A stretch of 64,000 bases of DNA from Anaerolinea thermophila (GTDB taxonomy: Bacteria > Chloroflexota > Anaerolineae > Anaerolineales > Villigracilaceae). The stretch is from assembly GCA_020722345.1 (NCBI GenBank), contig DYKZ01000001.1, forward strand, positions 18,108 to 82,107. Direction: 5' to 3'. Below are positions 1-64,000 of this stretch, piece after piece. The translations under genes and the position numbers were made by a program. Numbering within the stretch: position 1 is the stretch's first letter; the number at the start of each line of letters is the position of its first letter. The notes below the pieces were generated by a model. The model was given only the letters and a program-made list of their open reading frames with translations, searched no databases and was not told the origin of the DNA.

Positions 1-324
1 CGAGTTCACTTTACCTGCGAGGCAGAAAAGCTGGACAGCATCGGTCGGGTAATTGACTTCAACGACATCAAGTCACGCCTGTGCATGTGGCTCGAAGACG
101 AGTGGGATCACAAGACGCTCATCTGGGAGAACGATCCTTGGGCAAAGGTTCTGCCCAGCATCGACCCCACGATTGTCATCGTGCCGTTCAACCCGACGGC
201 CGAGAACATCGCGCGATACCTCGTCGAAGTCGTGGGGCCGCAGCAGCTCCAGGGCACCGGCATCAAGCTCGTCCACTGCGATGTCGAAGAGACGCGCAAG
301 TGCTCCGCCTCTTTCCACGCATAA
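1..324 (+). CDS. queD: 6-carboxy-5,6,7,8-tetrahydropterin synthase (QueD), 5'-truncated by window edge
   Basis: Frame 1 is open from nt 1 to TAA 322-324. The translation ...[52 protein letters not shown] matches the C-terminal half of PTPS/QueD (IDFxxLK, DHxxL, NPTxENIA, ET). Confidence 0.8.
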
Positions 325-334
325 GGTGACCCAA

Positions 335-1231
335 ATGAAGAAACTCAGTATCGGTGAACTCAACACGCTGGCCAAGCGCACGGCCCAGCAGATCAACAGC
401 GCCCGCGTAGCGGGGCAGATCGCGGGGCTGGTGGCTTACCCCATACCCCGTGGCGGTGTCAGCGCTGCGCTGGCTGTAGTCGCCTGCCTCGACGGTATGG
501 TGCTGACCGAGAACCCTGCCGAGGCGGACTTTTTCCTGGACGATCTGATCGACAGCGGCAGCACGATGGAACGCTGGTGCGACGAGCATCCGGGCAAGCC
601 GTTCTTCGCACTGATCGACAAGAAGTCCGAACCCGAGTTTCGCGACCGCTGGGTCGTGTTCCCGTGGGAGGAGACTGCCGAGGCTGGTATCGAGGATCAC
701 ATCGTGCGTCTGCTGGAATACGTCGGCGACGACCCATCGCGCGGCGGTCTGCTGGAGACGCCCAAGCGCGTAGCGAAGGCGTGGCGCCACTGGTGCGGCG
801 GCTACGGTAAGGATCCGAAAGAGCTGCTCAAGGTGTTCGAAGACGGTGCCGAGAAGCATGACCAGATGGTGACGGTCAAAGACATCCCCATCTACTCACA
901 CTGCGAGCACCATCTGGCTCCCATCTTCGGCACCGCGACCATCAGCTACATCCCGAACGGAAAGATCGTCGGTCTGAGCAAGCTGTCGCGCCTGGCGGAT
1001 ATGTTTGCGCGGCGCCTGCAAGTGCAGGAACGCCTGACCGACCAGATCGCGGACGCGCTGTTCGAGCACCTCGGAGCGAAGGGCGTCGGTGTGGTTATCA
1101 AGGCCCGCCATATGTGCATGGAGTCCCGGGGCATCTGCCAGCAAGGGCACCACACCATCACGACCGCGCTGCGCGGTGCCATGCGCGATGAGCCCGACAC
1201 CCGTGCCGAGTTTCTTCGGCTTGCCCAGTAA
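335..1231 (+). CDS. folE: Fusion protein: N-terminal Gpt-like type I phosphoribosyltransferase domain plus C-terminal GTP cyclohydrolase I (FolE)
   Basis: ATG at 335 starts MKKLSIGEL. The PRPP loop [12 protein letters not shown] and the ending RWVVFPWEE resemble xanthine-guanine PRTase. The C-terminal half has [40 protein letters not shown] and HMCMESRGI, all typical of FolE. The 392-aa track ORF's first 94 aa are an out-of-frame read through queD. Confidence 0.85.
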
Positions 1232-1247
1232 CCGCTAGTTCTGCTAC

Positions 1248-1278
1248 AATAACGGGACATTATCGATGTCCCGTTATT
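1248..1278 (+). promoter_or_regulatory. Perfect 13-bp inverted repeat (AATAACGGGACAT / ATGTCCCGTTATT, 5-nt loop) between folE and dpdA
   Basis: Read directly from the sequence. It sits just 5' of the GGAGG (1281-1285) and ATG 1290. No U-run follows. Confidence 0.4.
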
Positions 1279-1289
1279 ACGGAGGTCTC

Positions 1290-2210
1290 ATGAATATATT
1301 CATGGCGGCCGTTTATACGAACGGCTACATGCCGGGGCAAACCCGACACGCCAAGCTGACTGAACACGAGCAGAACATCTGTAAGAACCTGCCGCACATT
1401 CTCGAATCGTATCACTACGTCGGGAAACAGAAATACGTCGATGACATGCGTCGCGATGGTGCTAAAGTGTTCCTCGACTCCGGTGCGTTCTCTGCGTACA
1501 CGCTGGGAGTGGACATCAGCGTGGCTGAGTATTGCGACTATATCAATCGCAACCGAGACATCATCCGGGTTGAGGATGGTGTCATGATGGCGTCTGTGCT
1601 GGACGGCATCGGTGACCCGCTACAGACGTGGCGCAATCAACTCGAGATGGAGCAACGCGGGGCGAAGCCGCTGCCATGCTTCCACGCTGGTGAGGATGAG
1701 CGTTATCTGGAATGGTACGTCGCCAACTACGAATATATCACGCTGGGCGGCATGGTGGGCAGCTCCACGAAACAGCTCTGCATCTGGCTGGACCGCATGT
1801 GGGATCGCTACCTGACCGACGGTAGCGGGAACGCACGCATCAAGGTTCACGGGTTCGGCATCACCTCCATTCCTATCATGGAGCGCTATCCGTGGTATTC
1901 CTGTGACTCGTCCTCCTGGATTCAGTCTGCTGCGTTCGGTAGCATTGTTACACCGAAGCACGGGCCCATAAGCGTGTCCGAGAAGTCCCCCAGCAGGCAT
2001 GACGCGGGGCAGCACGTAACCACACTGACGCAGCAGGAGCAGGACTACGTTCTGCAGATGCTCGAGGAACAGGGCTTCACCTATGAGCGCCTGTCGTCTG
2101 TGTACGAATCGCGTGCCGCGTACAACCTCTGGGCATTCGGTGTTATCAACACTATGATCAACGCTGCGAACTCCGAGAAGTTCAAGGCCCGTGTCCAGGA
2201 GCTTTTCTGA
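1290..2210 (+). CDS. dpdA: DpdA-like DNA-guanine transglycosylase (TGT superfamily, 7-deazaguanine insertion into DNA)
   Basis: TGT-like motifs are present: VFLDSGAFS, ITLGGMVG, VHGFGIT, CDSSSW. There is no tRNA-TGT zinc site. The gene lies next to queD/folE. ATG 1290 has a GGAGG 4 nt upstream, whereas the in-frame ATG 1266 lies inside the hairpin. Confidence 0.75.
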   Translation: MNIFMAAVYTNGYMPGQTRHAKLTEHEQNICKNLPHILESYHYVGKQKYVDDMRRDGAKVFLDSGAFSAYTLGVDISVAEYCDYINRNRDIIRVEDGVMMASVLDGIGDPLQTWRNQLEMEQRGAKPLPCFHAGEDERYLEWYVANYEYITLGGMVGSSTKQLCIWLDRMWDRYLTDGSGNARIKVHGFGITSIPIMERYPWYSCDSSSWIQSAAFGSIVTPKHGPISVSEKSPSRHDAGQHVTTLTQQEQDYVLQMLEEQGFTYERLSSVYESRAAYNLWAFGVINTMINAANSEKFKARVQELF

Positions 2211-3163
2211 TGCTTAAAGAACTCAAATTCGTACAGGGCGCGGTGGCGAAGAAAGATTTCGTCCCCGCGATGACGCACTTTGCAATCGAAGACGGAACCG
2301 TGCGCTCGTATAACGGCACGCTGGCGCTGTGCAGCCCCATCCCGTTCGATATCAACTGCAAACCGAAAGCGGGCCCGCTGGTGCAAGCGATCAGCAATTG
2401 TGATGACACCGTCACGCTAAGCATGACGCCTGCGGGAAAGCTCAGAATTCAGAGCGGCAAGTTCAAGGCGTTCGTGGACTGCATCGAGGGTGAGACCGCT
2501 CACGTACTACCCGAGGGGCAGGAAGTCGATTTTGACGGCGAGCAGATTCTCAAGGCGTTCAAGACGCTGTCACCGTTCGTGGGCGATGACGCCTCGCGTC
2601 CGTGGACGAATGGTATTCTGCTCCGTGGGCAGTCGGCCTTCGCGACGAACAACGTGTGCCTCGTGGAGTATTGGGTCGGCGCGCAGATCCCATTCACCGC
2701 CAACATTCCGTTCCAAGCAATCCGCGAAATGCTCCGCATCAACGAAGCGCCCACGCATGCGCAGCTCACCGAAGGGAGCATCACCTTCCACTATACCGAC
2801 GGCCGCTGGATCCGCAGCCAGCTCTATAGCACCAGCTGGCCTGACCTGTCCCGCGTGCTGGACCGTGAGTGCGCACCTGTGGCCATCGACGAGCGTATTT
2901 TCGACGGTCTCGAGGTGATCAAGCCCTTTGCAGATAAGCTGGGCCGGGTGTTCTTCCACGGGGAAGCGGTCAAGACCCACATGGAAGAGGGCATCGGTGC
3001 TTCGTACGATATGCCCGGGTTTCAGGTTGAAGGCATCTATCAGATTGAGATGCTCAAGCTGCTGAAAGGTGTGTGTCACAAGATCGACTTCGCTGCGTAC
3101 CCGAACCCCTGCATCTTCTTCGGGGATCGCCTGCGGGGTGCAATCATAGGCATGCGCCTGTAA
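2210..3163 (+). CDS. DNA polymerase sliding clamp (beta-clamp-like)
   Basis: 317 aa. The N-terminus MLKELKFVQGAVAKKDFVPAMTHFAIEDGTV..GTLAL has the pattern of beta-clamp N-termini. The start overlaps the dpdA stop (TGATG) and the gene directly precedes a polymerase. Confidence 0.55.
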   Translation: MLKELKFVQGAVAKKDFVPAMTHFAIEDGTVRSYNGTLALCSPIPFDINCKPKAGPLVQAISNCDDTVTLSMTPAGKLRIQSGKFKAFVDCIEGETAHVLPEGQEVDFDGEQILKAFKTLSPFVGDDASRPWTNGILLRGQSAFATNNVCLVEYWVGAQIPFTANIPFQAIREMLRINEAPTHAQLTEGSITFHYTDGRWIRSQLYSTSWPDLSRVLDRECAPVAIDERIFDGLEVIKPFADKLGRVFFHGEAVKTHMEEGIGASYDMPGFQVEGIYQIEMLKLLKGVCHKIDFAAYPNPCIFFGDRLRGAIIGMRL

Positions 3164-3217
3164 GCTATACACCACAGCGCCACGGCCCGCTTAATGGCCT
3201 TTATTTGAGGAAAGTCA

Positions 3218-5428
3218 ATGCGTTCAGATGCTCTTGGTCTGTTCTGGGAAGACAGACCGCCACCGCCCAAAGAGAAGGCCGAAAAGGCAAAGCGGACCCC
3301 GCCGGACCCTGTATGGCTCCGCCCTGACTATCTGCCAGGGCTAGAAGAAGCGCTGCGCATGCCCATCGGGGTGATGACGCAGGCGGAGATGGTGCAGGCT
3401 GCAATGGCACGCGACCGCATGCTGTTCGACATCGAGTGTTATGAGAACTACTTCCTGGCATCGTTCCGCTCGCTGACGACCGGCAAGGTCGCATTCTTCG
3501 AGATGTACGAGGAACACCCACTCGACATCAACACGCTGGGATGGGCCTTGCAGAACTTCCTGACCGTTGGGTTCAACTCGCTCTCGTACGACTTGCCAAT
3601 CACCTATCTTGCACTCGCCGGCAAGCCTATGTCATTGCTGAAGCATGCAACGAACCAGATCGTTCTGGAGGGTTGGCGAGGGCAAGACGTGCTGAAACAG
3701 TACAAGGTGAAGGCGCTGAAGGTTGACCACATCGACCTGATCGAAGTCGCTCCGCTACGCGCCAGCCTGAAGATCTACGGCGGTAGGCTGCACGTTCCGC
3801 GTATGCAGGATCTGCCGTTCCACCCTGACACTATTCTGACACCCGAACAGCGTGCGATCGTTCGCTGGTACAACCTCAACAGCGACTTGACGAGCACAGG
3901 GTTCCTCCATGAGTGCCTACGCGAGCACCTGGACCTCCGTACTACTCTCTCGAACGAGATCGGGGTGGACCTGCGTAGCAAGTCAGACGCACAGATCGCT
4001 GAAGCGGTGATTGCGGAGGAATACCTGCGCCGCACGGGTAAGCGCCCGGAGAAGCCCATCATTGAGGTGGGCACGATGTACCGCTACCGCGTGCCCCAAT
4101 TCATCAAGTACCAGTCCGAACTCCTCAATTGGGCGCTCGGTGTGGTAGCGAACGCCAACTTCATCGTTGACGACACGGGATCCATCGGGATGCCGGAAGA
4201 GATCAAGGCGCTAAAGTTGGATATCAACGGGTCGGTGTACCGCATGGGCATCGGCGGTCTACACTCAAGCGAAAGCACCGCAGCGCACGTCAGCGACGAC
4301 CAGTACCTCCTGATCGACAAAGACGTGACATCGTACTACCCGTTCATCATCTTGAACCTCGGTCTGTACCCGCATCACCTGGGCCCGGTGTTTCTGCACA
4401 TCTATAAGAACATCGTTGACCGGCGCATTGCAGCCAAGGCGCGCGGGGACAAGGTGACCGCGGACTCCCTCAAGATCACGATCAACGGGTCGTTCGGCAA
4501 GCTGGGCAGCAAGTATTCGATCCTGTACTCGCCTGACCTGCTGATTCAGGTGACAGTGACGGGTCAGCTGAGCCTGCTGATGTTGATTGAGCGCCTGGAG
4601 ATAGCCGGCATCCATGTGGTCAGCGCCAACACCGACGGCATAGTGATCAAGTGCCCGCGCAACATGCAAGGCGTGATGGATGGCATCGTGGCGCAATGGG
4701 AAAAGGACACGGGCTTCCAGACTGAAGAGTCCCGTTACCTCGCTCTGTACAGTCGCGACGTGAATAACTACATCGCAGTCAAGCAGAAGCAAGATAAGGA
4801 GACTAAGGCCTGGCTGAACGAACCTGACGGAACGAAGTGCAAAGGCGCCTATGCCAACCCGTGGGCCAGCAAGAAGAACATGGCCGAACGGTTGCACAAG
4901 AACCCGACGAATACGATCTGCGTCGAGGCTGTGGAGGCGCTACTAACGAAGGGCGTGCCGATCACCACAACGATTCGCCAGTGCCGTGACATCACGAAGT
5001 TCGTTAGCGTGCGCAGCGTCAAGGGTGGCGCGGTGAAGGTGTGGGAGCGTATTCCTCCGCCCGCGCACACATCACAAGAAGAACTTCTGAGGATGGCTGG
5101 GTTCGTTCCGTTTTCTTCCGGTAGCTGGGTCAGGGGTGAAGACAAGCTGGGGCGCACTGCCATGGCGACCGATCGTGCGTATAAGGTAGCCTGGGACGAA
5201 CTGTCGAAGCCTGGGCTAACAGAGTTCCTGGGCAAGTCGATCCGCTGGTATTACGCGCAGGGCGTAGCGGGTGAGATCGTGTACGCGACGAACGGGAACA
5301 AGGTGCCCCGATCTGAGGGAGCGAAGCCCCTCATGGACCTGCCGAGTGAATTCCCGACCGACGTAGATTTCGAGTGGTACGAAGAGGAAGCTCGAAAGAT
5401 CCTCGAGGTGATAGGGTACGCCACATGA
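3218..5428 (+). CDS. Family B DNA polymerase with 3'-5' exonuclease domain
   Basis: Exo I FDIECYE, Exo II FNSLSYDLP, Exo III WYNLNSDL. Pol motif A DKDVTSYYPFII, motif B KITINGSFGKLG, motif C SANTDGIV. RBS GAGGAAA precedes the ATG. Confidence 0.85.
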   Translation: MRSDALGLFWEDRPPPPKEKAEKAKRTPPDPVWLRPDYLPGLEEALRMPIGVMTQAEMVQAAMARDRMLFDIECYENYFLASFRSLTTGKVAFFEMYEEHPLDINTLGWALQNFLTVGFNSLSYDLPITYLALAGKPMSLLKHATNQIVLEGWRGQDVLKQYKVKALKVDHIDLIEVAPLRASLKIYGGRLHVPRMQDLPFHPDTILTPEQRAIVRWYNLNSDLTSTGFLHECLREHLDLRTTLSNEIGVDLRSKSDAQIAEAVIAEEYLRRTGKRPEKPIIEVGTMYRYRVPQFIKYQSELLNWALGVVANANFIVDDTGSIGMPEEIKALKLDINGSVYRMGIGGLHSSESTAAHVSDDQYLLIDKDVTSYYPFIILNLGLYPHHLGPVFLHIYKNIVDRRIAAKARGDKVTADSLKITINGSFGKLGSKYSILYSPDLLIQVTVTGQLSLLMLIERLEIAGIHVVSANTDGIVIKCPRNMQGVMDGIVAQWEKDTGFQTEESRYLALYSRDVNNYIAVKQKQDKETKAWLNEPDGTKCKGAYANPWASKKNMAERLHKNPTNTICVEAVEALLTKGVPITTTIRQCRDITKFVSVRSVKGGAVKVWERIPPPAHTSQEELLRMAGFVPFSSGSWVRGEDKLGRTAMATDRAYKVAWDELSKPGLTEFLGKSIRWYYAQGVAGEIVYATNGNKVPRSEGAKPLMDLPSEFPTDVDFEWYEEEARKILEVIGYAT

Positions 5429-5507
5429 ACTGTTACACCTTCTGCGGTAGCACAAAGGTTGTGGGCAGTTTTGTGGAAAACGGGCTTGATAGGCTGCGCC
5501 TGACAGG

Positions 5508-5552
5508 ACGGGCTTGTCGATTGAAAGAAATATCGGCAAGCCCGTTTTTATT
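5508..5552 (+). terminator. Rho-independent terminator after the polB gene
   Basis: Stem ACGGGCTTG (5508-5516) pairs with CAAGCCCGT (5537-5545), with an inner TCGAT/ATCG extension, followed by TTTTTATT. An extra direct copy of ACGGGCTTG lies at 5480-5488. Confidence 0.6.
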
Positions 5553-5618
5553 GCTTGCATCTGCTCATGAGGTGTCCTACAGTTACACCATGCCGCAAGT
5601 CGATATTGGAGAGTTGAT

Positions 5619-5897
5619 ATGGAAGAGACCCTCATCGAGGAGATCGTGCTGCGTTACCGCCGTCTGGTTCCGATGACCACGCATGGCGAGCACCTGTTGT
5701 TCATGAAGGTGAAACACGCGCACATGATGCACCCTCTTCAGCTGGACGCACTGCTGATCGCTACCGACGAGGATCTCGTTCATGACGTGGAAGGCATTGC
5801 GCAACACTTCGACACCGCTGCCGGCGTTTACCGCGAGCTGTTTTGGCCGCGCTACGCGGCGGCGTGCGGTGGCCAGTGCAACCATACCGGCCACTAA
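5619..5897 (+). CDS. hypothetical protein
   Basis: 92-aa ORF with GGAG 7 nt upstream of the ATG. No recognisable motif. Confidence 0.45.
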   Translation: MEETLIEEIVLRYRRLVPMTTHGEHLLFMKVKHAHMMHPLQLDALLIATDEDLVHDVEGIAQHFDTAAGVYRELFWPRYAAACGGQCNHTGH

Positions 5898-5958
5898 CCG
5901 ATCGCGGCCTGTACCCCCGAAAGCGGGGCCCGCAGCATAGTTCAATAAGGAGAGCGCA

Positions 5959-6183
5959 ATGCGCAGACGTACCAAAGACAATTTCTATCGAATCTGCGCC
6001 GGTTTGGCCTTTGTTCTTGTGGCCGGTGTCGTCGGGTCCATGGACTACGAAGACGCAGTCCTGGAGGAGCGTGCATACTGCAAGAACGTCCACGAGGGCA
6101 TCTGGCCCGACTATGATGAAATCTATGCGGAGGTGTGCTATGAAGGCCAGCGTCGCGCTGATCTCGCTACTGCTGAGCGCTAA
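5959..6183 (+). CDS. hypothetical membrane protein
   Basis: AAGGAG RBS. One hydrophobic helix, ICAGLAFVLVAGVVG. Confidence 0.45.
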   Translation: MRRRTKDNFYRICAGLAFVLVAGVVGSMDYEDAVLEERAYCKNVHEGIWPDYDEIYAEVCYEGQRRADLATAER

Positions 6184-6535
6184 CGCTGCGCAGGCCTGTG
6201 ACTGGCGCTGCACCGCAGCCTGGTTCAACAGCGACCCAGCTACCCGCATGACAGCGGACGGCCCGAACCTTGCTGCCTACGGGCAAGCCGGCGCAAGCGG
6301 GGCGGAGGCGGTGTCGCGGTGCAAGCTGGACGTCGCGTATGCGGTGACCGAACTCGCCAAGCGGGAGGAGTTTCAGAGGAAGTGTTATGACCTGTATCGC
6401 GCTGACGTGCGCGAGGACATGCGGGCCGTAGATGCGCGGGTCGGTACGTCACCGTCGCGTGTGGACATTCATATCAACATTGAGCGGGAGAACGACAATG
6501 CGCCTCTTTATCAAGATCCCTGCCTGCGCTCGTGA
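6140..6535 (+). CDS. hypothetical secreted protein
   Basis: Internal ATG 6140 has GGAGGTG upstream. The N-terminus MKASVALISLLLSANAAQA looks like a Sec signal peptide. The upstream part of the 230-aa track ORF is Arg/Pro-rich and not protein-like. Confidence 0.5.
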   Translation: MKASVALISLLLSANAAQACDWRCTAAWFNSDPATRMTADGPNLAAYGQAGASGAEAVSRCKLDVAYAVTELAKREEFQRKCYDLYRADVREDMRAVDARVGTSPSRVDIHINIERENDNAPLYQDPCLRS

Positions 6536-6620
6536 TTGGCGGTGCGGTCGCCTGGATCCTAATCGAAATCTTCTCGACGATCAACACCGCCCTCACTACC
6601 GCCATGAAGGTCGCAGGGGG

Positions 6621-6989
6621 CTAGAGCGCCACTCCCGCTGACCAGCCGCCTGCCTTGAACGCGGAGAGCTTCTCCTCGTCCTCGATGTATGCGACCCAGC
6701 CAATGCGCGGTTGCGCGAATACCCAGGAGCCGGCCGGCGTGCCCGGAACCCATACGGCGACGTTTCCGTCGTACCCCAGCCAGGCATCGGTGGCGCCGGT
6801 CGGGACAATGTAGGTGTCGCCTTCTGCTGGTGCGCCTGGAGGTGCGGTGAGGTCGCGGTCCTTCACGGACAGGTGAAAGCCGAAGCGTCCCATGCGCAGC
6901 AGGTTCGCGTCCATGCCGGCGTTCCAGCCGTTCTCACCATACGTCCAGCCCCAGGCAAAGCCCGAGCGCGGTTCAGTCTTCGATGCCAT
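6621..6989 (-). CDS. DUF2793-like tail fibre-associated protein
   Basis: GDTYIVPTGATDAWLGYDGNVAVWVPG..WVFAQPRIGWVAYIEDE matches the DUF2793 pattern as I recall it (GDrYiv..atGaW.G....a.w..g.W.f..P..GW). It is the last gene of the tail module. Confidence 0.6.
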   Translation of the reverse strand: MASKTEPRSGFAWGWTYGENGWNAGMDANLLRMGRFGFHLSVKDRDLTAPPGAPAEGDTYIVPTGATDAWLGYDGNVAVWVPGTPAGSWVFAQPRIGWVAYIEDEEKLSAFKAGGWSAGVAL

Positions 6990-7001
6990 GTTGTTCTCCT
7001 G

Positions 7002-8237
7002 TTACGGGTTGCGCGGAACGAGGCCCGGGATCACCTCGAACTCGATGTTTGGGTCAAGATAAACGATGCGGTCAGGAAGCTGAAACCAGTCATAAGGCGA
7101 CGTGATCTTGCGCCGCGGCTTCAGCGCGCCGGTCGTGGCGTTGTCCAGGAGCTTCTGCTTGACCGCCTGAACCTGCGCCCGGGTCGTCAGCCTCCGGTAG
7201 CCCTGGAGCATACAGGCTACCACGCCGGCGACTATGGGCGTTGCGTAGCTCGTCCCGTTGCCGAGCCGGTAGCCGCCCCCCTCGGACGCCCTCTGAGCCG
7301 ATAGCGTGCGCTGGGCCGGGGCGAGAATGTCCACGTCAGTCAGGCTCCAGTTCGTCCCGTAGCCCGATTCAGGCGTGTAGTACGGGGTGTCATCCGGGGC
7401 GAGCCCGCCGCACACAATGGTGTCCGGGTCCGACTCCGCCGGGCGGATCACGGAGGCCGTGATGTCGGTCGCCTCGTTGCCTGCGGGATAGCAGCAGACG
7501 ATCCCCGCGTTGATCATGTCCGTCACCGCGGCGTCGATGGTACTGGAGAAGTCGGACCAGCTCATGAACATCACCGCCGGGCGGTCATCGTCCGCTTGGG
7601 TGTTGTACTGGGACAAGATCGCGCCCATGGCGGCGACCGCGTTGGTCACGCTTGCTCCCGAGTGGGCGTCGTAGAACTTCATGGAATGGCCGCGGGCTTC
7701 GCGGGCGATGCCGACCGTGCGCCCGAGGGCGAGCCCGAGGCAGTGCGAACCGTGACCGGAGGCGTCCAGCTCCGCTTTCGCGTAGTTCGAACGGTAGTGC
7801 CAATATTGGTTGACCCGGCCCCCGAACTCCGGGTGCGTGTACTCCACCCCGGAGTCGATGATAAAGATGTCCACCCCCGCTCCGGTCCGCTTCGCGTTGA
7901 ACGTCGAAGTGCGCGGGAACGGCAGCGCCCCGCCTCCGGGCGTCCACCACGGGTTCCTCCGGCGGATAACCCGGGCGGCGGACCAGCCGCCGGTTCCCCG
8001 CATGTTCTGCTCCAATACCAATTCCTGGAAGCAGGGCGTCAGTTCCTCGTCACCGTCATCGACGGCCTGGACCGAGGGGTGGGCGCGGAACGGAAATGCC
8101 GCCGCGGCCACTCCAGGCACGCGGAGATGGCGAGGAAGGCCCGGGAAGGGCTCAATGGTCAGGCCCGCGGCCCGGACCTCCTCCGCGAAGGCCGCGGCGA
8201 GGTCGGGCGACTTCAGCACAACGATAGTCTCAGCCAT
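7002..8237 (-). CDS. Subtilisin-family (peptidase S8) serine protease with N-terminal propeptide-like domain
   Basis: Catalytic triad contexts: IIDSGVEYTHPEF (Asp), SGHGSHCLG (His), GNGTSYATPIVAGVVA (Ser). About 110 aa lie N-terminal to the Asp box. Confidence 0.85.
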   Translation of the reverse strand: MAETIVVLKSPDLAAAFAEEVRAAGLTIEPFPGLPRHLRVPGVAAAAFPFRAHPSVQAVDDGDEELTPCFQELVLEQNMRGTGGWSAARVIRRRNPWWTPGGGALPFPRTSTFNAKRTGAGVDIFIIDSGVEYTHPEFGGRVNQYWHYRSNYAKAELDASGHGSHCLGLALGRTVGIAREARGHSMKFYDAHSGASVTNAVAAMGAILSQYNTQADDDRPAVMFMSWSDFSSTIDAAVTDMINAGIVCCYPAGNEATDITASVIRPAESDPDTIVCGGLAPDDTPYYTPESGYGTNWSLTDVDILAPAQRTLSAQRASEGGGYRLGNGTSYATPIVAGVVACMLQGYRRLTTRAQVQAVKQKLLDNATTGALKPRRKITSPYDWFQLPDRIVYLDPNIEFEVIPGLVPRNP

Positions 8238-8239
8238 GA

Positions 8240-8860
8240 TCAGACCACCACCGCGGAACCTTCGATGACCTCAAGGCACATCCACGTGTAGTTCGCCAGA
8301 ACGTCGTTCAGGTCTGAAGTCATATCGTAGCCGTTAATGCGCAGCTCGAAGTAGTCCCCCTCAACCACCGGGATTACAGCAGTTTGGGCGTGATAGATGT
8401 TATCTGTGTAACCCGAAGTGTAGTGCTTGTTGTTTTCGCTCCCCGCCCCCGGCCATCCGCCGGTGCCGTTCTTGTAAAAGGACGTGTACACGGAGTGGGA
8501 CGTGTTGACGGCGGTCAGCCCGACCTGCCCGCTCAGGCGGACCTTGTGGACCCCCGCCGGTATAGTGATCATGGTGGGCTGGCCCGCGTTCCAGAAGCCG
8601 TCCGTGTCGTAGGCTACCGCGTCCCATGGGATCAGGAACGGCTGGTTGACAATGGGCGCATCAACGAGGTCCACGGAGCGGTAGGCGAGCACGCCCCGGA
8701 ACGGGGTTGCCCAAGTCTGGGCGGAGGTGACCCCCGCCAGCGCAGCGGCGATCTGGGCCAAGGTCGCCTTCCGGCTGTTCCCCGCCTGTACCAAGTGAAG
8801 TAGCTCGTCCCCGGTGATCGCGTCCGCGGCGATCAGGTCCTCAATCGTCTTGTTTGCCAT
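8240..8860 (-). CDS. tail fibre protein
   Basis: The N-terminus MANKTIEDLIAADAITGDELLHLVQAGNSRKATLAQIA is typical of fibre N-termini. The C-terminus is beta-rich. Position in the tail-fibre block supports the call. Confidence 0.6.
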   Translation of the reverse strand: MANKTIEDLIAADAITGDELLHLVQAGNSRKATLAQIAAALAGVTSAQTWATPFRGVLAYRSVDLVDAPIVNQPFLIPWDAVAYDTDGFWNAGQPTMITIPAGVHKVRLSGQVGLTAVNTSHSVYTSFYKNGTGGWPGAGSENNKHYTSGYTDNIYHAQTAVIPVVEGDYFELRINGYDMTSDLNDVLANYTWMCLEVIEGSAVVV

Positions 8861-8872
8861 GATTCATTCCTC

Positions 8873-9229
8873 TCAAAGTTCAAGCAGGTCGCCGCCGGTC
8901 TGGGCGTCCCCGGACAGCATAAGGTTGTTGTCCAAGCCCTCGTCCAGCTCGTCCAAACTCAGCATCAGCTTCGCCCGGGGCGCGGGCGTCGCATCCGTGG
9001 TCACCTCTATCTCCGGCCCGACCTGCTGAAGCCCGGCGAGGAAGGCCGCCACGCGGTAGTAATAGGTGGTGTTGGGCAGCGCCGTCTCGTCCACGTACTC
9101 CGTGACGCCCGGCCCGACCTCCGCGAGCGGGGCCGGGAGGTTCTGAGGGTCCATCGGGCTCGTGGAGCGGTAGATGCGGTGCCCGTCCTCAACCGTGTTG
9201 TTGTCGTCCCACGTCAATAATACGCTCAT
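8873..9229 (-). CDS. FN3-like domain tail/fibre accessory protein
   Basis: LTWDDNNTVEDGHRIYRS...TEYVDETALPNTTYYYRVAAF has the fibronectin type III signature. It is paralogous to the N-terminus of the next gene. Confidence 0.55.
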   Translation of the reverse strand: MSVLLTWDDNNTVEDGHRIYRSTSPMDPQNLPAPLAEVGPGVTEYVDETALPNTTYYYRVAAFLAGLQQVGPEIEVTTDATPAPRAKLMLSLDELDEGLDNNLMLSGDAQTGGDLLEL

Positions 9230-9240
9230 TCAACCCTCCG

Positions 9241-10161
9241 TCAAACGTGTATCGCCAGTATAACGTCGCTCCGCCGGTCCTCCGGTTCCTCTAAGGACAC
9301 GTTCCAGCCCGCCGTCTCGAAATTGCACGCCTCGTTGGCGGCGGCTTCTACAAACCAAGCAAAATACCGCATTTGTCGCGCGTTCGGCTCCTCGATAGGC
9401 CAGCGGGTCGGGCGACACATCGGGATCATCCGTGACGGGAAGCCCTCCACGTAGGACTCGCCAGAGGTCGTTTGGTAAATCCAGGACGTACAGACCATCA
9501 CGAGCGCGGGCTTGTTCGTGTTCGTGAAGGTGAAGGCCGCGGCCCTCAGAGGGCCTTTGATCCTGGACGCGCCCAGAGGAGTCACCTGGAGGGGCTTCGA
9601 GTCATGGCGGATAACCGCGATGGAGGCCATCAGGCGCACGTTGCTCGCCTGCTGGAGCGTCACTTGCGCCCCTGACTCCGAGCCGTCCGCGATCTTCCAC
9701 AGGGCGAACGTCCATTGTTGGAAGCCGTTGTCCGCGTCCGCCGGTTCCGGCCCCAGGGTCCATCCCGGAGGCGTGGATACCCAAGCGTCCCGGCGAGCCC
9801 CGAAGATAACGAGCAGGTCCCCTGCCTTACAATCCGGGACCGTCAGCGTGAGGGTCGCACCGTCGCCGTTGTACCCCAGCTGAATTTGCTGCGTCGCGTA
9901 CAGGAAGCGCGGCAGCTCCTCCTCCGGGGTCACGGCCCGCGCTACGCCTTCGCCCACCTCCTCGTTGACGAACGGGGCGACGTAGTAGTGCTGTTGGACG
10001 CCCGCGGGGGCGGTCTGGTCCTCGAACACCCCCCGGCCCGCCGGCACGGAGGCCAGGGGCGCGGGCAGGGCCTGCGGGTCAATCGGGGCCGGGTCCCGGA
10101 AGATTTGAACACCGTCCTCCGCCAGCTCCCGGTCTTTCCAAGTGAGACGTACTTTCGCCAT
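9241..10161 (-). CDS. tail fibre/baseplate protein with N-terminal FN3-like module
   Basis: RLTWKDRELAEDGVQIFRD..PQALPAPLASV..HYYVAPF parallels the 8873-9229 product. The C-terminal 200 aa are unassigned. Confidence 0.55.
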   Translation of the reverse strand: MAKVRLTWKDRELAEDGVQIFRDPAPIDPQALPAPLASVPAGRGVFEDQTAPAGVQQHYYVAPFVNEEVGEGVARAVTPEEELPRFLYATQQIQLGYNGDGATLTLTVPDCKAGDLLVIFGARRDAWVSTPPGWTLGPEPADADNGFQQWTFALWKIADGSESGAQVTLQQASNVRLMASIAVIRHDSKPLQVTPLGASRIKGPLRAAAFTFTNTNKPALVMVCTSWIYQTTSGESYVEGFPSRMIPMCRPTRWPIEEPNARQMRYFAWFVEAAANEACNFETAGWNVSLEEPEDRRSDVILAIHV

Positions 10162-10162
10162 A

Positions 10163-13045
10163 TCAAACTCCTCCGCCGACCGCGTAGGCTTCCACGTCTA
10201 CCGGCGCGAACAGGTTGCCCGTCTTAGCCGCCATGTTAGAAGGCGGCGCCAAGAGCGGCAGCTTCAGCTCCGCTGGCCTCCAGGACTTGAGCCCATCCCG
10301 AACCGCCCGGACCTGGAGCACGAGAATGGCGGAACCGTCCGGGATAGTGTGTTCAAGCAGGTCAATCGTGTAGGTTTTCAACGCCCCGATGTCCTGCTGG
10401 AAGAACTGAACCTGGTTGCCGTCCTCCGTCTCGCCCAACATCGTGATCTCATAGGTGGTTCCAGCCTCCGGGACCACCTCCCCGTCCGTCCAGGCGAGCG
10501 GAACACCGCCCGTCTCCTGGAGCCGGTTGCGGCCCACCCACGTCGCCACCGCCGGGTAAGCCACGTTGTCGTTGGGGTCCACGTCCAGCTCGCCGTTGAT
10601 GCGGAGGTTCGCCGGGCGGTAGGGCCGGGCCGCGCGTCCCTCTATCGTCAGGGACATTTCCGGGGCCGCGGCGATGTCCAGCTGGCCGGAGCCCGTGACG
10701 GTCGCCAGCTTGACACGGACCTGCTCGCTGTTGACATACTCCGTGGGGGAGCCCGCCGGGAAGGCGTCCCAGAAGTAGATGACGGACCCCGCGCCGTGCT
10801 CCTTGGGCACCGTGTCATAGATCGCGCGGCGGACCGTCACGGTGTTGAGCACCGGGTCCAGCGCCTCGATCCACACCAGCTCCTCCCCGATCTGGGCCCA
10901 TGACGGGACCTCGACCAGATCAAGGTCCACGCCGCCTTGTATGGAGAACTCAGTGTTGAATCGCCCAACGGGTGCGGACAGCTTCGCGTAGGGGCAGAAG
11001 TCCAGCACCCCGGCTTCCTCGAAGGTTTCGCCCAGGCCCGCCGCCGTGTAGAGACGGGCGTTGAGGCTCGCCACGTTCGGACGGCCCGCCGCCGCCCCCA
11101 CGTAGCCCAGATCAGGCTCCGCGGCCAGGGTCTGGTCAGTCTGCGCCTGCCCCTGCTGTTGAACCAGCTCGATGTACGGGATTTCGTACACGATCTGATC
11201 AGCCACCGGGGTCGGGCCGCTGTTCGGGTCCTCCCATTGCGGCGGGTCGGGCGTGACCAGCGCCGTCTCCGGGAGGTCGAACACGTCCTCAGTACAGGTG
11301 ATTTTGATGCGGTTCGTCCGTCCGTCGCCATAGGCGATGCCGTTGACGCGCATCACCACCTCGCTGAGGTTGTAGTCCGCCCAGGACAGCTTGAACACGT
11401 CGCCAATCGTCAGGTCCTTCGCCGTCCGGTCCGCGTAGATGGTACACGAGGCCCGCTGCGAGGAGAGGGCCTTGAGGTCACGTTGCGCGACCCGGGAGGC
11501 AATGGCGGGGTCCACAAATCCCGGGTACTGGATGGTGGTCCCGATAGTGACGCCCTGCATCTGCTGAAGCGCGATGTCCTGGGCGGACACGCTCGCGTCC
11601 CTCCCGGTATTCACGTTCCAGTAGTTGACCGTGACCGCGTTCGTCAGCTCCCCGAAGGCCGGGCGCGTGAAGTTCTCGATCTTGTCAATATTGTCTTCGT
11701 TCAGGTGAAGCAGGTTGTCCTTGTTGTATCCTCCGCGGATCAGCTTCAGAGTGAACAGGCCGGTCTTGCGGTCCACGTACAGGGCCGCGTCGATATGCTT
11801 CACAATCTCCCCGATGAAGTCCTCAATCGGGGTCTGGCGGTCCCAGAGGATGCTGATGCCCATCCGCTCGTTGTAGAGCTGGTCCGCCGCGGCCATGAAG
11901 GACTGGTCATCCACCTCCGCGTCCGAGTAGCCCATGCCCCAATCGGGGTCGGTCAGGCACTCCCGGATGATGTGGGCCGGGTTCATGGCGGAGCTGTCGC
12001 CCATCACCGCGAAGAACACCGCGTTGTACAGGGCGTTGGACTCCGCGGAGTCAACCACCGGGATACCGTCCTGCGGCGTGTTCTCGACCAACGCGATGTA
12101 GGAGGTGTTTGAGAGGTCGATGCTGATGCCGTACACGTCCACGGGGCTCTGCGCCCAGACGCCCTCCTTGCGGATCATCGGACCCGCGACGGCCAGCGCC
12201 TGATCGACCGTGGTGGCGGGTTCCGGGAGGCCGTCCGTGATGAAGAACATCGCCCGGCGGCGACCGTCCGCGGAGCCGGGCTGAAACCAGTTGACCGCGT
12301 TGCCGTAGGGCTGGCTGAAGTCGGTCCCTCCCGAGGCGGACAAGCCGTCCACAAAGTTCTTGAGGTCCTGTATGTCCGCGGAGGAGACGTTGAAGCGGCT
12401 CATCTGGGTCGTGGACGTGCTCCAGCCGCAGACAGCGATGTCCACCTGGACCTTGGAGTCAATCCGCAGTTGGTCGATAGCGTCCAGCACCGCCTTCATC
12501 TGGGTCTTGGCGAGCTGGAGACGGGTCAAGCCGCCCGACACCACCGTGTCCATCGACCCGGACGTGTCCAGGGCGAAGAAGAACATTTGGCGCTGCTTGA
12601 AGTTCGAGGCGACCTTGATTTCAGCCTTCGGGTAGTACCACTGAGCCGCGCCGCTCTGGCGCATATGAATGCGCTGGACCCTGAATGCCCACTTCTTCAG
12701 GTACGGGTTCAGCCCGAGGTACACCTGACGGAGGACCACGCCGACAACGCCCCGGTAGGCCGGAATCAGGGACCCGAGCTTGCTGAGCAGGTAGCTGTTC
12801 TGCCCCTGGGCCGGTCCGCCGGGCTCGAAGTCCACCGTGCCCTGGATACCGCCCTCCCGGCTTTCGCCGCCGAACAGGTCCGGGTTGTCCACGTAGATGG
12901 AGCCGCTGTTGCGGTCGCCCAACCAGGCGTCCTTCCCGTCCACTCGAATGCGCAGGATGCGATCCACCGGACCGTGGCACAGGATCATGTGCATGCCCAA
13001 GTAGTATTTGTATCCAACGGTGACTTTCTTACTGCTTCCGCCCAC
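10163..13045 (-). CDS. tail tip / host-specificity protein (GTA g15-like body) with inserted vWA domain
   Basis: GTG start with GGAGG upstream. The N-terminus GGSSKKVTVGYKYYLGMHMILCHGPV matches the conserved GGGKG..YsY..alCeGpi region of GTA-type host-specificity proteins. vWA MIDAS DTSGSMD...GGTDF...FFITDGLPEP lies near aa 160-340. Confidence 0.75.
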   Translation of the reverse strand: MGGSSKKVTVGYKYYLGMHMILCHGPVDRILRIRVDGKDAWLGDRNSGSIYVDNPDLFGGESREGGIQGTVDFEPGGPAQGQNSYLLSKLGSLIPAYRGVVGVVLRQVYLGLNPYLKKWAFRVQRIHMRQSGAAQWYYPKAEIKVASNFKQRQMFFFALDTSGSMDTVVSGGLTRLQLAKTQMKAVLDAIDQLRIDSKVQVDIAVCGWSTSTTQMSRFNVSSADIQDLKNFVDGLSASGGTDFSQPYGNAVNWFQPGSADGRRRAMFFITDGLPEPATTVDQALAVAGPMIRKEGVWAQSPVDVYGISIDLSNTSYIALVENTPQDGIPVVDSAESNALYNAVFFAVMGDSSAMNPAHIIRECLTDPDWGMGYSDAEVDDQSFMAAADQLYNERMGISILWDRQTPIEDFIGEIVKHIDAALYVDRKTGLFTLKLIRGGYNKDNLLHLNEDNIDKIENFTRPAFGELTNAVTVNYWNVNTGRDASVSAQDIALQQMQGVTIGTTIQYPGFVDPAIASRVAQRDLKALSSQRASCTIYADRTAKDLTIGDVFKLSWADYNLSEVVMRVNGIAYGDGRTNRIKITCTEDVFDLPETALVTPDPPQWEDPNSGPTPVADQIVYEIPYIELVQQQGQAQTDQTLAAEPDLGYVGAAAGRPNVASLNARLYTAAGLGETFEEAGVLDFCPYAKLSAPVGRFNTEFSIQGGVDLDLVEVPSWAQIGEELVWIEALDPVLNTVTVRRAIYDTVPKEHGAGSVIYFWDAFPAGSPTEYVNSEQVRVKLATVTGSGQLDIAAAPEMSLTIEGRAARPYRPANLRINGELDVDPNDNVAYPAVATWVGRNRLQETGGVPLAWTDGEVVPEAGTTYEITMLGETEDGNQVQFFQQDIGALKTYTIDLLEHTIPDGSAILVLQVRAVRDGLKSWRPAELKLPLLAPPSNMAAKTGNLFAPVDVEAYAVGGGV

Positions 13046-13235
13046 GGGCCGCCTCCACTACTTGGAGGGCCATCGGATCGCCGGTGGCCACGAGTTTGTC
13101 CGCGGCGATCCCGTTCGCCAGGAACTCCGACCAGTTGAGCCCGTGTCGCTCGAAGAAGGCCCGCGCCCCGCGGGAGCACATCTTGACGGCTCGCACGTCA
13201 TCCATTCGGATGATCAGTTGGCTATCGTCCGTCAT
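13029..13235 (-). CDS. hypothetical protein lying between the two host-specificity gene pieces
   Basis: 68 aa. ATGA overlap with the upstream gene and 17-nt overlap with the downstream GTG. The sequence MTDDSQLIIRMDDVRAVKMCSRGARAFFERHGLNW is not assignable. Confidence 0.5.
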   Translation of the reverse strand: MTDDSQLIIRMDDVRAVKMCSRGARAFFERHGLNWSEFLANGIAADKLVATGDPMALQVVEAARGRKQ

Positions 13236-13465
13236 TTCTTGCCGCCCTTCTTCTTGATCGCCACGGTGCGCAAGTCACCGAACCACACCACGTTCGGCCC
13301 TTCAATGTCCCGGGTCCCGAACAGCACCGGGATTTCCCGGCCCTCCTCCGCGGTCGGCACCTTGAAGTCGCCCAGGCCCGCGGGCTTCGCGTTCTGCGGC
13401 TTGGGCGTCAGCGAGTAGCTGACCACCAGCGCGACCACGAAGACCGCGATGTACCACCAAACCAT
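13232..13465 (-). CDS. N-terminal fragment-like piece of host-specificity protein (TM helix plus IPxxFGTxxxxGxxxW box)
   Basis: ATG 13465 has GGAGG upstream. The product MVWWYIAVFVVALVVSYSL...EIPVLFGTRDIEGPNVVWFGDLRTV..KKKGGKK resembles the extreme N-terminus of GTA g15-type proteins. Confidence 0.5.
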   Translation of the reverse strand: MVWWYIAVFVVALVVSYSLTPKPQNAKPAGLGDFKVPTAEEGREIPVLFGTRDIEGPNVVWFGDLRTVAIKKKGGKK

Positions 13466-13478
13466 GGTCTGGCCTCCT

Positions 13479-14924
13479 CTACACGATGGATGAACCGTCG
13501 AACGGATTGCGAATGGGTATCCAGTCAAATCCGCCGTAGTTCATCAAGTTATTGAAACGCCCGTGGCAGGTCCCCCGGGTCCGGTCGCACCCCGGGAACA
13601 TGCGCACTGCCGCGCCGCCGTAATACTGGCCATAGGATAGCCCGTAGCCGTCAAGCGCCAAAGCCTTCGCCATCGACTCGAACGGACGGAGGAGGGTCAG
13701 CTGGTTCCCCACGTGGTTCGTGATGAAGCGCAGCGTCCCGTCCGGGCCTTCGAGGATGCCCGTGGTGAAGTAGCCGTTGGGGTAGGCCGCGGCCTCCGGG
13801 ACCGTGACCACGAGGCCGTTGATGGCGGTCGGGACGCCCTTGACGGCCCAGGCTTCCTTACTCACCCCGCAACCGCGGGAGTACAGCATGTGGCGGCAGC
13901 TCCGCTGATAGCGGGCGCGGAGCCCGGGGCGGCGCAGCGACGTGAACACGGACTCAAAGTTGAGGATGATTTCGCTCATGGTGGGCTTGACGCCCGACAA
14001 CCGGCCCTTCCAGACGATGCTGATTTCATCGTCCTCGTCCCGCTCGAAGATCGTCAGTGTGACCAGCGTCTCTACGTGGTCGTGGAGCCAGCGTTGTCCC
14101 ATGGAGTTGCCCAGGTCCACCTTGACTTCGATGTTCGCCCGGCTCAGTTCGTTCTTCGTCTCCGCCTCGCTGCGACCGATAGGCACGGGCGTGTACGTCT
14201 CGCCCATGTAGTCCACCGGCTCGTCCCCGCTCGTGAAGGTCCAGACCTCCGACTCAGTAGGCCCCGCGCTCAGGATGGCGTTGTACAAGGCGTCCGAGTT
14301 CGTGGAGGAGAGGACCGGCACGCCGTCCCGGGGCGTGTTGTCGAGCAGCCCAAGATAGGTCGTGTCATAATGGTCCACGGACATACAATAGATGTCCACC
14401 TCATTCCCGGAGGCGGGCGAGAAGGCCCCGGTGCGGGTGATCATGTCCGCCGCGAGGCTCGCCGCGTTCGCGGCAGAGCTGGCGGGCTCCGGCACCCCGT
14501 CCGTGATGAAGAACAGGGACTGGCGGAAGTCCGCCGGGGTCGGGGTCAGGAAGTAGTTGCGCGCCGCGGCCACGGGCGCGTCATAGGGCGTCCCGCCCTC
14601 AGCGACCAGCCCATCAATCCACGCCTTCAGGTCCGCGATGGAGGAGCTGGAGACGTTCCGGCGGACAATCGTCACGGTCCCGGTCCCGGAGAAGGCCGCC
14701 ATGCCGATATGGACAGCCACGTTCTTCTCAATCCGCTTCCGGTCGATTTCGTCCAGGACCCGCTTCAGCTGATCCTTGGCGACCTGGAACCGGGTCATCC
14801 CGGGCGACCCCTGTTCATTCATGGACCCGGACTTGTCCACGATGAAGTAGAAGTTTTGGTTGCCGTCGAAGGGGTCCTTGAGCCCCTGCTCGACAAATCT
14901 GTACATCTCAACTTTTGTACTCAT
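13479..14924 (-). CDS. tail hub protein (DUF2163 / BR0599-like, GTA g13-like) with N-terminal vWA domain
   Basis: The C-terminus FPGCDRTRGTCHGRFNNLMNYGGFDWIP is the BR0599 signature. The N-terminus carries vWA MIDAS DKSGSMN...GGTPYD...FFITDGVPEP. Confidence 0.7.
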   Translation of the reverse strand: MSTKVEMYRFVEQGLKDPFDGNQNFYFIVDKSGSMNEQGSPGMTRFQVAKDQLKRVLDEIDRKRIEKNVAVHIGMAAFSGTGTVTIVRRNVSSSSIADLKAWIDGLVAEGGTPYDAPVAAARNYFLTPTPADFRQSLFFITDGVPEPASSAANAASLAADMITRTGAFSPASGNEVDIYCMSVDHYDTTYLGLLDNTPRDGVPVLSSTNSDALYNAILSAGPTESEVWTFTSGDEPVDYMGETYTPVPIGRSEAETKNELSRANIEVKVDLGNSMGQRWLHDHVETLVTLTIFERDEDDEISIVWKGRLSGVKPTMSEIILNFESVFTSLRRPGLRARYQRSCRHMLYSRGCGVSKEAWAVKGVPTAINGLVVTVPEAAAYPNGYFTTGILEGPDGTLRFITNHVGNQLTLLRPFESMAKALALDGYGLSYGQYYGGAAVRMFPGCDRTRGTCHGRFNNLMNYGGFDWIPIRNPFDGSSIV

Positions 14925-16090
14925 GGTTGAATCTCCAGGGTGTTCACCGTACAGCGCAGAACGCTATTGCCCAACCAGTTCAACTCTACTCGATCAGTGT
15001 CCAACCGGCGAAGCCCGAGGAAGCTGACCGCGGCGATGGATTGGGCCGGGACGTTCAGAGCCGTGTCCAGGGTCAGTTCAACGGTCGAAGCATTCCCTGG
15101 GAGCGGCACCGCCGCCGTCACCGTCCGGCAGAGCCAGGCCCCGGCGAGGGTCTGGACTGCGACATGGTTGCGCAGCGGGAGCCAATCCAGGAGCCCTTCC
15201 CGGGCTTCCACCAAGAGTTTGTCCGCGACGGTCCCGGTGGACTTGTGTCGCAGATCGTTCTCAAAGGTCGGGCTCCAGTAGGGCCGGAACCGGCCCGCGC
15301 GCCGCATAAGCCAGTTGCGGAAAGCCCGGACCTCCGCCGGGCCGTCGCACACCACGTGTCGCGGTCGCAGGTCCCTATTGTAGCGCCAAGGCGTCCGCCG
15401 CGCCACTTTGCCGAGTTCATAGTCAACGCGGTCAACGCGGGTGGTAATTTCCTGCCCGTAGGTGCTCGCGGACATCATGCCTGGCTCTAGGTACAGGTCA
15501 CGTCCTAGAAACTGCGCCGGGGCATCCTCCGCCAGCGCCTCGATGTCCTCGACCTCGAACCGGACGGACGTTTCAGCCTCATAGCCGTTTGAACTGCGTT
15601 CGGGCGAGCCGTCGATGTGCCCGACCCGCACCGGCACCAGGAAGGCGGCGGAGAAGGCCCCGGGGTAGTCCGTCAGCGTGATTTCGCCCGGGGCCACGGC
15701 CTCAATCTCCACCAGCTCCCAGCGGTCATAGCTCTGCCAGAGGAGGGCGAGCCCGCCCGCCCGGAGGTCGTACAGCTCCGTGTTACACTGGATCGTGATG
15801 GTGTTGAGAAGGATGCCGCCGATGGGCTGGGCCTCGCACCAGAGCGGGATTGCCCAGCGCCGCCCCAGCGCCCCGTATTGGGCGAGGTAGGCACGAGGCT
15901 TGACCGCCGCCGTCTCCGGGAGGAGGTAGGTGAGAGTCATCCGCGGATGATTCCGCAGCTGAATCGCCTTCTCCGTCCCGTTGAAGGAGGTCATGAGGTC
16001 CGTTTTCCACTCCAGCAGCTCCCGAACCGGCACGCGGGCCGGGAGCGGGAGCAGCGCGAGCTCACCGAGGCTTGTTTGTACTTTCGCCAT
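14921..16090 (-). CDS. distal tail protein (GTA g12-like by position)
   Basis: 389 aa, lying directly between the tape measure and the hub, with ATGA coupling at its 3' end. The assignment is positional only. Confidence 0.5.
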   Translation of the reverse strand: MAKVQTSLGELALLPLPARVPVRELLEWKTDLMTSFNGTEKAIQLRNHPRMTLTYLLPETAAVKPRAYLAQYGALGRRWAIPLWCEAQPIGGILLNTITIQCNTELYDLRAGGLALLWQSYDRWELVEIEAVAPGEITLTDYPGAFSAAFLVPVRVGHIDGSPERSSNGYEAETSVRFEVEDIEALAEDAPAQFLGRDLYLEPGMMSASTYGQEITTRVDRVDYELGKVARRTPWRYNRDLRPRHVVCDGPAEVRAFRNWLMRRAGRFRPYWSPTFENDLRHKSTGTVADKLLVEAREGLLDWLPLRNHVAVQTLAGAWLCRTVTAAVPLPGNASTVELTLDTALNVPAQSIAAVSFLGLRRLDTDRVELNWLGNSVLRCTVNTLEIQP

Positions 16091-16091
16091 A

Positions 16092-18911
16092 TCAGCCGCT
16101 CACGATAGCGCGGGCGGTGTCGGAGTTCCGCCGCATCACGTTCATGATCACCTCCTCGCCTTCCGGGGTGCTCAGGTAGTCGCCCAGCATAGCCGGGTCC
16201 ACCACGTTGATGATCCGGGCGTTGACCTGCGGCGGGGCCGGGGGGCTTCCCTCATAGGGGTCGCCCTTGCGGACCTGTTCGGGCCGCGCCACGCTCACCT
16301 TCTCGCCCGGGGTCGCCCGGAAGGCAACCATTTGGGAGTCAGGCCCGCCGGAGCCGCCCACCACGAAGCTGCCGCCGGTCTGGAAGCCCAGGTTGGTGCT
16401 CAGGATGCTCGCCACGTTCGCCGCCGCCGCAACGCCCGCCGCCGCGGCGAGGGCGTAGTTGGCCGGAGGCGGAGCGGAGGCGAGGGCCTTCTGGACCGCC
16501 AGCACGCCGTCGATGGTCGCCTGAGTGACCGCCGCCGCCTTACCAATCGCCGCCAGCTCCCGGTTCTTCGAGCGGGACAGCCCGGCGAGGTTGCCGAAGA
16601 ACTGCTGCGCCCCGGACAACTGCTTGGCGTACAGGTCCGCGTTCGCCCGGGCCTTCAGTTGGACCGCCGTTTGCTCACTGATCAGGTCCGCCTGCCGCAG
16701 GGCGTCGATTTGGGCCAGGGTCTGCTCATAGTTCGTGAGCATCGCCTGCTGGGCTTCAATCGTCCCCTCCAGCAGCGACTGGTTCTGCTCGACAAGGTAG
16801 GCGTTGGCCTGCTCGCGCGTGATCGACCCGTCCGCAATCAGGGAGTTGATTGCGGCGAGCTGTTCCATGAAGGTCTTTTGGTTGCCCTGGACCGCCTGGA
16901 GGACCTGGTTGCGCTGCTCCATGATCCGGGTATCGGCCTGGAGCAAGGTCAGCCGCTCGCGGAGCTGCTGGAGTTCCTGCTCATTCAGGATGATGCCCTG
17001 CTGGAGGAGGTCCTGCTGAATCTGGCGCACCTGGTTCTCGATTTCACGCTGATCTGCGGTCATGCCCAGCAGCTCGCGCTCGCGGTCCAGCTCGCGGTTG
17101 ACGGCCCCCAGTGGGTCCATCGCGTCCTTGAGCTGCTCCCGCATCAGCCGGATCACCTCGTTCTTGCGCTCCGCGGTGATCAGTCCGGTCCGCTCAGCCT
17201 GTTCAAGGAGGCGGATGCCTTCCGCGTACTCCTGTTGGGCTTTCCACGCGCGGTCGTAGGAGCCAATGAGGCGGTCCAGCTCGTCCCGCAGCTTCTTGGC
17301 GACCTTTTCCGCCTCCGGGTTCGCGATCTGAGCCCGCGGACCCTTCTGGGTCAGGTCCGCCGCCGGACCGTTGCCCGCCGCCGCGCGCTCGCGCCCAATC
17401 TCCTGGGCGCGGGTCGTCAGCCGCTCCAGGAAGTCCTGAGCGTAGTTGGTGTTGCGGAAGCCTTCGCTGAAGGCGGCACCGATGTCCTGCCCGAGCTGAC
17501 GCGCGGCCCCTTCGTTCTCGTTGGTCAGCTGAAGGTCCAACGCGGCGATCTTGCCCAAGCCCACGAACTCCGTCACCGTGCTCAGGAGTTCGCCCGCGGC
17601 GTTCACGAAGCGGCCGATTTTGTCCAGGACCACGTTCAGCACCCGGGTCATCAGGTCCCCGAGGGCCGCGGGAAGGCCCTTGAACAGGGCGACCACGGCC
17701 ATGATCGCTCCGCGCCAAGCCCCGATGTATGTGTCCACGCCCTTCGCCACAAGGCGGAGGATGCCGATGATGCTGACATCGACCTCGCCCACCCAGTCCT
17801 GGATCAGCTGGATCAGCGGCCCGAAGGTGTCCTTGGCCCACTGCCAGATCGCCCCGAACACTGCCCCGACCGTCTCCCCGAGGACACGCATCATATCGCC
17901 CAGGGTCGTGACCTCGTCCGCCCCCAGGTTGATCTGGTCGCGGAACAAGGTCAGCGCGGTGATCGCGGAGGTGAGCCCCACGAGGAGGAAGCCGATTGGG
18001 TTGGTGGCGACAGCGGCATTCAGCGCTAGCACCGCGTTCCGGGCCAGGTTGATCGCCCTCGTGGCCCCGCCCACGAGGGCGAGCCCCGCCGCCGCGGACA
18101 CGGCGACCTTGGCGATGGTGTCCAGGTTCTCGCTCACGAACCGCAGCGCCCGGGAAATGGCCTCACTGGCCCCGGTTGCTTGGTCGAAGCGGCCCACCAG
18201 GTCAATGACGTTGTTCTTCAGGACCTGGAAGGACTGGCCGATGGTCGGAACCGCCTTGCCAAACCGCTCCTCCAGCTCGCCGCGGGCGTTCTGGAAGGCG
18301 TCGAAGATGATGTCAGCGGTGATCTTGCCGTCCTCGCCCATCTTGCGGAGCTGGCCGCGGGTGACGTTCAGCTGCTTGGCGATCACGTCTGCGACGGTCG
18401 GCAGCTGTTCCAGGACGCTGTTCAGCTCATCGCCGCGGAGGACGCCCGAGGCCATACCCTGGGCGAGCTGGATCATGCCCGCCTGGGCCTCCGTCGCGCT
18501 CGCGCCCGACAGGGCAATGGCCTGGTTCAGCGACTTCGTGAAGTCGATCAGCTCTTGCTGGCTCAGGCCCATGTCCTTCGCGCTGTTGGCCAATCGTCCA
18601 TACGTCTCCACCGTCCCCTCGAAGGACTGGCGGGTGCTGTTGGCTACGCCCAGCAGCTGCTGATAGACCGCGGTGAGGTTCTGGGCCTCCAGGCCGGTCG
18701 CCCGGAGTCGGTTCTGGAGGTTGGTGAAGGTGTCCAGAAGTCGGACCAGCTCGCCCGCGGTGATCGCGGCCCCGAGGGTCGCCAGGGCCTTCTTCAGGAA
18801 CTCCACCCCATCAGCGGACTTTCGAGCACCCCCGCCGATGTCCTCCAGGTTGCGCTTAACAACCCGGGAACCTCGCTCAGTGATGACTATGTCAATGCGT
18901 TCTTCGGCCAT
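16092..18911 (-). CDS. tail tape measure protein
   Basis: 939 aa and highly helical. The N-terminal tape-measure domain reads LQNRLRATGL..TYGRLANSAKDMGLSQQELIDFTKSLNQAIALSGAS..GMIQLAQGMASGVLRGDELNSVLEQLP. Confidence 0.9.
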   Translation of the reverse strand: MAEERIDIVITERGSRVVKRNLEDIGGGARKSADGVEFLKKALATLGAAITAGELVRLLDTFTNLQNRLRATGLEAQNLTAVYQQLLGVANSTRQSFEGTVETYGRLANSAKDMGLSQQELIDFTKSLNQAIALSGASATEAQAGMIQLAQGMASGVLRGDELNSVLEQLPTVADVIAKQLNVTRGQLRKMGEDGKITADIIFDAFQNARGELEERFGKAVPTIGQSFQVLKNNVIDLVGRFDQATGASEAISRALRFVSENLDTIAKVAVSAAAGLALVGGATRAINLARNAVLALNAAVATNPIGFLLVGLTSAITALTLFRDQINLGADEVTTLGDMMRVLGETVGAVFGAIWQWAKDTFGPLIQLIQDWVGEVDVSIIGILRLVAKGVDTYIGAWRGAIMAVVALFKGLPAALGDLMTRVLNVVLDKIGRFVNAAGELLSTVTEFVGLGKIAALDLQLTNENEGAARQLGQDIGAAFSEGFRNTNYAQDFLERLTTRAQEIGRERAAAGNGPAADLTQKGPRAQIANPEAEKVAKKLRDELDRLIGSYDRAWKAQQEYAEGIRLLEQAERTGLITAERKNEVIRLMREQLKDAMDPLGAVNRELDRERELLGMTADQREIENQVRQIQQDLLQQGIILNEQELQQLRERLTLLQADTRIMEQRNQVLQAVQGNQKTFMEQLAAINSLIADGSITREQANAYLVEQNQSLLEGTIEAQQAMLTNYEQTLAQIDALRQADLISEQTAVQLKARANADLYAKQLSGAQQFFGNLAGLSRSKNRELAAIGKAAAVTQATIDGVLAVQKALASAPPPANYALAAAAGVAAAANVASILSTNLGFQTGGSFVVGGSGGPDSQMVAFRATPGEKVSVARPEQVRKGDPYEGSPPAPPQVNARIINVVDPAMLGDYLSTPEGEEVIMNVMRRNSDTARAIVSG

Positions 18912-18913
18912 CG

Positions 18914-19360
18914 TCAGCTCCCCGGATCGCCGTCAACAATACGGCCAAATTGAACAACCTGAACGGCCTCCATGACCGCCTGCTCCACGAAGTTCGCCGG
19001 AGCCTGGGCGGAGTACCCGTCATTCAGCCGCTGGATGTACGGCAGGTTGTTGGTGATGTGGATTTCCTCGCCCGCCGTGTACCCGCTGATGACGGCTTCG
19101 GCCTGATTCAGCGCAGCTTGGGTGTTCGCCGCTTCGGTGCTCCCGGACTCGCCCGGGGCATAGGCGTCGATGACGGAGGAGGCGGGACCGCCAATGGCGG
19201 CGATCCAGTTGGAGCGGGCGCGGCCCGTGTCCACGGGCGTCCCTGAGACCACGGCTTGGTCTGCGGCGAGGGCGACCTTGCGCGTCAGCGCGTCAGCACC
19301 CTCCGCGACCTTGCGGCCCCGGAGGGTGATGCGTCTGCTGAAATCACTTAGACTTGGCAC
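18914..19360 (-). CDS. HK97 gp10-family tail-completion/neck protein
   Basis: GTG 19360 has GGAG 8 nt upstream. It has the PVDTGRARSNW box and NNLPYIQRLNDG. The upstream part of the track ORF overlaps the chaperone gene. Confidence 0.6.
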   Translation of the reverse strand: MPSLSDFSRRITLRGRKVAEGADALTRKVALAADQAVVSGTPVDTGRARSNWIAAIGGPASSVIDAYAPGESGSTEAANTQAALNQAEAVISGYTAGEEIHITNNLPYIQRLNDGYSAQAPANFVEQAVMEAVQVVQFGRIVDGDPGS

Positions 19361-19682
19361 GGGCCTTACTCCATTCAAGGTACTTCGAGTCAAGCCGCTG
19401 GATGAACCAAATGAAGTCCTCCCGCTGCTCGCCGTCGATTTCGTTGATGACACAATACTCCAGAATGGACAACAACGGAATCGGACCCAGGCCCATGCCT
19501 ATTTGCCGACATGACGTCAGCTCCAAAAAGCCCGTGTAGAATAGCTCTGAGCCAAGGTTTAGCTCCGGGGCGTTCTGTATGCGGTCGGGCAACGGCATCC
19601 CGAACCGCATACACTGCTCAATGATCTTCCGTTCTACGGGGCCTTGCTCGAACCCGTAGTGGAGGACTTCCCAGAGTTTCCC
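19344..19682 (-). CDS. tail assembly chaperone T-like segment, reached by -1 frameshift from the G-like gene (G-T fusion 20092->19676 / 19682->19344)
   Basis: The -1 frame is open across the end of the upstream gene (..LWEVLHYGFEQGPVERKIIEQCMRFGMPLPDR..). The domain is DUF1799-like. An internal ATG at 19610 also exists. Confidence 0.6.
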   Translation of the reverse strand, partial: GKLWEVLHYGFEQGPVERKIIEQCMRFGMPLPDRIQNAPELNLGSELFYTGFLELTSCRQIGMGLGPIPLLSILEYCVINEIDGEQREDFIWFIQRLDSKYLEWSKARAKSK

Positions 19683-20092
19683 AGGTCGGCTTCCCGCACT
19701 TCTTCCCGGAACAGGGCCACGTTGTTGGCCTGCTCGCGGAGGTCCGCAAACAGGTCCGGCAGGTCCTCGAACAGCTTCAGGACGTTCTCGCGCTTGAACT
19801 CCATCGGCTGGCCGTCCGGCCCTTCCACGTTGATCCAGTCCAGCACCACCGTGTCCGCGAACACCTCCTTGTACAGCTTGTCGGCGGTCTTGTTGTCCAG
19901 CATCCCGGTCTGGATGGCCTTGCGATAGGGGCGGGTGGCTTTCTCCAGGGCCTTCGAGAAGGAGGAGTTGTGACCACCGGCTCGCGCGATCTTGATGCGG
20001 ACCGGCTCGCCCTTTTCGGTCTGACCGTATTCCAGCCAGATGCCATCGGTTTCCAGGTTCTCGTTGGTCTTGAACAGTTTGTACAGGCTCAT
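19634..20092 (-). CDS. tail assembly chaperone (G-like)
   Basis: MSLYKLFKTNENLETDGIWLEY...VLDWINVEGPDGQPMEFKRENVLKLFEDLPDLF has the typical chaperone pattern. It lies between the major tail and tape measure genes. Confidence 0.7.
   Translation of the reverse strand: MSLYKLFKTNENLETDGIWLEYGQTEKGEPVRIKIARAGGHNSSFSKALEKATRPYRKAIQTGMLDNKTADKLYKEVFADTVVLDWINVEGPDGQPMEFKRENVLKLFEDLPDLFADLREQANNVALFREEVREADLGNSGKSSTTGSSKAP
19676..19682 (-). other. Programmed -1 ribosomal frameshift slippery heptamer G GGA AAC
   Basis: The - strand reads CTG GGA AAC in the zero frame (..ADLGNSG..), an X XXY YYZ heptamer. The lambda G/GT site is G GGA AAG. Confidence 0.6.
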
Positions 20093-20120
20093 TCTCGTTT
20101 TCTCCGCGGTTGAGAGGGTT

Positions 20121-20140
20121 CGGGCGGGCCGGAGCCCGCC
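20121..20140 (-). other. GC-rich stem-loop after the major tail gene (no U-run)
   Basis: GGGCGGGC / GCCCGCCC 8-bp stem with a 4-nt loop, between stop 20150 and start 20092. Confidence 0.4.
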
Positions 20141-20149
20141 CCGGGTTGC

Positions 20150-21676
20150 TTATACGTCAGCAGCGTTCGGAAGGTAAGGGAATTCATTGAACAAGAGGGT
20201 GTGCTTGTTCGAGCCTTCCGCCGCTTCGATGGACAGGGGCAGGGTGATGGGCTGGTCCTGCTCCACGTTCAGGCGACCGTCGCCCAACGCGATCAGCGGG
20301 ATGTCCCAGACCATGCCAGCGTTGTTCTTCACCAGGGCGAAGTCCAGCGCCACGTCCGAGTTGTTGCGCACCGCCTGAACCGCGGCGATGTCCGCGAAGT
20401 AGGCGGTGACCGAACCCGACACCGCGAAGGTGCCCGCGCTCACGTCGAAGGCCCCGAGGACAGCGACCGCCTTGTTGGGCGAGACGTTGTTGTTCACGGT
20501 CAGGGTCAGTTCCGTGAGGAATGCGAACAGCGGGTTGGGGTTCGCGTTCCCGGCGGTGACCAGGTGCATCTTGATCCGGCTGAAGTCCGAGGAGGTGTTG
20601 AAGGCGGGAGCCTCCACGAGGTCGGGACGGGTGCCCGACTTCACGCCCACGGAGCCGTCGCGCTGCTCGTTGTCCACCGCGATGAAACCCAGCTCCGCCG
20701 TGACCTTGTCGGCCTGACGGATTTGGAGGCTCATCTCATTCGGGACCGCGCCCACCAGGTACTCCGACATGGTGCCGTTGGCGTCCTGGCCCAGGGTACG
20801 CTCCAGCTGGTAGCTGCGGCGCTTGATCAGGTTCGCTGCGGCCTCGTTCTTGATGACGTTGCCGAAGAACAGGCGGAGGGTCTTGCCGGTTCCGGTTTCG
20901 GTCACCATCGTGGCTGCGGTCTTGTCCAGCTCGATGTAGGCGGCAGCGACCGCGCGGACGCGGGCGAAGCCGTTGTTGGCGGCGTTGGTGAACTTGGTCG
21001 CCGCCGCGTCCCCGCCGATGAACACCCACTCGCCCGGGATCAGGCCCAGGGTCGTCAGGTCCTTCGTGCCCGAGGCGCGAACCAGGCGCGGGTAGCTGCC
21101 CGACACGTCCACGTTGATCTCCGCGGAGCCGAACTGAAAACCAACCTTCTGGAGCTTGGCGTCAGCGCCCGGGGTTTCGTCCACGAGGCCGTCCCCCACC
21201 ACCACGGTTCCGGCGGTGGAGCTGGCGACCTGCTTCAGGCCGTTGTTCGCTGCTTGGGCGAAGCCCGAGGCCAGCACCAGATCGCCCGCGAGGAAGCCAG
21301 CGAGGCCCGAGGCCGCAGCATAGGTGTCGGTGGAGGCCACCACGCCGGTCAGGACCACCGCCGCGCCGTTCATCGGAGCCGTGGTCAGCTTCTCGCGGAT
21401 GTCCGCGAAGAAGAAGCCCTGCAGCAACCGGGTCAGGTTGGTCTGGGTGATGTCCTGGGCGAAACCGCCGGAGGCGTCCAGGTCAGTCGTCACGCCCTTC
21501 TTGCGCTGGCGAGACGGGTTGATGGGGTTCCGGGCGATGGTGCTGATTTGGCCACCAAAGTCGTTGTAGCTGTTCGGCTCCAGAGGATGCCAAACGGGCG
21601 AGCCCGGAAGGGTCTTGATGTCAGTTTCCTCAGCGTACCGGAGGCCGGTCACGTTGGAGTCGATTTTGTTGGCCAT
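20150..21676 (-). CDS. major tail protein (putative)
   Basis: 508 aa, lying immediately upstream of the chaperone pair. No sheath/tube gene pair is present, which implies a siphovirus-type tail. The call is based on position and size. Confidence 0.6.
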   Translation of the reverse strand: MANKIDSNVTGLRYAEETDIKTLPGSPVWHPLEPNSYNDFGGQISTIARNPINPSRQRKKGVTTDLDASGGFAQDITQTNLTRLLQGFFFADIREKLTTAPMNGAAVVLTGVVASTDTYAAASGLAGFLAGDLVLASGFAQAANNGLKQVASSTAGTVVVGDGLVDETPGADAKLQKVGFQFGSAEINVDVSGSYPRLVRASGTKDLTTLGLIPGEWVFIGGDAAATKFTNAANNGFARVRAVAAAYIELDKTAATMVTETGTGKTLRLFFGNVIKNEAAANLIKRRSYQLERTLGQDANGTMSEYLVGAVPNEMSLQIRQADKVTAELGFIAVDNEQRDGSVGVKSGTRPDLVEAPAFNTSSDFSRIKMHLVTAGNANPNPLFAFLTELTLTVNNNVSPNKAVAVLGAFDVSAGTFAVSGSVTAYFADIAAVQAVRNNSDVALDFALVKNNAGMVWDIPLIALGDGRLNVEQDQPITLPLSIEAAEGSNKHTLLFNEFPYLPNAADV

Positions 21677-21708
21677 GTTCAGCTCCTTATATCAAGTGGG
21701 CGAGGGGT

Positions 21709-22161
21709 TCACCGCAGTTCGTCATACACAAATTCCACCAGGACGTTCATCTGGTACCACGTCCCGTCCGGTCCAATCTCCTGAATCCGGGCGTTGCGGA
21801 ACCAAATGCCACTCGCGGTGCCTCGCCCCTCGAAGGCGTCCCGGGCAATTATCGCGCATTTTTCAGCAAGAGACAAGCCTTGTCCCCCCGACAGGGGCGT
21901 GAAAACTTGTACCGTGATCAGTCCGGGACGGGTAAAGCGGCGACCGCCGGTGGGTCCGAAGGTCGCCTGCCGCGAAGTCGTGTGGCGCAACGTGATCCGG
22001 GCATAGGGCTTGTCCGCGGGCGGAGGATCGCCCGCGTCCACCCCGGGCCATTCCACGCGGATCGGAGCCCCGCCGTTGAGGGCCGGGGTGTCCGTGGTCC
22101 ACTTGGTGTTGAACAGCCCAAGGATTTCGTCGCGGGCGCTGTCGAAGGTCGGGAGGGTCAT
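21709..22161 (-). CDS. tail terminator-like protein (DUF4128-like)
   Basis: 150 aa ending TWYQMNVLVEFVYDELR. It lies directly before the major tail gene. Confidence 0.55.
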   Translation of the reverse strand: MTLPTFDSARDEILGLFNTKWTTDTPALNGGAPIRVEWPGVDAGDPPPADKPYARITLRHTTSRQATFGPTGGRRFTRPGLITVQVFTPLSGGQGLSLAEKCAIIARDAFEGRGTASGIWFRNARIQEIGPDGTWYQMNVLVEFVYDELR

Positions 22162-22526
22162 TGGCGCACCTGCAATTCATACATGATCGCTTGCCCGTTC
22201 GGGTTCAGCGGTTTCACGGCGATGACCTTCCAGACCTCCGCGCTGCGCAGCACCAAGCCTTCGACCTCCGGCGGAGCCGTCAGGCCCTCCGCGGGCATAA
22301 ACACCCGCTGGTCACCCATGCGGATCGTCTGGCCGTCGATGTAGCGTTGCTCATAGTCCAGGAACACCGCCTCAATCGGTTGATCCGCCGGGACGTTCCC
22401 GCCGGGCTTCCACGGCTTCGCCGGATCGGGCGCAGCGTTGGTGGTGAACCCGCGCAGGGTCACGGCCTGACCGTTCTTCTTGATCAGCTTCTTGGCCAGC
22501 GCGATAGCGGAGTCAAACCGTGCCAT
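22158..22526 (-). CDS. head-tail joining / head closure protein
   Basis: 122 aa with ATGA coupling, lying between the adaptor and the terminator. Confidence 0.5.
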   Translation of the reverse strand: MARFDSAIALAKKLIKKNGQAVTLRGFTTNAAPDPAKPWKPGGNVPADQPIEAVFLDYEQRYIDGQTIRMGDQRVFMPAEGLTAPPEVEGLVLRSAEVWKVIAVKPLNPNGQAIMYELQVRQ

Positions 22527-22529
22527 GGA

Positions 22530-23051
22530 TCACCCCCGCAGCAACGTGCCGCCGGAGCGGACAAGGCCCGCGCGGACCAGCTTCTGGTCCGCCGCCGGGT
22601 ATTTGGGCATCTGGAACACGGCCCCGCCCACGAAGGTGACGGACTCGCTGATGGGTCCGACCGCTTCCGACTTCGACAGGACCGCCACGCCCGAGGCGTT
22701 CCGCTCCGGGTCGGGGTTCAGCTCCGCGGCGAGGGCACGCAGGGCGTACTCACAGCAGGCTTCCTTCACCTCCGGCGGGATGCCGTTGACGTAGCTGCGG
22801 TCACGGTCCCGGGCGTCCGTCCGGGGCCATTCCGTGGTCTGGTTGCGGCCCAGCCGCTTCTTGCCCACGAAGTTGAACCGCTGGTCAAGGTAGTCGGTTG
22901 CGCGGATGACCGCGGCCTCAATCTGAGGGTCCGTGGAGCCCGCGAAGGAGTTGCCCCGGTCAGTGTGGTAGGTCTTGAACTCCGCCACACTGATGTAGGC
23001 GTTCGCCCCGGCGACGGCTCCGGTGTTGTCTTGGACGATCAAGGCCATCAC
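22530..23051 (-). CDS. head-tail adaptor (gp6-like / DnaT-like domain)
   Basis: ANAYISVAEFKTYHTDRGNSF....IEAAVIRATDYLDQRF..GKK......EWPR is the typical adaptor N-terminal pattern. Confidence 0.65.
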   Translation of the reverse strand: MMALIVQDNTGAVAGANAYISVAEFKTYHTDRGNSFAGSTDPQIEAAVIRATDYLDQRFNFVGKKRLGRNQTTEWPRTDARDRDRSYVNGIPPEVKEACCEYALRALAAELNPDPERNASGVAVLSKSEAVGPISESVTFVGGAVFQMPKYPAADQKLVRAGLVRSGGTLLRG

Positions 23052-23773
23052 GTCCTCCAGAAGGCTTGATATTTGGCCCGGCGGATCGTCAGGACGTTCC
23101 GCACGTGGCTCCGGTTGATCTCATACCAGCTCCGGTTCCCGTACCCGGGCTGAGGGACGCGGGACTTGAGGCTGGTGCGTTCTACGTGCCCAAACCAACG
23201 GGCCGGGTCGCATCCGCGGGTGTTCGAGCACAGGCGGCGATCCTGTAGGACGCCCGCCGCCCCGCCGTTGTAGCTGGACAGGACGAAGGCCCACTGGTCC
23301 GTGACCGTCGCGCCCGGGTTCGCGGCGATCCTCCGCCACAGGCTCCGGTTCATTTCCACGATGGCCGTGAGCTGGAAGCCCGGGTCATAGCGGTTCTCCC
23401 AGGTCCAGTCGCGGAGGGAGGCGTGGGTGTTGCGCAGTTCGTTGAACACGTTCATGCGTTCGGAGCCGTCCGGGCGATAGGCGACCGTGACCTGACCGAA
23501 GCCGAAGCCGTATTCACGATGGGTGCGCAGCTCCGCCCGCGGGTTCCAGCAGCGGGAGTGCGTCAGGCTGATACAGCTTTCCTGCTCCACCAGACCGGCG
23601 AGGGTCCAGGGCTCCGGGGCTTGCGGCCAGACCGCCTCCTGCTTCTCGACCAGCACTGGCGCGTACACCTTCGCCCCCGAAGGGACGAAGGTGCGGGCGT
23701 CCTGGGCGAGGGCGACGGAGCCGAAGGCCCAGCAGAGGACCGCGAAGGCGAAGTGAATCAGGCTTTTGCCCAT
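23048..23773 (-). CDS. lytic transglycosylase (SLT-domain) endolysin with signal peptide
   Basis: ATG 23773 begins MGKSLIHFAFAVLCWAFGSVALAQD (signal). It has VEQESCIS (catalytic Glu), GFGQV and SSYNGGAAG. The upstream part of the track ORF is Arg/Pro-rich junk. Confidence 0.75.
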   Translation of the reverse strand: MGKSLIHFAFAVLCWAFGSVALAQDARTFVPSGAKVYAPVLVEKQEAVWPQAPEPWTLAGLVEQESCISLTHSRCWNPRAELRTHREYGFGFGQVTVAYRPDGSERMNVFNELRNTHASLRDWTWENRYDPGFQLTAIVEMNRSLWRRIAANPGATVTDQWAFVLSSYNGGAAGVLQDRRLCSNTRGCDPARWFGHVERTSLKSRVPQPGYGNRSWYEINRSHVRNVLTIRRAKYQAFWRT

Positions 23774-24093
23774 AGCACCAATCCCAAGAAGGTGAAGCAG
23801 ATGGTCAGGGCGACGGCGAGGACCACGAGGCCCCCGGCCACGGAGCCCTCCCGGGCATGCGCGAGCCATTCCGACAGGTCCACCTGGGGTAGTACCACAC
23901 GGGTGATCACAACGGTGATCCCTGCCAGCGCGAGGGCAAACGCTGTCCACTGCGCGAGGGTCACGACCATGGCCGGGTCGATCAGCAGCAACGGGACGAT
24001 GCTGGCGATGAGCAGGACCCAGGCCGTGAGGTCCAGGAAGGGGGCGAGGCGCTTGCGCAGTCGGGCGAGGAAGCGGGTGACGGCGATGTTCAT
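23758..24093 (-). CDS. holin candidate (three transmembrane helices)
   Basis: ATG 24093 has GGAGAA upstream and an ATGA overlap with the spanin gene. TM segments: WVLLIASIVPLLLI, FALALAGITVVITRVV, GGLVVLAVALTICFTFLGLVLW. Confidence 0.55.
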   Translation of the reverse strand: MNIAVTRFLARLRKRLAPFLDLTAWVLLIASIVPLLLIDPAMVVTLAQWTAFALALAGITVVITRVVLPQVDLSEWLAHAREGSVAGGLVVLAVALTICFTFLGLVLWAKA

Positions 24094-24659
24094 TGTTGGT
24101 TCTCCGGTTGCGGTAGGGTACACAGCTGGACGGCGGACCGCGCCCAAGCCTGAAGGGCGGTCAGTTTCCTGATGGCCCGGTCGCCGTCTGCGGCGATTCC
24201 CCAGAGAGCTGCTGAAGTCTCTGGCGCAAGTTCGGCTGTTCCGGCTCCATCAGCTCCGCCGGGGGCGGACTCAGCCGCACCGGATCGGGCCGCACTACAA
24301 GAGGAGACTTGGAGGCGCAGCCGCTGATTGCCAGACCGCAGATCAGCAATAGTGCGCTCATCCCGCGCCCGGGCGTCCGCTTGCTGTTGGGCGAACTCCG
24401 CCCGGAGGTCTGCGACACGCTGTTCATGGGCTTTCTCCTGTTCACGGTTCTTGTCGTTGGCCTCAGCCAGGAGGCGTTCCTGCTCCCGTTCCCGGGCGCG
24501 GACCTCCTCCTTGTATTTGTCCATGGCCTCCGCCGCCTCCGCGGTCGCGTCCGCCTTCCCGGAGCCGTAGCCGTAGCCGTAGCCCGCGAAGGCGATCAAG
24601 GCGACGGCGAGCAGGACGCCCGCCGCGGCCCAGACCTTGGAGGAGGGGAAGCCGAACAT
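24090..24659 (-). CDS. i-spanin (Rz-like)
   Basis: N-terminal TM VWAAAGVLLAVALIAFAG, a charged coiled coil, and the box IADLRSGNQRLRLQ. Confidence 0.7.
   Translation of the reverse strand: MFGFPSSKVWAAAGVLLAVALIAFAGYGYGYGSGKADATAEAAEAMDKYKEEVRAREREQERLLAEANDKNREQEKAHEQRVADLRAEFAQQQADARARDERTIADLRSGNQRLRLQVSSCSAARSGAAESAPGGADGAGTAELAPETSAALWGIAADGDRAIRKLTALQAWARSAVQLCTLPQPENQQ
24161..24361 (-). CDS. o-spanin (Rz1-like lipoprotein), fully embedded in the i-spanin gene in another frame
   Basis: ATG 24361 begins MSALLLICGLAISGCASKSP. It has the lipobox AISGC and a proline-rich mature part. Confidence 0.65.
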   Translation of the reverse strand: MSALLLICGLAISGCASKSPLVVRPDPVRLSPPPAELMEPEQPNLRQRLQQLSGESPQTATGPSGN

Positions 24660-24662
24660 GGG

Positions 24663-24833
24663 TCAGACCCCGCCCTTGTCCATGCCCTTGATCGGGGCGG
24701 TGGGACCGGAAGGGGCCGGAGCGGACTTTCCGCCCATGACCACGTTCTTCGAGTTCTGGCCGTGACGCACGCCAGACTTCGAGGCATTGACCATCTTCGA
24801 GGCGGTTGCCTTGGTGGTGCCGGATTTCGCCAT
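24663..24833 (-). CDS. small Lys/Gly/Ser-rich protein (56 aa), not in ORF track
   Basis: AAGGAG RBS and ATG 24833. The product is MAKSGTTKATASKMVNASKSGVRHGQNSKNVVMGGKSAPAPSGPTAPIKGMDKGGV. The stop lies 3 nt before the Rz start. Confidence 0.4.
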   Translation of the reverse strand: MAKSGTTKATASKMVNASKSGVRHGQNSKNVVMGGKSAPAPSGPTAPIKGMDKGGV

Positions 24834-24860
24834 GATGTTTCTCCTTCGGAGTTGGTTGGG

Positions 24861-25466
24861 TTACTGAGCGGCCTTCGCCTTGTCGCGGGTATGACCCGGG
24901 GCGACGGCTTCCACGTCAGCGCGGGTGATGCCGGCAGAGCCATACAGCTTCTCCACGGCGGTCATCGCGGGCTTTCCGTCCTTGGTCCAGTGGGTGTCGT
25001 CCGCCGGGTCCAGGCCCAGGACCGCCTTCTGGAGCTTGGTGTTCAGCTCCACGGTCGGCTCCTTCGCCGGATCGGTCAGGACCGCCGGTTGTCCGTCCCC
25101 ATCGGGTACGCCCCCGGCTTGCCCGGCTTCGGCTTCGACACCTCCGCCGCTGACAGGTGCCGCGTCACCGGCTTCAGTCCCGCCCCCGTTGGGCTGAACG
25201 TCGCTGTGTACCGGCTGTTGGCCGTCCGGCTGGGAGCCTTCTTGAAGATCACGCTGGCCATCGGGCACCTCCTTCAGTGCGGGGTGTCCTTCCGGGTAAG
25301 CCTGCCAGTTGCGTTCGAGGAAGCGGGCGTGCAGGGCGACCTCCTCCGCCGGAGCGGTGATGGTCAAGCGGCCCTTGTCGAACGGGTAGGGCTGACTGCC
25401 CCGGCGGACGGTCTTGCCCGCCAGGGGTCCGGTCAGGACGAAGGTTGTTTGAATGATGGTGGACAT
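24861..25466 (-). CDS. hypothetical head-module protein
   Basis: 201 aa with a Gly/Pro/Asp-rich central linker. It lies downstream of the capsid gene. Confidence 0.5.
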   Translation of the reverse strand: MSTIIQTTFVLTGPLAGKTVRRGSQPYPFDKGRLTITAPAEEVALHARFLERNWQAYPEGHPALKEVPDGQRDLQEGSQPDGQQPVHSDVQPNGGGTEAGDAAPVSGGGVEAEAGQAGGVPDGDGQPAVLTDPAKEPTVELNTKLQKAVLGLDPADDTHWTKDGKPAMTAVEKLYGSAGITRADVEAVAPGHTRDKAKAAQ

Positions 25467-25490
25467 TTGTACAGTTCTCCGGGGTTGGTG

Positions 25491-26069
25491 TTAGACCTGG
25501 GCGACGGGGGCCAGGACGTTCGGGATCACGGCGTTGTCCGCCGGGAGCACCACGGTCAGGTCGGCAGCGGCAACTCCGCCGTCCGTGATCGTGCCCACGA
25601 GGGAGGCGATGGAGGCCGAACCGCCCGGGGGGATGATCGACACTTCCAGCTTCTGGTCGCCCAGGGCGTCCGCCGTACCGGCGACGGTCAGGGTGTTCGT
25701 GGTCGCGTTGTAGGCGGCGTTGGCGATCCCGTCCAGGGCGTTCAGCGCGGTCACGAGGGCCGCGGCGATTTCGTCCACGGTGTTGTCGGTCGCATCGCCC
25801 ACGACAGCGACGGTGCGCGGTTCGTCTCCGCCGGTGCCGAAGCCTCCGAGGATCGCCACGCGGAAGGTCCAGCCGTTCCAGTCGGCTCCGGCGGTGATTT
25901 CGGTCACGGTCGAATCGTTGAGCCAGGCCAGGCCGTCGCCATCGAACTTGGCGGCAGCGGCTTGCTTGGCCGCGGTCGCGGAGGCGGCGAAGACGTCCAT
26001 GGCGGCAGCGCCATGGACGAGGGGGTGGCCGGATTTCGTCCGATCCCGGGTCACGAGGTAAGCAAGCAC
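25491..26069 (-). CDS. hypothetical head-module protein (possible decoration protein)
   Basis: 192 aa, Ala/Gly/Thr-rich. It is the first gene after the capsid terminator. Confidence 0.5.
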   Translation of the reverse strand: MLAYLVTRDRTKSGHPLVHGAAAMDVFAASATAAKQAAAAKFDGDGLAWLNDSTVTEITAGADWNGWTFRVAILGGFGTGGDEPRTVAVVGDATDNTVDEIAAALVTALNALDGIANAAYNATTNTLTVAGTADALGDQKLEVSIIPPGGSASIASLVGTITDGGVAAADLTVVLPADNAVIPNVLAPVAQV

Positions 26070-26091
26070 GATAGCGTCTCCTGAGTGCGTT

Positions 26092-26129
26092 CAAACAAAA
26101 GGGCGGACCAGTCTCAGACCGGCCCGCCC
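26092..26129 (-). terminator. Rho-independent terminator after the major capsid gene
   Basis: The - strand RNA reads GGGCGGGCCGGUCUGAGACUGGUCCGCCC followed by UUUUGUUU. Confidence 0.65.
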
Positions 26130-26175
26130 TTCGGGTGCTGCGCGGGGTAGAACCCTCCCCGATAGGGGCGAGCCC

Positions 26176-27108
26176 TTAGTCGAGGATGCCGTCCGCGGCA
26201 GCAAGCCCCTTCTCACTGAACAGAGCCAGGCCACAGTACCACTTGACGCGCCAGATGTGCTCATCGGAGTCCTCCGACTCGCCCACGTCCACAACCTGGA
26301 TGCCCGCGGCCTGGGTCGCGGTCAGACCGGCGATGCCGTGGGTGCGGCTCCCGTCATCGAACGTGCCAGCGAAGATCGTGGTGGAGCCCGTGCTGGTGCC
26401 CTTGGTCTGGTCGGTCGGGATATAGTCGTTGCGGAAGATCGGGGTGCCTGAGTAGGCCGGGACCTCCGCCCCGCTGGGCAGCTCGACCACTTCGTTGACG
26501 GACGCACCACCCAGGGCGCGGAGCAGCGCCTTGTAGCTGCGCAGGGTACGCGCATGCATGGTGATGTAGTCCACCTGGCCGTCCTTGTCCACCACGAGGT
26601 CCATCAGCTCATCCAGGATGTCGAACGAGAGGGCGGAACCGTTCGCGCCGGTGTCCGCCTTCTGGGAGGCGGCATACAGCTGGATCAAGCCAGCGAACTC
26701 GTTGCCCGCGCCGGTGCCGTTGATCAGCTGGTCCTGGTACTTGCGGCCAGCGGACTTCGCCTTGGAGGCGATCTGGACAGCGGTCTGGTCGTTGCCGTCG
26801 CCGGAGCGGGTAGCCTGGATCAGGCCGTTCACTTCGGCGTCACCCATGATGGTGGTGAGGTTGGAGTTGACCTTGGTGAAGGTCGCAGCGCCCTTACCAG
26901 CACCGGCGCCGGAGAAGGTCGTGCCGACACCGGCCATGATGACGTCGCCAAGGACGTTCTCGCGGTTGTACGCGAGGCTGTTGCCTTCGATGGAATCGAA
27001 GGGCAGGACGTCAAACATGCGGTTGACGGTGATGATGTTTTCGATCACGCCAGCAACCAGTTCGTCCTGGGCCAGCTTGGCGCTTTCGGCAAGGGTAACA
27101 GAAGCCAT
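26176..27108 (-). CDS. major capsid protein
   Basis: 310 aa, lying directly after the scaffold gene and bracketed by terminators (consistent with high expression). The N-terminus is MASVTLAESAKLAQDELVAGVIENI. Confidence 0.8.
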   Translation of the reverse strand: MASVTLAESAKLAQDELVAGVIENIITVNRMFDVLPFDSIEGNSLAYNRENVLGDVIMAGVGTTFSGAGAGKGAATFTKVNSNLTTIMGDAEVNGLIQATRSGDGNDQTAVQIASKAKSAGRKYQDQLINGTGAGNEFAGLIQLYAASQKADTGANGSALSFDILDELMDLVVDKDGQVDYITMHARTLRSYKALLRALGGASVNEVVELPSGAEVPAYSGTPIFRNDYIPTDQTKGTSTGSTTIFAGTFDDGSRTHGIAGLTATQAAGIQVVDVGESEDSDEHIWRVKWYCGLALFSEKGLAAADGILD

Positions 27109-27258
27109 GATTGGCCCTCCTTCAGAAGTTGATGACTCAAGCGGTTTTCAGCCGTGCCGGATCACCCGGTGTTCCGTCGCGGCCCGCGGAATCACTCCTG
27201 TGGGCCTTCGCCTCTGGCTATACAACCAAAAGTGACGTCAGTATAGTACCAAGTTGCG

Positions 27259-27296
27259 AAAAAGGGAAGCCCCCTGGCCAAACTTGGGGGCCTCCC
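27259..27296 (-). terminator. Rho-independent terminator after the scaffold gene
   Basis: The - strand reads GGGAGGCCCCC-loop-GGGGGCUUCCC followed by UUUUUCG. A TATACT hexamer (27240-27245) lies just downstream of it. Confidence 0.6.
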
Positions 27297-27303
27297 CGAT
27301 CCG

Positions 27304-28086
27304 TCACGCCCGACCGCGGCCCGCCTTGAACTGACCCTTGGCGAGGCCCTGGGCGATCTTTTCGTTGGCCGTCAGGACCTTGCCCTGCTGGCGCGGAGGC
27401 GTCTGACCGCCACGCGGAGGCATGCCGCCGCCCGCCGGGGCTTCCGACTCGAACAGGCGGCCATACTTCTCGTTGGCCTTCATTTCGCTGACCAGCTCGC
27501 GGATGGTCATGGGCTGGCCGGTCACGCCCGAGTAACGCTGGTCACCCTGGGCATCGACCACGAACACCTTGAATTCACCGTCCTGCTCGACAACCTTGAC
27601 CTGGTTCTTGATGAACGGCAGCAGGAGTTCCGGGACGCCCTTCAGCTCCGCGACGGCGGCAGTGGCGGCGTTCTCGACCAGGAGCCCATACAGCTGGTTC
27701 TGGAGGGCTTCGGCGCGGGCTCCGGCCTTCTTCAGGTCCTTCGCGTGCGCATCGGCCAGCTCCTGGCGAACCTTGTCCAGGTTCAGCTTGGCTTCGCCGC
27801 CCTTGGCCAGTTCGTTCTGGAGTTCGGTCAGCTTCGTGGTGATGTTGGCCTTGATTTCCTCCGGCGTCGCACCGAAGTCAGCCAGCGGGGTCAGGTCCAC
27901 GGAGGTCTTGGCCTTCGCCTCCGCACGAGCAGCCTTGAGGGAGCGGTTCAGGCCGGTCACGGCCTCCACGATCCCCTTGTGGGCTTCGTCCGGGACGTAC
28001 TTGCCATCATCGCCCTGCTTGTAGATTCCCCGGAACTGTTCCGGGACCTTGTCGATGGAATCGACCGGAGTGAATTCAAAGTCCAT
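27304..28086 (-). CDS. scaffolding protein
   Basis: 260 aa, charged and helical (AEAKAKT.., LQNELAKGGEAKLNLDKVRQELADAHAKDLKKAGARAEALQNQL). It lies between the minor head and capsid genes. Confidence 0.75.
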   Translation of the reverse strand: MDFEFTPVDSIDKVPEQFRGIYKQGDDGKYVPDEAHKGIVEAVTGLNRSLKAARAEAKAKTSVDLTPLADFGATPEEIKANITTKLTELQNELAKGGEAKLNLDKVRQELADAHAKDLKKAGARAEALQNQLYGLLVENAATAAVAELKGVPELLLPFIKNQVKVVEQDGEFKVFVVDAQGDQRYSGVTGQPMTIRELVSEMKANEKYGRLFESEAPAGGGMPPRGGQTPPRQQGKVLTANEKIAQGLAKGQFKAGRGRA

Positions 28087-28154
28087 AATTGTATCCTCAT
28101 TGTCAGCGGATCACCCGCCAGTGTTGTGCCTCACGCACGGTTCATATTGTAGCC

Positions 28155-29363
28155 TCAGAACTTTTCAGGGTCAAGGCCAGCCTTGCGGAAGGCGTCCGGC
28201 TTGCGCTCCGCGAGTTGGGACAGGGTCAGCTCGTTGCCGGCCCGATCCACAAATTGGTCCACGTTCAGCCCGCCCTCCCGGAACAGCTTGGCCTTGGTCT
28301 TGCCCAGGACCTCATCCTGGAAGCCCGCGGGCTGACGCTTCAAGAAGTCCTGATATGTGGTCGCCGCCGGAACCCGGCCCACGTTCTGCGCGGCCCAAGC
28401 CTTCCTGATGTCCTGGATCGGCTTGCCCTGCTCCTTCGCCATCCGGCGGAAGTCGATTTCACGCTTGGCGCGGGTCCGGGTGTCCGTCACGGTCGGGCGA
28501 TTGCCCAGGAGGCCCACGCCGTCGATGTAGGCGACCATCACCGACCGGCAGTTGAAGTGGGCCGGGGGCTTCGCGTCCTTGGGCTGGAGCAGGGGGATGT
28601 CCGCGGGCAGGTCGTTGTCGCCCACGGGGGTCCCGTGACCGTCCCGGGCGCGGCATACAGCCGTGGTCCGACCGTCCAGCGTGCTCACCCAGACCTTCGC
28701 CGTGATGATGTCGCTGTTGGCGTCCCAGACGTAGCCCCGCGCGGTGTTGGACACGTGGTTCACCGCGGTGCGGACGATCCCCTGGGCGTCCCGCCGGGTC
28801 ATCGACAGGATGCCGTCCGCATAGGCGTTCTTGCGCGTTCCGACCACTCGCCGCACGATGTCGTCAATGGGCTCCCCGTTCGTCATCCCGAGCTGAAGGG
28901 CCGTGGTCAGCCGCTGCTGGTCCGCCGCCTCCAACGTGCTGAACCAGTCCCGGAGGAACCGGCCCTGGAACGGGCGGGAGGTGGCGATGGCCCGGAGCTG
29001 GTCCGCGTTCACCGCCATGAAGCCCACCTCAATCGTGATGGCGGACTGCAGCAGGTCGATTTCGGCCTGGCCTTCGAGGACGGCGAGCTGCCCGAGTTCG
29101 TCCCGCACCAGGGTCTTGTACTCCGCGAGGGCCGCGGCCCGGGCTCCGCGGATGTCCGTGAGCAGGGCCTTCCAGCGTTCGCCGGTGAAGTCCAAGTCAC
29201 GGCCCTCGAAGCGGGCGAGCCGGGTGCGCAGGCGTTCGGTCAGGTCGCGGTCCGCCTCCTCCAGGAGCCGGGCGACCCGCTTGGTGACGCCCGCGGTGTA
29301 GCGGCGCAGGTCGATTTGGTGACGCAGCGCGGCGTCCCGGTATTCCTCATTGAATGTGGGCAT
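28155..29363 (-). CDS. head morphogenesis / minor head protein (Mu F, SPP1 gp7 family)
   Basis: It has the VWVSTLDGRTTAVCRARDGH box and lies directly after the portal gene. Confidence 0.8.
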   Translation of the reverse strand: MPTFNEEYRDAALRHQIDLRRYTAGVTKRVARLLEEADRDLTERLRTRLARFEGRDLDFTGERWKALLTDIRGARAAALAEYKTLVRDELGQLAVLEGQAEIDLLQSAITIEVGFMAVNADQLRAIATSRPFQGRFLRDWFSTLEAADQQRLTTALQLGMTNGEPIDDIVRRVVGTRKNAYADGILSMTRRDAQGIVRTAVNHVSNTARGYVWDANSDIITAKVWVSTLDGRTTAVCRARDGHGTPVGDNDLPADIPLLQPKDAKPPAHFNCRSVMVAYIDGVGLLGNRPTVTDTRTRAKREIDFRRMAKEQGKPIQDIRKAWAAQNVGRVPAATTYQDFLKRQPAGFQDEVLGKTKAKLFREGGLNVDQFVDRAGNELTLSQLAERKPDAFRKAGLDPEKF

Positions 29364-29478
29364 CCCGCTTCTCCATTTCTTTGGGTCCGTTCATGCCGAA
29401 GTGGATACAACGCCCGATCAACGGGGCGAGGACGATGCTCAGGAGGAGCCAAAGCCCCAAGAAGTGCCAGACGTTCAT
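29347..29478 (-). CDS. 43-aa hydrophobic micro-ORF, not in ORF track
   Basis: ATGA overlap with the portal stop. The product is MNVWHFLGLWLLLSIVLAPLIGRCIHFGMNGPKEMEKRDAHIQ. It overlaps the next start by 17 nt. Confidence 0.3.
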   Translation of the reverse strand: MNVWHFLGLWLLLSIVLAPLIGRCIHFGMNGPKEMEKRDAHIQ

Positions 29479-30974
29479 GACTCGCCTCCAGGATTTCCAC
29501 CACCTTCGCCGCCTTCTCCACCTTCGGGCGGGTTCTTCTGGGCCGGGTCCAGGTCCAAGCCAGCGCGGCCCATCGCCTCGCTGATTTCCTCCATCAGCTC
29601 CTCCCAGTCCTCATCCTCATCGAAGTCCTCCGGGAGGACCCCGCGCAGGCGGAGGCCGTTCAGGTAGGTCTTGCGGCTGATGTCGCGCTTCTCGCGTGCG
29701 ACTTGGAGGGCCTGAAGGCCCGGGGCGTCCATTTCCTCCAGGTCATAGTCCTTCACCAGCTCCACGGTGCCGCCGTTCGGCCCAAGGCGGAGCCAGTCCG
29801 CGGTGATGTCCAGGGCCTGGGCCAAGGCGTCCTCGAACAGCCCAGTCATCGCGCTCAGGTCGCTGGTCGCCTCCGCGCTGTCCAGCGCCCGGGCGGTCGC
29901 CGTCTGGTTCCCGGTCTTGCGCTTCAGGAACTCCGCGCCATAGCCCGCCATCTGCTCCTCAAGGTCCTTGAGGTCCGTGCGGCCCGCGGCGATGGCTTGG
30001 CCGGTGTGCTCCACGTAGTAGAACCGGCCCGCCGGGTCCGGGTTGTACAGCACCTTGTTCGGCCCGACCACCACTGGGTCCGAGTCCTCCCCGGACGCCC
30101 CCGAGCAGGCGAGGATCGGGAAGCGGGAGACGGTGAGGATGTGGCGTTGGTCGGAGGCGGACTGCCAGTGCGCCACGTTGAGGTGAGCCAGGTCCAGGAG
30201 CGGGGGCTTGCCCATCATGAAGCCTTGGCGGTCCGCGTAGAAGGTGACCAGCGGGACGTAGTTCAGCCCCGTCGCCCACTCATCCGCCAGCGCCCACTCC
30301 TCCTTCTGGGCGTTGGACTTCTTCACCGGCTCCCAGAGCTGGACAAGGCCCGGCTCCAGGACGCGGATGCGGCGCTTGCAGACCTCCGCGAAGCCGTCCT
30401 GCTCCATGTAGTGTTCGAGGATGCGGACGTGCTGGAGGACTTCGACCCCGTTGATCGCCTCCGACCGGGCGAACAGCAGGCACTCCGGCTTGATCATCAC
30501 CCAGTACGGGCGCAGGCCCTCCCGGCGGTCATCCGCCAGGGTCCGGGGTTGGCCGTCCTCCCGCGGGGCCGGGCGGGGCATGTCGATGAGGACGTGGCAG
30601 AGGGCCTTGGCCATGCCTTCGCGGAACCACTGACGGGCGAACACGTCCAGGTTGTTCCCCTGGAGGTCCACGTCAGGCAGGATCGTCTCCTCAATCGCCT
30701 TGGGCACGTCCTCGTTGAGCTTGATCGGCTCGCTGAAGGGCTTGCCGCTGAGGGTGTCCAGCGTCTGCTCGACCATGTTGAGGAGGACGGCGGACGCCAG
30801 GCGCTCCTGATAGCCCTTGTCCGTCTCCTCCTGGTGGCGGGGCAGGTACGTCTCGCCCGCCTCGCGCATTGCTTCGGTCCCGCCCAGCAGCGTCTCGATG
30901 ACGTGCCAGCGCGGGAGCATCTGGTCATACGCCCCGCTGGTCGTGGCGGGGCTCTTTGGGTCTTTGTCGGCCAT
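29475..30974 (-). CDS. portal protein
   Basis: ATG 30974 has AGGAGAA upstream. About 500 aa, lying directly after terL, with an acidic C-terminus. Confidence 0.8.
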   Translation of the reverse strand: MADKDPKSPATTSGAYDQMLPRWHVIETLLGGTEAMREAGETYLPRHQEETDKGYQERLASAVLLNMVEQTLDTLSGKPFSEPIKLNEDVPKAIEETILPDVDLQGNNLDVFARQWFREGMAKALCHVLIDMPRPAPREDGQPRTLADDRREGLRPYWVMIKPECLLFARSEAINGVEVLQHVRILEHYMEQDGFAEVCKRRIRVLEPGLVQLWEPVKKSNAQKEEWALADEWATGLNYVPLVTFYADRQGFMMGKPPLLDLAHLNVAHWQSASDQRHILTVSRFPILACSGASGEDSDPVVVGPNKVLYNPDPAGRFYYVEHTGQAIAAGRTDLKDLEEQMAGYGAEFLKRKTGNQTATARALDSAEATSDLSAMTGLFEDALAQALDITADWLRLGPNGGTVELVKDYDLEEMDAPGLQALQVAREKRDISRKTYLNGLRLRGVLPEDFDEDEDWEELMEEISEAMGRAGLDLDPAQKNPPEGGEGGEGGGNPGGES

Positions 30975-31031
30975 GGTCGGTTCTCCTGGTTCGCGGATTC
31001 TCGCCCGAAGGCGAGGACCCGGCAAGTTGTA

Positions 31032-32579
31032 TTACATGTTGCCCTGCTTGACGCCACGCAGCTTCTTGCGCACGCGGTAGCGGATCGCGTCACCAATGTG
31101 GTCCTCCGCCTCCGTGTTCACGTCATCCAGGTCCTTGTCATCGCGGGGCAGCACAGGGACCGTCTCGATGGTCTGCTGACACCAGTCGAAGATGAACAGC
31201 CCAGGGACCTCGCGCGGTCCCCCGCCCGCCGGAGGCAGCGCCCCCTTGAGCAGCTTGCGGATTTGCTCCCAGCCCTGCTTGCGCGAGCCTGGGCCCTTGT
31301 CCGCGGGCGTCCAGCGCACGCCCTTCTTCTCCATGTCCACGGCGATGCTGTTGCCGTTCTCCACGTCGAAGATGGAGGAGTCAGCGGGGCCGGGCTTGAC
31401 CCGACCTTCCAGCGCCCAATCCTCCTCCCGGTCCTTCACCCCTTGGGCGACCTCCGAGGCGAGCATGCGGACGCCCTCGTTGCGCGTTCCGTTCCAGCCG
31501 TACCACTCCTGGATCAGGTACAGATCGCCCCGCACCTTCCCGTACACGCGGCCATTCCACTCGAACGGCTCCCCATTCGACTCCGCCCACCAGAGGACGG
31601 CGAAGGGCTTGGAGCTGCCCCAGTCGAAGCTGCGGTCAATCTTCCACCGCTTCGGGATCACCGACAGCGGGACGGAGGGCACCACGTGTACGTCCCCGCG
31701 GTAGATGTCGTCAAACATCCCACCCGCGATGATGTCCCAGGAGCCATGGAGCCAGGCGGCGAGTTCGGAGGGGTTCCGGGCCGCGGCTCGAATCTTGCTG
31801 ATGTACTCCGGGTCAGCGTGGAGCAGGATTTGGTTCTCATAGATGGACCCGTGGATGGCGACCCGGGGCGGCTCGCGCTCGCCGTCGCGCATCGCGTCCA
31901 GGATCACCCGACCGCGCATGTGGGGGAGGCGGAAGCGGGCCTTGACCCAGTTGTGGCCGGGGCCGTAGGGGTTGGTGGTCGCCCGGTAGCAGCGGGGCAT
32001 CCCCGGCTTCGTGGAGCGGCAGCAGGACATCATGACGGTGTAGCACTTGTCATCGGCCCAGTTGCAGAGTTCTTCCCAGCCAATCCACGGATAGGCGTGG
32101 CCGTGGTAGTTCCAATAATCCTCCGGCGACTTCATGTGACGCAGCAGCAGCTCCTCGCCGTCCGGGAAGGTCCACTTGTGCTCCACCTTGTTGTACTTGG
32201 CCCCCGGGAAGATGCGCTTGAACCACTTGTTGGTCTTGTTGATCACGTCCGACAACTGGGGGTAGGTCTGACGGAACAAGATGCCGCGCCACTCCGACCC
32301 GTAGCCCTTCCCCACGTGCTGGAGGAAGTCCATCAGCAGGCAGTCGGTCTTACCCGGGCCGCGCGTCCCCTCATACAGCACCTCGAAGATCGGGTGCGCC
32401 ATGAGGAAGGCGAGCTGCGACCCGTACTGCGGGCACCAGGTCGCCTCCGACTCCTTCCCCGTCTCCGGGTCCACGTAGTAGCCCCGCAGCTCGCCGGGCT
32501 CCGCCTCGCGCCACTCAATCGGGTAGTCCGGGCGGGCGGCGATGGCGACCGCCTTGCTCACTTCGGTCTGGGCGAACAT
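31032..32579 (-). CDS. terL: terminase large subunit
   Basis: Walker A YEGTRGPGKTDCLL, with a C-terminal nuclease-like half (TEAEDHIGDAIRY). Confidence 0.9.
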   Translation of the reverse strand: MFAQTEVSKAVAIAARPDYPIEWREAEPGELRGYYVDPETGKESEATWCPQYGSQLAFLMAHPIFEVLYEGTRGPGKTDCLLMDFLQHVGKGYGSEWRGILFRQTYPQLSDVINKTNKWFKRIFPGAKYNKVEHKWTFPDGEELLLRHMKSPEDYWNYHGHAYPWIGWEELCNWADDKCYTVMMSCCRSTKPGMPRCYRATTNPYGPGHNWVKARFRLPHMRGRVILDAMRDGEREPPRVAIHGSIYENQILLHADPEYISKIRAAARNPSELAAWLHGSWDIIAGGMFDDIYRGDVHVVPSVPLSVIPKRWKIDRSFDWGSSKPFAVLWWAESNGEPFEWNGRVYGKVRGDLYLIQEWYGWNGTRNEGVRMLASEVAQGVKDREEDWALEGRVKPGPADSSIFDVENGNSIAVDMEKKGVRWTPADKGPGSRKQGWEQIRKLLKGALPPAGGGPREVPGLFIFDWCQQTIETVPVLPRDDKDLDDVNTEAEDHIGDAIRYRVRKKLRGVKQGNM

Positions 32580-33109
32580 CAGCTGCCCTCCCCGGTCGGA
32601 CGGCCCACGGTCCCGCGGGCGAGGTCCCCAAACTGGTTCTGCCAGTCGTTGATCGTGGCCGGAGCCCCCGGGACGATCAGCACCCCGCCGGTGCCCGAGG
32701 CGGTCATGCTGGCCGCGTCCTTCCCGTCCTTGAACTCCGCACGATGGGCGCGGAGCATCATGGCCATCAGCGAATCGCTGTACACCCGCTCATAGGTGAT
32801 GATCTCATCCTTGAACTTCCCGCCGATGATCGGGCGCTCCACGCCGTCCCGCGCCCGCTTCAGGGCCGCGCTGAACAGGTGCTCGTCAATCCACGCTTGG
32901 CGGGCGTCCTCCAGAGCCTGGGCAAACTCCGGGTCATTCTTGACATGATAGTCGATGGTGGAGCCGGAGACGCCCACGGCCTCCGCGCACAGGTACTTCC
33001 GCCCACCCAGTTCGGGGTGCGTGCGGAACAACTCCAGGTACTGCTCCTTGCGATCCGAGGTGAATGGCACCATCGGCTTCGGCTTCAGTTTCTCAATTGG
33101 GTGCATCAC
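32579..33109 (-). CDS. terS: terminase small subunit (HTH)
   Basis: 176 aa. Its stop overlaps the terL start. It has the HTH-like segment GGRKYLCAEAVGVSGSTIDYHVKND. Confidence 0.65.
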   Translation of the reverse strand: MMHPIEKLKPKPMVPFTSDRKEQYLELFRTHPELGGRKYLCAEAVGVSGSTIDYHVKNDPEFAQALEDARQAWIDEHLFSAALKRARDGVERPIIGGKFKDEIITYERVYSDSLMAMMLRAHRAEFKDGKDAASMTASGTGGVLIVPGAPATINDWQNQFGDLARGTVGRPTGEGS

Positions 33110-33197
33110 GCTCCCCCCTTCGGTGTGTACTGTTCGTCAATCGCGCATCACGCGGCGATCCGTCCCCGGCCTCACGCCCAAGGACATCCTCGCCGCG

Positions 33198-33226
33198 AGT
33201 ATAGCGTGAGCTTGTACATTAGCCAA
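33198..33226 (-). promoter_or_regulatory. sigma70-like promoter candidate for the packaging/structural operon (TTGGCT-N17-TATACT)
   Basis: Hexamers read on the - strand: -10 at 33198-33203 and -35 at 33221-33226. Confidence 0.35.
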
Positions 33227-33342
33227 GGGCGGGGCGCGCTCGCCCGCGGGGGAGCACGAGGAGCGGGCGGCAGCGGATTGCCCAAGCAGGCAGGCGGCGT
33301 CCTCCGCTTAGGTTCGAGGGGTCGCGCTTCACTTCCACGTCC

Positions 33343-33360
33343 GAAAAAGTAAAAAGTCAA
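33343..33360 (-). repeat. TTGACTTTTTACTTTTTC, left copy of an inverted motif pair
   Basis: The - strand reading equals the + strand motif at 33602-33620 apart from two C/T differences. It is related to the -35 box of the six promoter cassettes. Confidence 0.5.
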
Positions 33361-33392
33361 GCGGGCAAAAAGGCCATATAAAACAGCCCTTT

Positions 33393-33444
33393 ATAGATAG
33401 ATAGATAGATAGATACTTAACTTACTTAACTTACTTACCTTAAC
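33393..33444. repeat. Compound AT-rich microsatellite: (ATAG)x5-ATAC followed by (ACTTA/CTTA) repeats
   Basis: Read directly: ATAGATAGATAGATAGATAGATACTTAACTTACTTAACTTACTTACCTTAAC. It lies in a 550-nt non-coding region of an otherwise GC-rich genome. Confidence 0.85.
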
Positions 33445-33551
33445 CCCTGGGAGCCCTTCGGACAGCAGAAAGCCTCAACAAGGATTCTCTTGGGCCGTCG
33501 CCTCCGGTCGATTTGTCGGGCGAATTTATTTCAGGTAAGAAACCCAAGTAA

Positions 33552-33659
33552 CCTAAGCGCAAGGCGCGGGAACCCCAGCCCCGTATGGCTTAGACCACAG
33601 CTTGACTTCTTTACTTCTTCGAGCATGAACCCAAGCGCACATTTCTATCCCAAGCGCAC
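33552..33659. repeat. Three direct copies of CC(T/C)AAGCGCA(C)
   Basis: Copies at 33552-33561, 33630-33640 and 33649-33659. The last two are identical 11-mers 19 nt apart. Confidence 0.6.
33602..33620 (+). repeat. TTGACTTCTTTACTTCTTC, right copy of the inverted motif pair
   Basis: It contains the CTTTACTTCTTC 12-mer of the promoter cassettes but in the opposite orientation. No credible -10 follows. Confidence 0.5.
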
Positions 33660-33925
33660 TACCCGAAGCTGACGGAGGAGACGCGGCGAACCACGATGAC
33701 GGGAAGGCTTCGCGGCCCGGGGCCTTCGACTTCGACCAGGAGGCGAGGCCCGAGCCCGCGGGACCGCCCGAACGGGGCGTTGCGGCGGTGAGTCCCCGCG
33801 GTGATGTAAGGGGCGGCAAGTTCGTTCGGGTCTGAGCCCGGCGGGACCCGTTCCAGGACGCGGCCCTTGATCCAGAGTCCGTGAGTGTTCTGCCAGCGTA
33901 CCCGGTCGCCCTTGTACAGTCTCAC
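33659..33925 (-). CDS. hypothetical protein
   Basis: GTG start with GGAGGAGG upstream. 88 aa. Confidence 0.5.
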   Translation of the reverse strand: MRLYKGDRVRWQNTHGLWIKGRVLERVPPGSDPNELAAPYITAGTHRRNAPFGRSRGLGPRLLVEVEGPGPRSLPVIVVRRVSSVSFG

Positions 33926-34020
33926 GTCCCGCCTCCTCCGGCCTTCGCCGCGAGGGCGGCGTTGAACCGTTCCGCGAAGGCGATGCCGTTGACATGGGCC
34001 GGGTCCGCCTCATCACTCAT
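33922..34020 (-). CDS. 32-aa micro-ORF, not in ORF track
   Basis: The product is MSDEADPAHVNGIAFAERFNAALAAKAGGGGT. GTGA overlap with the next gene, and the start lies inside the ATGAGTG tandem repeat. Confidence 0.25.
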   Translation of the reverse strand: MSDEADPAHVNGIAFAERFNAALAAKAGGGGT

Positions 34021-34132
34021 CACTCATCAGGTGTCGGGCGGCGAGTTCCGCGAGGAGGTCCGCCGGGTCGCATCCGTCCGCGACGGCGCGTTGAAGGGCC
34101 TGGTCCAGGCGTTCGAGGTGTAGTTGCTTCAT
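34013..34132 (-). CDS. 39-aa hypothetical protein
   Basis: ATGA overlap with the upstream gene. The product is MKQLHLERLDQALQRAVADGCDPADLLAELAARHLMSDE. Confidence 0.35.
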   Translation of the reverse strand: MKQLHLERLDQALQRAVADGCDPADLLAELAARHLMSDE

Positions 34133-34551
34133 CACAGGACCCTCGTGATGCCCAGGACCTTCCGACCGAACCAGCCCACGTACTCCTCTGTCCAATCGTC
34201 CAGGGCGCGTTGGAACTCGCTGAGGATGTGGCGGTGATCGTCCGGGCGTAGGGTCCTGACAACGTAGTATTCCAGGTGCTCCGCCCTCCAGCCCAGGGTC
34301 ACTTCCAGGTAGCGGCCCGCGGCGGGGTCGTGGACCAGGTAGTGTAGGATGGGCTCGCCGCCGTCAATGTAGATCGTCTCCACCACGGCCAGGTTCTCCT
34401 CCGGGCGGCGGCGGACGTACTCCACGCAGTTCTCGTGGCAGCGGAAGTTGAACATGCCTTGGACCGGCTCCGGCTTCACCATCGTGAAGCGGGCGCGGAG
34501 GCGGCGGCAGATGCGGTCGCGGGCTCGCTTGAGCATGCGTTGCTTCATCAA
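34132..34551 (-). CDS. hypothetical protein
   Basis: 139-aa ORF coupled to both neighbours. Confidence 0.55.
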   Translation of the reverse strand: MMKQRMLKRARDRICRRLRARFTMVKPEPVQGMFNFRCHENCVEYVRRRPEENLAVVETIYIDGGEPILHYLVHDPAAGRYLEVTLGWRAEHLEYYVVRTLRPDDHRHILSEFQRALDDWTEEYVGWFGRKVLGITRVL

Positions 34552-34799
34552 TCGTTCTCCATCTTGTCAAATACCAGTTGATCAATCCGCTCGCGCTCCG
34601 CGTCCGTCAGCTTCCGCTCCAGCCAGGGCGCGGGGCGTCCGCGGCGGTCGCGGACTTCCCATTCACCGCACCCGCCTTCCGCCGGGTAGCAGTATTCAGG
34701 CGGGCCGCTGACCTTCGCGGGCACGTAGGGTTCCCAGTAGGTGACCACGATGAGGCAGGGGATGCCCGCCACGCGGTCCTCGAACTCAGCCAGTGCCAT
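34548..34799 (-). CDS. hypothetical protein
   Basis: 83-aa ORF with ATGA coupling. Confidence 0.55.
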   Translation of the reverse strand: MALAEFEDRVAGIPCLIVVTYWEPYVPAKVSGPPEYCYPAEGGCGEWEVRDRRGRPAPWLERKLTDAERERIDQLVFDKMEND

Positions 34800-34803
34800 T
34801 GGT

Positions 34804-35166
34804 TCAGTCCCTTACCACGGAAAGGTCCAGGCCCTGGAGGAAGAAGCCCAGCTTGTCGTTCACGGCCCGTTCGATTTCCTTGCGGATCGTCGCAGCCCGT
34901 TTCCGCTTCTCCGTGTACAAGCTGTACGTGATCCGGTTCCCCCAGACGCTGTCACGCACGCTGATTCCGATGCTGGGGCGGTTCAGACACGTGCTGTACT
35001 TGTCGGGGGTCTTGCGGATCGTCGTGAAGTGGAGGTCATTCACCACGAGGTTCTGCGAGTTCTCCCCGATCACCTCCAGTTCCTTCGACTCGAACTTGTT
35101 GGCAGCTCCGATGATCCCGGAGCCGTCCGCAATTTCCACGTAGTAGTGCTTGATCAGTTTCTTCAT
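34804..35166 (-). CDS. hypothetical protein
   Basis: 120-aa ORF with somewhat lower G+C than its neighbours. Confidence 0.55.
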   Translation of the reverse strand: MKKLIKHYYVEIADGSGIIGAANKFESKELEVIGENSQNLVVNDLHFTTIRKTPDKYSTCLNRPSIGISVRDSVWGNRITYSLYTEKRKRAATIRKEIERAVNDKLGFFLQGLDLSVVRD

Positions 35167-35169
35167 GAT

Positions 35170-35361
35170 TCAGTTCCTTGACGGTATGGAAGGGAGCCGG
35201 ACCCAGCGATCAGTCCCGGCTTCGTTGTCGCAGAGTCGCCACAGCGTGCCGTCCTCGCATTCGACAACCACTTGGCGGACCAGGTAGCCGTCGCGGGTCG
35301 TGCCCACGGAGGAGGTCATGGACCGCACGCGGCGGTCGGGCGGGGTGTTGGGCGCGTTCAT
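35170..35361 (-). CDS. hypothetical protein
   Basis: ATG 35361 has GGAGGAGG upstream and an ATGA overlap with the upstream stop. Confidence 0.5.
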   Translation of the reverse strand: MNAPNTPPDRRVRSMTSSVGTTRDGYLVRQVVVECEDGTLWRLCDNEAGTDRWVRLPSIPSRN

Positions 35362-35687
35362 GCGTCCTCCTCCGGCGGGTTCCCGCCTTCCGTCCCGTCG
35401 CAAAAGGTACAGCGGTCAGGACCCAGCGTGCTCTGTTGAAAGCCGGTCGCCTCGCAGGTCGGGCAGGTCCGGTTCTCCTCGAAGTCCTCCGCCGGGAAGG
35501 CGTGCCAGCCGTAGCCCAGGGCGTCCGCGGGCGGGCCTTCGGGCTTCTCCGCCGGGATCGGGTCGCCGCTCCGGGTCAGGCTCCAGTCATCGAACTGGGC
35601 CACGACATGGCCGTGGGTCGCCTCGCGCAGCAGCGCGGTCTTGCCGATCAGGGGCGGGATCGGGCCGCGGTAGATTCCCCGCTTCAT
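35358..35687 (-). CDS. zinc-ribbon protein
   Basis: ATG 35687 has AGGAGGG upstream. It has CPTCEATG...CTFCDG. Confidence 0.55.
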   Translation of the reverse strand: MKRGIYRGPIPPLIGKTALLREATHGHVVAQFDDWSLTRSGDPIPAEKPEGPPADALGYGWHAFPAEDFEENRTCPTCEATGFQQSTLGPDRCTFCDGTEGGNPPEEDA

Positions 35688-36031
35688 GCTCCGCCCTCCT
35701 TCGCCCACGGGCAGTTCGGGGCCGTGTGGCCTTCCCCTCCGCACAGGGTGCAAGCCTTCAGGGCCGCGCGGACTTCGCCCGGGACCTCGTTGAGCAGCTG
35801 GATCGCGTTGGCGTCCAGGGCGCTCGCGCCCCAGTTGAACTTCGGCAGGGCCTCCTCGAACAGGCGAGCGGCCCGGGCGAGGGTCGCCTGGGCTTCGGCC
35901 AGTTGCTTCTTCAGGGCGGGTTCCAGGGCGTCGATCAGCGCCCGGGTACACTCAAGGCACTCCTCCGGGCGTTCCTTCGAGGAGCAGGAGCAGCCCTTGC
36001 GCCACTCTTGTACCATAGCCAGCGGCGTCAT
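35684..36031 (-). CDS. Cys-rich protein with C-terminal CCHC zinc knuckle
   Basis: CTLCGGEGHTAPNC fits CX2CX4HX4C. The N-terminus has CSCSS...CLEC. Confidence 0.55.
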   Translation of the reverse strand: MTPLAMVQEWRKGCSCSSKERPEECLECTRALIDALEPALKKQLAEAQATLARAARLFEEALPKFNWGASALDANAIQLLNEVPGEVRAALKACTLCGGEGHTAPNCPWAKEGGA

Positions 36032-36333
36032 TTCGCGGCCTCCGAGTCGAAGAAGCGGGGCAGGAAGCAGCGGGTGAGCTTCCCGGTGGAGCGGTCGATG
36101 CGACCGGCGATCCCGCCCACGTCATGGGCGAAGTTGAAGTCATCTGCCTCCAGGAGGTCGCGGAGCCGGAGGGGGCAACCGTTCAGGTGCGTCGCCGTCA
36201 GGTCCATGCTGGCGCTGAGGCGGTCGAAGTTCTCCGCAGGGTACAGGCGCTTGAACAGGGCTTCGTGGCGGTCCACGATCTGTTCGATCAGGGCCGCGTC
36301 CTCCTGGGTCGCGTCGAAGTTGATGAGGGTCAT
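36028..36333 (-). CDS. hypothetical protein
   Basis: 101-aa ORF with ATGA coupling. Confidence 0.55.
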   Translation of the reverse strand: MTLINFDATQEDAALIEQIVDRHEALFKRLYPAENFDRLSASMDLTATHLNGCPLRLRDLLEADDFNFAHDVGGIAGRIDRSTGKLTRCFLPRFFDSEAAK

Positions 36334-36356
36334 GGCGTTGCTCCTTTTCTACAAGG

Positions 36357-36692
36357 TCAGAGGATGATCTGCTTGACCATCGTCAGCAGGCGGTCGAAGT
36401 CGCGGGTGAAGTGGGTGATCTTCAGGCCGGACTTGTTCGGGTGGTAGCACAGGCCCTCCGGGGTCGCCATTTCAGCGTAGTGGATGGAGTGGACCTGGTT
36501 CCAGCTCAGGGTCGCCGGGTTCCAGACCTCCGCCCGGGCGAAGGACTGGAACTTGTAGCTGTCGGACTTGATCGTGAGGCGCACTTTGAAGTCGCCCAGG
36601 GACAGGATGCGGCGGGCGGTCACGTCCTGGCGACCTTCGTTGATGGTCTCCTCCAGGAGGTTGGCCTTGGCAGTGTTGGCGGATTTGGTCAT
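36357..36692 (-). CDS. hypothetical protein
   Basis: 111-aa ORF with AAGGAG upstream. Confidence 0.55.
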   Translation of the reverse strand: MTKSANTAKANLLEETINEGRQDVTARRILSLGDFKVRLTIKSDSYKFQSFARAEVWNPATLSWNQVHSIHYAEMATPEGLCYHPNKSGLKITHFTRDFDRLLTMVKQIIL

Positions 36693-36717
36693 GATTGACT
36701 CCTTTTCTGGGAAGTTC

Positions 36718-36738
36718 GGGGCGGATCGGCTCCGCCCC
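36718..36738 (-). other. 8-bp GC stem-loop between the ArdB-like gene and the next gene
   Basis: GGGGCGGA / TCCGCCCC with a 5-nt loop. No U-run follows. Confidence 0.35.
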
Positions 36739-36749
36739 GGGTTGATGTA

Positions 36750-37163
36750 TCAGTCGATGGCGGCGATGATTTCCGCGGCCTCCGGGGGGTCGAAGGCGAA
36801 GTCACGCAGCTTGTAGAACAGGTCCACGTAGTCCTCGCGCTGCGGGTACTTCCAGCAGAGGGCGTTGAACACGAACAGGCAGGTGATCAGGCCCGCGGCG
36901 TCCCCGCTGACCTCGCCCGAGTAGCCGTTGGTGTCCACGGTCAGTCGCAGCTTTCGGTCGGTGATCGCGGGGGCCAGGTACATCGCACCGTTGGACAGCT
37001 GGTACATGAACCAGTACCCGCCGTTGTAGTCCTCCGGGGACATCTTCTGGAGGTGGTCATACAGGGCCATTTCGACCCGGAGGAAGTCCGCCCCGAAGTG
37101 GGCCGGGAGGACCTGGAGGCGCTGGTCATCGTTGTCGATGCGGGTTGCGGTGATCTTGCTCAT
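36750..37163 (-). CDS. ArdB/KlcA-family antirestriction protein
   Basis: YNGGYWFMYQLSNGAMYLAP...LTVDTNGYSGEVSGDAAGLITCLF...PEAAEIIAAID matches KlcA/ArdB as I recall it (Y.GG.W..Y.LSNGGFYMaP, gNGf.G.lSadAAGI). ATG 37163 has GGAGAA upstream. It is the first gene after promoter cassette 1. Confidence 0.75.
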   Translation of the reverse strand: MSKITATRIDNDDQRLQVLPAHFGADFLRVEMALYDHLQKMSPEDYNGGYWFMYQLSNGAMYLAPAITDRKLRLTVDTNGYSGEVSGDAAGLITCLFVFNALCWKYPQREDYVDLFYKLRDFAFDPPEAAEIIAAID

Positions 37164-37197
37164 GTCGGGGTTCTCCATTTCTGATTGAGGTGAAGAA

Positions 37198-37226
37198 AGT
37201 ATAGTGGCGGGACCCGAAGAAGTAAA
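37198..37226 (-). promoter_or_regulatory. Promoter cassette 1: CTTTACTTCTTC-N11-ACTATACTTTCTTCA (TTTACT-N17-TATACT)
   Basis: -10 at 37198-37203 and -35 at 37221-37226 on the - strand. Confidence 0.6.
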
Positions 37227-37250
37227 GCCCCCTCATACAACTTTCTTCGT

Positions 37251-37442
37251 TCACGGCAATTTGTGGCGGTCCCGACAAGGGGCGCAGACTCCTCCCACCA
37301 GTCTCCCGCTCCATTCGCCACACAGGTCACAGTCGCCCGGCTCCCCGGGCGGTATCTTCGCCGCGGCCTCCGCGATCCGGGCCACTTCGCGGTCCGTGTC
37401 GCGGAGGATGCGGTCATTGCTCAAGTCGATTTCGTCAGCCAA
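37251..37442 (-). CDS. DksA/TraR-type C4 zinc-finger protein
   Basis: It has CDLCGE...CAPCRD. 63 aa. Confidence 0.7.
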   Translation of the reverse strand: MADEIDLSNDRILRDTDREVARIAEAAAKIPPGEPGDCDLCGEWSGRLVGGVCAPCRDRHKLP

Positions 37443-38007
37443 TCTTGGGTTCTCCTTCAGGGTTGCCCCGGAGGACGTTCAGGGCGCTCATGAGGCAGAT
37501 GATCTGGCGGCGGCAGTCCTCCAGGCTGGTGTGAACGGCTTGCGTCCCCTCCGGCTTCGACCAGCCCCGCTCCTTCGCCAGGTCATACACGGTGCGCGTG
37601 TCCCGGGCCATGGAATATCCCCACGGGATCGGGACGCCCGCCCGGCGATAGTAACCCTCAAGAATGGCGACGTCAAAGGACGGCCCCTGGGCCCAGACCC
37701 GCTTCAGGTCCGGGTACTTGCCCAACCAGCGTGCGAGGTCCGTCAGCGCGGAGCGCATCGCCTTCGGCGGGCGCTTGGGCTGGAGCCCGCCCTGGTCCCG
37801 CCAGAACTGGACCGTGGAGGCATCGACCTCGCCGCCCAGCAGCAGGGCGCTGTGAAGGTCCACGTCCACCTCGAACAGGTCCGGCTTCACCAATCCGGTT
37901 CGGCTGTTGAACGGGATCGCCCCGACCTGAATGACTCCGGCGTTGGGGCCGGTCGCCATCGTCTCCAGGTCGATCATCACGCTGTCCATCGTGTTGTCAT
38001 CACTCAT
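37435..38007 (-). CDS. DEDDh 3'-5' exonuclease
   Basis: It has MIDLET (D,E), GPSFDV (D) and HTSLEDC (H,D). Confidence 0.7.
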   Translation of the reverse strand: MSDDNTMDSVMIDLETMATGPNAGVIQVGAIPFNSRTGLVKPDLFEVDVDLHSALLLGGEVDASTVQFWRDQGGLQPKRPPKAMRSALTDLARWLGKYPDLKRVWAQGPSFDVAILEGYYRRAGVPIPWGYSMARDTRTVYDLAKERGWSKPEGTQAVHTSLEDCRRQIICLMSALNVLRGNPEGEPKIG

Positions 38008-38008
38008 C

Positions 38009-38137
38009 TCACTTCTCCTTCTTCAGTTTGATCTCGTTGAATCGTACAAACTCTTGCCACACGGGGCATTCCTGGACCGACTCGCCGCCCCCGACCGTCA
38101 GGGCGAGGACGCACGACATCAGAACCTTGGCCATCAT
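38009..38137 (-). CDS. 42-aa micro-ORF, not in ORF track
   Basis: AAGGAGAA RBS. The product is MMAKVLMSCVLALTVGGGESVQECPVWQEFVRFNEIKLKKEK. The stop lies 1 nt before the exonuclease ATG. Confidence 0.35.
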   Translation of the reverse strand: MMAKVLMSCVLALTVGGGESVQECPVWQEFVRFNEIKLKKEK

Positions 38138-38146
38138 CGTTCTCCT

Positions 38147-38311
38147 TCAGAACTCGCGCATGATCCAGACGCGGACGCCCGGCTTGTCGCGCAACTTGTA
38201 CTTGAGGTTGCTCGCCTCCTGACGGGCGCGGTTGTAGCCCGCGACCTTCTTGGAGTTGAGCTTGCCGCCCGGTTCGAGCCAGCAAACCTCCCACTCAACC
38301 GACTCCTTCAA
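38147..38311 (-). CDS. 54-aa hypothetical protein (TTG start), not in ORF track
   Basis: AGGAGG lies 9 nt upstream of TTG 38311, which overlaps the upstream stop. The product is (M)KESVEWEVCWLEPGGKLNSKKVAGYNRARQEASNLKYKLRDKPGVRVWIMREF. Confidence 0.35.
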   Translation of the reverse strand: MKESVEWEVCWLEPGGKLNSKKVAGYNRARQEASNLKYKLRDKPGVRVWIMREF

Positions 38312-38631
38312 TGCCCACCCCTCCTGAATCGGTCCACCTGCTCCTTGCCCAGGAGGGCTTCGAGCCCGTCCCAGGAGGCGGGGGCGTTCGGATCGCCCGG
38401 GACGATCCCGGCGTCACGCTCGCGCTGCTCAACCATCGCCTCCACGAAGGCCTGACGGAACAGCGCGAAGGCGAGGAGCCCGAGCCCTCCCCGAACAACG
38501 GCGAGGTTGATGGGCGGAAGGCCCGCGGGCCGCTCCGCCTTGGGCAGGTACGTCCCGTTGGGTCGCTTGCCTTGCTCCATCCGCTCCTGGATCAGGCGGC
38601 GGATGCGTTCGTGGTCGGACTCTTGGCTCAT
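38308..38631 (-). CDS. hypothetical membrane protein
   Basis: 107 aa with the TM helix GGLGLLAFALFRQAFV. Confidence 0.5.
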   Translation of the reverse strand: MSQESDHERIRRLIQERMEQGKRPNGTYLPKAERPAGLPPINLAVVRGGLGLLAFALFRQAFVEAMVEQRERDAGIVPGDPNAPASWDGLEALLGKEQVDRFRRGGH

Positions 38632-38634
38632 CGG

Positions 38635-38922
38635 TCAGCCCTCCTTCACGCAGAAGTCCATGACGATCAGGTTGAAGCGGCCCGGGTCCTTCTCCTCCCG
38701 GATCGCCTTCCAGTGCCCGTCCTCGATCCGGCGCAGCTCCAGGCGGTAGTCCTCCGGCTCGCCCAGGAAGGCGAGCTGGTGCTGTTCGCCGGTCCACAGC
38801 GCCCGCTCCGGGCACATGACCTGGGCGGGGGAGTCCTTCACGATACAACCGGCGAGCCCGCGCCCGCGGAGGTCGCTGAGGAAGTCCTCAACCCAGGATT
38901 CGACTTGGTGGAATGGGATCAT
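38635..38922 (-). CDS. hypothetical protein
   Basis: 95-aa ORF. Confidence 0.5.
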   Translation of the reverse strand: MIPFHQVESWVEDFLSDLRGRGLAGCIVKDSPAQVMCPERALWTGEQHQLAFLGEPEDYRLELRRIEDGHWKAIREEKDPGRFNLIVMDFCVKEG

Positions 38923-38924
38923 GG

Positions 38925-39230
38925 TCAGTCCTCGAAGGCCCCGCGGGCGGTTTGGCGTTGAATCTCAGCGAAGTGGCGAAGGAGGCGAGCCCGGCGGAAC
39001 TCCACCTGACGGGCGACCGGGGTGCCGCTCAGGACTTCATCCGCGGTGTGTCGCCCGTACACGCTGTCCAGGTAGTTGCGGACCTCCTCCGGCTTCGCGG
39101 TCGGGATCGCGGCGGCGATGTCGCGGAAGGCGACGGCCCAGGCGGCGTCCGCCCCCTCCGCGCCCTTCTTCAGGGCCACGGTCCCATAGAAGCCGTGGAA
39201 CGGGTTGTTGGTCGGGATCGTGCGGCTCAC
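38925..39230 (-). CDS. hypothetical protein
   Basis: GTG 39230 (GTGA overlap) with GGAGG upstream. The rest of the 213-aa track ORF is Arg/Pro-rich. Confidence 0.5.
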   Translation of the reverse strand: MSRTIPTNNPFHGFYGTVALKKGAEGADAAWAVAFRDIAAAIPTAKPEEVRNYLDSVYGRHTADEVLSGTPVARQVEFRRARLLRHFAEIQRQTARGAFED

Positions 39231-39703
39231 AGCTGACCTCCGTGGAGTTCTCCGAGGCGCTGATTCAGCCACGCGACCTCCTTGGGCAGGAGCTGTTCCT
39301 GGTGGTCCACGAGGTAGCGGAGGCGGCGCAGCTGCTCCTGGTTCTCGTTGGACAGCTTCGCCACGTTGCTTTCGAGGCGCTTCAGCTTCGCGGGTACGTC
39401 CTTGGCGAGTTCCGCCATCAGCCGGCACTCCTCCCCGAAGGCGCGGGTGGCGTCCCGGGACGCGGCCACGGGGTCGATGTTGTCCCCGTAGTTGTTGCCC
39501 AGGTACTCCGCGCAAGCGGCTCCCGCCGTCCCGATCAGCTGGAGGAGGTGTTGTTGGCTCGCGCATTGGCCCGGGTCGATGTCCGTGGAGGACTTCAGGC
39601 CGGGGCGCTTCTGGCTGTACACGAGGACCGTCACTTGGTACTTGCGCGGGTCCTCCGGGCTGCGCCCGAGGCGGGCCTGGACGCCCTGAATGGTAGTGGT
39701 CAT
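39227..39703 (-). CDS. hypothetical protein
   Basis: ATG 39703 in an ATGA overlap with the MazG-like gene. The C-terminus is coiled-coil. Confidence 0.5.
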   Translation of the reverse strand: MTTTIQGVQARLGRSPEDPRKYQVTVLVYSQKRPGLKSSTDIDPGQCASQQHLLQLIGTAGAACAEYLGNNYGDNIDPVAASRDATRAFGEECRLMAELAKDVPAKLKRLESNVAKLSNENQEQLRRLRYLVDHQEQLLPKEVAWLNQRLGELHGGQL

Positions 39704-40305
39704 GACGGTTCTCCTTCGCACAGCGGGTTGGCTTTCCAGAAGGCGCGCAACTCGCGGCCCAGGTAGATGTTCACGCCGTCCTGGCCCTCGAAGAAGCCCC
39801 CGGCCTGGAAGGTCGGCACCACGGCGTCCTGCGCCCCGGCGGCGATCCCGTCAGCGGACTGAGCCCAGTTCAGGGCTTGATCGGCGGAGTCGAAGCCCTG
39901 CGGCGTGAAGAAGCTGCCGGAGTCGCTGATGATGTAGAACTTGTCCAACTCCATTTCCAGACCGCTTCCGGGGTCCAGGAAGGTTTCCACGTGCTGCATC
40001 TTCCCGGTCGGGCTCCGGCCCCAGGCGCGGTTGCGGTTCACGCCCATCTTGAAGTCCACCACGGTCGGGAGGTCCACGTTCAGCTTCTCCGCGACCTGGG
40101 CGAGCATGATGAACACGTCCGCGCACTCCTTCTGGAGTTCCTGGACCAGCTCCTGGTCCATGTCCGCGACCGGGACGGCGGCGACGGTGGCGAGTCCGGC
40201 GACCAGCTCCGCCACTTCCACGTTCATCCGCGCGGCGACTTCCGCGGGGTGCTTCGGGCCGAAGGTGTCGTCAGCCCAGCGGGTGATTGATTCTTGGGTT
40301 TCCAT
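39700..40305 (-). CDS. MazG-like nucleoside triphosphate pyrophosphohydrolase domain protein with unassigned C-terminal domain
   Basis: ITRWADDTFGP....EVAEL...ECADVFIMLAQVAEKLNVDL..VVDFKMGVNRNRAW follows the all-alpha NTP-PPase pattern. Confidence 0.6.
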   Translation of the reverse strand: METQESITRWADDTFGPKHPAEVAARMNVEVAELVAGLATVAAVPVADMDQELVQELQKECADVFIMLAQVAEKLNVDLPTVVDFKMGVNRNRAWGRSPTGKMQHVETFLDPGSGLEMELDKFYIISDSGSFFTPQGFDSADQALNWAQSADGIAAGAQDAVVPTFQAGGFFEGQDGVNIYLGRELRAFWKANPLCEGEPS

Positions 40306-40307
40306 AT

Positions 40308-40577
40308 TCAGTTGGTTCTCCGAGGTTCACAAACAATAGTCTTGCCCAGGGGCCGCGACGGATCGTGGCGGCACTCCAGGCGCTCAAACCGGGACGGGTC
40401 CGGCTTTCCTGCCTCCGCCGGTACGGTGACGCGAACCGGCGGGGCGAGACGGGGCGAGAAGCTGCCGACCTGCGCCCGCCGGATCGTCTCCTGGGCGTTA
40501 TACAGGGGGCGATCCTCCGCTTGCGCCTGCGTGGCGAGCGGCAGCAGGACGGCCAGGGCGAGGGTCATCAGTCTCAT
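40308..40577 (-). CDS. small secreted protein
   Basis: ATG 40577 has AGGAG upstream. The signal peptide is MRLMTLALAVLLPLATQAQA. It is the first gene after promoter cassette 2. Confidence 0.5.
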   Translation of the reverse strand: MRLMTLALAVLLPLATQAQAEDRPLYNAQETIRRAQVGSFSPRLAPPVRVTVPAEAGKPDPSRFERLECRHDPSRPLGKTIVCEPRRTN

Positions 40578-40611
40578 GATCGGGCTCCTTCGGTTCGGGG
40601 TCAGTGAAGAA

Positions 40612-40640
40612 AGTATAGTCACGGACCCCGAAGAAGTAAA
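40612..40640 (-). promoter_or_regulatory. Promoter cassette 2 (TTTACT-N17-TATACT)
   Basis: -10 at 40612-40617 and -35 at 40635-40640. It has the same flanks as cassette 1. Confidence 0.6.
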
Positions 40641-40644
40641 GTGG

Positions 40645-40986
40645 TCAGTGCTTTGAGGCGGTCATGGACTGGAGGAGGTCGCCCAAGGAGGGGCGGGCGT
40701 CCTCCGCCTCGCGCTTGCTCAGGAAGGCGCAGCCGTGGTCATCCAGATAGCTCGCGTCCAGTTCCCGCTCGCCCAGCTCCTCCATCGGGAGGTCCGCGGC
40801 GTTCATGAGCACCGGCCAGGCCCGGCTCATCTGCTCCTGGGCGTCCCGCCCGAGTTCGTTCAGCCGCTCCTGGAACTCGCGTTCCAGCTCCGCCTTCCGG
40901 GCGGGGGCCTGTTGGTGGATGCCGTGGACGGCACGGGCAGCGGTCAGGGCGTCTCCGGTGAGACGGATGGTGGTCTTGCGGCTCAT
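40645..40986 (-). CDS. hypothetical protein
   Basis: 113-aa ORF with ATGA coupling to the upstream gene. Confidence 0.5.
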   Translation of the reverse strand: MSRKTTIRLTGDALTAARAVHGIHQQAPARKAELEREFQERLNELGRDAQEQMSRAWPVLMNAADLPMEELGERELDASYLDDHGCAFLSKREAEDARPSLGDLLQSMTASKH

Positions 40987-42161
40987 AGCGGTTCTCCGGT
41001 GATCTGTTCGCCCAAGGACACGATGGTGCCCATCAGGAAGTTCTGCATGGTGCGGGTTTCATCGCACAGCTGGTGGCGGAGGTGGATGAACTCCTCAATC
41101 AGCGTCCCGGCCAGCATCTTGGTCCCCATCATCAAGGTTCGCTTGCTGATGTAGATTTTGCCCTCATGCGCCCGGCCCAGGACCTCCTCGCCCAGGAACT
41201 CGCTGACAATGATCGGGTACTCCCGGACGGCGAAGCCCAGCCGCTCGCAGAAGCCCGCGGCCTTCTCCAGCCGGGTCCGATCCAGCTCGCTCAGGCGCAT
41301 CGGGGTCGCCTCCTCGTGGAGCTGGTCCATGATCCAGACCTGCGAAGCCTTCAGCGCGGAGCGGGACAGCGAGGAGTCGAAGCTGCGGGCGAGTTCGGAG
41401 ACGGTCGCCAGGAAGGGCTTGGACGGCTCCACGCCCTCGAACTCCAGCGCATGCTCGAAGGTCGCCTTGGGCGCGGTGACGGCTTTCTTGATCAGGGGAG
41501 CCTGCTGCGATTCGCAGAGCCCGCGACGGACGGCGGCGCTGATGTCCCAGGACCACTTGATGGTCCGATCCTCCGTCAGGTCCACCTTCTTCTGGATGTT
41601 GTAGGTGAACTGCGAGGGGTTGTCCAGCCGGTAGGCTCGCACGCCCCGGTAGTACACGAAGTGCGACGGGCCGGGGTGGATGTGGACGACCTCGTGGCGC
41701 TCCAGAGGCTCGCTGGACAGGATGATGTCGGAGCGGGAGGCCCAGACATCCAGGAACTTCTCGCCCCGGACCACAATCACGGTTTCGTCCGCGGCGACTT
41801 CCGGGACCTCGCTGGCCTCGAACACCTCGCCCCGTTCGTCCATCGTGTTGCAATACAGCTCGCGGAAGGCTTGCCACACTTCCCAGGTCTTGCCGACCTC
41901 CGTGGTGAAGCCCAGACGGCGGTTGTTCATCGTGACCACGTTGAAGTCATCGACCCGGACGCGATCCCGCTTGATGCCGAACTCCAGCTTGCGCTTCCCG
42001 GCGTGAATGGTGATGTCGCAGCCCTCGCGGAGGAGGACGGCGATGGCGTACTTGAGGCCGGTCCCGAAGAAGCCGATGGCCCCGGGGTTCTCCTTCGAGC
42101 TGACCCCGAAGGTGGTGATGGACTTGGGGTCAATGACGCCCTTGTTGCGGAAGATGATCAC
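40983..42161 (-). CDS. hypothetical protein (392 aa)
   Basis: GTG 42161 has AAGGAG 7 nt upstream. It has the Gly-rich box GAIGFFGTGLKYAI near the N-terminus. No family could be assigned. Confidence 0.55.
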   Translation of the reverse strand: MIIFRNKGVIDPKSITTFGVSSKENPGAIGFFGTGLKYAIAVLLREGCDITIHAGKRKLEFGIKRDRVRVDDFNVVTMNNRRLGFTTEVGKTWEVWQAFRELYCNTMDERGEVFEASEVPEVAADETVIVVRGEKFLDVWASRSDIILSSEPLERHEVVHIHPGPSHFVYYRGVRAYRLDNPSQFTYNIQKKVDLTEDRTIKWSWDISAAVRRGLCESQQAPLIKKAVTAPKATFEHALEFEGVEPSKPFLATVSELARSFDSSLSRSALKASQVWIMDQLHEEATPMRLSELDRTRLEKAAGFCERLGFAVREYPIIVSEFLGEEVLGRAHEGKIYISKRTLMMGTKMLAGTLIEEFIHLRHQLCDETRTMQNFLMGTIVSLGEQITGEPL

Positions 42162-42531
42162 GTTGTGACTCCTTTTCTTGGTACAGTTGCTTCAGGGTAT
42201 CGGCCACGGCTTGTCGCCGTCTCCGTTCGATTTCCCGGAGGGCTTGCTGCCTCCCGAGAAGGTGGTTGCGTGCCTGGAGGTAGTCCATGCCGGTTTCCTC
42301 CATGACGCGCTGAATCTGGGCTTCACCAACCACGCGACCTCGCTCAACCCACACGTGGTGGTAGCGGTCCGGGAGGTTGGAGCAGTCGCCGGGGGAGCCG
42401 TCGATGAACTCCACCCTCACGCATTCCTGGGTCATGTAGGACTGATACACGGTCGGCAGGCCGGTCGCGTCCCAGAAGGCCCAGAGCACCCCACCCACGA
42501 GGAGGGCGATGAAGCCCAAGGGGGCGATCAG
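42130..42531 (-). CDS. hypothetical membrane-anchored protein, start uncertain
   Basis: The TM helix LIAPLGFIALLVGGVLWAFW begins just after the upstream stop. Only CTG/TTG/GTG starts are available unless the gene fully overlaps 42542-42763. Confidence 0.35.
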   Translation of the reverse strand: MIAPLGFIALLVGGVLWAFWDATGLPTVYQSYMTQECVRVEFIDGSPGDCSNLPDRYHHVWVERGRVVGEAQIQRVMEETGMDYLQARNHLLGRQQALREIERRRRQAVADTLKQLYQEKESQRDHLPQQGRH

Positions 42532-42541
42532 CGACCCGAGG

Positions 42542-42763
42542 TCACGGAGTCTCGTCAGCGTCCCAAGCGTGGCCGCGAAGGCGATTGACTTCAAACTCGA
42601 ATCGCAGCGGGCTTGACGCAGCAAGGTGTCGGGCGACTTCTGCGGGCCGCGCCCCGCGGGGTATCGGCTTGCCGAACATGCGGCGGTAGGTTTCTTGGAG
42701 TTCATGGTTGGTCAGCTCCTTCCCAATTGTGAACAGGTCTGTCCGTATCAGTGGCGGGTTCAT
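42542..42763 (-). CDS. hypothetical protein (DUF2924-like N-terminus)
   Basis: It has LTNHELQETYRRMFGKPIPRGARPAEVARHLA. It is the first gene after promoter cassette 3. Confidence 0.5.
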   Translation of the reverse strand: MNPPLIRTDLFTIGKELTNHELQETYRRMFGKPIPRGARPAEVARHLAASSPLRFEFEVNRLRGHAWDADETP

Positions 42764-42781
42764 TTGCGCCTCGTGTGAAGA

Positions 42782-42810
42782 AGTATAGTGTCCATTTCTG
42801 AAGAAGTAAA
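42782..42810 (-). promoter_or_regulatory. Promoter cassette 3 (TTTACT-N17-TATACT)
   Basis: -10 at 42782-42787 and -35 at 42805-42810. Confidence 0.6.
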
Positions 42811-42815
42811 GTGGA

Positions 42816-43031
42816 TCAGGTTAATTCCAGCGCACGGCGGATTTCCCGCCGGACTTGAAGGCGGGCGTTGAGGGCCGCGCGGTGGTCGGAGGAAGTCCGC
42901 GAGCACGTCACCATCAGGGGCTTCCCCCTCACGGTGAAGCGGACCTTGTAGTGTCTCCGGCCCTGCTCCACCGGGTAGGCGATCCCCGCCCCCTCCAGTT
43001 CCCGCTTCGTTGCTTCCAGCGTGTCGCTCAT
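42816..43031 (-). CDS. hypothetical protein
   Basis: 71-aa ORF. Confidence 0.5.
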   Translation of the reverse strand: MSDTLEATKRELEGAGIAYPVEQGRRHYKVRFTVRGKPLMVTCSRTSSDHRAALNARLQVRREIRRALELT

Positions 43032-43041
43032 CGCGGCGTCC

Positions 43042-45465
43042 TCAGAACGGGGGTTTGTCCGACTTCGGGCCGTCCTTCAGAGGCTCCTGGGTCGGTTCGA
43101 CCTTGGGCCACTCGAACGGGCCGCCAAAGTTCTTGTCCCAGTGCGCCCGGACCTGCTCCAGCGGGGGGAGGTGGTACATGTACACGCGCTTCTTGATCAT
43201 CACCTCGAAGCCGTGTTCATTGGTCCATGGAATCTCCGCCATTTCCTGCTTCGACTGCGGCCAGCCGTCCGGGAAGGCCCGGGCAAGCCACTTGCCAAAG
43301 CCGGTGCGGCTCATGCGGAAGTTCCGGCCCTGGTCGCGGAGGTCGTTCACGTAGTCGTCATACAGGCTGTCCTTCACCACCTTGTTCCGCCAGTCCTGGT
43401 CGGTCTTGAGCAACCGACCTTCCCACAGCTTCTCATACATCCACTGGGTTTCCGGCGACATGCTCATGATCTTCTGGTCCTGCAGCGCCCGGGTCTGGGG
43501 GACCTGGCGGACCTCGAAGGCGCTCAGGTCATAGGTCAGGAGGAAGTGGAGCAGGTGCTCAAGCCCTCCGTTGTCCAGATCGTCCTTGATGCGCTTGAAA
43601 TAGGCGTGGTCCTGCTTGTGGCCCTCGCCCACCTCCATGACGAAGAACCGGCGCTCATCCAGACCCGCGGGCACCACCCAATCTTCGTTCGAGGCGAGGA
43701 CCAGGTGGACATAGTTCGGGGCCGCTTCCGCGTCCACGCCCTTGCCCTCGATCACCAGGTGTTCTTCGGTCACGAGGGTCTTGAGCACGCTTTCGTGCTT
43801 CTTGTCCCCGGCGAAGAAAGCCTCATCACCGAACAGCAGGACGGTATCGCGGAGGTGGGCGTTGAAGGAGCCCACCAGGTGCTTCGAGTCGCTGACTTGG
43901 AGGTAGTGACGCCCGAACATCGCGCCCAGGACCTTGGCGAAGAAGGACTTGCCGGTGCCGCGGCGACCGCGGAGGACCACGGCCACTTCGCCCGGGCCGT
44001 CCGGGTGCTGGACCATCCGCGCCATCCACCCGACCAGGTAGTGGTAGTGCTCCGGGTTCCCTGAGCAGACGTTGTCGCGGATGTGGTTCAGGAAGGGCAC
44101 GTGCTTCTCGCCCGGGAGGGAGTCGCACGCGAACCCGCGCCAGAGGTTGTAGGCTTCTTCGACCTCCTGACCGGGGGCAAACACGATGGTCTCATATTGG
44201 CGGCGCTGGGGGTGATCAATCCAGAAGGCTCCCGCGGCCTTCTCGATGGGCTTGCCCTCCTCCGAGTGCCCAACCACCACCTTGATGTGGCGGTAGCGGT
44301 TGCGGAAGTCCTCGAAGGACTGCTTGCTGATTTTGGTCCGCTTCATCGCCGGGTCCCAGACCTCGCTGATGATGCGGCACTTCCCGCCGATGTCTGCGAT
44401 GACGGCGTGCTTCTCGTTGAGCTTGCGCAGCCAAGGGTCCACCGCCTCCTCGTGGGCACGTTCGATCTGCCGCAGGGCGTAGCCTTCCCAGTTCGGCTTG
44501 TCTCTGACGCTCGCGGCGATTTCGTTGGAGCCGGTGATCACCGCGAAGATCATTTCATCAGGGACCTCCGCCCGCACGAGGTCGCAGCAGACCTTGAACA
44601 AGGCTTCCGACCGGGAGGGGTACTTGGTCGGGTCCAGCGGGTCCTGCCCAGTAGCAATCAGCGCCAGCACGTGGTCGCTGATAGCCTTCCCATGCTCATG
44701 GGCCCACTCCCGCAGCTCCTCCGTCCCGATGTCCGGGACGTTGCCCGTGATCTTCACCTTCGGACGGCCCCCGGCCAGGCCCTGCTCCGCCATCTGAACT
44801 CGAACCGCGGGGGTGAATTGTTCGATGGGGTAGCTGGCGTCATTCCACTCCACGAGACGGGCGAGGGTCGGCTGGCGACCCTTCTTGACCTTCTTCGCGG
44901 TGGGCAGGTTGATCGTGCCCGGGAGGCGCATGATGCGGTCCACGTTGTGGCAGTGGTCCGCCTGAAACACCTTCTCCAGCTGGATGTTGTAGGCTTCCAG
45001 CTCCTGAGCCTTCGCCACCGATCCGGCGATGTCCAGCTTGTCGGACGGGTTCAGACGCCAAAAGCCCTGATAGCCCCCGCCCGAGTCGATGATGACCGTG
45101 GGCTTGGGCGTGTAGGACTGGAGCAGCTTCAGAGCCCGCGCCCGCTCCTCCTCGAAGTCCTCCCCGGCTCGCGGGTCGATGTCCACGTGAAGCCACGCGA
45201 GGCGGGCCATGTCCTCCTTCGAGGCTTTCACGTCCATCGCCCGGCGGACCGGGTTCACGTGGAAGTACAGGTTGCGCTTGCCCTGGTGCCCTTCGATCCA
45301 CTCCGCGGCTTTCTGCCAGCGGTCGGGCATGAATGTGACCGTCTCCGTTTTCCCGTCCGGGATGATGGCCGTCAGGACCCACGGCCCCTCCGGGCACCAC
45401 TTCTTCAGGAAGTCGATTGCGTACTTGGTCTTGTGGGCCGGCAGCTCGTTGTTTGATTTCGCCAT
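43042..45465 (-). CDS. bifunctional primase-polymerase (AEP) / SF3 helicase
   Basis: The AEP part has NLYFHVNPV and WLHVDIDP. The SF3 part has Walker A LRGRRGTGKSFF and Walker B VLLFGDEA. Confidence 0.85.
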   Translation of the reverse strand: MAKSNNELPAHKTKYAIDFLKKWCPEGPWVLTAIIPDGKTETVTFMPDRWQKAAEWIEGHQGKRNLYFHVNPVRRAMDVKASKEDMARLAWLHVDIDPRAGEDFEEERARALKLLQSYTPKPTVIIDSGGGYQGFWRLNPSDKLDIAGSVAKAQELEAYNIQLEKVFQADHCHNVDRIMRLPGTINLPTAKKVKKGRQPTLARLVEWNDASYPIEQFTPAVRVQMAEQGLAGGRPKVKITGNVPDIGTEELREWAHEHGKAISDHVLALIATGQDPLDPTKYPSRSEALFKVCCDLVRAEVPDEMIFAVITGSNEIAASVRDKPNWEGYALRQIERAHEEAVDPWLRKLNEKHAVIADIGGKCRIISEVWDPAMKRTKISKQSFEDFRNRYRHIKVVVGHSEEGKPIEKAAGAFWIDHPQRRQYETIVFAPGQEVEEAYNLWRGFACDSLPGEKHVPFLNHIRDNVCSGNPEHYHYLVGWMARMVQHPDGPGEVAVVLRGRRGTGKSFFAKVLGAMFGRHYLQVSDSKHLVGSFNAHLRDTVLLFGDEAFFAGDKKHESVLKTLVTEEHLVIEGKGVDAEAAPNYVHLVLASNEDWVVPAGLDERRFFVMEVGEGHKQDHAYFKRIKDDLDNGGLEHLLHFLLTYDLSAFEVRQVPQTRALQDQKIMSMSPETQWMYEKLWEGRLLKTDQDWRNKVVKDSLYDDYVNDLRDQGRNFRMSRTGFGKWLARAFPDGWPQSKQEMAEIPWTNEHGFEVMIKKRVYMYHLPPLEQVRAHWDKNFGGPFEWPKVEPTQEPLKDGPKSDKPPF

Positions 45466-45468
45466 TCC

Positions 45469-45795
45469 TTACGCCCCCCAATATTCAACAAGCCGCTCAA
45501 CCGGGGCCTTGCCGCCCTCCATCTGGATCACCCAGAGCCTGGTACAACCGATGGCGGCAGCGACTTCCCGCTGTGTCTTGCCCGCCCGGCGGCGGAGCAG
45601 GAAGCAGACCTCATGGGGCTTCACCTCCCCCAGGTGACGGCGCGGTTGATCGTCCAGGCGGCGGTCCGCTTCCCATTCACGGTAGCGGTCCGGGGGCACC
45701 CCGTACTCCTTCGCGGCCTCAATCTGATTGAGACCCTTGCGGCGGCGGTGTAGCAGTAGGCGTTCGCCTTTGGTTGGTGTCACTGTAGCAGCCAT
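45469..45795 (-). CDS. transcriptional regulator with two XRE-type HTH repeats
   Basis: The repeats are RRRKGLNQIEAAKEYGVPPDRYREWE and RRRAGKTQREVAAAIGCTRLWVIQME. Confidence 0.65.
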   Translation of the reverse strand: MAATVTPTKGERLLLHRRRKGLNQIEAAKEYGVPPDRYREWEADRRLDDQPRRHLGEVKPHEVCFLLRRRAGKTQREVAAAIGCTRLWVIQMEGGKAPVERLVEYWGA

Positions 45796-46181
45796 TTACA
45801 AATCTCCTCAGTTCTAGGTTTGCGCGTCCACCGCGCCTTACAAATCTCATACAGCCGTTCGCGCGGGACGTTGCCCAGCTCGACCGCGGCCACGGCTCCG
45901 TCGAACAGAAGCCACTCCGAGGTCCCGACCTTCAGCAGGACGAAAGCCCGGCCCCCGGCCTTCCGTCGCTTAGTCAACCAAGCCCGCTGCTCCTTCGTGA
46001 AGTGATCCACTCGGAGCGGCCCGCCCCGCGGAGGCCAGCGGTCCGCGAACTTGAGCTCAATCCACCCTTGGGTGTAATTGACATCCGGGATACCGGAGCC
46101 GGTCGCCCGGCTCTCAATCCGCACCGGGTCCACCTTCTTCAGGACCGGGCGGAGGGCGTCCCACATCGCGCTCTCACTCAT
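45780..46181 (-). CDS. VRR-NUC / PD-(D/E)xK nuclease
   Basis: GIPDVNYTQGWIELKF fits D-x(n)-E-x-K. 133 aa. Confidence 0.6.
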   Translation of the reverse strand: MSESAMWDALRPVLKKVDPVRIESRATGSGIPDVNYTQGWIELKFADRWPPRGGPLRVDHFTKEQRAWLTKRRKAGGRAFVLLKVGTSEWLLFDGAVAAVELGNVPRERLYEICKARWTRKPRTEEICKWLLQ

Positions 46182-46635
46182 TCAGCACCTCCAGCGCAAT
46201 TCCGTGGTGAGCGGCGACCTCCTGGGAGCGGATGAACCGTTGGGTCCAGTCTCCAACCCAACGGGCGGTCCGCCCCAGCGTCTGGAGCAGCGGGGGGACT
46301 ATCCGACTCGCCCCGGCCTCCGCGGCGCGCTCTACGCAATCGGGACAGCAGGGAGAAGAAATATAGAGCGCGAAGCCACTCGCCGTCTGCCCGAGGAAGT
46401 TGAGGGCGTTCCCCTCCGCGTGTACTACGCGCTTGTACTTGTAATCCCCGTCCAGGTATAGCTCCGGCGAATCATCGTGCCAGGGCGGGAAGCCGTTGAA
46501 TCCGGCGGACGCGACGGAGTTGTTGGGCCGAACGAGGACCGCCCCCACCTTCGTGGACGGGTCTTTGCTCCAGCGCGCGATCGTTCGCGCCAGCTCGATG
46601 TAGCGGCGGTCCCACTTAAGCTGGCGCTCGTTCAC
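46174..46635 (-). CDS. dCMP deaminase (start uncertain; GTG 46635 proposed, track ORF runs to 46734)
   Basis: It has the zinc motifs HAEGNAL and SPCCPDC. The longer start would overlap the methylase gene. Confidence 0.8.
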   Translation of the reverse strand: MNERQLKWDRRYIELARTIARWSKDPSTKVGAVLVRPNNSVASAGFNGFPPWHDDSPELYLDGDYKYKRVVHAEGNALNFLGQTASGFALYISSPCCPDCVERAAEAGASRIVPPLLQTLGRTARWVGDWTQRFIRSQEVAAHHGIALEVLNE

Positions 46636-46676
46636 ATCAGCAACCCTTTGGGCGAAGCGCAGGAATGTCTTGTCCC

Positions 46677-47249
46677 TTACTCCCCCCCCGCCCAAGCAAT
46701 CGGACCATCGACCTCGTCCCCCCAGGCGTCCCAACCGTCGTGGACCTTCCGGGCGAAGAGTTCCAGCCGCCGGGCGTCCGGGAAACGCTCCTCAATCATC
46801 TGGCGGAAGATCGCGGGCTTCTCCGAGTGCCTGCCGGGGAACTCCGCCTCAACGATGGTCCACTGGTTCGAAGCGGCCTGCAGCTTGTTCATCCCTTTGC
46901 CCCGGGTAAAGAGCAGCAGGAACTCCGCGTCAGTCATCCCCCAGGGCCCAACAACCCCGTGGCGGTTCCCATTCTTGGTCTTCTTTGACCAGACCTTGTC
47001 CAGTCGGATATAGCGGAAGCCCCAGGCCCGACCGACCGTCAATGCGTCCTCCAGGAATGGAGACGTTGCCCAGAGGAATAGCGCGGCGGTATCCTCTGCC
47101 AGTTCTCGCACCGGGAGCGCGGCGATCTCCTTCGTCGGCATAGTCCGATAGTCGAGCGGCCCGAAACGACCCCCGCGCGGCCCTCCGCTGCCGTACTCCC
47201 AGGCCGGGTCGGCGTACAGCACGTTGTACTTCTTCTTCTTGTCGTTCAT
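46677..47249 (-). CDS. MT-A70 family N6-adenine DNA methyltransferase
   Basis: VLYADPAWEY is a DPPW-type catalytic motif. ATG 47249 has AAGGAG upstream. Confidence 0.8.
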   Translation of the reverse strand: MNDKKKKYNVLYADPAWEYGSGGPRGGRFGPLDYRTMPTKEIAALPVRELAEDTAALFLWATSPFLEDALTVGRAWGFRYIRLDKVWSKKTKNGNRHGVVGPWGMTDAEFLLLFTRGKGMNKLQAASNQWTIVEAEFPGRHSEKPAIFRQMIEERFPDARRLELFARKVHDGWDAWGDEVDGPIAWAGGE

Positions 47250-47286
47250 CTCAACTCCTTCAGCAAGTTCTTCAATTGGCGCAGCT

Positions 47287-49269
47287 TCATCCATCGAATC
47301 CCATAGAGTGGCCCCAACTCTTCCCGATCTCCACGTCCACCTTTGACGGGAGTTCGAGCGGGGTACTGTTGCGCATGATCTCCGCAGCGCGTTCCGCTTC
47401 GTCGCGGTTCTTCACGCTGAAGGCGATCTCATCGTGGACCTGGAGGATGATGTCCAGGCCCGCCTCAGCGCAGGCCACCATGGCCATCTTCGTCTGATCC
47501 GCGGAGGAGCCCTGGATCAGCCGGTTCAGGGCTTTGTGCGCCCAGTCGAAGTTGCCGTGCGGGTCCTTCGGGAAGCGGCACCGGCGACCGCTCAGGGTCG
47601 TGATGTAGCCCACGGCCTTCGCGCGCTGCTCGCACGCCTTGGCCAACCGCTTGACGAAGGGCACCTTGGCGTCGAAGGTGTCCAGGAGCCGCTGCCCTTC
47701 CGGCCCCGCCGCCTCGAACCGCCGCGCGCCTTCCGCCGCCAGCCGCTGCCCCTCTGGGCTGGTCGCGTCATAGAGGACGCCCCGAGGACCGCGGACCGCC
47801 ATCATGGTCGGGAGCCCGAGCTTGCGGCACATCTTCGCCCCACCCATCCCGTAGGACAGGCCCAGGTAGATTTCCTTGGCGGCTTTCCGCTTGATCCCGG
47901 CCATGTCCGCCATCATCTGGTGGTTGTCCGTGTTCGGGTCGTTGCGGTAGGCGTCCCGGGCGGCGAGCGCGGACCGCCAGGCGTGTTCCCCGATCAGCCC
48001 CCGAGCCAAGCAGGCGTAGTGAACCGCCATCCGCGGCTCCTGCTGGCTGTAGTCGTTGGACGCCCACATCTCGCCCTCCTCCGGGAGGTAGATGGCCCGC
48101 CACATCATGGCGAACTCATCCCGAGCCGGTTGCTGCTGGAGGTTCGGGTGTTCGCTGGACAGTCGCCCGTAGGCAGCGCCCGCGGTCCCGTCGCTTTCGT
48201 CATCCTTCTGGCGGCGGAGCTGGTTGAACGTCCCGTGAAGGCGACCGTTCACCATGTGGTCCCGGACGGAGCTGGCGAAGGTCGTGCGCAGCTTGTTCAC
48301 CTTCCGGGCACGTTCGAGGAGGTCCGCCACGGGGTGGTCGATTGAGCCCAGCAGCTCCTTGTCGATGTTGGGCTTGTCCTGGGAGGTCTTGTTCAGCTTG
48401 ATCCCGATGTGTTCGAGGGCGGGGGCGATCACCTCCGGCTTCCAGACATCGCCCACGGCGATCCGGTGGCCGGTGATCGACCGGACTTGGGCCAGGGCCT
48501 CCGTCTCCTTCTCCAGCGCCCAACGCTCAATCATGTCCAGGCGGTCGCAGTCGATTCGGACGCCCCGGCGGCGAAGGCCCGTGAGGATCGGGAGCAGCTT
48601 GGACTCCAGATTGTACACGCCCCAGAGGTCCTGCTCATCAATCTCCCGCTCCTGGCGGCGGAGGATGTTCAGAGGCAGGCGCGTGTCCTCCTCCGCGTAC
48701 TTCCCGACAAACTTGGCCGGGAGCATCCACATGTCCTTCTTCGGGTCAATCCCATAATCGACCGCGGCGGCACGCAGCAGGGCTTCGTCCTTGCCGTGGA
48801 AGCCCCACCGCTCCGCGATAGCTTGCATGCTGTAGCTGTCGTGGAGTTCGCAGATCAGCGGGTCAGCGATCTGGATGTCGCGGAAGTAGCGGACCCGCTC
48901 GAACTCGATGCCGTCCCCGGCGAGGAAGTCCAGGTCATACGGGAGGTTGGCCCCCACGAGGTCGCCGGTGAACACCTTTGCCTGGGCGCGGAGGTAGGCC
49001 AGCACGCCCTCCAGCGGAAGGTTGCCCCCGCCTTCGTGTCTGATGGGCAAGTACCCGCCCGGGCCGTCCTCGATTGCGAAGCTGATGCCGGTGATGTAGC
49101 TGTTCGGGCGACGGCCCGCCCCCGGCCCGAGTTTGCGCAGGTCCGGGTCCCGCGTCTCGCAGTCGATGGCGACCCGCTTGGCCCCCTCCCACGAGGGGAG
49201 GGTGTTGAGGTCCGGGGCCCCCCAGTCGCTGGAGACGGTCGTGAACAGGGGTGGTTGGAGGTATGACAT
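47287..49269 (-). CDS. Family A DNA polymerase with 3'-5' exonuclease
   Basis: Exo VAIDCETRD, motif A NDYSQQEPR, motif B RKAAKEIYLGLSYGMG, motif C ILQVHDEIAF. Confidence 0.9.
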   Translation of the reverse strand: MSYLQPPLFTTVSSDWGAPDLNTLPSWEGAKRVAIDCETRDPDLRKLGPGAGRRPNSYITGISFAIEDGPGGYLPIRHEGGGNLPLEGVLAYLRAQAKVFTGDLVGANLPYDLDFLAGDGIEFERVRYFRDIQIADPLICELHDSYSMQAIAERWGFHGKDEALLRAAAVDYGIDPKKDMWMLPAKFVGKYAEEDTRLPLNILRRQEREIDEQDLWGVYNLESKLLPILTGLRRRGVRIDCDRLDMIERWALEKETEALAQVRSITGHRIAVGDVWKPEVIAPALEHIGIKLNKTSQDKPNIDKELLGSIDHPVADLLERARKVNKLRTTFASSVRDHMVNGRLHGTFNQLRRQKDDESDGTAGAAYGRLSSEHPNLQQQPARDEFAMMWRAIYLPEEGEMWASNDYSQQEPRMAVHYACLARGLIGEHAWRSALAARDAYRNDPNTDNHQMMADMAGIKRKAAKEIYLGLSYGMGGAKMCRKLGLPTMMAVRGPRGVLYDATSPEGQRLAAEGARRFEAAGPEGQRLLDTFDAKVPFVKRLAKACEQRAKAVGYITTLSGRRCRFPKDPHGNFDWAHKALNRLIQGSSADQTKMAMVACAEAGLDIILQVHDEIAFSVKNRDEAERAAEIMRNSTPLELPSKVDVEIGKSWGHSMGFDG

Positions 49270-49655
49270 CAGGCTCCCACCTCCGCAATCATCTTGCGCA
49301 GGAGGTTCAGGGCCGCGGTCAGCTCCGGGTCGGACTCCCAGAAGGTGAGGATGCGGACCACTTCGGCTTCGTCCTCCGTCAGCCCGTTCGCGGCGGCGAA
49401 GGCGCCCGGGGTAATGACCACGGGGGCGGGGCGGGGCAGAAGGACCCCGTTGCGGTACAGGTCCTGGATCTTCTCCACGTAGTGGATCGCCTTCTCAAGG
49501 TCCTGGCGCGGGTCCTCGTACTTCTTGCGGTTGCGGGTCGCGTACTTGGTCGCGCAGCCTTCGGTGTAGCGGAGGCCGTTCAGCTCCACGTAGTCCCAGT
49601 GTTGGACGGGCGAGCGGTAGTGCTCACCGCCCACTTGCTTTTCGTTCACGCTCAT
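49269..49655 (-). CDS. DUF3310-family protein
   Basis: It has GGEHYRSPVQHWDY...GCATKYATRNRKK...DLEKAIHY. Confidence 0.6.
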   Translation of the reverse strand: MSVNEKQVGGEHYRSPVQHWDYVELNGLRYTEGCATKYATRNRKKYEDPRQDLEKAIHYVEKIQDLYRNGVLLPRPAPVVITPGAFAAANGLTEDEAEVVRILTFWESDPELTAALNLLRKMIAEVGA

Positions 49656-49851
49656 CTTGTAACTCCTTCATCAGTTCCCGGAGCCGGAGTGTTTGCTGGC
49701 GGTACAAGTACCCAAAACACCCGTGCCCCCCGTTCATCATATCTGTATGGACCTTGCGGAGGTGCGCAGCGAGTTCTTCCACCGTGTCGAAGGCGTAGAA
49801 CTTCAGCTGCGGGTCCTCCGCCCAATCACGTCGCAGCTTCTCCAAGTCCAT
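49624..49851 (-). CDS. hypothetical protein
   Basis: ATG 49851 has GAGGAGG upstream. 75 aa. Confidence 0.45.
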   Translation of the reverse strand: MDLEKLRRDWAEDPQLKFYAFDTVEELAAHLRKVHTDMMNGGHGCFGYLYRQQTLRLRELMKELQDERERKASGR

Positions 49852-50461
49852 CGCGCACCACCTCCTCGAAGAAGTCCGAGAGACGGCGATGCGGCTGGTG
49901 CTTCGCTGCCACGTAGAAGGCACGGACGGGTTCGGGCAGACTACCCTCCAGGCCCCGCTTCTCCGTCACCGCCTCGCATGCCCTCCGCATGGCCGTGACC
50001 GCTTCGTTGCCCAGGGCTTCTTCCTCCCGGCACCACAGCCACAGTTCGAGGGTGTCCACGGCCTTCAACCAGTCCTCCTCGTCAGGGAGAAGGCCCGGGA
50101 GCAGGCCCAGGGTCGCCAGCACGCGGCGTTCCGCCTCCTCATACACCTTCCCGAGTTCGGAGTGGGTCCACTTCGCCGGGGCCGGGATGTCGCCCAACCA
50201 ACGCTCCGCGCAGTCGTGCCACTGGACCGCCTTGATCAGGTTCAGCGACGGGTGCGGGTGGAGCAGAAGCAGGAGGCTCACGGCCCCGTAGCTGTGCTGG
50301 GCGATGTTGTACTGACCGTGGTGCGGGACGATGTGGCACCGGCGGACCGTCCCGGCCTCCCGGGTCGCGGCGATCCGGGTCAGGAGCGGGCGGGCGGCGT
50401 GGCGGTTCAGCTCCTCCGCCTCGCGCTCCTCGTCATGAATCTTGCTCATCAGGCTTCCCAT
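49826..50461 (-). CDS. HD-domain phosphohydrolase (YfbR-like 5'-deoxynucleotidase)
   Basis: It has NIAQHSYGAV and VQWHDCAERWLGDIPAP. GAGGAG RBS. Confidence 0.7.
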   Translation of the reverse strand: MGSLMSKIHDEEREAEELNRHAARPLLTRIAATREAGTVRRCHIVPHHGQYNIAQHSYGAVSLLLLLHPHPSLNLIKAVQWHDCAERWLGDIPAPAKWTHSELGKVYEEAERRVLATLGLLPGLLPDEEDWLKAVDTLELWLWCREEEALGNEAVTAMRRACEAVTEKRGLEGSLPEPVRAFYVAAKHQPHRRLSDFFEEVVRDGLGEAAT

Positions 50462-50473
50462 TGTTCCGTCTCC

Positions 50474-51529
50474 TCACTCATATGCCACGCCATCGTCCAT
50501 CGCCCGGGCCTTGCGAGCCTCGAAGGCGGCGCGGCGGCGTTCGATCCATTCCACCCCGGCCAGCTTCCAGTCGGTGGCGGCGACGTTGTCCAGCTCCGCC
50601 AAGGCGGCGTCAAAGCGGGAGGGGTTGGAGGTCTGCTTGAAAGCCTTGTGGGCCTTCAGCATCGGGATCGCCACGCGACGGAAGAACGGGTCACGGAAGC
50701 CCATGGCGTCCGGCTCGCTCAGGAACATCATCAGCTCCTGGTTCCACTCCTCCGGGTCCGTGGACATCAGCGGGTACGGCTCCGCGATCCCGGCGGCGTA
50801 GGGGTCGGGCGTCTCCTTCCCGGTCATCGGGTTGGCGGCGAGGTCCGCGAGCGGGGCGACCTTGTCCAGCACCTCCTCATAGGCGTGGAAGTTGGCGCTG
50901 ACCTGACGATACACGCCCTGCTCCACGCCCACGGAGCGGGCGACGTACTCATGGAGGTAGCTGAAGTGGACCGCGTTGGCCCCGTAGGCTCCCCAGATCA
51001 GGTCGTTGGAGCGGTTGGTCACGGTCATGTCCAGGCGACCGTCGCAGGCGATCTGGAAGATGGCCTGAAGGTTGCACGGGAGGTCCTTGCCTTGACGGCC
51101 CAGGTCCGCGTCCGCGTCCCACATCGACAGGACCTGGCGGCGGTCATCGCGGTTCGCCTTCAGGGCGGCGATGATCTTGGGCAGCTGGTCCTCGAAGAAG
51201 TGCTGGCGCCAGCGGAAGCCGTAGGCCCCATGGAAGGTCAGGCCGTCATCCGAGTAGCTGCGCATGCGGTCCACGAAGCGGGCGACGTACTCCACATCAT
51301 TGCGTCCGCCCAGCATCCAGAGGCTTTCCATCAGGTGGAAGAAGGGGTTGGCGTCCCGTTCCGCCCAGAACAGCACGCGCTCCGCCGGGCGGAGGTACAC
51401 GGTGGTGACGGGTTCCGGGAACATGAACACGGGGCCGTTGCGCGAGTCGCGGCGGACGCCCTCGAAGGACAGTTGATACAGGGCCTCCGGGAGGGCCTGT
51501 TGTACGTTGCGGGTCTTGATGACTTTCAT
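50474..51529 (-). CDS. thymidylate-synthase-family enzyme, probable pyrimidine (dUMP) hydroxymethylase
   Basis: It has RNGP, FHLMESLWML, the catalytic Cys context KDLPCN, and NRSNDL. At 351 aa it is larger and more divergent than ThyA. It lies next to the hmU-processing genes. Confidence 0.8.
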   Translation of the reverse strand: MKVIKTRNVQQALPEALYQLSFEGVRRDSRNGPVFMFPEPVTTVYLRPAERVLFWAERDANPFFHLMESLWMLGGRNDVEYVARFVDRMRSYSDDGLTFHGAYGFRWRQHFFEDQLPKIIAALKANRDDRRQVLSMWDADADLGRQGKDLPCNLQAIFQIACDGRLDMTVTNRSNDLIWGAYGANAVHFSYLHEYVARSVGVEQGVYRQVSANFHAYEEVLDKVAPLADLAANPMTGKETPDPYAAGIAEPYPLMSTDPEEWNQELMMFLSEPDAMGFRDPFFRRVAIPMLKAHKAFKQTSNPSRFDAALAELDNVAATDWKLAGVEWIERRRAAFEARKARAMDDGVAYE

Positions 51530-51638
51530 TTCTTGTTAAACTCCACGAAGATGACGTTGCCGGTCCGGCGAAGGACGCGGGGGCGAGGGAGCCAGACCAA
51601 CCACCAGCTCCAGTACCACCAGAACGGCGAGAAGATCA
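51525..51638 (-). CDS. 37-aa Trp-rich hydrophobic micro-ORF, not in ORF track
   Basis: AGGAGG RBS. The product is MIFSPFWWYWSWWLVWLPRPRVLRRTGNVIFVEFNKK. ATGA overlap with the TS-family gene. Confidence 0.35.
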
Positions 51639-51651
51639 TGGCCCCCTCCTG

Positions 51652-51893
51652 TTAAGCCGAAGCGGTCTGCGGCGGAAGGCCCAGGCGGGCGTTCAGGTCC
51701 TTGATCGGCAGCGCGATAGCCCGGGACGGCGATTCAACCGCGAAGGGGCGGGCGAACTGCTCCACCTCCGGCCAGACCTGAATCAGCTTGTTGACCGTGG
51801 TCACGCTTTCGAGGACGGCCCAGGCTCCGGTCTTGGCCTCCTCGCGCTCGCGCTTGAACTGGGCGCGGTCCTTTTGGACAGACGTACAGCCAT
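51652..51893 (-). pseudogene. Small gene with apparent -1 frame break at an A4 run (pseudogene, recoding or sequencing error)
   Basis: ATG 51893 (GGAGAA RBS) reads MAVRLSK and then a junk frame that stops after 30 codons. The -1 frame reads KDRAQFKREREEAKTGAWAVLESVTTVNKLIQVWPEVEQFARPFAVESPSRAIALPIKDLNARLGLPPQTASA through to TAA 51652. Confidence 0.4.
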
Positions 51894-51948
51894 GATGGTT
51901 TCTCCATTTCGTTGGTGCCGCCGGAATGGTCCGGCGGCGGGGTTTCGA

Positions 51949-52908
51949 TCAGGCGAGGGTAGTTGCCTTGCGCCAGTCATACTTCGAGCGCATCTTGCCT
52001 TCGTTCAGGCGCACGCGCTCATACTTGTCGAACTCGCACAGCGTGTGTTCGATGTCCCGGGCCTCGAACCGCGGCCCCACGTGCGGGCTCCCGAGCTGCG
52101 GCGGTCCGAAGGTTTCGTTGAAGCCCCGGGCGTCCAGGGCGTTCAGCTCCTGCATCAGCTCGATCATTTCCGCGTTCGTCTGCTCCGGGCGCGGCTTCGC
52201 GGCGATGTCCCGCCCGTACAGGCGGTTCAGCCCGCGGATCGCCCCGGGGCCGGCATTGGCCCATGTGTAGATGTCCGGGGCGTTGCGCAGGTAGCGGGTG
52301 TGGCGGAGGTCGGTCACCACTTCATAGGCCATGAACGGCCCCCAGCCCACATAGCGCGGCTCCTGAAACAGCTTCCACGCGCCTTCGAGGGTCTGGCCGG
52401 GCTTCTCCAGCTCCGCGGCGAACCGCTCACGGTCCTCCCAGAGACGGCCCAGGACGATCTCAGCGATGTAGCGGTGCTTGCTCCAGCTGTACCACTCCTT
52501 GGAGGGGTCGGACTCCGCGCGGATCATGTAGGCTCCGGTGTACACCTTGTTGCCGTAGCTGGCCAGGTGTTCGAGGGCCGCGGTCATGTGGCGCGGCTCG
52601 AAGTCCGGCGAGGAGGGCCAGGCGTTCGGGTAGTGCTTGATCAAGGCTTCGAGGGTATCGGGCCAGTTGATGTAGCGGGCGGCTGCGAGCATGAACCAAA
52701 GGTGGGGGTGATCCGCGAAGGGCTTGCGGATGTTCTCCTCAATCCAGATCGTCACGGTGTCCAGCTCGCGGAAGATGTTGCAGAACCGCCCATCACGCAG
52801 AACCGGGTCCGCGGTCCAGGGTCCGGGCTTCCCGGCCTTGCGGTCCAGGTAGATGTCGTGGCGAGCCTTCATGAAGGCGGCGATGTCGTTGATGCGCGGG
52901 GTGGTCAT
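51949..52908 (-). CDS. alpha-glutamyl/putrescinyl-thymine pyrophosphorylase-like (aGPT-Pplase / amino-acid:DNA transferase) paralog 1
   Basis: ATG 52908. 319 aa and helical, with FCNIFRELDTVT and GWGPFMAYEVVTDL. It is sandwiched between the TS-family enzyme and the P-loop kinase, as in known T-hypermodification clusters. Confidence 0.65.
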   Translation of the reverse strand: MTTPRINDIAAFMKARHDIYLDRKAGKPGPWTADPVLRDGRFCNIFRELDTVTIWIEENIRKPFADHPHLWFMLAAARYINWPDTLEALIKHYPNAWPSSPDFEPRHMTAALEHLASYGNKVYTGAYMIRAESDPSKEWYSWSKHRYIAEIVLGRLWEDRERFAAELEKPGQTLEGAWKLFQEPRYVGWGPFMAYEVVTDLRHTRYLRNAPDIYTWANAGPGAIRGLNRLYGRDIAAKPRPEQTNAEMIELMQELNALDARGFNETFGPPQLGSPHVGPRFEARDIEHTLCEFDKYERVRLNEGKMRSKYDWRKATTLA

Positions 52909-52919
52909 AGTCGGGGTCC

Positions 52920-53483
52920 TCAGCCCAAGTTCTCGATGACGGCCTTGATGTCCTTCAGGGCCGTCTCCCAGTGGATGTCGCGGACCGTCTCGCCGTCTGC
53001 CAGGGCCTTGTCGCGGACCCGGGCGATGGTGCGGTGCTTGTCGGCCACCAGGTCCTCCTTGATGGGCTTCCCGCCGTTGCGCTCCTGGATGCGCTTCAGG
53101 CAGACTTCGAGCGGCGTGTCCAGGAAGGCCCAGATCATTCCGCCGTTCGCCTTCGACCACTCCTGCCACGGACCGTAGATGGTGCTGACCACCACGCCCT
53201 CGAACAGGACCGCCTTCACGTCCGGGTCGCGCCCAACCAGCTCCGCGACGGCCTTGGCGGCGGCTTGGGTCTTGATCCGGTCCAGACCGGCGGTGGTCGC
53301 TCCGGCGGCGGCGGGGGTGTAGTCCCCGATGATGGCGATGCCGTCCGGGGCATACGTCACCGGGATCGGCTTGTGGTCCGGGACGATGACGTTGATGACG
53401 CGGCAAAGCGGATCGCGGGCCAGGCAGCGCAGCAGGGTGGTCTTGCCGGAGCCGTTACAGCCCCGCACGTTGATGTACTTCAC
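52920..53483 (-). CDS. P-loop kinase, probable 5-hydroxymethyluracil DNA kinase
   Basis: GTG start with AAGGAG upstream. Walker A GCNGSGKTTL. Function is assigned by context. Confidence 0.65.
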   Translation of the reverse strand: MKYINVRGCNGSGKTTLLRCLARDPLCRVINVIVPDHKPIPVTYAPDGIAIIGDYTPAAAGATTAGLDRIKTQAAAKAVAELVGRDPDVKAVLFEGVVVSTIYGPWQEWSKANGGMIWAFLDTPLEVCLKRIQERNGGKPIKEDLVADKHRTIARVRDKALADGETVRDIHWETALKDIKAVIENLG

Positions 53484-53510
53484 TTCTTGGTTCTCCTTTT
53501 CGCGTTCAAA

Positions 53511-54944
53511 TCAGTCTCGTACTGGGATGATAGGTATGCTCTTGCGCTCCTCCCCTTCTCCCGGCGCTACGGTGAATTTGTAGTCCGCCGCGCGCAGGGC
53601 CTTCGCGGAGCCGAACAGCTCCGACCCGCAGCGGGGCTTCCCGCCGTTGTCGTCCGCGCAGTGGAGACAGCCGGTGGGGGCGCACTCCTTGACCTCCTGG
53701 AAGGGCTGGCCCAGATCGGTCCGGGTGAACATCGGGACGCGCTGGCCGTGGCACTGGTCCGCGGTGATCATTTCGCGGCCCATCGAAAGCCAGGCCGGTT
53801 CGCCGGTTCCGGGCTTCCCGCGGCGGTACTCATAGCACGTCGCGTAGGTCATGCCCAGCTCCGTCGCCCACTTCCGGTACAGCTGGTGGGCTTCGACCCG
53901 GTACGGCTCCGCGATGGTCTTTTGGGCTCCGGCCTGGTTCTCCGTGAACAGGTCCGCGAAGGCTTTGGTGCGCTCCGGGCCGAACCGCTTGTGGAGGCGT
54001 TCGATCATCGCCGGTGCCCAGCTGTAGCCCGCTTCCACAAACTTCACGATCACGTGGTTGTTGCCGACCGCGGCCAGGCGCTCGAACAGGTGGCGGATGT
54101 CGTCATGGGTGACGATCCCCGGGACCACCGGATTGACCTGAATGGACGTGTAGATGCCCTGACGGCGCAGCTCCGCGATTTCGTCAATGTGGTCCTGGAG
54201 GGAAATGGCCCCGGGGGACAACTTGTGCCAGTCGCGGTCGTTGCCGGTGTTCAGCGACTTCTGGGCGTAGCTGTAGGGGTTCCGCTTCAGGAGGTCGATG
54301 GCCCAGGACGGGTAGCTGAGACGGCTCAGGAAGAAGATGGGCAGGCCCAACTCCACGAAGGCTTCCGCCCCCTGCTGGGTGTTGTGGTACACGTCCTCAA
54401 TCGGCAGGAAGGGGTCCGTGAAGCTGGAGAAGTAGCCCGCGGCGGAGGTCCGGGACTTCGAGAGCATGTTGCGGACCTGCTCGCCGTAGTTCACCGGGAC
54501 GCTGATGAGGCCGGTGCCGCGGTAGCCCCGGAACCCGCTGTTGACGTAGCAGAAGGCGCAACCCACGGTGCAGTAGCCTCCATAAGGCTCCGTCAGGATC
54601 GCCTCGCTGAAGCAGGGGCGGGCGCGGGAGCCTCGCTTGTCGTTGTGCTTGTCCTTATGCCAGCCCTGAAGGGGCTTGGCGTTCGGGATGCGGATGTGCG
54701 GGGGGTAGGTGACGTCATTGAAGCCAAGATACACCTTGACCTCCTTCTTGTCGTCATCCTTCGCGTTGCGGACCATCCCCACCTTGGCCATGCGGAACTT
54801 CGCGCGCATGCCGGTCAGCGGGTCCTCCTCCTCCTCGATTGGGCCCAGGAACTCCCGTTGGTTCGGGTCCGGGCGCATGAAATACTTGTAAGCCTCCTGA
54901 GCGGCTTCGCCGGTTTCTTCATTCAGCCATGCTGCGTGGTCCAT
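53511..54944 (-). CDS. radical SAM enzyme (SPL / DNA-photolyase-like class)
   Basis: It has the CxxxCxxC cluster YCTVGCAFCYVNSG. 477 aa. It is the first gene after promoter cassette 4. Confidence 0.85.
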   Translation of the reverse strand: MDHAAWLNEETGEAAQEAYKYFMRPDPNQREFLGPIEEEEDPLTGMRAKFRMAKVGMVRNAKDDDKKEVKVYLGFNDVTYPPHIRIPNAKPLQGWHKDKHNDKRGSRARPCFSEAILTEPYGGYCTVGCAFCYVNSGFRGYRGTGLISVPVNYGEQVRNMLSKSRTSAAGYFSSFTDPFLPIEDVYHNTQQGAEAFVELGLPIFFLSRLSYPSWAIDLLKRNPYSYAQKSLNTGNDRDWHKLSPGAISLQDHIDEIAELRRQGIYTSIQVNPVVPGIVTHDDIRHLFERLAAVGNNHVIVKFVEAGYSWAPAMIERLHKRFGPERTKAFADLFTENQAGAQKTIAEPYRVEAHQLYRKWATELGMTYATCYEYRRGKPGTGEPAWLSMGREMITADQCHGQRVPMFTRTDLGQPFQEVKECAPTGCLHCADDNGGKPRCGSELFGSAKALRAADYKFTVAPGEGEERKSIPIIPVRD

Positions 54945-54971
54945 AGTTCAACTCCTCATCTGTTGCGAAAA

Positions 54972-55000
54972 AGTTTAGTGCCTTACCCGGAAGAAGTAAA
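54972..55000 (-). promoter_or_regulatory. Promoter cassette 4 (TTTACT-N17-TAAACT)
   Basis: -10 at 54972-54977 and -35 at 54995-55000. Confidence 0.55.
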
Positions 55001-55015
55001 GCACTATGAATTGGG

Positions 55016-55848
55016 TCACTCCCCGATGTTCCAGAACACGATGGGGCGTGGGTGGACGGAAGCCAGGTTGAGCGGGTCACTCAGCCACTTCCAAGCCTTC
55101 AGGTCATAGAACGGGCTGCAGGGGAACGGGGCGGAGGCGTCCCGGGCCGCGTCCGCGTACCCGTAGCCCTCGTCAATGAACTTGATCCGGTCGCCCAGGG
55201 TCAGGCCCGCGGCCTTCTCGATGTATTCCCGGGCGGCGTCCTGGCTCCGCGAGTAACCCATGTGAAGGATGACGTTGTAGTTGCGGAGCAGGCCCGCCTC
55301 CTCGAAGCCCTTGAGCCCCCCGGCGGCGACCATCCCCGAGCTGATACTAATGACCAGGGTCCCGGAGCCCGGGAGGTGCGGGGCGGTGCGGACGGCCTCC
55401 GCGGCGTTCTCCGTGATCGACTCCGGGAGCTTCAGGGCGTTCGGCATCAGGTAGCTGTCGTGGTAGTTCTCCCGCAGGGGCTTCTTGGCCGTATGGTACA
55501 GGATCGCGGAGCGGCCCGCCGGGATGTCCACGAGGTCCGCCCCGAGCTGGCGAGCGTGCTGCTGTTGGACGCGCGGGGCGTCCGCGGCCCCGTCGCGCTT
55601 GAAGCGGGGCCAGTAGTCCACGGCCTGTTTCCCGAGCTGCTGACAGACGTAGGCGACCGCCCAGCCCGCCTTCGAGCGGTACGTGTCCAGACAGCCGATG
55701 GTGGTCTCAGGCCGGTTCTTGATGTGGGCGACCACACCGCGAATCTTGCTGAAGGACGGCCCCGGGAGCGGGGCGCACAGGTCCTCCCGCTTGACGATGA
55801 TGGGCACCCCGTTCAGTTCGTGGATTTCGAGGGGCGTGTTGTTGACAA

Positions 55849-55852
<4 letters not shown>
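55016..55852 (-). CDS. PLP-dependent enzyme (fold type II, ACC-deaminase/Trp-synthase-beta-like)
   Basis: It has VKREDLCAPLPGPSFSKIRG (Lys in an NK.RK-like box) and the Gly-rich phosphate loop ISISSGMVAAG. Confidence 0.7.
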
Positions 55853-56966
<1,114 letters not shown>

Positions 56967-57230
56967 TCACAAGTATGCGTGACTGATTTTCCCGCTCAGG
57001 TCCTTCAAGATGTCCCAATCAGAGAATTGGCGACTGAAGGAAGGCTCCATGCGGACTTCTTTGTTGACATGAATACGGGAATGGACCGTCAGCCACTTGC
57101 TGTCGCCGTCCTCCGTGATCACCACGTGAATCCACGGAGGTAGCTTGAAGGGCTCCATTCTGTATCCCCGCTCCGCCGGGTACTCCACCCGGCGGATCAG
57201 GTAGTCATAGGTGCGCTCCGAGGCTCCCAT
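56967..57230 (-). CDS. hypothetical protein
   Basis: ATG 57230 is preferred over the TTG at 57248. Confidence 0.5.
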   Translation of the reverse strand: MGASERTYDYLIRRVEYPAERGYRMEPFKLPPWIHVVITEDGDSKWLTVHSRIHVNKEVRMEPSFSRQFSDWDILKDLSGKISHAYL

Positions 57231-57240
57231 GACCCTTGCC

Positions 57241-57924
57241 TCAGCCAACCAGGCGGGTCTGGCGGGCGTCAGCCTTCGGGGCGGGCTTCAGCGGCTTGTG
57301 GGCCGGGATCGCGTGGCCTTCCGGGACCACGATGTGGAACCGCTCAGTGCCGTCCGCGTCGAAGGCGGAGCGGACCCCGTAGCCCTTCAGCTTCATGTCC
57401 CAGCCGAAGCCGGAGCGCACGGTGGCTTCGGTCCAGGGCTTGTTGCCGCCGCTCAGGGCTTCGATCAGTTCGGCCATGGTCGCACCGTTCGGGCGGGACA
57501 GCATGTCCAGGAGCATGGCTTGCTTCGAGCCCTCGCGGCAGGGGATCGGGGCGTGGCCCGGGGCGACCAGGTTGGTGCCGCGCGGGGCGCGGGCCTTCTT
57601 CTCCTCCGCGGACTTCGGAGCCTTCGGGGCCTTCGGAGCAGCGACGGGGGCGGGGGTTGCGGTTTCGTTCACGGTTTCGACCTTCTGGGGTTCGGCCTGC
57701 GCCTCAGCCTCAACTTCCGGGTGCGCTTCGGCGTAACGCTGAAGCATCTTCCAGGTGCGGGCAATGGCGGTGGTCTTGTCGGCAAATCGGCGGACGTTCG
57801 GGACGGACTCGCCGTTGCGGAAGGTGCCGATGACTTCGTTGTACAGCTCGACCAGGGCCGGGCCGGACAGCTCGCTCAGGGAGGCTTCGGTGTAGGCGAC
57901 GTTGTTGAAGTTGATGGCGTTCAT
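57241..57924 (-). CDS. hypothetical protein with C-terminal DUF3489-like winged-helix region
   Basis: It has SKQAMLLDMLSRPNGATMAELIEAL and a Lys/Ala/Pro-rich linker. It is the first gene after promoter cassette 5. Confidence 0.5.
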   Translation of the reverse strand: MNAINFNNVAYTEASLSELSGPALVELYNEVIGTFRNGESVPNVRRFADKTTAIARTWKMLQRYAEAHPEVEAEAQAEPQKVETVNETATPAPVAAPKAPKAPKSAEEKKARAPRGTNLVAPGHAPIPCREGSKQAMLLDMLSRPNGATMAELIEALSGGNKPWTEATVRSGFGWDMKLKGYGVRSAFDADGTERFHIVVPEGHAIPAHKPLKPAPKADARQTRLVG

Positions 57925-57975
57925 GGTAGGCTCCTTTTCTGGGGTTGAGGTGCGATCTTGTTCGACCGTGAGAGA

Positions 57976-58004
57976 ATCTTAACCCCAACCCCCGAAGAAG
58001 TAAA
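57976..58004 (-). promoter_or_regulatory. Promoter cassette 5 (TTTACT-N17-TAAGAT)
   Basis: -10 at 57976-57981 and -35 at 57999-58004. Confidence 0.5.
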
Positions 58005-58023
58005 GTGGTTTGACTAAACTTTT

Positions 58024-58529
58024 TCAGGTCCCCGTCCGAAGGCCAACAACCGTTGGACGGCGGAGGGCGAACCGTTGTACAACTTCTTCCCAGAAGGCCC
58101 GGGCGGCGTCCTCGTGCCCCGGCTTCCTGTACCAGTGGTTGCGCCCCGAGGTGTGAGGAACCACGGCGACCTCGAAGCCCCAGCGATCATCCGCGAACCA
58201 CTGGTGGAAGTCCAGGTGCTCCGCCGGATAGCCGAAGGCCACGGAGACGTTGCGCCCAACCAGAATCACGGACCGTCCGCCCAACAAGGGCTTCATCGCT
58301 GCGGCAGCAATCTCCGCGTCCCGGGCGGGCCACTTGTCGTCCCGCTTCCAGCGCCCCGGGAAGGTGTGGAGCAGGTTGGCGCGGTCGAAGGTCTTGAGGT
58401 AGTCCTTGGGCGATAGGCCGCCAGCTCCGCCAGTCGCCCTCCCGCGGAGGACCGCGGGAGGGGAGCCAGGGGCCGGTCGGGGTCCGTGTTAGGTCCGGGT
58501 GCTTGGCCGATCAGCAGGGGCTTGTTCAT
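58024..58529 (-). pseudogene. Uracil-DNA-glycosylase-superfamily gene with apparent -1 frame break
   Basis: ATG 58529 (GGAGGAA RBS) reads MNKPLLIGQAPGPNTDPDRPLAPLPRSSAGGRLAELA and then junk. The -1 frame continues LSPKDYLKTFDRANLLHTFPGRW...VILVGRNVSVAFGY...VVPHTSGRNHWY to the stop at 58024. The break lies near 58414-58424. Confidence 0.55.
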
Positions 58530-58674
58530 CTTCGGGTTCCTCCATTTCTTGGGTGATGTTCAGTTTGAGGGTCCGCTCCGGGACCGGGATGGCCCATTCA
58601 GCAAGGCGCATCCCGGTCATGAGCAAGAACCCGGCGGCGATCAGCAGGACCGCCTTCAGGCTCAGTTCTTTCAC
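58489..58674 (-). CDS. 61-aa membrane protein
   Basis: GTG 58674 (GTGA overlap with the RNR stop) with GGAGGGA upstream. It has the TM AVLLIAAGFLLMTGM and an acidic tail. Confidence 0.4.
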   Translation of the reverse strand: MKELSLKAVLLIAAGFLLMTGMRLAEWAIPVPERTLKLNITQEMEEPEDEQAPADRPSTRT

Positions 58675-60533
58675 TCGCACTCCCTCCGTCCGGTGGCCGG
58701 GTCGATGCGGCACTGGCTGGCGGGCTCCTCCGCCGGGGCGTCCGCTTCGGGCTCGCCGCCGTCATCCTTCACCACGAGGATGCCCGACCGCTTCCCGCCC
58801 AGACGGAAGGTGGTGCAGCCCTTCGCCCCGCCTTCCCAGGCGCTCACGTACACGTTCTTGAAGTCCTCCCAGCTGATGTCGGAAGGCACGTTGCAGGTCT
58901 TGCTCACCGCGGAATCGACCCGCTGGGCCGCGACAGTCAGGGCGGCGACGTGCTCCTGGACGGTGACGCGGGAGCAGGCCTTGCCGCGGACCCCGAACAC
59001 GCGGGCACCGTAGTCCTCCACCGTCTCCACCCGCGGGCCGCTGAACTCGATCACGGTGCGGTCGAAGCTGTAGGCGAACACCGGCTCAATCCCGGAGCTG
59101 ACGTTGTCGGCGCACAGGCTGATGGTCCCGGTCGGGGCGATGGAGGTGAGGTGGGAGTTGCGGATGCCGTATTTGGCGATGGCGTCCCGCACGTCCTCGC
59201 GGAGGGTCTTGATGAACTGGCCCTGGAGGTACTTGTCCTTGTCGAACTTCGGGAAGGAGCCCTTGACCTTGGCGATGTGGGCGCTGGCCAGGTAGGACTC
59301 ATCACGCAGCGTGTCCAGCACCTCCGCCTCGAAGGCGAGGAAGGCGGGCGAACCGTACTCATGGCCCAGGGCTTCGGCGGCGTTGGCCAGGCCGGTGATC
59401 CCGAGGCCCATGCGGCGCTTGTCCTTGGCTTCCTGCTTCTGTTGCGGCAGCGGGTAGATCGCGCGATCAACCACGTTGTCCATCGCGCGGACCACCTGCG
59501 GGAGGTCCTCGCGGTACTGGTCCCAGTCGAAGGCGTAGCGGCCCGCCCCGTCCTTGTAGATGTACTTGACCAGGTTGAAGGAGCCCAACAAACAGGCACC
59601 GTAGGGCGGGAGCGGCTGCTCACCGCAGGGGTTCGTGGCGGCGATGGTCTCGCAGTACCACAAGTTGTTCATGCGGTTGATCGCGTCGATGAACAGCACG
59701 CCCGGCTCCGCCCAATCCCAGGTTCCGCGCATGATCGCGTCCCACAGCGCCCGGGCGTCCACTTCGCGGTAGGTCCGGCCCTCGAAGGTGAGGGGGAACG
59801 GCTCGCCGGAGGCGACGCACTCCATGAACTTGTCGGTGATGGCGACGGAGACGTTGAAGCCGGTCAGCTTCAGGGTCTGCTGGAGGGACATGATCAGCTG
59901 CTGCTTCTGGGCCCCTTCCGGGAGTTCGGCCACGAGGTCCCAGAGCGGCTGAACGTCCTTCCCGGGTTGCTTGGCGTGAATGAACTCCTCGATGTCGGGA
60001 TGGTCCACGCGCATCACCCCCATCTGGGCTCCGCGGCGATGGCCGGAGGAGGCGACGCACTTGCAGATCGCGTCGAAGATGTGCATGAAGCTGATGGGGC
60101 CGGAGGAGTGGGACTGGAGCTTGCGGATCAGGTCGCCGCGAGGACGGAGGGTGCTGAAGTCATAGCCGATCCCGCCGCCCATACGCATCGTGGCTGCGGC
60201 TTCCGCGGCCCGGACCATGATGGAGCCTTCGCCGTCCACAAAGCTGTCATTGATCGTCCCGGAGACGTAGCAGTTGTATGGCGTGACTTGGCGGGTGGAG
60301 CCCATCGCGGACTGGATGCGGCCCGCCGGGAGGAAGCGCATGCCCAGGAGGGCGTCCCGGAAGTCCGCGAAGTGCTGGTCATCGTCCTTCAGGGCCGCGG
60401 CGATCCGGTTCATGGCCTCGCGGAAGGACTCGCCGCTGCCGCGGTACTTCTGGGCGTGTAGTTCTTGTGAGTAGGGTACTTGTGGACCGTGCGTTTTGCG
60501 AGTCTCCTTGAAGGGTTGAGGGTTTTCTATCAT
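58671..60533 (-). CDS. nrdJ: class II (adenosylcobalamin-dependent) ribonucleotide reductase
   Basis: 620 aa. It has ATNPCGEQPLPPYGACLLGS (catalytic Cys loop) and the C-terminal Cys pair CRIDPATGRRECE. Confidence 0.85.
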   Translation of the reverse strand: MIENPQPFKETRKTHGPQVPYSQELHAQKYRGSGESFREAMNRIAAALKDDDQHFADFRDALLGMRFLPAGRIQSAMGSTRQVTPYNCYVSGTINDSFVDGEGSIMVRAAEAAATMRMGGGIGYDFSTLRPRGDLIRKLQSHSSGPISFMHIFDAICKCVASSGHRRGAQMGVMRVDHPDIEEFIHAKQPGKDVQPLWDLVAELPEGAQKQQLIMSLQQTLKLTGFNVSVAITDKFMECVASGEPFPLTFEGRTYREVDARALWDAIMRGTWDWAEPGVLFIDAINRMNNLWYCETIAATNPCGEQPLPPYGACLLGSFNLVKYIYKDGAGRYAFDWDQYREDLPQVVRAMDNVVDRAIYPLPQQKQEAKDKRRMGLGITGLANAAEALGHEYGSPAFLAFEAEVLDTLRDESYLASAHIAKVKGSFPKFDKDKYLQGQFIKTLREDVRDAIAKYGIRNSHLTSIAPTGTISLCADNVSSGIEPVFAYSFDRTVIEFSGPRVETVEDYGARVFGVRGKACSRVTVQEHVAALTVAAQRVDSAVSKTCNVPSDISWEDFKNVYVSAWEGGAKGCTTFRLGGKRSGILVVKDDGGEPEADAPAEEPASQCRIDPATGRRECE

Positions 60534-60554
60534 ATCGCTGCTCCTGTTCTTGGG

Positions 60555-61748
60555 CTACATCATAACGATGTCAATGCGCTCCGCGGCGCGGGTGATCGCG
60601 GTGTACAACCATTCCTTGCGGTCCTTCCCGTACCACTCATCAAAGAGCAGGACGTTGTTCCACTGCGAGCCTTGGGACTTGTGGACGGTGAGCGCATAGC
60701 CATAGTCGAACTCCTCCGCGTCCTTCCGCTCCCAATACTCCGGCTTGTTGCCGTGGAAGTAGTGGGGGTGGGCGCTGACTTCGACCTTCGCACCGTCCTC
60801 GCCTTCGATGTCCATGATGACATAGTCGCCGTCGAAGATCGTGTCACGGCGGACCTTCCAGAGCTGGCCGTTGAGCAGGCCCACCTCGTGGTTGTTGCGG
60901 AGGCACACCAGCTTGTCGCCTTCCTGGGGCAGGGCGTTCGTCCGCCCGAGGAGTTCCCGGGCGCGTCCGTTGCTCGTGATTCTCGTGGCGTTCCTGCCAA
61001 CGAGGAGCTGGTCAGTGGACAGTACCATGTCCCGGAGTTCTTCGCGTGGCAGGCGGCCATAGGGGATCACGCGGCTGGCCCCGTAGTCGCCGGGGCGGAG
61101 CACGCGGCCCTCGCGGACCTCCTTGGACATCCAGATGATCGGGTTGTCCTGGGCCTGGCGGTGAATCTCCGTGAGCAGGATGTCTGGCTTGTTCTTGAAG
61201 AAGGGGGTGCCGCCCACGGGCGGGAGCTGTCCCGGATCGCCCAGGGCGAGGATCGGGCAACCGAAGCTGAGCAAGTCCTCCCCCATCTGCTCGTCAATCA
61301 TGGAATACTCATCCACCACGAGCAGCGCGGCCTCGAACAGGGGCGACTCCGTGTTGAGCTGGAACATCGGGCGGGCGAGGTTGATCTGCTCCGCCTTGAT
61401 CGCCGCATCGACCTTCTCCACGAGGGTTTCCGGGACGGGCTTGTGGGTGAGGAGCCGCGCCCGCTCCGCTTGGAGTTCCTTCAGGCGCTGCTGCGACTTG
61501 TCCTTGGGCGTGTAGATGAGCTTGTGGATGGTGCTCACGTTCGTCGCCCCGGACTTCGTGAGGACGTGCGCGGCCTTCCCGGTGTAGGCGGCGAAGTACA
61601 CCGGACCATTGACGGTCGCGGCGAGGTGTTTGGCCAGGGTTGTCTTGCCGGTTCCGGCGTACCCGGCGAGCTGGAACACGGGCTTGTCCCGGGTCTTGAG
61701 CCAGCGCCCAACCCGGTCCAGCGCGGTCTGCTGTTGCGGACTCCACAT
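60555..61748 (-). CDS. SF1 DNA helicase (RecD/Dda-like)
   Basis: Walker A LAGYAGTGKTT, Walker B LLVVDEYSM, plus TVHKSQGSQW and LYTAITRA. Confidence 0.85.
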   Translation of the reverse strand: MWSPQQQTALDRVGRWLKTRDKPVFQLAGYAGTGKTTLAKHLAATVNGPVYFAAYTGKAAHVLTKSGATNVSTIHKLIYTPKDKSQQRLKELQAERARLLTHKPVPETLVEKVDAAIKAEQINLARPMFQLNTESPLFEAALLVVDEYSMIDEQMGEDLLSFGCPILALGDPGQLPPVGGTPFFKNKPDILLTEIHRQAQDNPIIWMSKEVREGRVLRPGDYGASRVIPYGRLPREELRDMVLSTDQLLVGRNATRITSNGRARELLGRTNALPQEGDKLVCLRNNHEVGLLNGQLWKVRRDTIFDGDYVIMDIEGEDGAKVEVSAHPHYFHGNKPEYWERKDAEEFDYGYALTVHKSQGSQWNNVLLFDEWYGKDRKEWLYTAITRAAERIDIVMM

Positions 61749-61771
61749 GATGATCGTTCTCCGTTTCTGAT

Positions 61772-61799
61772 GAAAAAGAGGGGGCCACGAAGGCCCCCA
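61772..61799 (-). terminator. Rho-independent terminator upstream of the helicase gene
   Basis: The - strand reads GGGGGCC-UUCGU-GGCCCCC followed by UCUUUUUCA. A second 8-bp hairpin (ACGGCCCG/CGGGCCGT) lies at about 61805-61830. Confidence 0.6.
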
Positions 61800-61849
61800 G
61801 AAGGTACGGCCCGAGGGGGCGGGCCGTCCGGGTCGGTCCCCCCGGTAGA

Positions 61850-62689
61850 TCAGAACACCGGCTTGCCGCCGCCCGCGCCCTGGGCTTCTTCATCCGCGGA
61901 GCCCGGAGCCTGCGACTCATAGGCGGCGCGGGCCTTGCCCTGCTCAATCATCGACTTGATGTTCACAGCGGACTGGAACAGCGGGTCATCCGGGAGCAGG
62001 CGAGCCTGCTGGGCGTTCTCGCCGTCGAAGGCGATGGCGTCCCAGTTGAAGAACTGGCCCTTGTTGTTCTTCTCGCTCACGGTCTTGAGGCGGTAGCGGT
62101 GGGCGAACAGCGGAGCCGGAATGCGGCGACCGTCCGGCAGCGGAATCTGGATGGTCTTGGCCTTGGTCATCCAGCCCTTGTACTTCTTGATCTTCGTGGA
62201 GCTGAAGGCCAGGACCGCTTCCGAGGCGTTGCCGTCATCATCCAGCGCGATGCCGTACACGTAGAAGGTTTCGATCAGCTCGTTGCCGTCCGGGGTGCTG
62301 TACTTGCCATACTCCGAGGACGCTGCCTTGGCGTGGTTCACCAGATCGCTGTTGACTTCATGGATGCCCACGAAACCGCCGCCCGCATCGCGGGGCTTCC
62401 ACTCCACGTACACGTGCTGGGTGGTCGCCGGGACGAAGGCGATGCCCTTCTTGCCGTCCCAGACTTCGCCGGTGACGGTGTTCAGGATCATGCCCTGGCG
62501 CAGGCTGTCGTTCTCCTGGAGCTGCGGGCTGAGGGCCTGAAGAATCTGGAGGAACGGGATGCTGTAGTCATCGCTGGTCTGGTTCTCGAAACCCGCGCCC
62601 GCGTAGTCGGCATATGCGCCATACTCCGCCATTGCGGTGTTCTGTTCCTTCACTGCGACATCGGTGGTCTTGCTTTCGGTCTTGGCCAT
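61850..62689 (-). CDS. putative ssDNA-binding / annealing protein (Gp2.5-like?)
   Basis: ATG 62689 has AAGGAG upstream. 279 aa. The C-terminal tail SADEEAQGAGGGKPVF ends in an aromatic residue. It is followed by a terminator. The assignment is weak. Confidence 0.4.
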   Translation of the reverse strand: MAKTESKTTDVAVKEQNTAMAEYGAYADYAGAGFENQTSDDYSIPFLQILQALSPQLQENDSLRQGMILNTVTGEVWDGKKGIAFVPATTQHVYVEWKPRDAGGGFVGIHEVNSDLVNHAKAASSEYGKYSTPDGNELIETFYVYGIALDDDGNASEAVLAFSSTKIKKYKGWMTKAKTIQIPLPDGRRIPAPLFAHRYRLKTVSEKNNKGQFFNWDAIAFDGENAQQARLLPDDPLFQSAVNIKSMIEQGKARAAYESQAPGSADEEAQGAGGGKPVF

Positions 62690-62831
62690 GATAGGCTCCT
62701 TTGGTTCAATGTGAGCGGGTCGATTGGGCCCCCGGTCGAATAGCCCCTGCCGTCTCACCGGCTGTACCCGCTGTCACCCGCGGGGCGGTTCGGTTGGGAG
62801 GAAGGCCCGGGGCCGTCCTCCGGCATTCTGG

Positions 62832-63377
62832 TCACACTTCGATCTTGGACACGCGCTGACGATGGACCCCGAACAGGTCCAGGGGGACTTCCTCGCCTTC
62901 ACGCAGCTTCTCGCGGACGAAAGCGGCAAGGGTCGAAGGATGGACGCGGGCGTTGTCGTCCACCTCGAACTCGTCCGCGAGACGCTGGCGCAGTTCATCA
63001 GCCTTCTCGTCCTCGCCCTTGCCGAAGGCGACGGCGACCACGCGCTTGATCATCGCGGCATGGCCGTTCTGCTTGAGCCAGGCGAAGGCGAGCGGGGCCT
63101 TGGCCTTCGGGATGCTGGCGCGGATCGTCTCGTCAATCTTGATCTTCAGGCCGGTGGTGGTCTTGAACTCACCAATGCCGATCTGGTCCATGAGTTCGGG
63201 CACCTGGCGCTCCGCGATGTCGCGGAGTTCTTCGCGGGCCTTGTTGAGCTGGGCTTCGAGGTCTGCGACCTTCGACTGGGCAGCGGCCTGTTGTTCGGCC
63301 AGCTGAGTGAGTTGGCTCAGTTCGCCACCGGCGGTCTGAGGTTGGACATAGTCCAGGTATGCGTTTTCACTTGACAT
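62832..63377 (-). CDS. hypothetical coiled-coil protein (Gp157-like?)
   Basis: 181 aa with an N-terminal coiled coil. It is the first gene after promoter cassette 6. Confidence 0.45.
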   Translation of the reverse strand: MSSENAYLDYVQPQTAGGELSQLTQLAEQQAAAQSKVADLEAQLNKAREELRDIAERQVPELMDQIGIGEFKTTTGLKIKIDETIRASIPKAKAPLAFAWLKQNGHAAMIKRVVAVAFGKGEDEKADELRQRLADEFEVDDNARVHPSTLAAFVREKLREGEEVPLDLFGVHRQRVSKIEV

Positions 63378-63425
63378 GTGGTTCTCCGTTTCTTCGGTGA
63401 GGGGGTATTCCGATCACGCTGAAGA

Positions 63426-63454
63426 AGTATAGCCGGTCAATCGGAAGAAGTAAA
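63426..63454 (-). promoter_or_regulatory. Promoter cassette 6 (TTTACT-N17-TATACT)
   Basis: -10 at 63426-63431 and -35 at 63449-63454. Confidence 0.6.
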
Positions 63455-63790
63455 GAGGCCCGAGGCGTCCACCGCGAGGTAGCGTTGGTCCTTGCCGCTC
63501 CACTGGAGCAGGGACACGTCCCCGTCATTGGCGTCTGCGGCAATGGCGACGGCGAACCCGATCAGGACCGGATTGCCCACGAGCAGGAGGTGGTCCCCCG
63601 GCCCGAAGTCGGCCAGCTTCTCCTTCAGCTCATCAATGAGGGGCTCCGGGCGGAACGGGGCCGCGGTCGGGCTGAGCAGGAACACCAGCTCACCGAACTC
63701 CTCCGCCGGGGCGAGGTTGAATTTGGGCTCGAACCGCTGCTTGTCGCGGTCCCAGCGGTGTTGGTTCTGTACAACAAATACACGGCTCAT
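63437..63790 (-). CDS. hypothetical protein
   Basis: 117-aa ORF. Its 3' end overlaps promoter cassette 6. Confidence 0.5.
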   Translation of the reverse strand: MSRVFVVQNQHRWDRDKQRFEPKFNLAPAEEFGELVFLLSPTAAPFRPEPLIDELKEKLADFGPGDHLLLVGNPVLIGFAVAIAADANDGDVSLLQWSGKDQRYLAVDASGLFTSSD

Positions 63791-63797
63791 AGTAGTC

Positions 63798-64000
63798 TCA
63801 CAACCAGTCTTTGAGGCGGTCGCCGGTGATCTGGCTCGCCACGTTGAATTTGTTCCTCAACGCTTCCACCACCTTCTCATCCACGGAGTCCTCAGCCACG
63901 AGGTCGATGTACAGCACGTTGTTGGTCTGTCCGATCCGGTGGGCGCGGTCCTCCGACTGAAGGCGGTCGATCAGCTTGAAGCTGTTGGAATAATAAATGA
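63798..64000 (-). CDS. SNF2-family helicase, C-terminal fragment (5' part outside window)
   Basis: The - strand translation ..FKLIDRLQSEDRAHRIGQTNNVLYIDLVAEDSVDEKVVEAL.. contains helicase motif VI (QxxxRxxRxGQ). The TGA stop lies at 63798-63800. Confidence 0.7.
   Translation of the reverse strand, partial: IYYSNSFKLIDRLQSEDRAHRIGQTNNVLYIDLVAEDSVDEKVVEALRNKFNVASQITGDRLKDWL

Follow-up and report, generated by a model that had tools for sequence, protein, structure and literature searches.

Phages that exchange guanine in their DNA for a 7-deazaguanine provide the closest described systems for the locus reported here. In phage 9g, the dG+ system comprises FolE, QueD, QueE, Gat-QueC and DpdA1, and the last two proteins suffice for the production of dG+ in E. 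coli DNA (PMC6884629). The 9g dpdA gene fails to complement E. coli tgt, yet it modifies DNA (PMC6884629). Phages CAjan and iggy contain dPreQ0 and have a QueC that is plain or atypical (PMC10484667; PMC10516641). The virion DNA of phage Quinobequin-P09 contains a 308-Da nucleoside with the fragmentation of dG+, dG being partially replaced and the G:C ratio being below 1, and its cluster is equated with the 2'-deoxyarchaeosine cluster of PaMx25 and 9g (PMC6884629 supplement).

The DNA analysed here is a stretch of 64,000 nucleotides (the window) that begins inside a cluster of this kind. By analogy with the phages above, positions 1-2210 very likely represent the downstream (3') half of a dG+ operon of the Nipunavirus type (Queuovirinae), the product being assigned from its relatives. 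Indeed, the region is about 81% identical at the nucleotide level to the Nipunavirus phages PaMx25, NP1 and Quinobequin-P09, with 89-91% amino acid identity over the modification genes and full synteny. In every Nipunavirus relative the gene order is queE, gat-queC, queD, folE, dpdA, and the shared order extends through the clamp gene to the DNA polymerase gene (PolB), at 82-91% amino acid identity. One difference in layout is that PaMx25 and NP1 carry an extra ORF between folE and dpdA, which the NP1 annotation calls a homing endonuclease; the window lacks this ORF. The nucleotide divergence of about 19% from the Nipunavirus relatives points to a distinct species-level lineage, which has been seen in metagenomes only (contigs L005 and L006, and L007 at 97%). 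The cluster shares its pathway logic and DpdA subfamily with both 9g and CAjan, and Gat-QueC with 9g; the hosts of these two phages are enterobacteria, whereas those of the window's relatives are of the Pseudomonas type. The coordinates of the features are collected in Table 1.

Table 1. Features of the modification cluster and its replication module, in window coordinates
Feature	Coordinates	Strand	Remarks
queD, 3' part	1..324	+	frame 1, stop 322-324; CPH4 (6-carboxy-tetrahydropterin) synthase, cut by the window edge
folE fusion gene	335..1231	+	298 aa; PRT-like domain plus GTP cyclohydrolase I
XGPRT (Gpt)-like phosphoribosyltransferase domain, aa 1-113	335..673	+	in-frame fusion to FolE; profile match to XGPRT
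GTP cyclohydrolase I (FolE) domain, aa 119-298 plus stop	689..1231	+	Pfam, NCBIfam, zinc ligands, AF2
Hairpin, perfect 14-bp stem and 3-nt loop	1248..1278	+	folE-dpdA spacer, directly 5' of the dpdA ribosome-binding site
dpdA (DpdA1 subfamily), predicted DNA guanine/7-deazaguanine transglycosylase	1290..2210	+	306 aa; PHROG 887, homologue identity, catalytic residues
Sliding-clamp-like DNA polymerase processivity factor	2210..3163	+	PHROG 947, E=3.6e-81; 82% identity to PaMx25 gp34
Family-B-type DNA polymerase, Nipunavirus-like replication module	3218..5428	+	PHROG 1252, E=4e-211; 83% identity to PaMx25 gp33

The first-pass annotation, which was made from the letters of the window, had presumed that queC and queE lie upstream of its first nucleotide, and this is where they are found in contig L005, which comes from another assembly and is 99.97% identical to window positions 1-7155, as well as in the Nipunavirus relatives, queC being present as a Gat-QueC fusion. 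In L005, queD is directly preceded by genes for QueE (240 aa) and Gat-QueC (464 aa), neither of them inside the window. The QueE carries the motif CNLQCPGC. The Gat-QueC starts with MCAIIG and so has the N-terminal Cys2 of an Ntn, class-II glutamine amidotransferase. It contains the domains GATase_7 (E=4e-8) and QueC (E=1e-53), a PP-loop of sequence SGGLDS and a cluster of Cys residues at its C-terminus.

In the window itself, queD is represented by the C-terminal 107 residues (33-139) of a 139-aa protein, truncated by the edge as first annotated, and its identity is upheld by matches to Pfam PTPS (PF01242; E=2.8e-13, 50 bits, cut-off 22.4) and to the QueD-like PHROG 2389 (E=3.7e-36). The fragment is 90.7% identical to residues 33-139 of PaMx25 QueD, while the C-x3-HGH catalytic and zinc motif (KCAHLHGH) is encoded upstream of nucleotide 1 and is visible only in the full-length QueD of L005. 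The product of positions 1-324 can thus be assigned by family membership to QueD (PTPS-I); the score of 77 bits against the NCBIfam QueD equivalog, under its cut-off of 89, suggests a divergent phage QueD. The second gene contains a type IA GTP cyclohydrolase I, as shown by the family HMM, the zinc ligands and the T-fold. Indeed, residues 119-297 match Pfam GTP_cyclohydroI (PF01227; E=8e-70, 234 bits, cut-off 27), the protein scores 216 bits against NCBIfam folE TIGR00063 (cut-off 181.6), and the zinc and catalytic motifs are present, namely CEHH at residues 190-193 (C190/H193) and MCMESRG at residues 260-266 (C261). The AF2 model (pLDDT 96) superposes on human, T. thermophilus and M. tuberculosis GCH-I with a TM of 0.9, at 44-48% identity to the PDB GCH-I and E about 1e-22.

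The third gene starts at ATG 1290, preceded by GGAGG, a start supported by nearly all homologues and by the genes called on identical contigs; ATG 1266, the first of the ORF, was rejected in its favour. The protein matches PHROG 887 with E=1.1e-99 and, over 100% of its length in tblastn, is 72-74% identical to the DpdA of Nonagvirus (JenK1, JenP1, slur01) and Seuratvirus (Seurat) phages. Identity reaches 89% with PaMx25 'tgt' and is 68% with the DpdA of the Pseudomonas phage iggy, whose dPreQ0 system has the same gene order (PMC10484667) and a DpdA with a strict GA motif. It differs in that its QueC is atypical and long and has no Gat domain, and in that its product is dPreQ0. All four TGT-superfamily boxes named in the first-pass annotation were located, with DSGAF at 1476-1490, LGGMVG at 1743-1760, HGFG at 1848-1859 and CDSSSW at 1902-1919. 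Among 24 homologues the invariant residues include D63 (in DSGAF), F67, D105, H132 (in H132-A-G134), G153-G154 and D206 (in CDSSSW). Going by the spacing of the motifs and by two HMM alignments, both weak, rather than by a solved structure, these residues can be paired with D95, F99, D130, H181, G206-G207 and D256 of the bacterial DpdA, respectively, residues 147-213 aligning locally to positions 199-262 of the bacterial model.

The features of tRNA-TGT that the first annotation had reported as lacking are indeed absent. No match to the Pfam TGT family (PF01702) was obtained at E<=0.01, and the 306-aa protein has no PUA or tRNA-binding extension. Its only Cys residues are at positions 31, 82, 130, 164 and 205, none past D206, thus making a CxCxxC...H zinc site impossible. 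A search of PDB sequences by phmmer and by a 24-sequence profile, whose members are too close (at least 78%) for a sensitive search, returned no TGT or other match. The AF2 model has a mean pLDDT of 62, about 75 in the core and below 50 in the C-terminal 100 residues, and Foldseek against the PDB gives the top probability to ArcTGT 1j2b (0.98), at a weak E of 0.027 and a TM of 0.44, the other hits being generic TIM barrels. The comparison with DpdA subfamilies that had been proposed as a check separates the protein from the bacterial enzymes: the PHROG 887 match is strong, assignment to DpdA1 follows from homologue identity, and the bacterial NCBIfam model NF041059 is far below its cut-off (15.4 bits vs 200), the zinc motif being absent; the PADLOC DpdA gives a local match only (E=0.003). 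The bacterial DpdA of the Dpd system, known from the crystal structure of the S. Montevideo protein (PMC10164549), shares the proposed double-displacement chemistry but is about 400 aa long and carries a CXCX2CX22H zinc site; no gene for a DpdB ATPase partner is seen beside the window dpdA. Thus, the sequence evidence supports a phage DpdA, not a tRNA-TGT, as the product of the third gene, and the exchange of guanine is predicted to occur on DNA rather than on tRNA by analogy with 9g DpdA.

The spacer between folE and dpdA contains a hairpin with a centroid energy of -18.9 kcal/mol (-21.8 for the minimum free energy of the 76-nt stretch; z=-3.4 vs shuffles). The hairpin has no T-run, and the PaMx25 annotation places a 'terminator' at the same site. 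A promoter-like sequence, TTGCCC-18-TACAAT, is found at 1221-1250.

Onto the gene identities, synteny and conserved catalytic residues established here, a reaction scheme, a product and a protective role can be projected from experiments on homologues. FolE would convert GTP to H2NTP in the first step towards preQ0, QueD would then generate CPH4, QueE would generate CDG, and the QueC half of Gat-QueC would form preQ0. After replication, DpdA would remove guanine at specific sites of the phage DNA and insert a 7-deazaguanine base, with D206 as the putative nucleophile of a covalent enzyme-DNA intermediate and D63 as the putative general acid/base. The glutamine-amidotransferase half of Gat-QueC would turn the nitrile into a formamidine, either before or after insertion. 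The outcome would be a partial replacement of G by dG+, with phage DNA shielded from restriction enzymes.

The identity of the installed base is the point on which close relatives disagree. The earlier statement that the derivative cannot be inferred holds for the window alone, as the gene that decides it is absent from it, but it does not hold once the Gat-QueC of L005 and Quinobequin-P09 are taken into account, since the presence of Gat-QueC instead of QueC predicts dG+ and not dPreQ0. It is unlikely that the cluster installs another 7-deazaguanine (dPreQ0, dADG or a further base) owing to an inactive Gat half or to a DpdA preferring another base. Such an outcome would be in line with the variation in product among close Queuovirinae relatives, CAjan and iggy having dPreQ0 (PMC10484667, PMC10516641), and with the little dPreQ0 found in plasmid DNA of E. 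coli with 9g dpdA and a less-expressed gat-queC (PMC6884629). However, the Gat-QueC of L005 is complete, both the catalytic Cys2 and GATase_7 being present, phages with Gat-QueC have dG+ (PMC10484667, PMC6884629), and so does Quinobequin-P09 with the same gene set (PMC6884629 supplement). dG+ is thus retained as the predicted product.

Downstream of the replication genes the window changes character. A switch of phage type after about 7 kb had been overlooked in the first-pass annotation: from about 6.6 to 64 kb the window holds a complete Yuavirus (M6/LKO4-like) gene set, with its own thymidine-hypermodification genes, and the Nipunavirus-like homology runs past the convergent point to about 7.56 kb. 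The GC content along the window marks no clean junction position, and look-ups of the exact S8 peptidase and tape-measure proteins gave no match. Scans of IMG/VR, GTDB genomes and JGI metagenome contigs for an exact 44-nt stretch of dpdA likewise yielded 0 hits. The join is most likely a co-assembly chimera formed via a shared tail-tip segment, and the dG+ cluster is probably not part of the Yuavirus-like genome. A crude concatenation of two records at about 6.5 kb, hinted at by the end of the Quinobequin-P09 record, was rejected, given this continued Nipunavirus-like homology and the intact state of all ORFs.

The alternative, in which the module truly belongs to the Yuavirus-like genome and a single phage of at least 70 kb combines dG+ with M6-type T hypermodification and two replication modules, appears improbable. 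Such a phage would account for the continuity of the window, in which no ORF is broken at the transitions, not even the S8-peptidase gene (7002-8237) that spans the switch point; moreover, the replication module converges with tail genes as in the native Nipunavirus layout, and recombination within tail genes is common. Against it, the Yuavirus set is already complete, running from the helicase gene gp02, truncated at 64000, as far as the DUF2793 gene at 6621. In LKO4, and in the Yuavirus-like metagenomic contig L026 that shares these tail-tip genes, gp01 and the helicase gp02 come directly after the DUF2793 gene, and that genome closes on itself at about 60 kb. At least 10.4 kb of extra DNA would bring the total to at least 70 kb, compared with 58-62 kb in all relatives. 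In parallel, the cluster record of the window tail protein P0271 leads to a contig of 111,818 bp, roughly the combined length of the two genomes; the same material was assembled twice independently, and both assemblies break at 6.9-7.4 kb, on either side of a segment of about 260 bp; and a 97% variant of the tail-tip module is also present in the sample. Were the single genome real, its DNA would combine M6-type 5-(2-aminoethyl)uracil with dG+ and be hypermodified on both G and T. The preferred reading as a chimera makes the window an illustration of how assembly can fuse co-occurring phages that share a tail-tip module, which at face value would yield a false, doubly hypermodified 'super-phage'.

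The position of dpdA within a DNA-replication module, where an ATGA overlap at 2207-2212 indicates translational coupling with the clamp gene, also bears on the function of the cluster: that its members are auxiliary metabolic genes for tRNA queuosine or archaeosine, or for folate or biopterin, in a phage with unmodified DNA is highly improbable, for although databases annotate the third gene as 'queuine tRNA-ribosyltransferase' and homologues of FolE and QueD serve folate and tRNA pathways too, this location and coupling, the missing Pfam TGT match, zinc site and tRNA-binding domain, the behaviour of 9g dpdA, which modifies DNA with no E. coli tgt complementation (PMC6884629), and the modified virion DNA of the close relative Quinobequin-P09 all stand against it.

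The cluster is thus a fresh lineage of an already known phage system, probably for dG+, with an extra FolE domain that was unremarked before. A separate N-terminal domain of about 113 aa, also overlooked in the first annotation, shows that the gene is not a plain folE. A profile built from 30 homologues and restricted to the domain sequence matched the E. coli and Yersinia xanthine-guanine phosphoribosyltransferases (E=1e-10) over nearly the whole domain and chain residues 2-140. The domain-only profile was used as Foldseek of the whole FolE fusion returned GCH-I chains alone, the PRT fold not being seen. The domain of the window stays below the PF00156 gathering threshold (11.9 vs 26.3 bits), and 7 of 56 homologues reach this family at E<=0.001. 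Its AF2 pLDDT is about 97. Invariant residues comprise D69, D70, G75 and T77 in the PRPP loop, G40 and G41 in the PPi loop, and W106, P110 and W111, while D73, S74 and K96 are kept in at least 90% of sequences. With E. coli Gpt (PDB 1A95-1A98) the domain shares the R-G-G of the PPi loop, the DD..D-S/T-G-x-T of the PRPP loop, the Lys that corresponds to K115, the Trp that stacks on the purine (W134 in Gpt) and the PW(D/E) at the C-terminus. In contrast to Gpt, which is 152 aa long, it is fused to GTP cyclohydrolase I and lacks XGPRT residues 57-83; about 27 residues of this flexible-loop region align to just about five residues of the domain.

The domain is represented by 424 cluster representatives, and it is joined to GTP cyclohydrolase I in 43 of 56 sampled. 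Carriers include Nipunaviruses, 42-kb Pseudomonas and Stenotrophomonas phages, and Vibrio and Sphingomonas phages, whereas the FolE of 9g, CAjan and iggy-type phages is without it, searches of these genomes having given no match. Its first 31 or so residues diverge from the Nipunavirus counterparts. The folE of Quinobequin-P09 has the same extra N-terminal domain (297 aa), and a single folE gene of 297/298 aa is called in this phage and in all metagenome contigs. The separate 'gp38' ORF that overlaps folE in PaMx25 was considered as an argument against the fusion and rejected, the PRT-like frame running into folE there too.

Judged by its conserved residues, the domain most plausibly binds a 6-oxopurine together with PRPP or a nucleotide. 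It may salvage guanine, including that released by DpdA, towards GTP, or it may tune FolE to the purine supply. That it is an active salvage enzyme converting DpdA-excised guanine to GMP is a tentative and rather doubtful proposal; type I PRTs have a flexible catalytic loop that the domain lacks, so that it is possibly not an enzyme. If the salvage reading were true, a loop from guanine to GTP, to preQ0 and to DNA would be closed. The key deazaguanine papers do not mention an XGPRT-like domain fused to FolE.

All in all, the locus, read as a dG+ cluster, extends a well-characterised anti-restriction system by one lineage from the environment, and such lineages help to predict which phage DNA is resistant to restriction enzymes, Cas9 and sequencing chemistries. 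Two by-products are of greater value than the cluster itself: the example of two phages fused by assembly, and the conserved XGPRT-like domain on FolE, which represents a testable tie of purine salvage to DNA hypermodification.

Three forward-strand genes at the start of the window, queD, folE and dpdA, make up the 3' half of a phage 7-deazaguanine DNA-modification operon. This layout, as well as the QueD and FolE motifs on which the first-pass annotation relied, is borne out by family searches. Indeed, the QueD fragment matches Pfam PTPS (E=2.8e-13) and PHROG 2389 'QueD-like' (E=3.7e-36), and FolE residues 119-297 match GTP cyclohydrolase I in Pfam (E=8e-70) and exceed the cut-off of NCBIfam folE, with both zinc/catalytic motifs, CEHH and MCMESRG, present. 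FolE is, however, not the single-domain protein first described, as an extra domain precedes the cyclohydrolase. The boxes quoted for the third gene are all located in its reading frame: DSGAF (nt 1476-1490), LGGMVG (1743-1760), HGFG (1848-1859) and CDSSSW (1902-1919). The first ATG of this ORF, at 1266, was rejected as the start in favour of 1290. The 58-nt spacer between folE and dpdA includes a hairpin (1248-1278, +) with a perfect 14-bp stem and no T-run, immediately 5' of the dpdA ribosome-binding site (centroid structure -18.9 kcal/mol; z=-3.4). A 'terminator' is annotated at the equivalent position of phage PaMx25, and PaMx25 and NP1 both carry at this spot an extra ORF, annotated in NP1 as a homing endonuclease, that the window does not have. 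A promoter-like site is also present near the hairpin, at 1221-1250 (+).

Features of the window discussed in the text
Feature	Position (nt)	Strand	Remarks
queD, 3' part	1-324 (stop 322-324)	+ (frame 1)	107 aa; PTPS/QueD match
folE	335-1231 (ATG at 335)	+	298 aa
XGPRT/Gpt-like domain	335-673	+	~113 aa (FolE aa 1-113); conserved, fused to GTP cyclohydrolase I
dpdA	1290-2210 (ATG at 1290)	+	306 aa; start after GGAGG
DUF2793 gene	6621-6989	-	within Nipunavirus-like similarity; after S8-peptidase gene
S8-peptidase tail gene	7002-8237	-	subtilisin-like Peptidase_S8, 411 aa; distal end of tail-tip operon
Tail-tip module	7500-17900	-	tape-measure C-terminus through 389-, 481- (VWA), 960- (VWA/Phage-tail_3), 306-, 118- and 206-aa proteins
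M6/LKO4-type thymidine hypermodification genes	50477-51529, 53520-54944, 55022-55852, 56088-56957	all -	Yuavirus-like part, 50.5-57.0 kb

Nucleotide identity over the first ~6 kb of the window is ~81% to Nipunavirus phages of Pseudomonas and relatives, including PaMx25, NP1, Quinobequin-P09, JG012 and TIVP-H6, with amino acid identities to PaMx25 of 90.7% for QueD, 90.6% for FolE, 89.1% for 'tgt', 82% for the clamp and 83% for PolB. PaMx25 and Quinobequin-P09 share the order queE, gat-queC, queD, folE, dpdA, clamp and DNA polymerase, to which the window is identical from queD on, and a conserved order queE, queC, queD, folE, dpdA has been described (Olsen et al. 2023, PMC10484667). Conservation of this order in all relatives supports the expectation that queC and queE lie upstream of the window, as does a near-identical metagenome contig, L005 (JGI metagenome 3300000227, TB_AS07_7DRAFT_10003116), obtained by exact-protein look-up, which differs from window 1-7155 at two positions only (99.97%) and reaches 3,776 nt further upstream. 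It encodes a QueE-like radical-SAM protein (240 aa, CNLQCPGC, several NCBIfam QueE models matched), a full-length QueD (139 aa, KCAHLHGH motif) and a 464-aa Gat-QueC (GATase_7 E=4e-8; QueC E=1e-53) with the N-terminal MCAIIG of an Ntn-amidotransferase (Cys2), an SGGLDS PP-loop and a C-terminal Cys cluster.

These relatives also bear on the modified base. In phage 9g, DpdA and Gat-QueC are enough to put 2'-deoxyarchaeosine (dG+) into E. coli DNA, and 9g dpdA does not complement tgt (Hutinet et al., PMC6884629). In Quinobequin-P09, a Nipunavirus syntenic with the window, the evidence comes from the phage's own DNA: virion DNA yields a fifth, 308-Da nucleoside that fragments like dG+ and has a G:C ratio <1, and the gene cluster is depicted as the 2'-deoxyarchaeosine cluster also carried by PaMx25 and 9g (PMC6884629 supplement). 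Since Olsen et al. 2023 (PMC10484667) also give the rule that Gat-QueC leads to dG+, the module can be assigned to the dG+ type. The exact derivative had been considered beyond inference from the window; a type can now be assigned, on the basis of homologues and of a contig outside the window.

The third protein had been read as a DpdA lacking tRNA-TGT features, and the searches agree with this reading, as it has no Pfam TGT match and belongs to PHROG 887 (E=1e-99). Over its full length it shares 72-74% identity with the Nonagvirus/Seuratvirus DpdA of the 9g/CAjan group (DpdA1); identity to phage iggy DpdA is 68%, and >3,300 homologues exist in metagenomes. The roles assigned in bacterial DpdA (Gedara et al. 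2023, PMC10164549) are general acid/base for D95, nucleophile for D256, base reading for D130 and H181, base stacking for F99 and the 7-substituent loop for G206-G207, and a CXCX2CX22H zinc site pins an insertion. The window protein has D63-x3-F67, D105, H132-A-G134, G153-G154 and D206 at a spacing that matches these residues, and none of these positions varies across 24 homologues. Two independent bacterial-DpdA HMMs place its residues 147-213 on model positions 199-262, with weak scores (E=0.006 and 15 bits for the NCBIfam model, whose cut-off is 200; E=0.003 for the PADLOC model). Bacterial DpdA carries the zinc site, whereas the window protein does not, its sole cysteines being 31, 82, 130, 164 and 205. 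An AF2 model of only moderate confidence (pLDDT 62) retrieves generic TIM barrels in Foldseek, among which ArcTGT is weakly favoured (probability 0.98, E=0.027). The matching catalytic residues and the missing zinc site identify the protein as a DpdA1 with a predicted DpdA/TGT-like action, distinct from both tRNA-TGT and bacterial DpdA.

The N-terminal domain of FolE gives sub-threshold matches only (PHROG 8995 'phosphoribosyl transferase' E=1e-4; Pfam Pribosyltran E=0.14). An exhaustive search retrieved 424 cluster representatives of the domain; GTP cyclohydrolase I is present in 43 of 56 sampled homologues and Pfam Pribosyltran (E<=0.001) in seven. A 30-sequence domain-only profile matches the xanthine-guanine phosphoribosyltransferases (XGPRT) of E. 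coli and Yersinia (E=1e-10), one alignment covering XGPRT residues 2-140. Conserved are a PPi loop (P38-R-G40-G41), a PRPP loop (D69-D70-x-x-D73-S-G75-x-T77), K96, W106 and P110-W111-E, whereas XGPRT residues 57-83 (~27 residues, the flexible-loop region) have no counterpart. In our reading of the profile alignment, K96 would take the place of the O6-contacting K115 of XGPRT, and W106 that of its purine-stacking W134. The AF2 model of the whole fusion has a pLDDT of 96, and its C-terminal part superposes on GCH-I structures (TM 0.9). Thirty-four records of isolated phages contain the domain, in each case within a gene annotated 'GTP cyclohydrolase'; they come from Nipunaviruses, 42-kb Pseudomonas/Stenotrophomonas phages, Vibrio VpKK5-like phages and Sphingomonas MMDA13. 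The domain was not found in 9g, CAjan and iggy-type phages. In PaMx25 the actual reading frame at the site of gp38 (12300-12674, 'hypothetical protein') is this N-terminal extension of folE; gp38 itself, which overlaps queD and folE in another frame, looks spurious. Judging from its conserved residues, the domain may bind a 6-oxopurine together with PRPP or a nucleotide. It could plausibly work as a minimal guanine-salvage enzyme supplying GTP to FolE, an attractive role because DpdA releases one guanine per inserted base, or it could sense purines or PRPP on behalf of FolE, a role that the missing catalytic loop would favour. The fusion is a conserved feature shared with known Nipunaviruses and not specific to the window; no discussion of it was found in the key papers on deazaguanine DNA modification, from which the word 'phosphoribosyl' is absent.

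Nipunavirus-like similarity runs past PolB and over a convergent point to ~7.56 kb, taking in the DUF2793 gene and the C-terminal part of the S8-peptidase gene. From 17.9 kb to its end the window shares 93-96% identity with Yuavirus phages (M6, LKO4, PSP2) and has those phages' PolA, primase, RNR, helicases and structural genes. Downstream of PolB is a DUF6874 gene (5619-5897, +), of which the Yuavirus-like part contains a distantly related paralogue (36052-36300, -; ~33% aa identity to PaMx25 gp32). The intervening tail-tip genes (7.5-17.9 kb) are divergent from all isolates but common in metagenomic Yuavirus-like contigs, to which they are 86-91% identical in nucleotides; equivalents of LKO4 gp82 and gp83 are missing. 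The S8-peptidase gene is a mosaic, its C-terminal ~186 aa being Nipuna-lineage-like and its N-terminal part divergent. Its pairing with DUF2793 is kept in both the Nipunavirus-like contig L007 and the Yuavirus-like contig L026, and LKO4 lacks the pair. L026 carries, on one strand, a tail protein, 304-, 117- and 201-aa proteins, S8 peptidase, DUF2793, gp01 and helicase gp02, a native arrangement that agrees with circular LKO4. On this basis, a complete Yuavirus-like genome of ~60 kb is already present in the window; it extends from helicase gp02, truncated at nt 64000, to DUF2793 at 6621, and the Nipunavirus-like module joins it exactly at the closure point.

The window is probably a chimera of two co-occurring phages joined in assembly at a shared, near-identical tail-tip segment, and the dG+ module very likely derives from a separate ~58-59-kb Nipunavirus-like phage resembling L007. 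A genuine hybrid carrying both parts is improbable: it would need at least 70 kb and two replication modules, and the cluster record of a window tail protein includes an NCBI contig of 111,818 bp, roughly the sum of both genomes. Independent assemblies also break at 6.9-7.4 kb, with JGI contigs from the same material ending at 7155 (L005) and 7417 (L027), a ~260-bp segment lying between these two ends, and a Logan contig ending at 6918. In addition, L027 is a 97.1% variant of window 7417-13406; L009, L011 and L023 come from the same samples and match the window at 100% identity. The Yuavirus-like part contains M6/LKO4-type genes with 95-99% aa identity to LKO4, namely a thymidylate-synthase-like dUMP hydroxymethylase, a radical-SAM 'photolyase', a PLP enzyme and an ADDT/aGPT-Pplase-family gene; thus the window holds a second, unrelated DNA hypermodification system. 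The M6-type thymidine hypermodification is 5-NedU (PMC5889632, PMC6449724), which a real hybrid would combine with dG+.

The module core shows no departure from published dG+ systems, and the module is a new, environmentally derived addition to the known Queuovirinae dG+ clusters. The original finding is correct and already explained.

Follow-up and report, generated by a model that had tools for sequence, protein, structure and literature searches.

The window, the 64,000-nt stretch analysed here, belongs to a metagenomic contig of 111,818 bp (NCBI). Deazaguanine genes, a sliding clamp and a family-B DNA polymerase (PolB) lie at its left end, followed by small genes, tail genes and a long region that includes a family-A polymerase (PolA; Table 1).

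Table 1. Features of the window, with the matches on which each assignment rests
Feature	Position	Strand	Evidence or remark
queD, 3' part (6-carboxytetrahydropterin synthase)	1-324	+	cut by window start; TAA 322-324
FolE (GTP cyclohydrolase I)	335-1231	+	Pfam GTP_cyclohydroI 1.5e-69; NCBIfam FolE 2.1e-70, above cut-off
DpdA-like DNA guanine transglycosylase (phage 'tgt')	1266-2210	+	phrog_887 5.9e-100
Sliding clamp, bacterial beta-clamp (DnaN) fold	2210-3163	+	phrog_947 3.6e-81
PolB with 3'-5' exonuclease motifs	3218-5428	+	phrog_1252 4e-211
Intrinsic terminator, 3' of polB	5505-5552	+	17-bp stem and U5, dG -28.9 kcal/mol
DUF6874 protein, 92 aa	5619-5897	+	Pfam 1.4e-12; phrog_12453 1.4e-36
Predicted membrane protein, 74 aa, hydrophobic stretch	5959-6183	+	called in L010, L013, L026
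131-aa protein, lipoprotein-like signal peptide	6140-6535	+	phrog_18970 1.7e-31
Possible 30-aa transmembrane ORF	6532-6624	+	
DUF2793 distal tail-fibre gene	6621-6989	-	Pfam DUF2793 1.2e-22
Lineage-affinity switch	6979-6989		start codon and RBS region of DUF2793 gene; nucleotide alignment
Distal tail genes	7002-16090	-	S8-peptidase tail protein (Pfam Peptidase_S8 6.9e-27); GC3 0.81-0.89
Yuavirus (M6-like) genome	16092-64000	-	tape measure, head, terminase, replication genes including PolA
Primase-helicase	43042-45465	-	
PolA	47287-49269	-	Pfam DNA_pol_A 2e-48
Thymidine-hypermodification cassette	50474-56957	-	part of Yuavirus-like genome
Dda-like helicase	60555-61748	-	

Genes and composition of the plus-strand block

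The full queD encodes 139 aa on JGI contig L013 (NCBIfam QueD 1.1e-21). FolE, called at 298 aa in L010, L013 and L015, has an extra N-terminal domain of ~110 aa with a faint phosphoribosyltransferase-like match, and phrog_8995 (2.4e-4) falls on this N-terminal part. The DpdA-like gene, whose start is placed at 1290 in the JGI and Logan calls, encodes a protein with 88.6% amino acid identity to the tgt product of phage PaMx25; it has no Pfam match, and NCBIfam DpdA (0.0067) stays far below its cut-off. The clamp has a profile match to 4trt, a DNA polymerase III beta subunit (6.4e-5), and its predicted structure (AF2 pLDDT 87) resembles DnaN clamps (Foldseek E 1e-17, TM 0.73-0.75). In PolB, the invariant residues of Exo I (D71/E73), Exo II (N120/D125), Exo III (Y218/D223), motif A (D367/D369/Y374), motif B (K419/N423/G427) and motif C (N471-T472-D473) are present. 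It has a profile match to E. coli Pol II (1.9e-5), and its predicted model (AF2 pLDDT 84.6) aligns with family-B polymerases over about 800 columns (Foldseek E 1e-14). The first-pass annotation had described deazaguanine genes, a beta-clamp-like protein and a complete PolB here, on which profile, fold and motif matches agree; in the remainder of the window, where it placed a PolA, a primase-helicase and helicases, PolA (on a Pfam match), a primase-helicase and a Dda-like helicase are present.

Beyond polB, the DUF6874 protein is 86% identical in amino acids to PaMx25 gp32, the 74-aa membrane protein 59% to gp31, and the 131-aa protein 49% to gp30, with a faint match of the last to spanin2 (0.0044). 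These three small genes and the possible short ORF lie downstream of a terminator that was overlooked by a simple scan because its loop is 10 nt long; its fold has z = -5.6 against shuffles, and none of 200 shuffles folds as well. The strong hairpin with a T-run thus stands as first described, but the block does not end there, continuing through three to four small genes.

Every convincing ORF in 1-6624 reads along the plus strand, and everything in 6621-64000 with a coding GC3 signal is on the minus strand, so that ORF strands and GC3 agree on a sole plus-strand coding block. In the M6 and BILI stretches compared, the annotation is single-stranded throughout. The block converges on the tail genes as described, the last plus-strand ORF and the DUF2793 gene having CTAG at 6621-6624 in common. 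Its G+C content, 58.4% (1-6620), is below the 64.9% of 6621-64000, a difference also followed in a 1-kb profile, although the earlier figure of mid-50s was slightly too low. Mean GC3 was 0.744 in the block (seven genes) and 0.875 elsewhere (24 genes; Mann-Whitney p = 1.5e-6), and the proposed GC, GC3 and codon comparison thus does set the block apart from the rest of the window. Per 1000 codons, AAA (9.7 vs 3.3), GAA (25.5 vs 17.1), TAT (15.8 vs 6.7) and ATT (10.7 vs 7.2) are enriched 1.5-3 fold in the block, but calling them common, as had been done, overstates this. The Nipunavirus-like stretches that we measured have 58-60% G+C and a GC3 of 0.67-0.82, tail genes included; GC3 in Yuavirus-like stretches is 0.85-0.92.

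Two phage lineages and the switch between them

Window 1-6336 is matched at 80-81% nucleotide identity by 19 Nipunavirus-type records and is absent from the more than 60 Yuavirus records searched. PaMx25 proteins are 82-89% identical to those of the block, the last two small genes being lower. In Nipunavirus (Queuovirinae; PaMx25, NP1, JG012, Quinobequin-P09), queE, gat-queC, queD, folE, tgt/dpdA, clamp and polB are arranged as here, with DUF6874 and two small genes after polB, a convergent tail module and ~58-60% G+C. The window differs in lacking the small ORF between folE and dpdA (gp36; a homing endonuclease in NP1), in the strong terminator 3' of polB, in last two small genes of just 49-59% identity, and in tail genes that past DUF2793 are not PaMx25-like. 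A closer relative is L010 (Logan SRR23004073_2817), an uncultured phage of 59,248 bp that is Nipunavirus-like throughout and 96.7% identical over window 1-5488. L013 matches window 1-7155 at 99.97% identity and reaches 3.8 kb beyond the window's left end, staying 97% L010-like to the final base. Over the whole block, including the DUF2793 gene, L010 and the JGI or Logan contigs L013, L014, L015 and L026 show 96-99.97% nucleotide identity and identical gene calls.

The arm does not stop at the window's edge. Leftward it runs on for at least 6.4 kb on the source contig through QueE, Gat-QueC, two small genes and a second helicase, a 592-aa DEAD-box protein, giving a total of at least 13.5 kb. 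The contig carries exactly the proteins of L013 left of the window; the Nipunavirus-like 592-aa helicase and a 183-aa protein also have homologues on it, at 90% or more. These comparisons support an evolutionary origin for the block that differs from that of the rest of the window. In a Nipunavirus-like (Queuovirinae) siphophage it would natively form the downstream end of the replication arm, an arm ordered DEAD-box helicase, small genes, QueE, Gat-QueC, QueD, FolE, DpdA, beta-clamp, PolB, terminator and small membrane proteins, and transcribed toward tail genes of the opposite strand. What holds of the proposed horizontal acquisition is the different origin, given ~80% identity to Nipunavirus phages and absence from sequenced Yuavirus. 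The compact 6.6-kb "modification + replication cassette" is probably wrong, as an ordinary arm continues to the left; orientation, G+C, gene adjacency and convergence, read as marks of an island, are all native layout in PaMx25-like genomes. Among related phages, PaMx25 has the same gene order and orientation; Yuavirus relatives have no block. A mobile island that a phage gained from a bacterial or plasmid source is hardly credible: lower G+C and the opposite strand fit one, but the best matches of all the genes are in Nipunavirus-type phages with order conserved, neither the ORF lists nor the family scans showed an integrase, transposase or flanking repeat, and leftward the block passes into the rest of a phage replication arm. 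The Nipunavirus matches, PaMx25 synteny and L010 context effectively refute it.

From 17.9 kb on, the window is 93-98% identical in nucleotides to M6, LKO4, PSP2 and others, and JGI contig L017 is 100% identical over 53553-64000. Pfam families in the M6-like region include DNA_pol_A, Thymidylat_synt, HMUDK_HMUD1, Radical_SAM, PALP and ADDT. Yuavirus (Mesyanzhinovviridae; M6, YuA, LKO4, PSP2, Lydia) has single-strand genes like those of 17.9-64 kb and shares PolA, primase-helicase, RNR and 5-hmdU-based thymidine-hypermodification genes with the window (PMC5889632, PMC8989533). However, cultured Yuavirus genomes have a tail protein, gp39 and gp40, then directly the gp41 helicase, without deazaguanine genes, clamp or PolB, and the window's distal tail genes are of a different architecture. 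Together with tail genes at 7-17.9 kb, the region 17.9-64 kb makes up a complete Yuavirus-like genome.

The DUF2793 gene has the lowest GC3 (0.78) among minus-strand genes. It is 96-100% identical in nucleotides to L010, whereas identity to the Yuavirus-like L019 ranges over 50-93% when taken in 60-nt steps and is 76% for the 300-nt chunk at 6601. To judge by composition and phylogeny, it belongs with the plus-strand block and not with the backbone. Before 6979 the window sequence coincides with that of L010, L013 and L026; beyond 6990 it coincides with L027 and L028 (with L019 from 7400), and identity to L010 falls to 45-71%. The tail genes that follow in L010 are low in GC3 and of its own type (S8 400 aa, 316 aa and others); those in the window have Yuavirus composition. 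Besides the S8 protein, these encode proteins of 206, 118, 306, 960, about 77-98, 481 and 389 aa, in an architecture that is not M6-type; identity to M6 or PaMx25 is just 24-69% in amino acids, and the four genes at 7002-10161 have no match in either. Nucleotide identity to L019 over 6622-13171 is 79% (93-98% at 12-13.2 kb), and to L018 over 14.4-17.1 kb 93-97%. In L019 and L020, metagenomic Yuavirus-like contigs that share the window's tail type, the site is empty: a helicase, a gp40-like gene and a DUF2793 tail gene follow one another on one strand, and nt 6622 is the exact point at which homology to the window picks up again.

A probable join between two phage genomes

Proteins identical to the window's PolB, tape measure, tail, PolA, primase, RNR and gp41 helicase are all encoded on the source contig. 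Its Yuavirus-like part is complete at ~59.7 kb (about 59,716), within the 59.4-62.4 kb of cultured Yuavirus genomes; this confirms at least 72 kb and leaves ~52 kb as non-Yuavirus. As at least 72 kb exceeds an M6-type capsid, the contig is not one M6-type virion genome, and the co-occurrence of PolA and PolB most likely reflects an assembly join of two phages. We consider it probable that the assembler linked two co-occurring genomes across a distal-tail module that both possess. The lengths of L010 and the Yuavirus-like part less that of the contig (59,248 + about 59,716 - 111,818) leave about 7.1 kb, and the L010 distal-tail module is 7,118 bp. At the switch, where contigs from several datasets end, L013 and L026, Nipunavirus-like contigs from two datasets, already have window-type sequence just to the right. 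The remainder of the window would then be a separate, complete Yuavirus-like genome, equipped with a PolA replisome and thymidine-hypermodification genes of its own. Both phages would carry a near-identical distal-tail module from real exchange between lineages, and the assembler would have walked from one genome to the other through it. Mesyanzhinovviridae and Queuovirinae have tail modules that share gene order and sequence homology (PMC11946847). The contig's 111,818-bp span would imply a second head and terminase gene set. Counting against an assembly join, no protein on the NCBI contig matches an L010-type tail protein at 90% or more.

A real recombinant, in which a Yuavirus-like phage swapped its gp39/gp40 region and last tail gene for a Nipunavirus-like arm, is unlikely. 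Such a phage would carry PolA and PolB/clamp, 5-hmdU-derived thymidine hypermodification and 7-deazaguanine, and the contig would be a partial concatemer or over-extended assembly. The join is continuous, with zero Ns and all junction ORFs intact; L013, an independent JGI assembly, repeats it for 166 nt past the switch. Tail-gene module exchange is common, the tail region of the window has itself been pieced together from L019-, L018- and M6-like segments, and the look-ups possible found no contig with the Yuavirus-type junction (gp40, then the same DUF2793 gene). However, one molecule of at least ~72 kb would amount to about 120% of what capsids with ~93% identical genes package (59.4-62.4 kb), and the block is missing from the more than 60 Yuavirus records, L019 and L020. 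Past the first 166 nt of the S8 gene, the 111.8-kb contig alone links block and Yuavirus, and contig ends from several datasets cluster at the junction (6810, 6918, 6945, 7008 and 7155 in five assemblies).

Less probable still is a real, non-packaged co-integrate or recombination intermediate of co-infecting phages, with a crossover in the shared tail module, present as intracellular biofilm DNA. Near-identical JGI/Logan contigs suggest that the contig comes from Acquasanta Terme cave biofilm AS07-7 or from a dataset close to it; that sample was total biofilm DNA, not virions (PMC4288042). The length arithmetic also fits a co-integrate joined via the shared module. Yet such molecules would be rare beside parental genomes, and an assembler cannot distinguish one from a graph walk through a shared segment. 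A co-integrate is expected to be one module copy longer, or equal in length if the assembler collapsed the module.

If two genomes were joined in assembly, no single virion genome with both polymerases is demonstrated. The biology of the block would then be that of a Nipunavirus-like phage. In Queuovirinae the deazaguanine cluster adjoins polymerase genes (PMC10484667), and the enzyme set here is that of the phage deazaguanine systems of 9g, CAjan and iggy (DpdA with FolE, QueD, QueE and QueC). FolE, QueD, QueE and Gat-QueC would supply a 7-deazaguanine base for DpdA to swap into DNA after replication. The product may be dG+, since the Gat-QueC fusion on the adjoining contig is of the type reported to give it (PMC10484667); unlike DpdA of known systems, the protein here matches a PHROG family only, and the modification chemistry and target motif are putative. 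The first-pass annotation had suggested that PolB and clamp are specialised for repair synthesis or modified templates. However, PaMx25-like genomes have the same native layout with a block-type PolB as the only annotated polymerase, and nothing therefore points to a specialised repair polymerase; the PolB-clamp pair would instead be the replicase of the Nipunavirus-like phage.

Lineage and composition of the plus-strand block

The sole + strand coding block of the window spans nt 1-6624, and all other ORFs with coding signal lie on the - strand. G+C content is 58.4% over 1-6620 versus 64.9% in the remainder of the window, and mean GC3 is 0.744 for the 7 block genes versus 0.875 for the 24 others (Mann-Whitney p = 1.5e-6). 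Codons ending in A or T are 1.5-3 fold enriched in the block (e.g., AAA at 9.7 versus 3.3 per 1000). The first-pass annotation had described a single + strand block of lower G+C and distinct codon usage, and ORF strands, G+C, GC3, and codon counts all bear this description out. The strong intrinsic terminator within the block was overlooked by a consensus scan and confirmed by folding. At the right end, CTAG at 6621-6624 is a stop-to-stop overlap between the last + ORF and the convergent DUF2793 tail gene. Past the terminator, the end of the arm (5959-6624, +) holds small membrane/lipoprotein-like ORFs of 74 aa, 131 aa, and possibly 30 aa. The 131-aa ORF has an AQAC lipobox-like signal, the possible 30-aa ORF is transmembrane, and one of the small ORFs in this stretch has a faint spanin-like match.

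Features of the plus-strand block and of the thymidine-hypermodification genes in the window
Feature	Position (nt)	Strand	Basis
queD 3' end	1-324	+	
FolE with added N-terminal domain	335-1231	+	
DpdA-like transglycosylase	1266-2210	+	
Clamp	2210-3163	+	
Polymerase (PolB)	3218-5428	+	
Strong intrinsic terminator	~5505-5552	+	dG -28.9 kcal/mol, z -5.6
Three small genes, possibly followed by a fourth short ORF	5619-6624	+	
dUMP hydroxymethylase	50474-51529	-	Pfam
5-hmdU DNA kinase	52920-53483	-	Pfam
Radical SAM enzyme	53511-54944	-	Pfam
PLP enzyme	55016-55852	-	Pfam
Amino acid:DNA transferase	56076-56957	-	Pfam

Phage records gave 21 matches to window 1-6336, 19 of which were Nipunavirus-type at 80-81% identity, including PaMx25, NP1, JG012, and Quinobequin-P09. 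The other two were copies of one Sphingomonas phage that matched part of polB only, and no Yuavirus was among the 21. Over the replication arm, identity to the Nipunavirus-type phages is ~80% across 82-88% of 6.7 kb, with the arm alone visible in these alignments. PaMx25 has the same gene order (queE, gat-queC, queD, folE, tgt, clamp, polymerase, and three small genes), its arm also converges on opposite-strand tail genes, and its annotation holds no second polymerase. Protein identity to PaMx25 is 82-89% for FolE, DpdA, the clamp, PolB, and DUF6874. The PaMx25 and Nipunavirus-like stretches that we measured have 58-60% G+C and a GC3 of 0.67-0.82, tail genes included, whereas Yuavirus-like genes have a GC3 of 0.85-0.92. 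Since PaMx25-like phages share both layout and composition with the block, its orientation, composition, and bundling are ordinary for one known type. The block is a new representative of a known kind of replication/modification arm and shares ~80% identity with cultured phages. A bacterial or plasmid origin, which we also considered, is ruled out by the family matches, the Nipunavirus-type matches, and the PaMx25 layout.

A closer relative is a 59,248-bp Nipunavirus-like Logan contig (L010), which is 96.7% identical to window 1-5488 and is Nipunavirus-like on both sides: a DEAD-box helicase lies upstream, and tail genes of its own, low in GC3, follow downstream. The proposal of a horizontally acquired cassette held in part: synteny places the block in a different lineage from the backbone, but the order and orientation are native in PaMx25, and acquisition as a cassette is probably the wrong reading.

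The left boundary of the arm lies beyond the window. A JGI contig (L013), 99.97% identical to window 1-7155, adds 3.8 kb on the left, with the genes for QueD, Gat-QueC, and QueE and two further small ones; its match to L010 stays at 97% up to the final base on that side. Identical copies of the PolB, PolA, primase, RNR, gp41-helicase, tape-measure, and tail proteins encoded in the window occur on a 111,818-bp NCBI contig. A 111,818-bp record is also given for the four proteins that L013 encodes to the left of the window, as well as for homologues sharing at least 90% identity with the Nipunavirus-like helicase of 592 aa and with a 183-aa protein. We took these 111,818-bp records to be one contig; on that reading, the block measures at least 13.5 kb and a second helicase lies within it. 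A 6.6-kb cassette, as first described, does not agree with an arm of that length, or with one that stays Nipunavirus-like for at least 6.4 kb to the left of the window.

Polymerase, clamp, and deazaguanine genes

The presence of a clamp and of a PolB with Exo I-III and motifs A-C was upheld by alignment, profiles, and structural models. In an alignment of 28 PolB homologues, Exo I (D71/E73), Exo II (N120/D125), and Exo III (Y218/D223) are invariant, motif A reads D367/D369-V-x-S-x-Y374-P, and motif B reads K419-I-x-x-N423-G-x-x-G427. Motif C is N471-T-D473, with NTD in place of DTD, and is invariant within the clade, as is the S-A-N-T-D-G of residues 469-475. The final D of DTD is catalytic in family-B polymerases, and the aspartate aligned to it is retained. 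Foldseek aligned the AF2 model (pLDDT 84.6) across ~800 columns with Pol alpha, archaeal PolB, and E. coli Pol II, at E-values of 2.5e-14 to 1e-10. Pfam gave nothing at E < 0.01, with DNA_pol_B not matched, and scores against the NCBIfam Pol II and PolB models fell far under the cut-off. Searched against the PDB, the profile of the 28-homologue alignment picked up E. coli Pol II (1.9e-5), with only motifs B-C covered. The Nipunavirus PolB clade consists of divergent family-B polymerases. Our PolB search recovered near-identical proteins; the closest relatives in IMG/VR were at no more than 63% identity, and the GTDB representative genomes gave a single irrelevant match at 42%.

The clamp had no Pfam match, and its profile matched 4trt at 6.4e-5. 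Its AF2 model (pLDDT 87.3) aligned to bacterial DnaN over nearly its full length (340-380 columns, Foldseek E 1.5e-17, TM 0.73-0.75). Because the PaMx25 annotation lists no polymerase besides PolB, PolB and the DnaN-like clamp would be the replicase of the Nipunavirus-like phage. The suggestion that the pair is specialised for repair found no pointer in our data.

The DpdA-like protein matched phrog_887, "queuine tRNA-ribosyltransferase," at 5.9e-100 and the NCBIfam DpdA model weakly (E 0.0067, 15 bits, cut-off 200), and it had no Pfam TGT match and no PDB match. Genes of the preQ0 pathway are co-located with it: FolE and QueD lie inside the window, and QueE and Gat-QueC are found on L013 and recur as exact matches on the source contig. 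FolE carries an additional ~110-aa N-terminal domain with a faint phosphoribosyltransferase-like match. The PaMx25 annotation divides the corresponding region into two overlapping genes (gp38 and folE), yet it aligns to the window's single FolE ORF as one HSP in one frame. In Queuovirinae, the deazaguanine cluster adjoins polymerase genes (PMC10484667). For the mechanism of the arm, gene content and layout come from tool results, and functions are inferred. FolE, QueD, QueE, and Gat-QueC would produce a 7-deazaguanine base, which DpdA would swap for G in DNA after replication; the Gat-QueC fusion suggests dG+ as the product (PMC10484667). In the Nipunavirus-like phage, the arm is transcribed in the direction of the tail genes.

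The Yuavirus-like backbone and the junction

From 17.9 to 64 kb, the window shares 93-98% identity with Yuavirus phages of Pseudomonas, among them M6, LKO4, PSP2, and Lydia, and the PolA, primase-helicase, and helicases noted in the backbone were confirmed. In a phage-database search with window 40000-60000, one record fell in the band of at least 99% identity. A complete M6-type thymidine-hypermodification cassette (50474-56957, -), of the pathway described previously (PMC5889632, PMC8989533), lies on the same contig as the deazaguanine pathway. The Yuavirus-like part amounts to ~59.7 kb, made up of window 6979-64000, 1,496 nt of helicase from a JGI contig identical to the right end of the window (L017, 100% identical), and ~1.2 kb by analogy with L019, a Yuavirus-like metagenomic contig. 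This Yuavirus-like genome is complete. The intergenic region of L019 upstream of the gp41 helicase (6349-6790) contains runs such as TTCTTCTTCTTCTTCTT and AACTTACTTAACTTACTTACC, and L017, from the cave sample, ends 4 nt ahead of the helicase ATG, at the edge of the region matching it.

We took the L013 sample (3300000227) to be Acquasanta Terme cave biofilm AS07-7, run SRR1559028, because the JGI scaffold is named TB_AS07_7 and a Logan contig from SRR1559028 (L014) shares 99.98% identity with the window. This run is among the eight of the cave paper, which leaves the sample unspecified (PMC4288042). The metagenome of what is apparently a 44 C sulfidic cave-spring biofilm (AS07-7) contains phage DNA that matches Yuavirus isolates of Pseudomonas aeruginosa at 95-98% identity, which reflects either Pseudomonas-type hosts in the biofilm or library cross-contamination.

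A metagenome scan with the helicase start yielded L019 and a second Yuavirus-like contig, L020, and gave no same-sample sequence upstream of the helicase. On one strand, both carry the gp41 helicase, the intergenic region, a gp40-like gene, DUF2793, and S8, with no block, and their homology to the window restarts exactly at nt 6622, the right boundary of the block. Sliding identity and nucleotide alignment place the switch of lineage at nt 6979-6989, in the start codon/RBS region of DUF2793. To its left, the window matches the Nipunavirus-like contigs, the entire DUF2793 gene (GC3 0.78) included. To its right, identity to L010 drops to 45-71%, and the window matches two other contigs (L027, L028) and then L019 (91-100% at 7400-7760). 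Contigs from five assemblies end at 6810, 6918, 6945, 7008, and 7155, within ~350 nt of the switch. Nucleotides 6979-6989 and their flanks are a recombination and assembly breakpoint common to several datasets. The end at 7008, that of L026, equals 6978 + 30, which fits the merging of two sequences at 6979 if Logan unitigs have k = 31, as we assume.

L013 and L026, Nipunavirus-like contigs from two datasets, have window-type sequence immediately right of the switch, and so Nipunavirus-like phages with a Yuavirus-composition tail gene exist. The exact junction 38-mer was absent from IMG/VR. Mesyanzhinovviridae and Queuovirinae have homologous tail modules (PMC11946847). An older tail mosaic is also visible further right: the window is L019-like at 12-13.2 kb, resembles the contig L018 at 14.4-17.1 kb, and is M6-like beyond ~17.9 kb. 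A switch point inside the tape-measure gene was considered as the junction and proved to be this second, older mosaic boundary, bridged by the diverged L018 at 85% identity. At 7002-8237 (-) lies the gene for a distal tail protein of 411 aa that contains a subtilase (Peptidase_S8) domain, and versions of 400 and 421 aa occur on related contigs; this S8 gene and the three downstream genes (206, 118, and 306 aa) had no counterpart in M6 or PaMx25.

One genome or two

The Yuavirus-like part and the confirmed arm together come to at least 72 kb, and the source contig is 111.8 kb long. Cultured Yuavirus genomes, whose capsid genes are ~93% identical to those of the window, measure 59.4-62.4 kb. As an island, the block would share one packaged chromosome with the backbone, and the length found exceeds that of these relatives. 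From packaging limits, we infer that neither 72 kb or more nor 111.8 kb can be one M6-type virion chromosome. The first-pass reading of an island in a PolA phage thus most likely describes an assembly artefact, with a source contig too long for one M6-type genome. About 52 kb of this contig is non-Yuavirus, which is near the size of a whole 59-kb Nipunavirus-like genome. An assembly walk through two genomes (A and B) sharing a distal-tail module (T) would give a contig of A + B - T. Here, 59,248 + 59,716 - 111,818 leaves ~7.1 kb, and the distal-tail module of L010 is 7,118 bp; this match to joining via a shared module is suggestive. We therefore consider it likely that two co-occurring phages were joined in metagenome assembly via a genuinely exchanged, shared tail module.

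The joined sequence could also be taken at face value, as a real hybrid phage, which we regard as unlikely given the same packaging limits. Slightly less likely still is the specific form of a Yuavirus chassis with a Nipunavirus arm, in which PolA would be one complete replicase and PolB with its beta-clamp another, and in which both T and G would be modified; its T hypermodification would be 5-hmdU-derived and its G modification a 7-deazaguanine, probably dG+. A co-integrate that is not packaged we find very improbable.

As it stands, the contig offers mainly a cautionary case: an apparent "island with a second polymerase" proves to be how the genome of a known phage type ordinarily ends, set beside a second phage genome on an over-long metagenomic contig. 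The size of viral contigs from metagenomes should be compared with that of their relatives before islands are called. If the hybrid were true, a dual T/G-hypermodified, two-replicase phage would be a valuable model of how polymerases cope with modified templates. Distal tail modules are exchanged between Nipunavirus-like and Yuavirus-like phages at a precise gene boundary (nt 6979-6989).

Follow-up and report, generated by a model that had tools for sequence, protein, structure and literature searches.

An open reading frame (ORF) located beside dpdA was confirmed to be a genuine, continuous fusion of a short N-terminal domain related to type I phosphoribosyltransferases (PRT domain) and a C-terminal GTP cyclohydrolase I (FolE), and this architecture proved to be widespread among phages rather than a rarity of the locus analysed. 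At a probability of roughly one half, the product is a bifunctional enzyme in which a minimal 6-oxopurine (guanine) phosphoribosyltransferase (PRTase) is joined to GTP cyclohydrolase I. From family profiles, conserved residues and structural models, we infer catalytic activity, guanine as the substrate and a physiological role in guanine salvage.

The fusion gene and its locus

The window, i.e. the whole 64,000-nucleotide stretch of DNA analysed, starts within queD, whose 5' end lies beyond the window start and whose stop codon (nt 322-324) is directly followed by the region containing the ATG of the fusion ORF (Table 1). A phage 7-deazaguanine DNA-modification cluster of the Queuovirinae type is recognised by a DpdA encoded together with genes of the preQ0 pathway, and queD, PRT-folE and dpdA are all present in the window; queE and gat-queC, which in relatives lie 5' of the equivalent of the window start, are not seen in it. 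A 'terminator' is annotated in the PaMx25 record at the place equivalent to the hairpin between folE and dpdA. The true start of dpdA is more likely the ATG at nt 1290, which is preceded by GGAGG. Further downstream, the window appears composite beyond about 6.9 kb, with a break in depth and GC content at about 6.0-6.98 kb, far from the fusion ORF.

Table 1. Coordinates of the fusion ORF, its predicted domains and motifs, and neighbouring features in the window.
Feature	Position	Strand	Details and basis
queD (6-carboxytetrahydropterin synthase), 3' part	1..324	+	Pfam PTPS, E 5e-7; cluster-derived QueD HMM, E 5e-51
Shine-Dalgarno-like AAGGTGA	323..329	+	5 nt upstream of the fusion ATG; read directly from the sequence
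PRT-FolE fusion ORF	335..1231	+	ATG 335 to TAA 1229-1231, 298 aa plus stop
Predicted minimal Gpt-like type I PRTase domain, aa 1-113	335..673	+	profile, Foldseek and family Pfam matches
PRGG loop, aa 38-41	446..457	+	94-99.6% conserved; aligns with the SRGG pyrophosphate loop of XGPRT
12-residue putative PRPP-binding loop, aa 66-77, with D69, D70 and D73	530..565	+	conservation and alignment
Lys96, aligned with XGPRT Lys115	620..622	+	87% conserved; invariant alongside Gpt and the phiST PRT
RWVVFPWEE, aa 105-113	647..673	+	W106 aligns with XGPRT Trp134, E112 with Asp140
Short linker TAEAG, aa 114-118	674..688	+	model confidence is lowest here (pLDDT about 78)
FolE (GTP cyclohydrolase I) domain, aa 119-298	689..1228	+	Pfam PF01227, TIGR00063, fold and motifs
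Perfect 14-bp hairpin between folE and dpdA	1248..1278	+	RNA fold -21.6 kcal/mol, z -3.4
dpdA (DNA guanine transglycosylase)	1266..2210	+	phrog_887, E 6e-100; DpdA HMM, E 2e-183

The full-length protein was modelled with AlphaFold at high confidence (pLDDT 95.9, pTM 0.80). Its C-terminal half matched Pfam PF01227 over positions 1-178/179 (E 8e-70, 234 bits against a cut-off of 27) and scored above the TIGR00063 cut-off (216.4 against 181.6 bits). It contains the motifs CEHH (aa 190-193, nt 902-913) and RHMCME (aa 258-263, nt 1106-1123), of which CEHH and HxC are taken, with residue roles transferred from E. coli FolE, to be the zinc-binding and catalytic motifs. The C-terminal 180 aa are 48% identical to Thermus thermophilus FolE (GTP cyclohydrolase IA, 1WM9), and Foldseek superimposed the predicted T-fold on this structure with E 7e-23, TMt 0.92 and an rmsd of 1.3. 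Profiles and model thus identify this half as a complete, canonical FolE, in agreement with the sequence-only reading. Compared with canonical FolE proteins, the protein retains its zinc-binding and catalytic motifs and carries an additional enzyme-like domain at the N-terminus; typical phage FolE (phrog_2197) comprises about 200 aa. The unfused FolE of phage 9g is functional by complementation (PMC6884629).

The possibility that the fusion arose by misassembly or misannotation of two truly separate genes was raised by the PaMx25 RefSeq record, which lists a 'hypothetical protein' and a 191-aa folE at this locus, by one distant IMG/VR contig (L143) in which the PRT domain and FolE are two adjacent ORFs, and by the composite appearance of the window further downstream. 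However, the PaMx25 DNA contains the same unbroken 297-aa ORF without any indel relative to TIVP-H6, whereas the annotated 'gp38' lies in another frame and the annotated folE start is internal, so that its two-gene annotation was rejected as a natural split. Separate ORFs in related genomes had been named beforehand as a sign of an artefact; what was found is confined to this annotation error and the distant natural split in L143. The ORF is intact in 19 Nipunavirus-like isolate records, in more than 120 metagenomic protein clusters (292-307 aa) and, among 125 IMG/VR contigs carrying the PRT domain, in the 121 that have it fused to FolE. Moreover, two independent runs each yielded a single contig that spans the junction: in run X1, a Logan contig shows 0 differences over nt 1-856, and in run X9 the ORF is likewise continuous within a contig of 23 kb. 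The break in depth and GC content is remote from the ORF. The artefact explanation is thus effectively refuted, with a negligible residual probability, and the in-frame fusion originally described, which lies beside dpdA, stands as a genuine gene that recurs in independent assemblies.

A minimal Gpt-like domain

A single sequence was too weak for assignment of the N-terminal domain, and family profiles were therefore needed. When only the N-terminal 120 aa of the window protein were used, the Pfam search yielded PF00156 at E 0.15 (11.8 bits against a cut-off of 26.3), phmmer against the PDB returned nothing significant, and the NCBIfam search gave E 0.009, with NF006613 at 15.5 bits against a cut-off of 138. 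A profile built from 75 family sequences, by contrast, matched XGPRT in the PDB over its whole length (E 8.6e-10), with PyrR also among the matches, and 33 of the 75 family members reached PF00156 at E<=0.01. The AlphaFold model of the domain (pLDDT 97.1) placed XGPRT first in Foldseek (E 9e-6, probability 1.0, TMq 0.64-0.70); the top 22 matches were XGPRT or the Pyrococcus purine PRT, and at E<=0.001 purine PRTases made up 49 of the 50 matches, the exception being a PRT-fold ppGpp-binding protein (5vog). By fold and profile, the domain is nearest to XGPRT/Gpt and not to APRT, OPRT or regulatory PRT proteins. Its likeness to XGPRT is, on these profile and model comparisons, well beyond chance and marks it as a distant homologue of Gpt/XGPRT within the 6-oxopurine branch of the type I PRTases. 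The structure prediction that had been proposed as a check thus returned a PRTase fold, and the domain is under purifying selection (dN/dS 0.35-0.49).

The Gpt/XGPRT enzymes of E. coli (1A95/1NUL) and Yersinia pestis (6KP5/6KQC), which are the best match in both profile and structure, share with the domain their fold, the SRGG/PRGG pyrophosphate loop, the DDxxD(S/T)GxT PRPP loop, the lysine, the stacking tryptophan and the xPW(D/E) ending. However, identity amounts to only 16-20%, the domain comprises about 113 aa as against 152 aa, and it is fused to FolE. Relative to both Gpt and the related PRT of Cellulophaga phage phiST, a strand and the flexible loop II segment (about 18-26 residues) are deleted, and about 9 hood residues are missing. 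Flexible loop II closes over the PRT active site (PMC6783271).

Conservation was assessed in 235 non-redundant PRT domains (<70% identical to each other). The ligand-binding and catalytic positions R39/G40/G41, D69/D70, D73, S74-T77, K96, W106 and E112 are 87-100% conserved in this set and are also invariant in an alignment with bacterial Gpt and the phiST PRT. An acidic pair followed by the (S/T)Gx(T) phosphate cradle is found at aa 68-77 (92-100% conserved), with D69 at 99.6%, D70 at 98.7%, D73 at 97%, G75 at 100% and T77 at 99%; the loop is the equivalent of loop III of HPRT (EDIIDSGLT), which is the PRPP motif of that enzyme (PMC6783271). The C-terminal motif is similarly constrained (W106 97%, F109 93%, P110 98%, W111 98%, E112 97%). 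In the putative purine pocket, D73, K96 and W106 (97%, 87% and 97% conserved) align with D92, K115 and W134 of XGPRT, from which we assume that D73 is the catalytic aspartate, that K96 binds O6 and that W106 stacks on the base. D73 presumably also corresponds to the aspartate that contacts the purine N7 in XGPRT/HGPRT, a residue that would have no partner in a 7-deaza base. The PRPP loop and the RWVVFPWEE ending lie where the sequence-only reading had placed them, and its assignment of a Gpt-like PRTase holds as regards fold, kinship to XGPRT and conserved residues, but not in the sense of a normal Gpt, given that loop II is absent and the curated cut-offs are failed.

The phiST relative (CGPG_00045, UniProt M4T1R9) is the top viral fold match to the domain (BFVD) and matches the PRT family HMM at E 6e-20, with a similar ending, WIVFPWEK. 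Unlike the domain in the fusion, it is a standalone protein of 142 aa that retains the loop segment; its gene lies in the vicinity of the ribonucleotide reductase gene and is separated from the que cluster by about 19 kb, and the FolE of phiST is without a PRT domain. This phage replaces all G with dDG (PMC10516641).

Distribution of the fusion

Where the flanks were long enough, fusions were found almost always within queC/D/E-dpdA clusters, irrespective of how the genes are ordered and of which end product is made. The clusters concerned have Gat-QueC, plain QueC, QueF-L or no QueC, and two subtypes of FolE are represented. Four fusion loci seemingly without DpdA all contain phrog_887 DpdA homologues, and DpdA is present in every locus examined. 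Gat-QueC of Queuovirinae clusters is likewise a pathway enzyme with an extra N-terminal catalytic domain, but it alters the product of the pathway from dPreQ0 to dG+ and has been published, whereas PRT-FolE is independent of the end product and apparently undescribed.

With the PRT domain alone, a word-indexed protein search returned 7 matches and an exhaustive profile search 1710, with FolE absent in 88 of the best 150 representatives of the latter. The idea that these include many true standalone forms was rejected after a targeted IMG/VR scan that used an alignment of the 'standalone' proteins, in which 67 of 69 new loci carried fusions; most such representatives are therefore probably gene fragments from short contigs. 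Standalone or split forms nevertheless exist (L075, L143, L156/P0002). One standalone copy, 54% identical to the PRT domain of the window, is located in a phage stretch without que genes and adjoins an Acb2/Tad1-like gene. This neighbour is the sole hint of a defence or anti-defence PRTase, an option that was rejected, PADLOC giving no match.

No Escherichia phage was among the 34 tblastn matches. A scan of bacterial genomes returned few relatives (at least 14); five of the matches listed, from uncultured Dehalococcoidia and Omnitrophota, are fusions or fragments, and the others listed are Gpt-like genes of the ordinary kind. In the chromosomal fusions of Dehalococcoidia, the PRT domain is joined to FolE-like parts with changes in the catalytic motif, and no que genes were detected near these fusions, dpdA having been sought with a model based on phage DpdA1 only.

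Proposed guanine salvage and competing roles of the PRT domain

In the proposed salvage role, FolE would spend GTP to start preQ0/G+ synthesis, and DpdA would swap the finished base for guanine in the phage DNA, thereby setting guanine free. The PRT domain would then convert guanine, derived from DpdA and from the breakdown of host nucleic acid, to GMP with the use of PRPP, after which the host kinases Gmk and Ndk would return GMP to the GTP pool. The precursor pool would thus be kept supplied while one GTP is spent per base inserted, and free guanine, which DpdA could otherwise re-insert in competition with the deazaguanine base, would be cleared. Bacterial DpdA is assayed in vitro by [14C]guanine exchange into DNA (PMC10164549); since it accepts free guanine, guanine is both its product and a competitor. 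The fusion would ensure 1:1 co-expression of the two activities, with the truncated PRT domain probably mounted on the FolE oligomer. Direct substrate channelling from PRT to FolE is impossible, since GMP has to be phosphorylated by two kinases in turn before it becomes GTP. The suggested coupling of base excision to resynthesis of the replacement base can therefore not take the form of channelling.

This reading is favoured by the proximity of the domain to XGPRT/Gpt in fold and profile, by its conserved binding and catalytic residues and purifying selection, by the predominance of fused forms (121 of 125) located in que/dpdA clusters and by the standalone, full-size relative in phiST, a phage with deazaguanine DNA. 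The occurrence of the fusion across varied QueC types and FolE subtypes suggests that the domain serves the guanine/GTP end that all these pathways share instead of product-specific tailoring, and the standalone copy without que genes argues that the domain works on its own. Conversely, the missing loop II segment and hood residues and the failed curated cut-offs count against salvage, as do the many deazaguanine phages without the domain, including those with the 200-aa FolE typical of phrog_2197. Hosts usually have their own purine salvage, and the two kinase steps leave the near-obligate fusion unexplained by chemistry. Given the Dehalococcoidia fusions without detected que genes and the standalone copy, guanine released by DpdA is a plausible substrate source for the domain without being the exclusive one.

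The loss of flexible loop II and part of the hood could also mean that the domain is a non-catalytic module, either a sensor of guanine nucleotides, PRPP or (p)ppGpp that tunes FolE or an element with which the FolE decamer and its partners oligomerise or dock. PRT folds serve as regulators, with PyrR among the profile matches; a PRT-fold protein with bound ppGpp (5vog) is among the fold matches, and HPRT binds ppGpp in the same pocket (PMC6783271). In addition, the near-obligate N-terminal fusion through a 5-residue linker suggests dependence on FolE, and the FolE-like partners in Dehalococcoidia have an altered catalytic motif. Such a module is opposed by the near-invariance of positions required for chemistry only (the acid pair D69/D70, D73 and the arginine of the pyrophosphate loop), by the standalone and split forms and by the full-size standalone relative in phiST, and we regard it as a tentative alternative that is on balance improbable. 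Still less probable is a 7-deazaguanine PRTase that, like those of tubercidin and toyocamycin synthesis, would convert preQ0, CDG or G+ base and PRPP to deazaguanine nucleotides, serving a nucleotide-level route into nucleic acid, storage or detoxification. A PF00156 PRTase is known from CDG-using deazapurine clusters of the tubercidin family (bioRxiv 10.64898/2026.04.15.718813), 121 of 125 contigs link the domain to deazaguanine clusters, phiST (100% dDG, ribonucleotide reductase, MazG-like gene) carries a related PRT, and recognition of O6, N1 and N2 would be identical for guanine and 7-deazaguanines. In deazapurine antibiotic clusters, a PRTase is likewise encoded together with FolE, QueD and QueE homologues; compared by description only, however, these PRTases are standalone, use the deazapurine base for nucleoside synthesis and belong to clusters without transglycosylases. 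TubE and ToyH are PRTases of this type. DpdA, present at every locus examined, uses the free base, so that nucleotide synthesis would drain its substrate, and according to Hutinet 2023 insertion is post-replicative in all known cases. Furthermore, the aspartate aligned with the N7 contact is 97% conserved although 7-deaza bases lack N7 and carry bulky C7 groups, the same domain occurs in clusters making different bases, and the closest structures are Gpt-type enzymes.

A more far-reaching reading, which takes two forms, appears doubtful. In the first, the PRT domain and FolE would be the hub of a closed guanine-to-deazaguanine cycle run together with DpdA: guanine excised from phage DNA would be captured on a FolE-PRT particle, activated anew by means of PRPP and reused for the modified base that is inserted next. 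The FolE oligomer would supply the missing PRT loop, and no active PRTase of smaller size would be known. In the second, the domain would be a new deazaguanine-specific PRTase that gives these modifications a nucleotide-level route.

The PRT-FolE fusion is apparently undescribed in the literature searched. As the sequence-only reading had supposed, the architecture was not found in the main deazaguanine papers, and the literature search returned DpdA and phosphoribosyltransferase together only in a single paper, on antibiotic gene clusters. Public records label the gene only "GTP cyclohydrolase", and the present analysis corrects both this label and the split gene of PaMx25. An extra enzyme-like domain has thus been hidden in a "GTP cyclohydrolase" gene and is conserved across hundreds of phage lineages, which raises two questions new to the field, namely the fate of the guanine ejected by DpdA and how the supply of precursor lasts; by an order-of-magnitude estimate, the ejected guanine could rival the whole GTP pool of the cell when at least a quarter of G is replaced. 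If active, the PRT domain would be smaller than any type I PRTase known, operating without flexible loop II, and would be of use for engineering high levels of deazaguanine in DNA in vivo; if regulatory, it would be the first element known to control a phage FolE.

The fusion ORF and its genomic setting

The phosphoribosyltransferase (PRT)-GTP cyclohydrolase I (FolE) fusion is encoded by a single ORF that starts with an ATG located 5 bases past AAGGTGA and 10 bases past the queD stop codon. The motifs quoted in the sequence-only reading were all recovered in this ORF, and the in-frame fusion to a complete FolE was confirmed: residues 119-298 constitute a complete GTP cyclohydrolase I that was matched end to end by Pfam PF01227 (E 8e-70), scored 216 bits against TIGR00063 (curated cut-off 181.6) and has intact CEHH and HMC motifs. 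Downstream, dpdA is followed by genes for a sliding clamp and then a DNA polymerase. The 6-kb stretch carrying the fusion ORF shares ~81% identity with Nipunavirus (Queuovirinae) phages of Pseudomonas, Xanthomonas and Variovorax, whose gene order is queE, gat-queC, queD, PRT-FolE gene, dpdA, clamp, pol. The perfect 14-bp hairpin between folE and dpdA is not followed by a T-run, and ATG 1266, the earliest in the dpdA ORF, lies within it; as judged from the sequence, ATG 1290, which lies behind GGAGG, is the more likely start.

Nipunavirus-like sequence is limited to the first ~6 kb of the window (~80-81% identity over 1-6.3 kb). From 17.9 to 64 kb the window matches Yuavirus phages, PSP2 among them, at 94-96% identity; this part encodes an RNR, an integrase and a further DNA polymerase, the second in the window. 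GC content shifts from ~58% (58.8% over 1-6.9 kb) to ~64% near 6.0-6.7 kb, and in the source-like sequencing run X1, which contains 99% of the window's words, contigs meet in a break at 6918-6979 where their depth rises from 74-82x to 260-330x. Because of the depth jump, GC shift and contig break near 6.0-6.98 kb, the window looks composite, with a boundary at 6000-6980: either two phages were joined into a chimera, or the sequence represents a recombinant present as a minority. The fusion ORF and its immediate neighbours are unaffected by this boundary; genes past ~6.9 kb are not usable as context for the ORF. The ORF with apparent subtilisin-type motifs listed in the table lies in the tail-gene region, to which no phage of the collection is a close match.

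Coordinates and conservation of features in the window and in the loci (L) and protein clusters (P) compared
Feature	Position	Strand	Description
queD, 3' part	window 1-324	+	flanks fusion ORF
PRT-FolE fusion ORF	window 335-1231	+	uninterrupted, 298 codons
PRGG motif	aa 38-41 of fusion ORF	+	read from sequence
[12 protein letters not shown] motif	aa 66-77 of fusion ORF	+	read from sequence
RWVVFPWEE motif	aa 105-113 of fusion ORF	+	read from sequence
PPi loop	P38, R39, G40, G41		94-99.6% conserved
Acid pair	D69/D70		about 99% conserved
Catalytic Asp (by alignment)	D73		97% conserved
Phosphate cradle	S74, G75, T77		92-100% conserved
Lys to O6 (by alignment)	K96		87% conserved
Stacking Trp (by alignment)	W106		97% conserved
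C-terminal motif	FPWE		93-98% conserved
Hairpin, perfect 14-bp	window 1248-1278		between folE and dpdA; -21.6 kcal/mol, z -3.4
dpdA	window 1266/1290-2210	+	phrog_887, E 6e-100; flanks fusion ORF
411-aa ORF	window 7002-8237	-	apparent subtilisin-type Asp/His/Ser motifs DSGV..., HGSH, GTSYATP
Natural split	L143 6905-7939		146-aa PRT ORF, 3 nt, separate E. coli-type FolE ORF
Intein-bearing PRT-FolE	P0011, P0059; L028 6905-8647		582-583 aa (P0011, P0059)
Dehalococcoidia PRT-FolE-like fusions	L161 6872-7780; L163 6872-7843; L165 6989-7909		MAG chromosomes
phiST PRT CGPG_00045	L160 (NC_020842.1) 28218-28646	-	standalone, 142 aa, Gpt-like
Standalone PRT	L003 8001-8426; P0002		141 aa; in L003/L004/L156 phage contig

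Identity and conservation of the N-terminal domain

As a single sequence, the N-terminal part matched Pfam PF00156 with an E value of only 0.15, gave no significant match in a phmmer search of the PDB and scored 15.5 bits against the NCBIfam xanthine PRT model, below its cut-off of 138. An exhaustive profile search with the domain retrieved 1710 representative proteins (E<=1e-3). A 75-member domain alignment matched Yersinia and E. coli Gpt over its whole length (E about 1e-9), with other purine PRTases ranking behind, and PF00156 was matched individually by 33 of the 75 members. The structure prediction that the sequence-only reading had suggested as a check yielded AlphaFold models of very high confidence, with pLDDT values of 95.9 for the whole fusion protein and 97.1 for the PRT domain alone. 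Foldseek searches with the domain model ranked xanthine-guanine PRT (XGPRT) highest (E 9e-6, probability 1.0, TMq 0.64-0.70); 49 of the 50 matches at E<=0.001 were purine PRTases, the exception being a PRT-fold ppGpp-binding protein. Since the family profile, the models and Foldseek agree despite the weak single-sequence scores, the domain is identified by prediction as a genuine type I PRTase, Gpt-like although highly divergent, in line with the fold originally proposed.

The conservation values in the table refer to 235 domains that are pairwise <70% identical. Based on XGPRT/HGPRT structures, we take the aligned XGPRT residues to bind pyrophosphate, ribose, the 5'-phosphate, purine N7, purine O6 and the purine ring face. 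When aligned with bacterial Gpt, a short alphaproteobacterial Gpt-like protein and the PRT of phage phiST, the fused domains lacked an 18-26-residue segment that includes a core strand along with the first part of flexible loop II, as well as about nine residues ahead of the C-terminal Trp, but kept all else (PPi loop, PRPP loop and purine pocket residues). With about 113 residues, the domain would, to our knowledge, be smaller than any known PRTase. It evolves faster than FolE (dN/dS 0.35-0.49 vs 0.08-0.18) while still under constraint. Identity to Nipunavirus isolates is 55% for the PRT domain vs 91% for FolE, residues 1-62 (window 335-520) being very unlike these isolates; the break in similarity falls inside the PRT domain, near residue 62, and suggests allele shuffling within the fusion gene.

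Distribution of fused and standalone forms

By tblastn, the PRT domain was detected in 34 phage records, and the gene covering it was in every case labelled simply GTP cyclohydrolase. These records are the 19 Nipunavirus-like ones, 42-kb phages of Pseudomonas, Stenotrophomonas and Variovorax, the Vibrio phages VpKK5/033B and 1.207.B, and the Sphingomonas phage MMDA13. Protein clusters 67-100% identical to the window's fusion protein number more than 120, with lengths of 292-307 aa. Two scans of IMG/VR identified 125 distinct contigs carrying the domain, which was fused to FolE in 121; among the others, one was cut by the contig end, one had adjacent ORFs (L143) and two had standalone forms (L075, L156). 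In each of two independent sequencing runs, a single contig spans the PRT-FolE junction. That the fusion is an assembly or annotation artefact, a reading that had been tied to separate ORFs in relatives, is vanishingly improbable given an intact ORF in isolates, protein clusters, IMG/VR contigs and both runs. The split gene in the RefSeq record of phage PaMx25 (NC_041953.1) was rejected: its annotation at 6300-7230 comprises a 'hypothetical protein' (gp38) and a 191-aa folE, but the DNA contains an uninterrupted 297-aa ORF (6337-7230), the folE start is internal, and gp38, read in another frame, is probably spurious.

Two FolE subtypes occur in PRT fusions. The split pair of L143 sits inside a dpdA-queC cluster, and other members that are fused to the same, E. 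coli-type FolE share its PRT tail (DDSIVGTITNR...FFANDN). Some metagenomic PRT-FolE genes contain an intein with an HNH endonuclease inside the FolE domain. At every locus with enough flanking sequence to judge, the fusion has queC/queD/queE and dpdA as neighbours, in clusters of differing gene order and chemistry (Gat-QueC, plain QueC, QueF-L or no QueC); four loci negative with our DpdA model do carry phrog_887 homologues.

The PRT domain is rare outside phages. A scan of bacterial genomes gave at least 14 relatives, most of them ordinary Gpt-like genes; the few fusions among the matches listed lie on Dehalococcoidia chromosomes. No que genes were detected near these fusions with the cluster HMMs (E<=1e-4), and the neighbours in L165, the sole such locus with readable ORFs, look by eye like ordinary metabolic genes. 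Because they have CE(R/K)H in place of CEHH and a modified HxC motif, they may represent a diverged paralogue with another function.

Among viral proteins, the best structural match was the standalone PRT of Cellulophaga phage phiST, which keeps the loop segment that fused domains lack, ends in WIVFPWEK and is encoded near ribonucleotide reductase. This phage replaces all its G with 7-deazaguanine (PMC10516641); its PRT is not discussed in that study. Another standalone PRT (P0002), 54% identical to the window's domain, lies in an unrelated phage stretch that also encodes DNA pol A, dCTP deaminase and a SNF2 helicase, with no que genes within about 8 kb; the product of an adjacent gene has an Acb2/Tad1 hairpin domain.

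Proposed role of the fusion protein

The best-supported reading, to which we give an even chance (probability about 0.5), is that the protein is a bifunctional enzyme, whose PRT domain would turn guanine and PRPP into GMP and whose FolE part would convert GTP to the first preQ0/G+ intermediate. DpdA swaps DNA guanine for the deazaguanine base, freeing guanine. Free guanine is also accepted by DpdA, as exploited in the [14C]guanine exchange assay (PMC10164549), so that guanine is both by-product and competitor; its conversion to GMP would take away the competitor and refill the pool drained by FolE. Three observations favour this reading. The presence of the domain with every cluster type is consistent with a function at the guanine/GTP end that all these pathways have in common. 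The Asp aligned with the N7-contacting catalytic residue is conserved, which suits a true purine more than a 7-deaza substrate. The 54%-identical standalone copy and the full-size phiST relative indicate that the domain can function without FolE. As GMP needs Gmk and Ndk before use by FolE, there is no channelling, and the near-obligate fusion is not explained by the GMP route. At a guess, the FolE oligomer provides the truncated domain with a lid or helps it to assemble.

A non-catalytic sensor or scaffold, somewhat unlikely in our view, would accommodate the tight fusion to FolE, the absence of loop II, the ppGpp binding known for PRT folds and the altered FolE of the Dehalococcoidia proteins, but residues needed only for chemistry stay invariant and standalone forms persist. 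Phosphoribosylation of a deazaguanine base, as by the PF00156 enzyme of tubercidin-type clusters, is unlikely: it would conflict with the need of DpdA for the free base, the domain is invariant across different end products, and the conserved Asp speaks against it too, even though the domain is associated with que/dpdA clusters and a PRT occurs in the 7-deazaguanine phage phiST.

In the sequence-only reading this architecture was not known to have been described for deazaguanine clusters, and the literature checked on phage deazaguanines was likewise silent: phosphoribosyltransferases are not mentioned in the key papers (Hutinet 2019, Hutinet 2023, iggy/Queuovirinae, MMDA13), and in the searchable literature 'DpdA' is paired with 'phosphoribosyltransferase' in just one paper, which deals with antibiotic clusters. 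The architecture thus appears never to have been discussed. It is visible to domain databases, since protein cluster P0211 carries a precomputed PF00156+PF01227 pair. The fusion brings together two enzyme families that are each known, in an arrangement that is both new and widespread, and includes a new minimal PRT subfamily.
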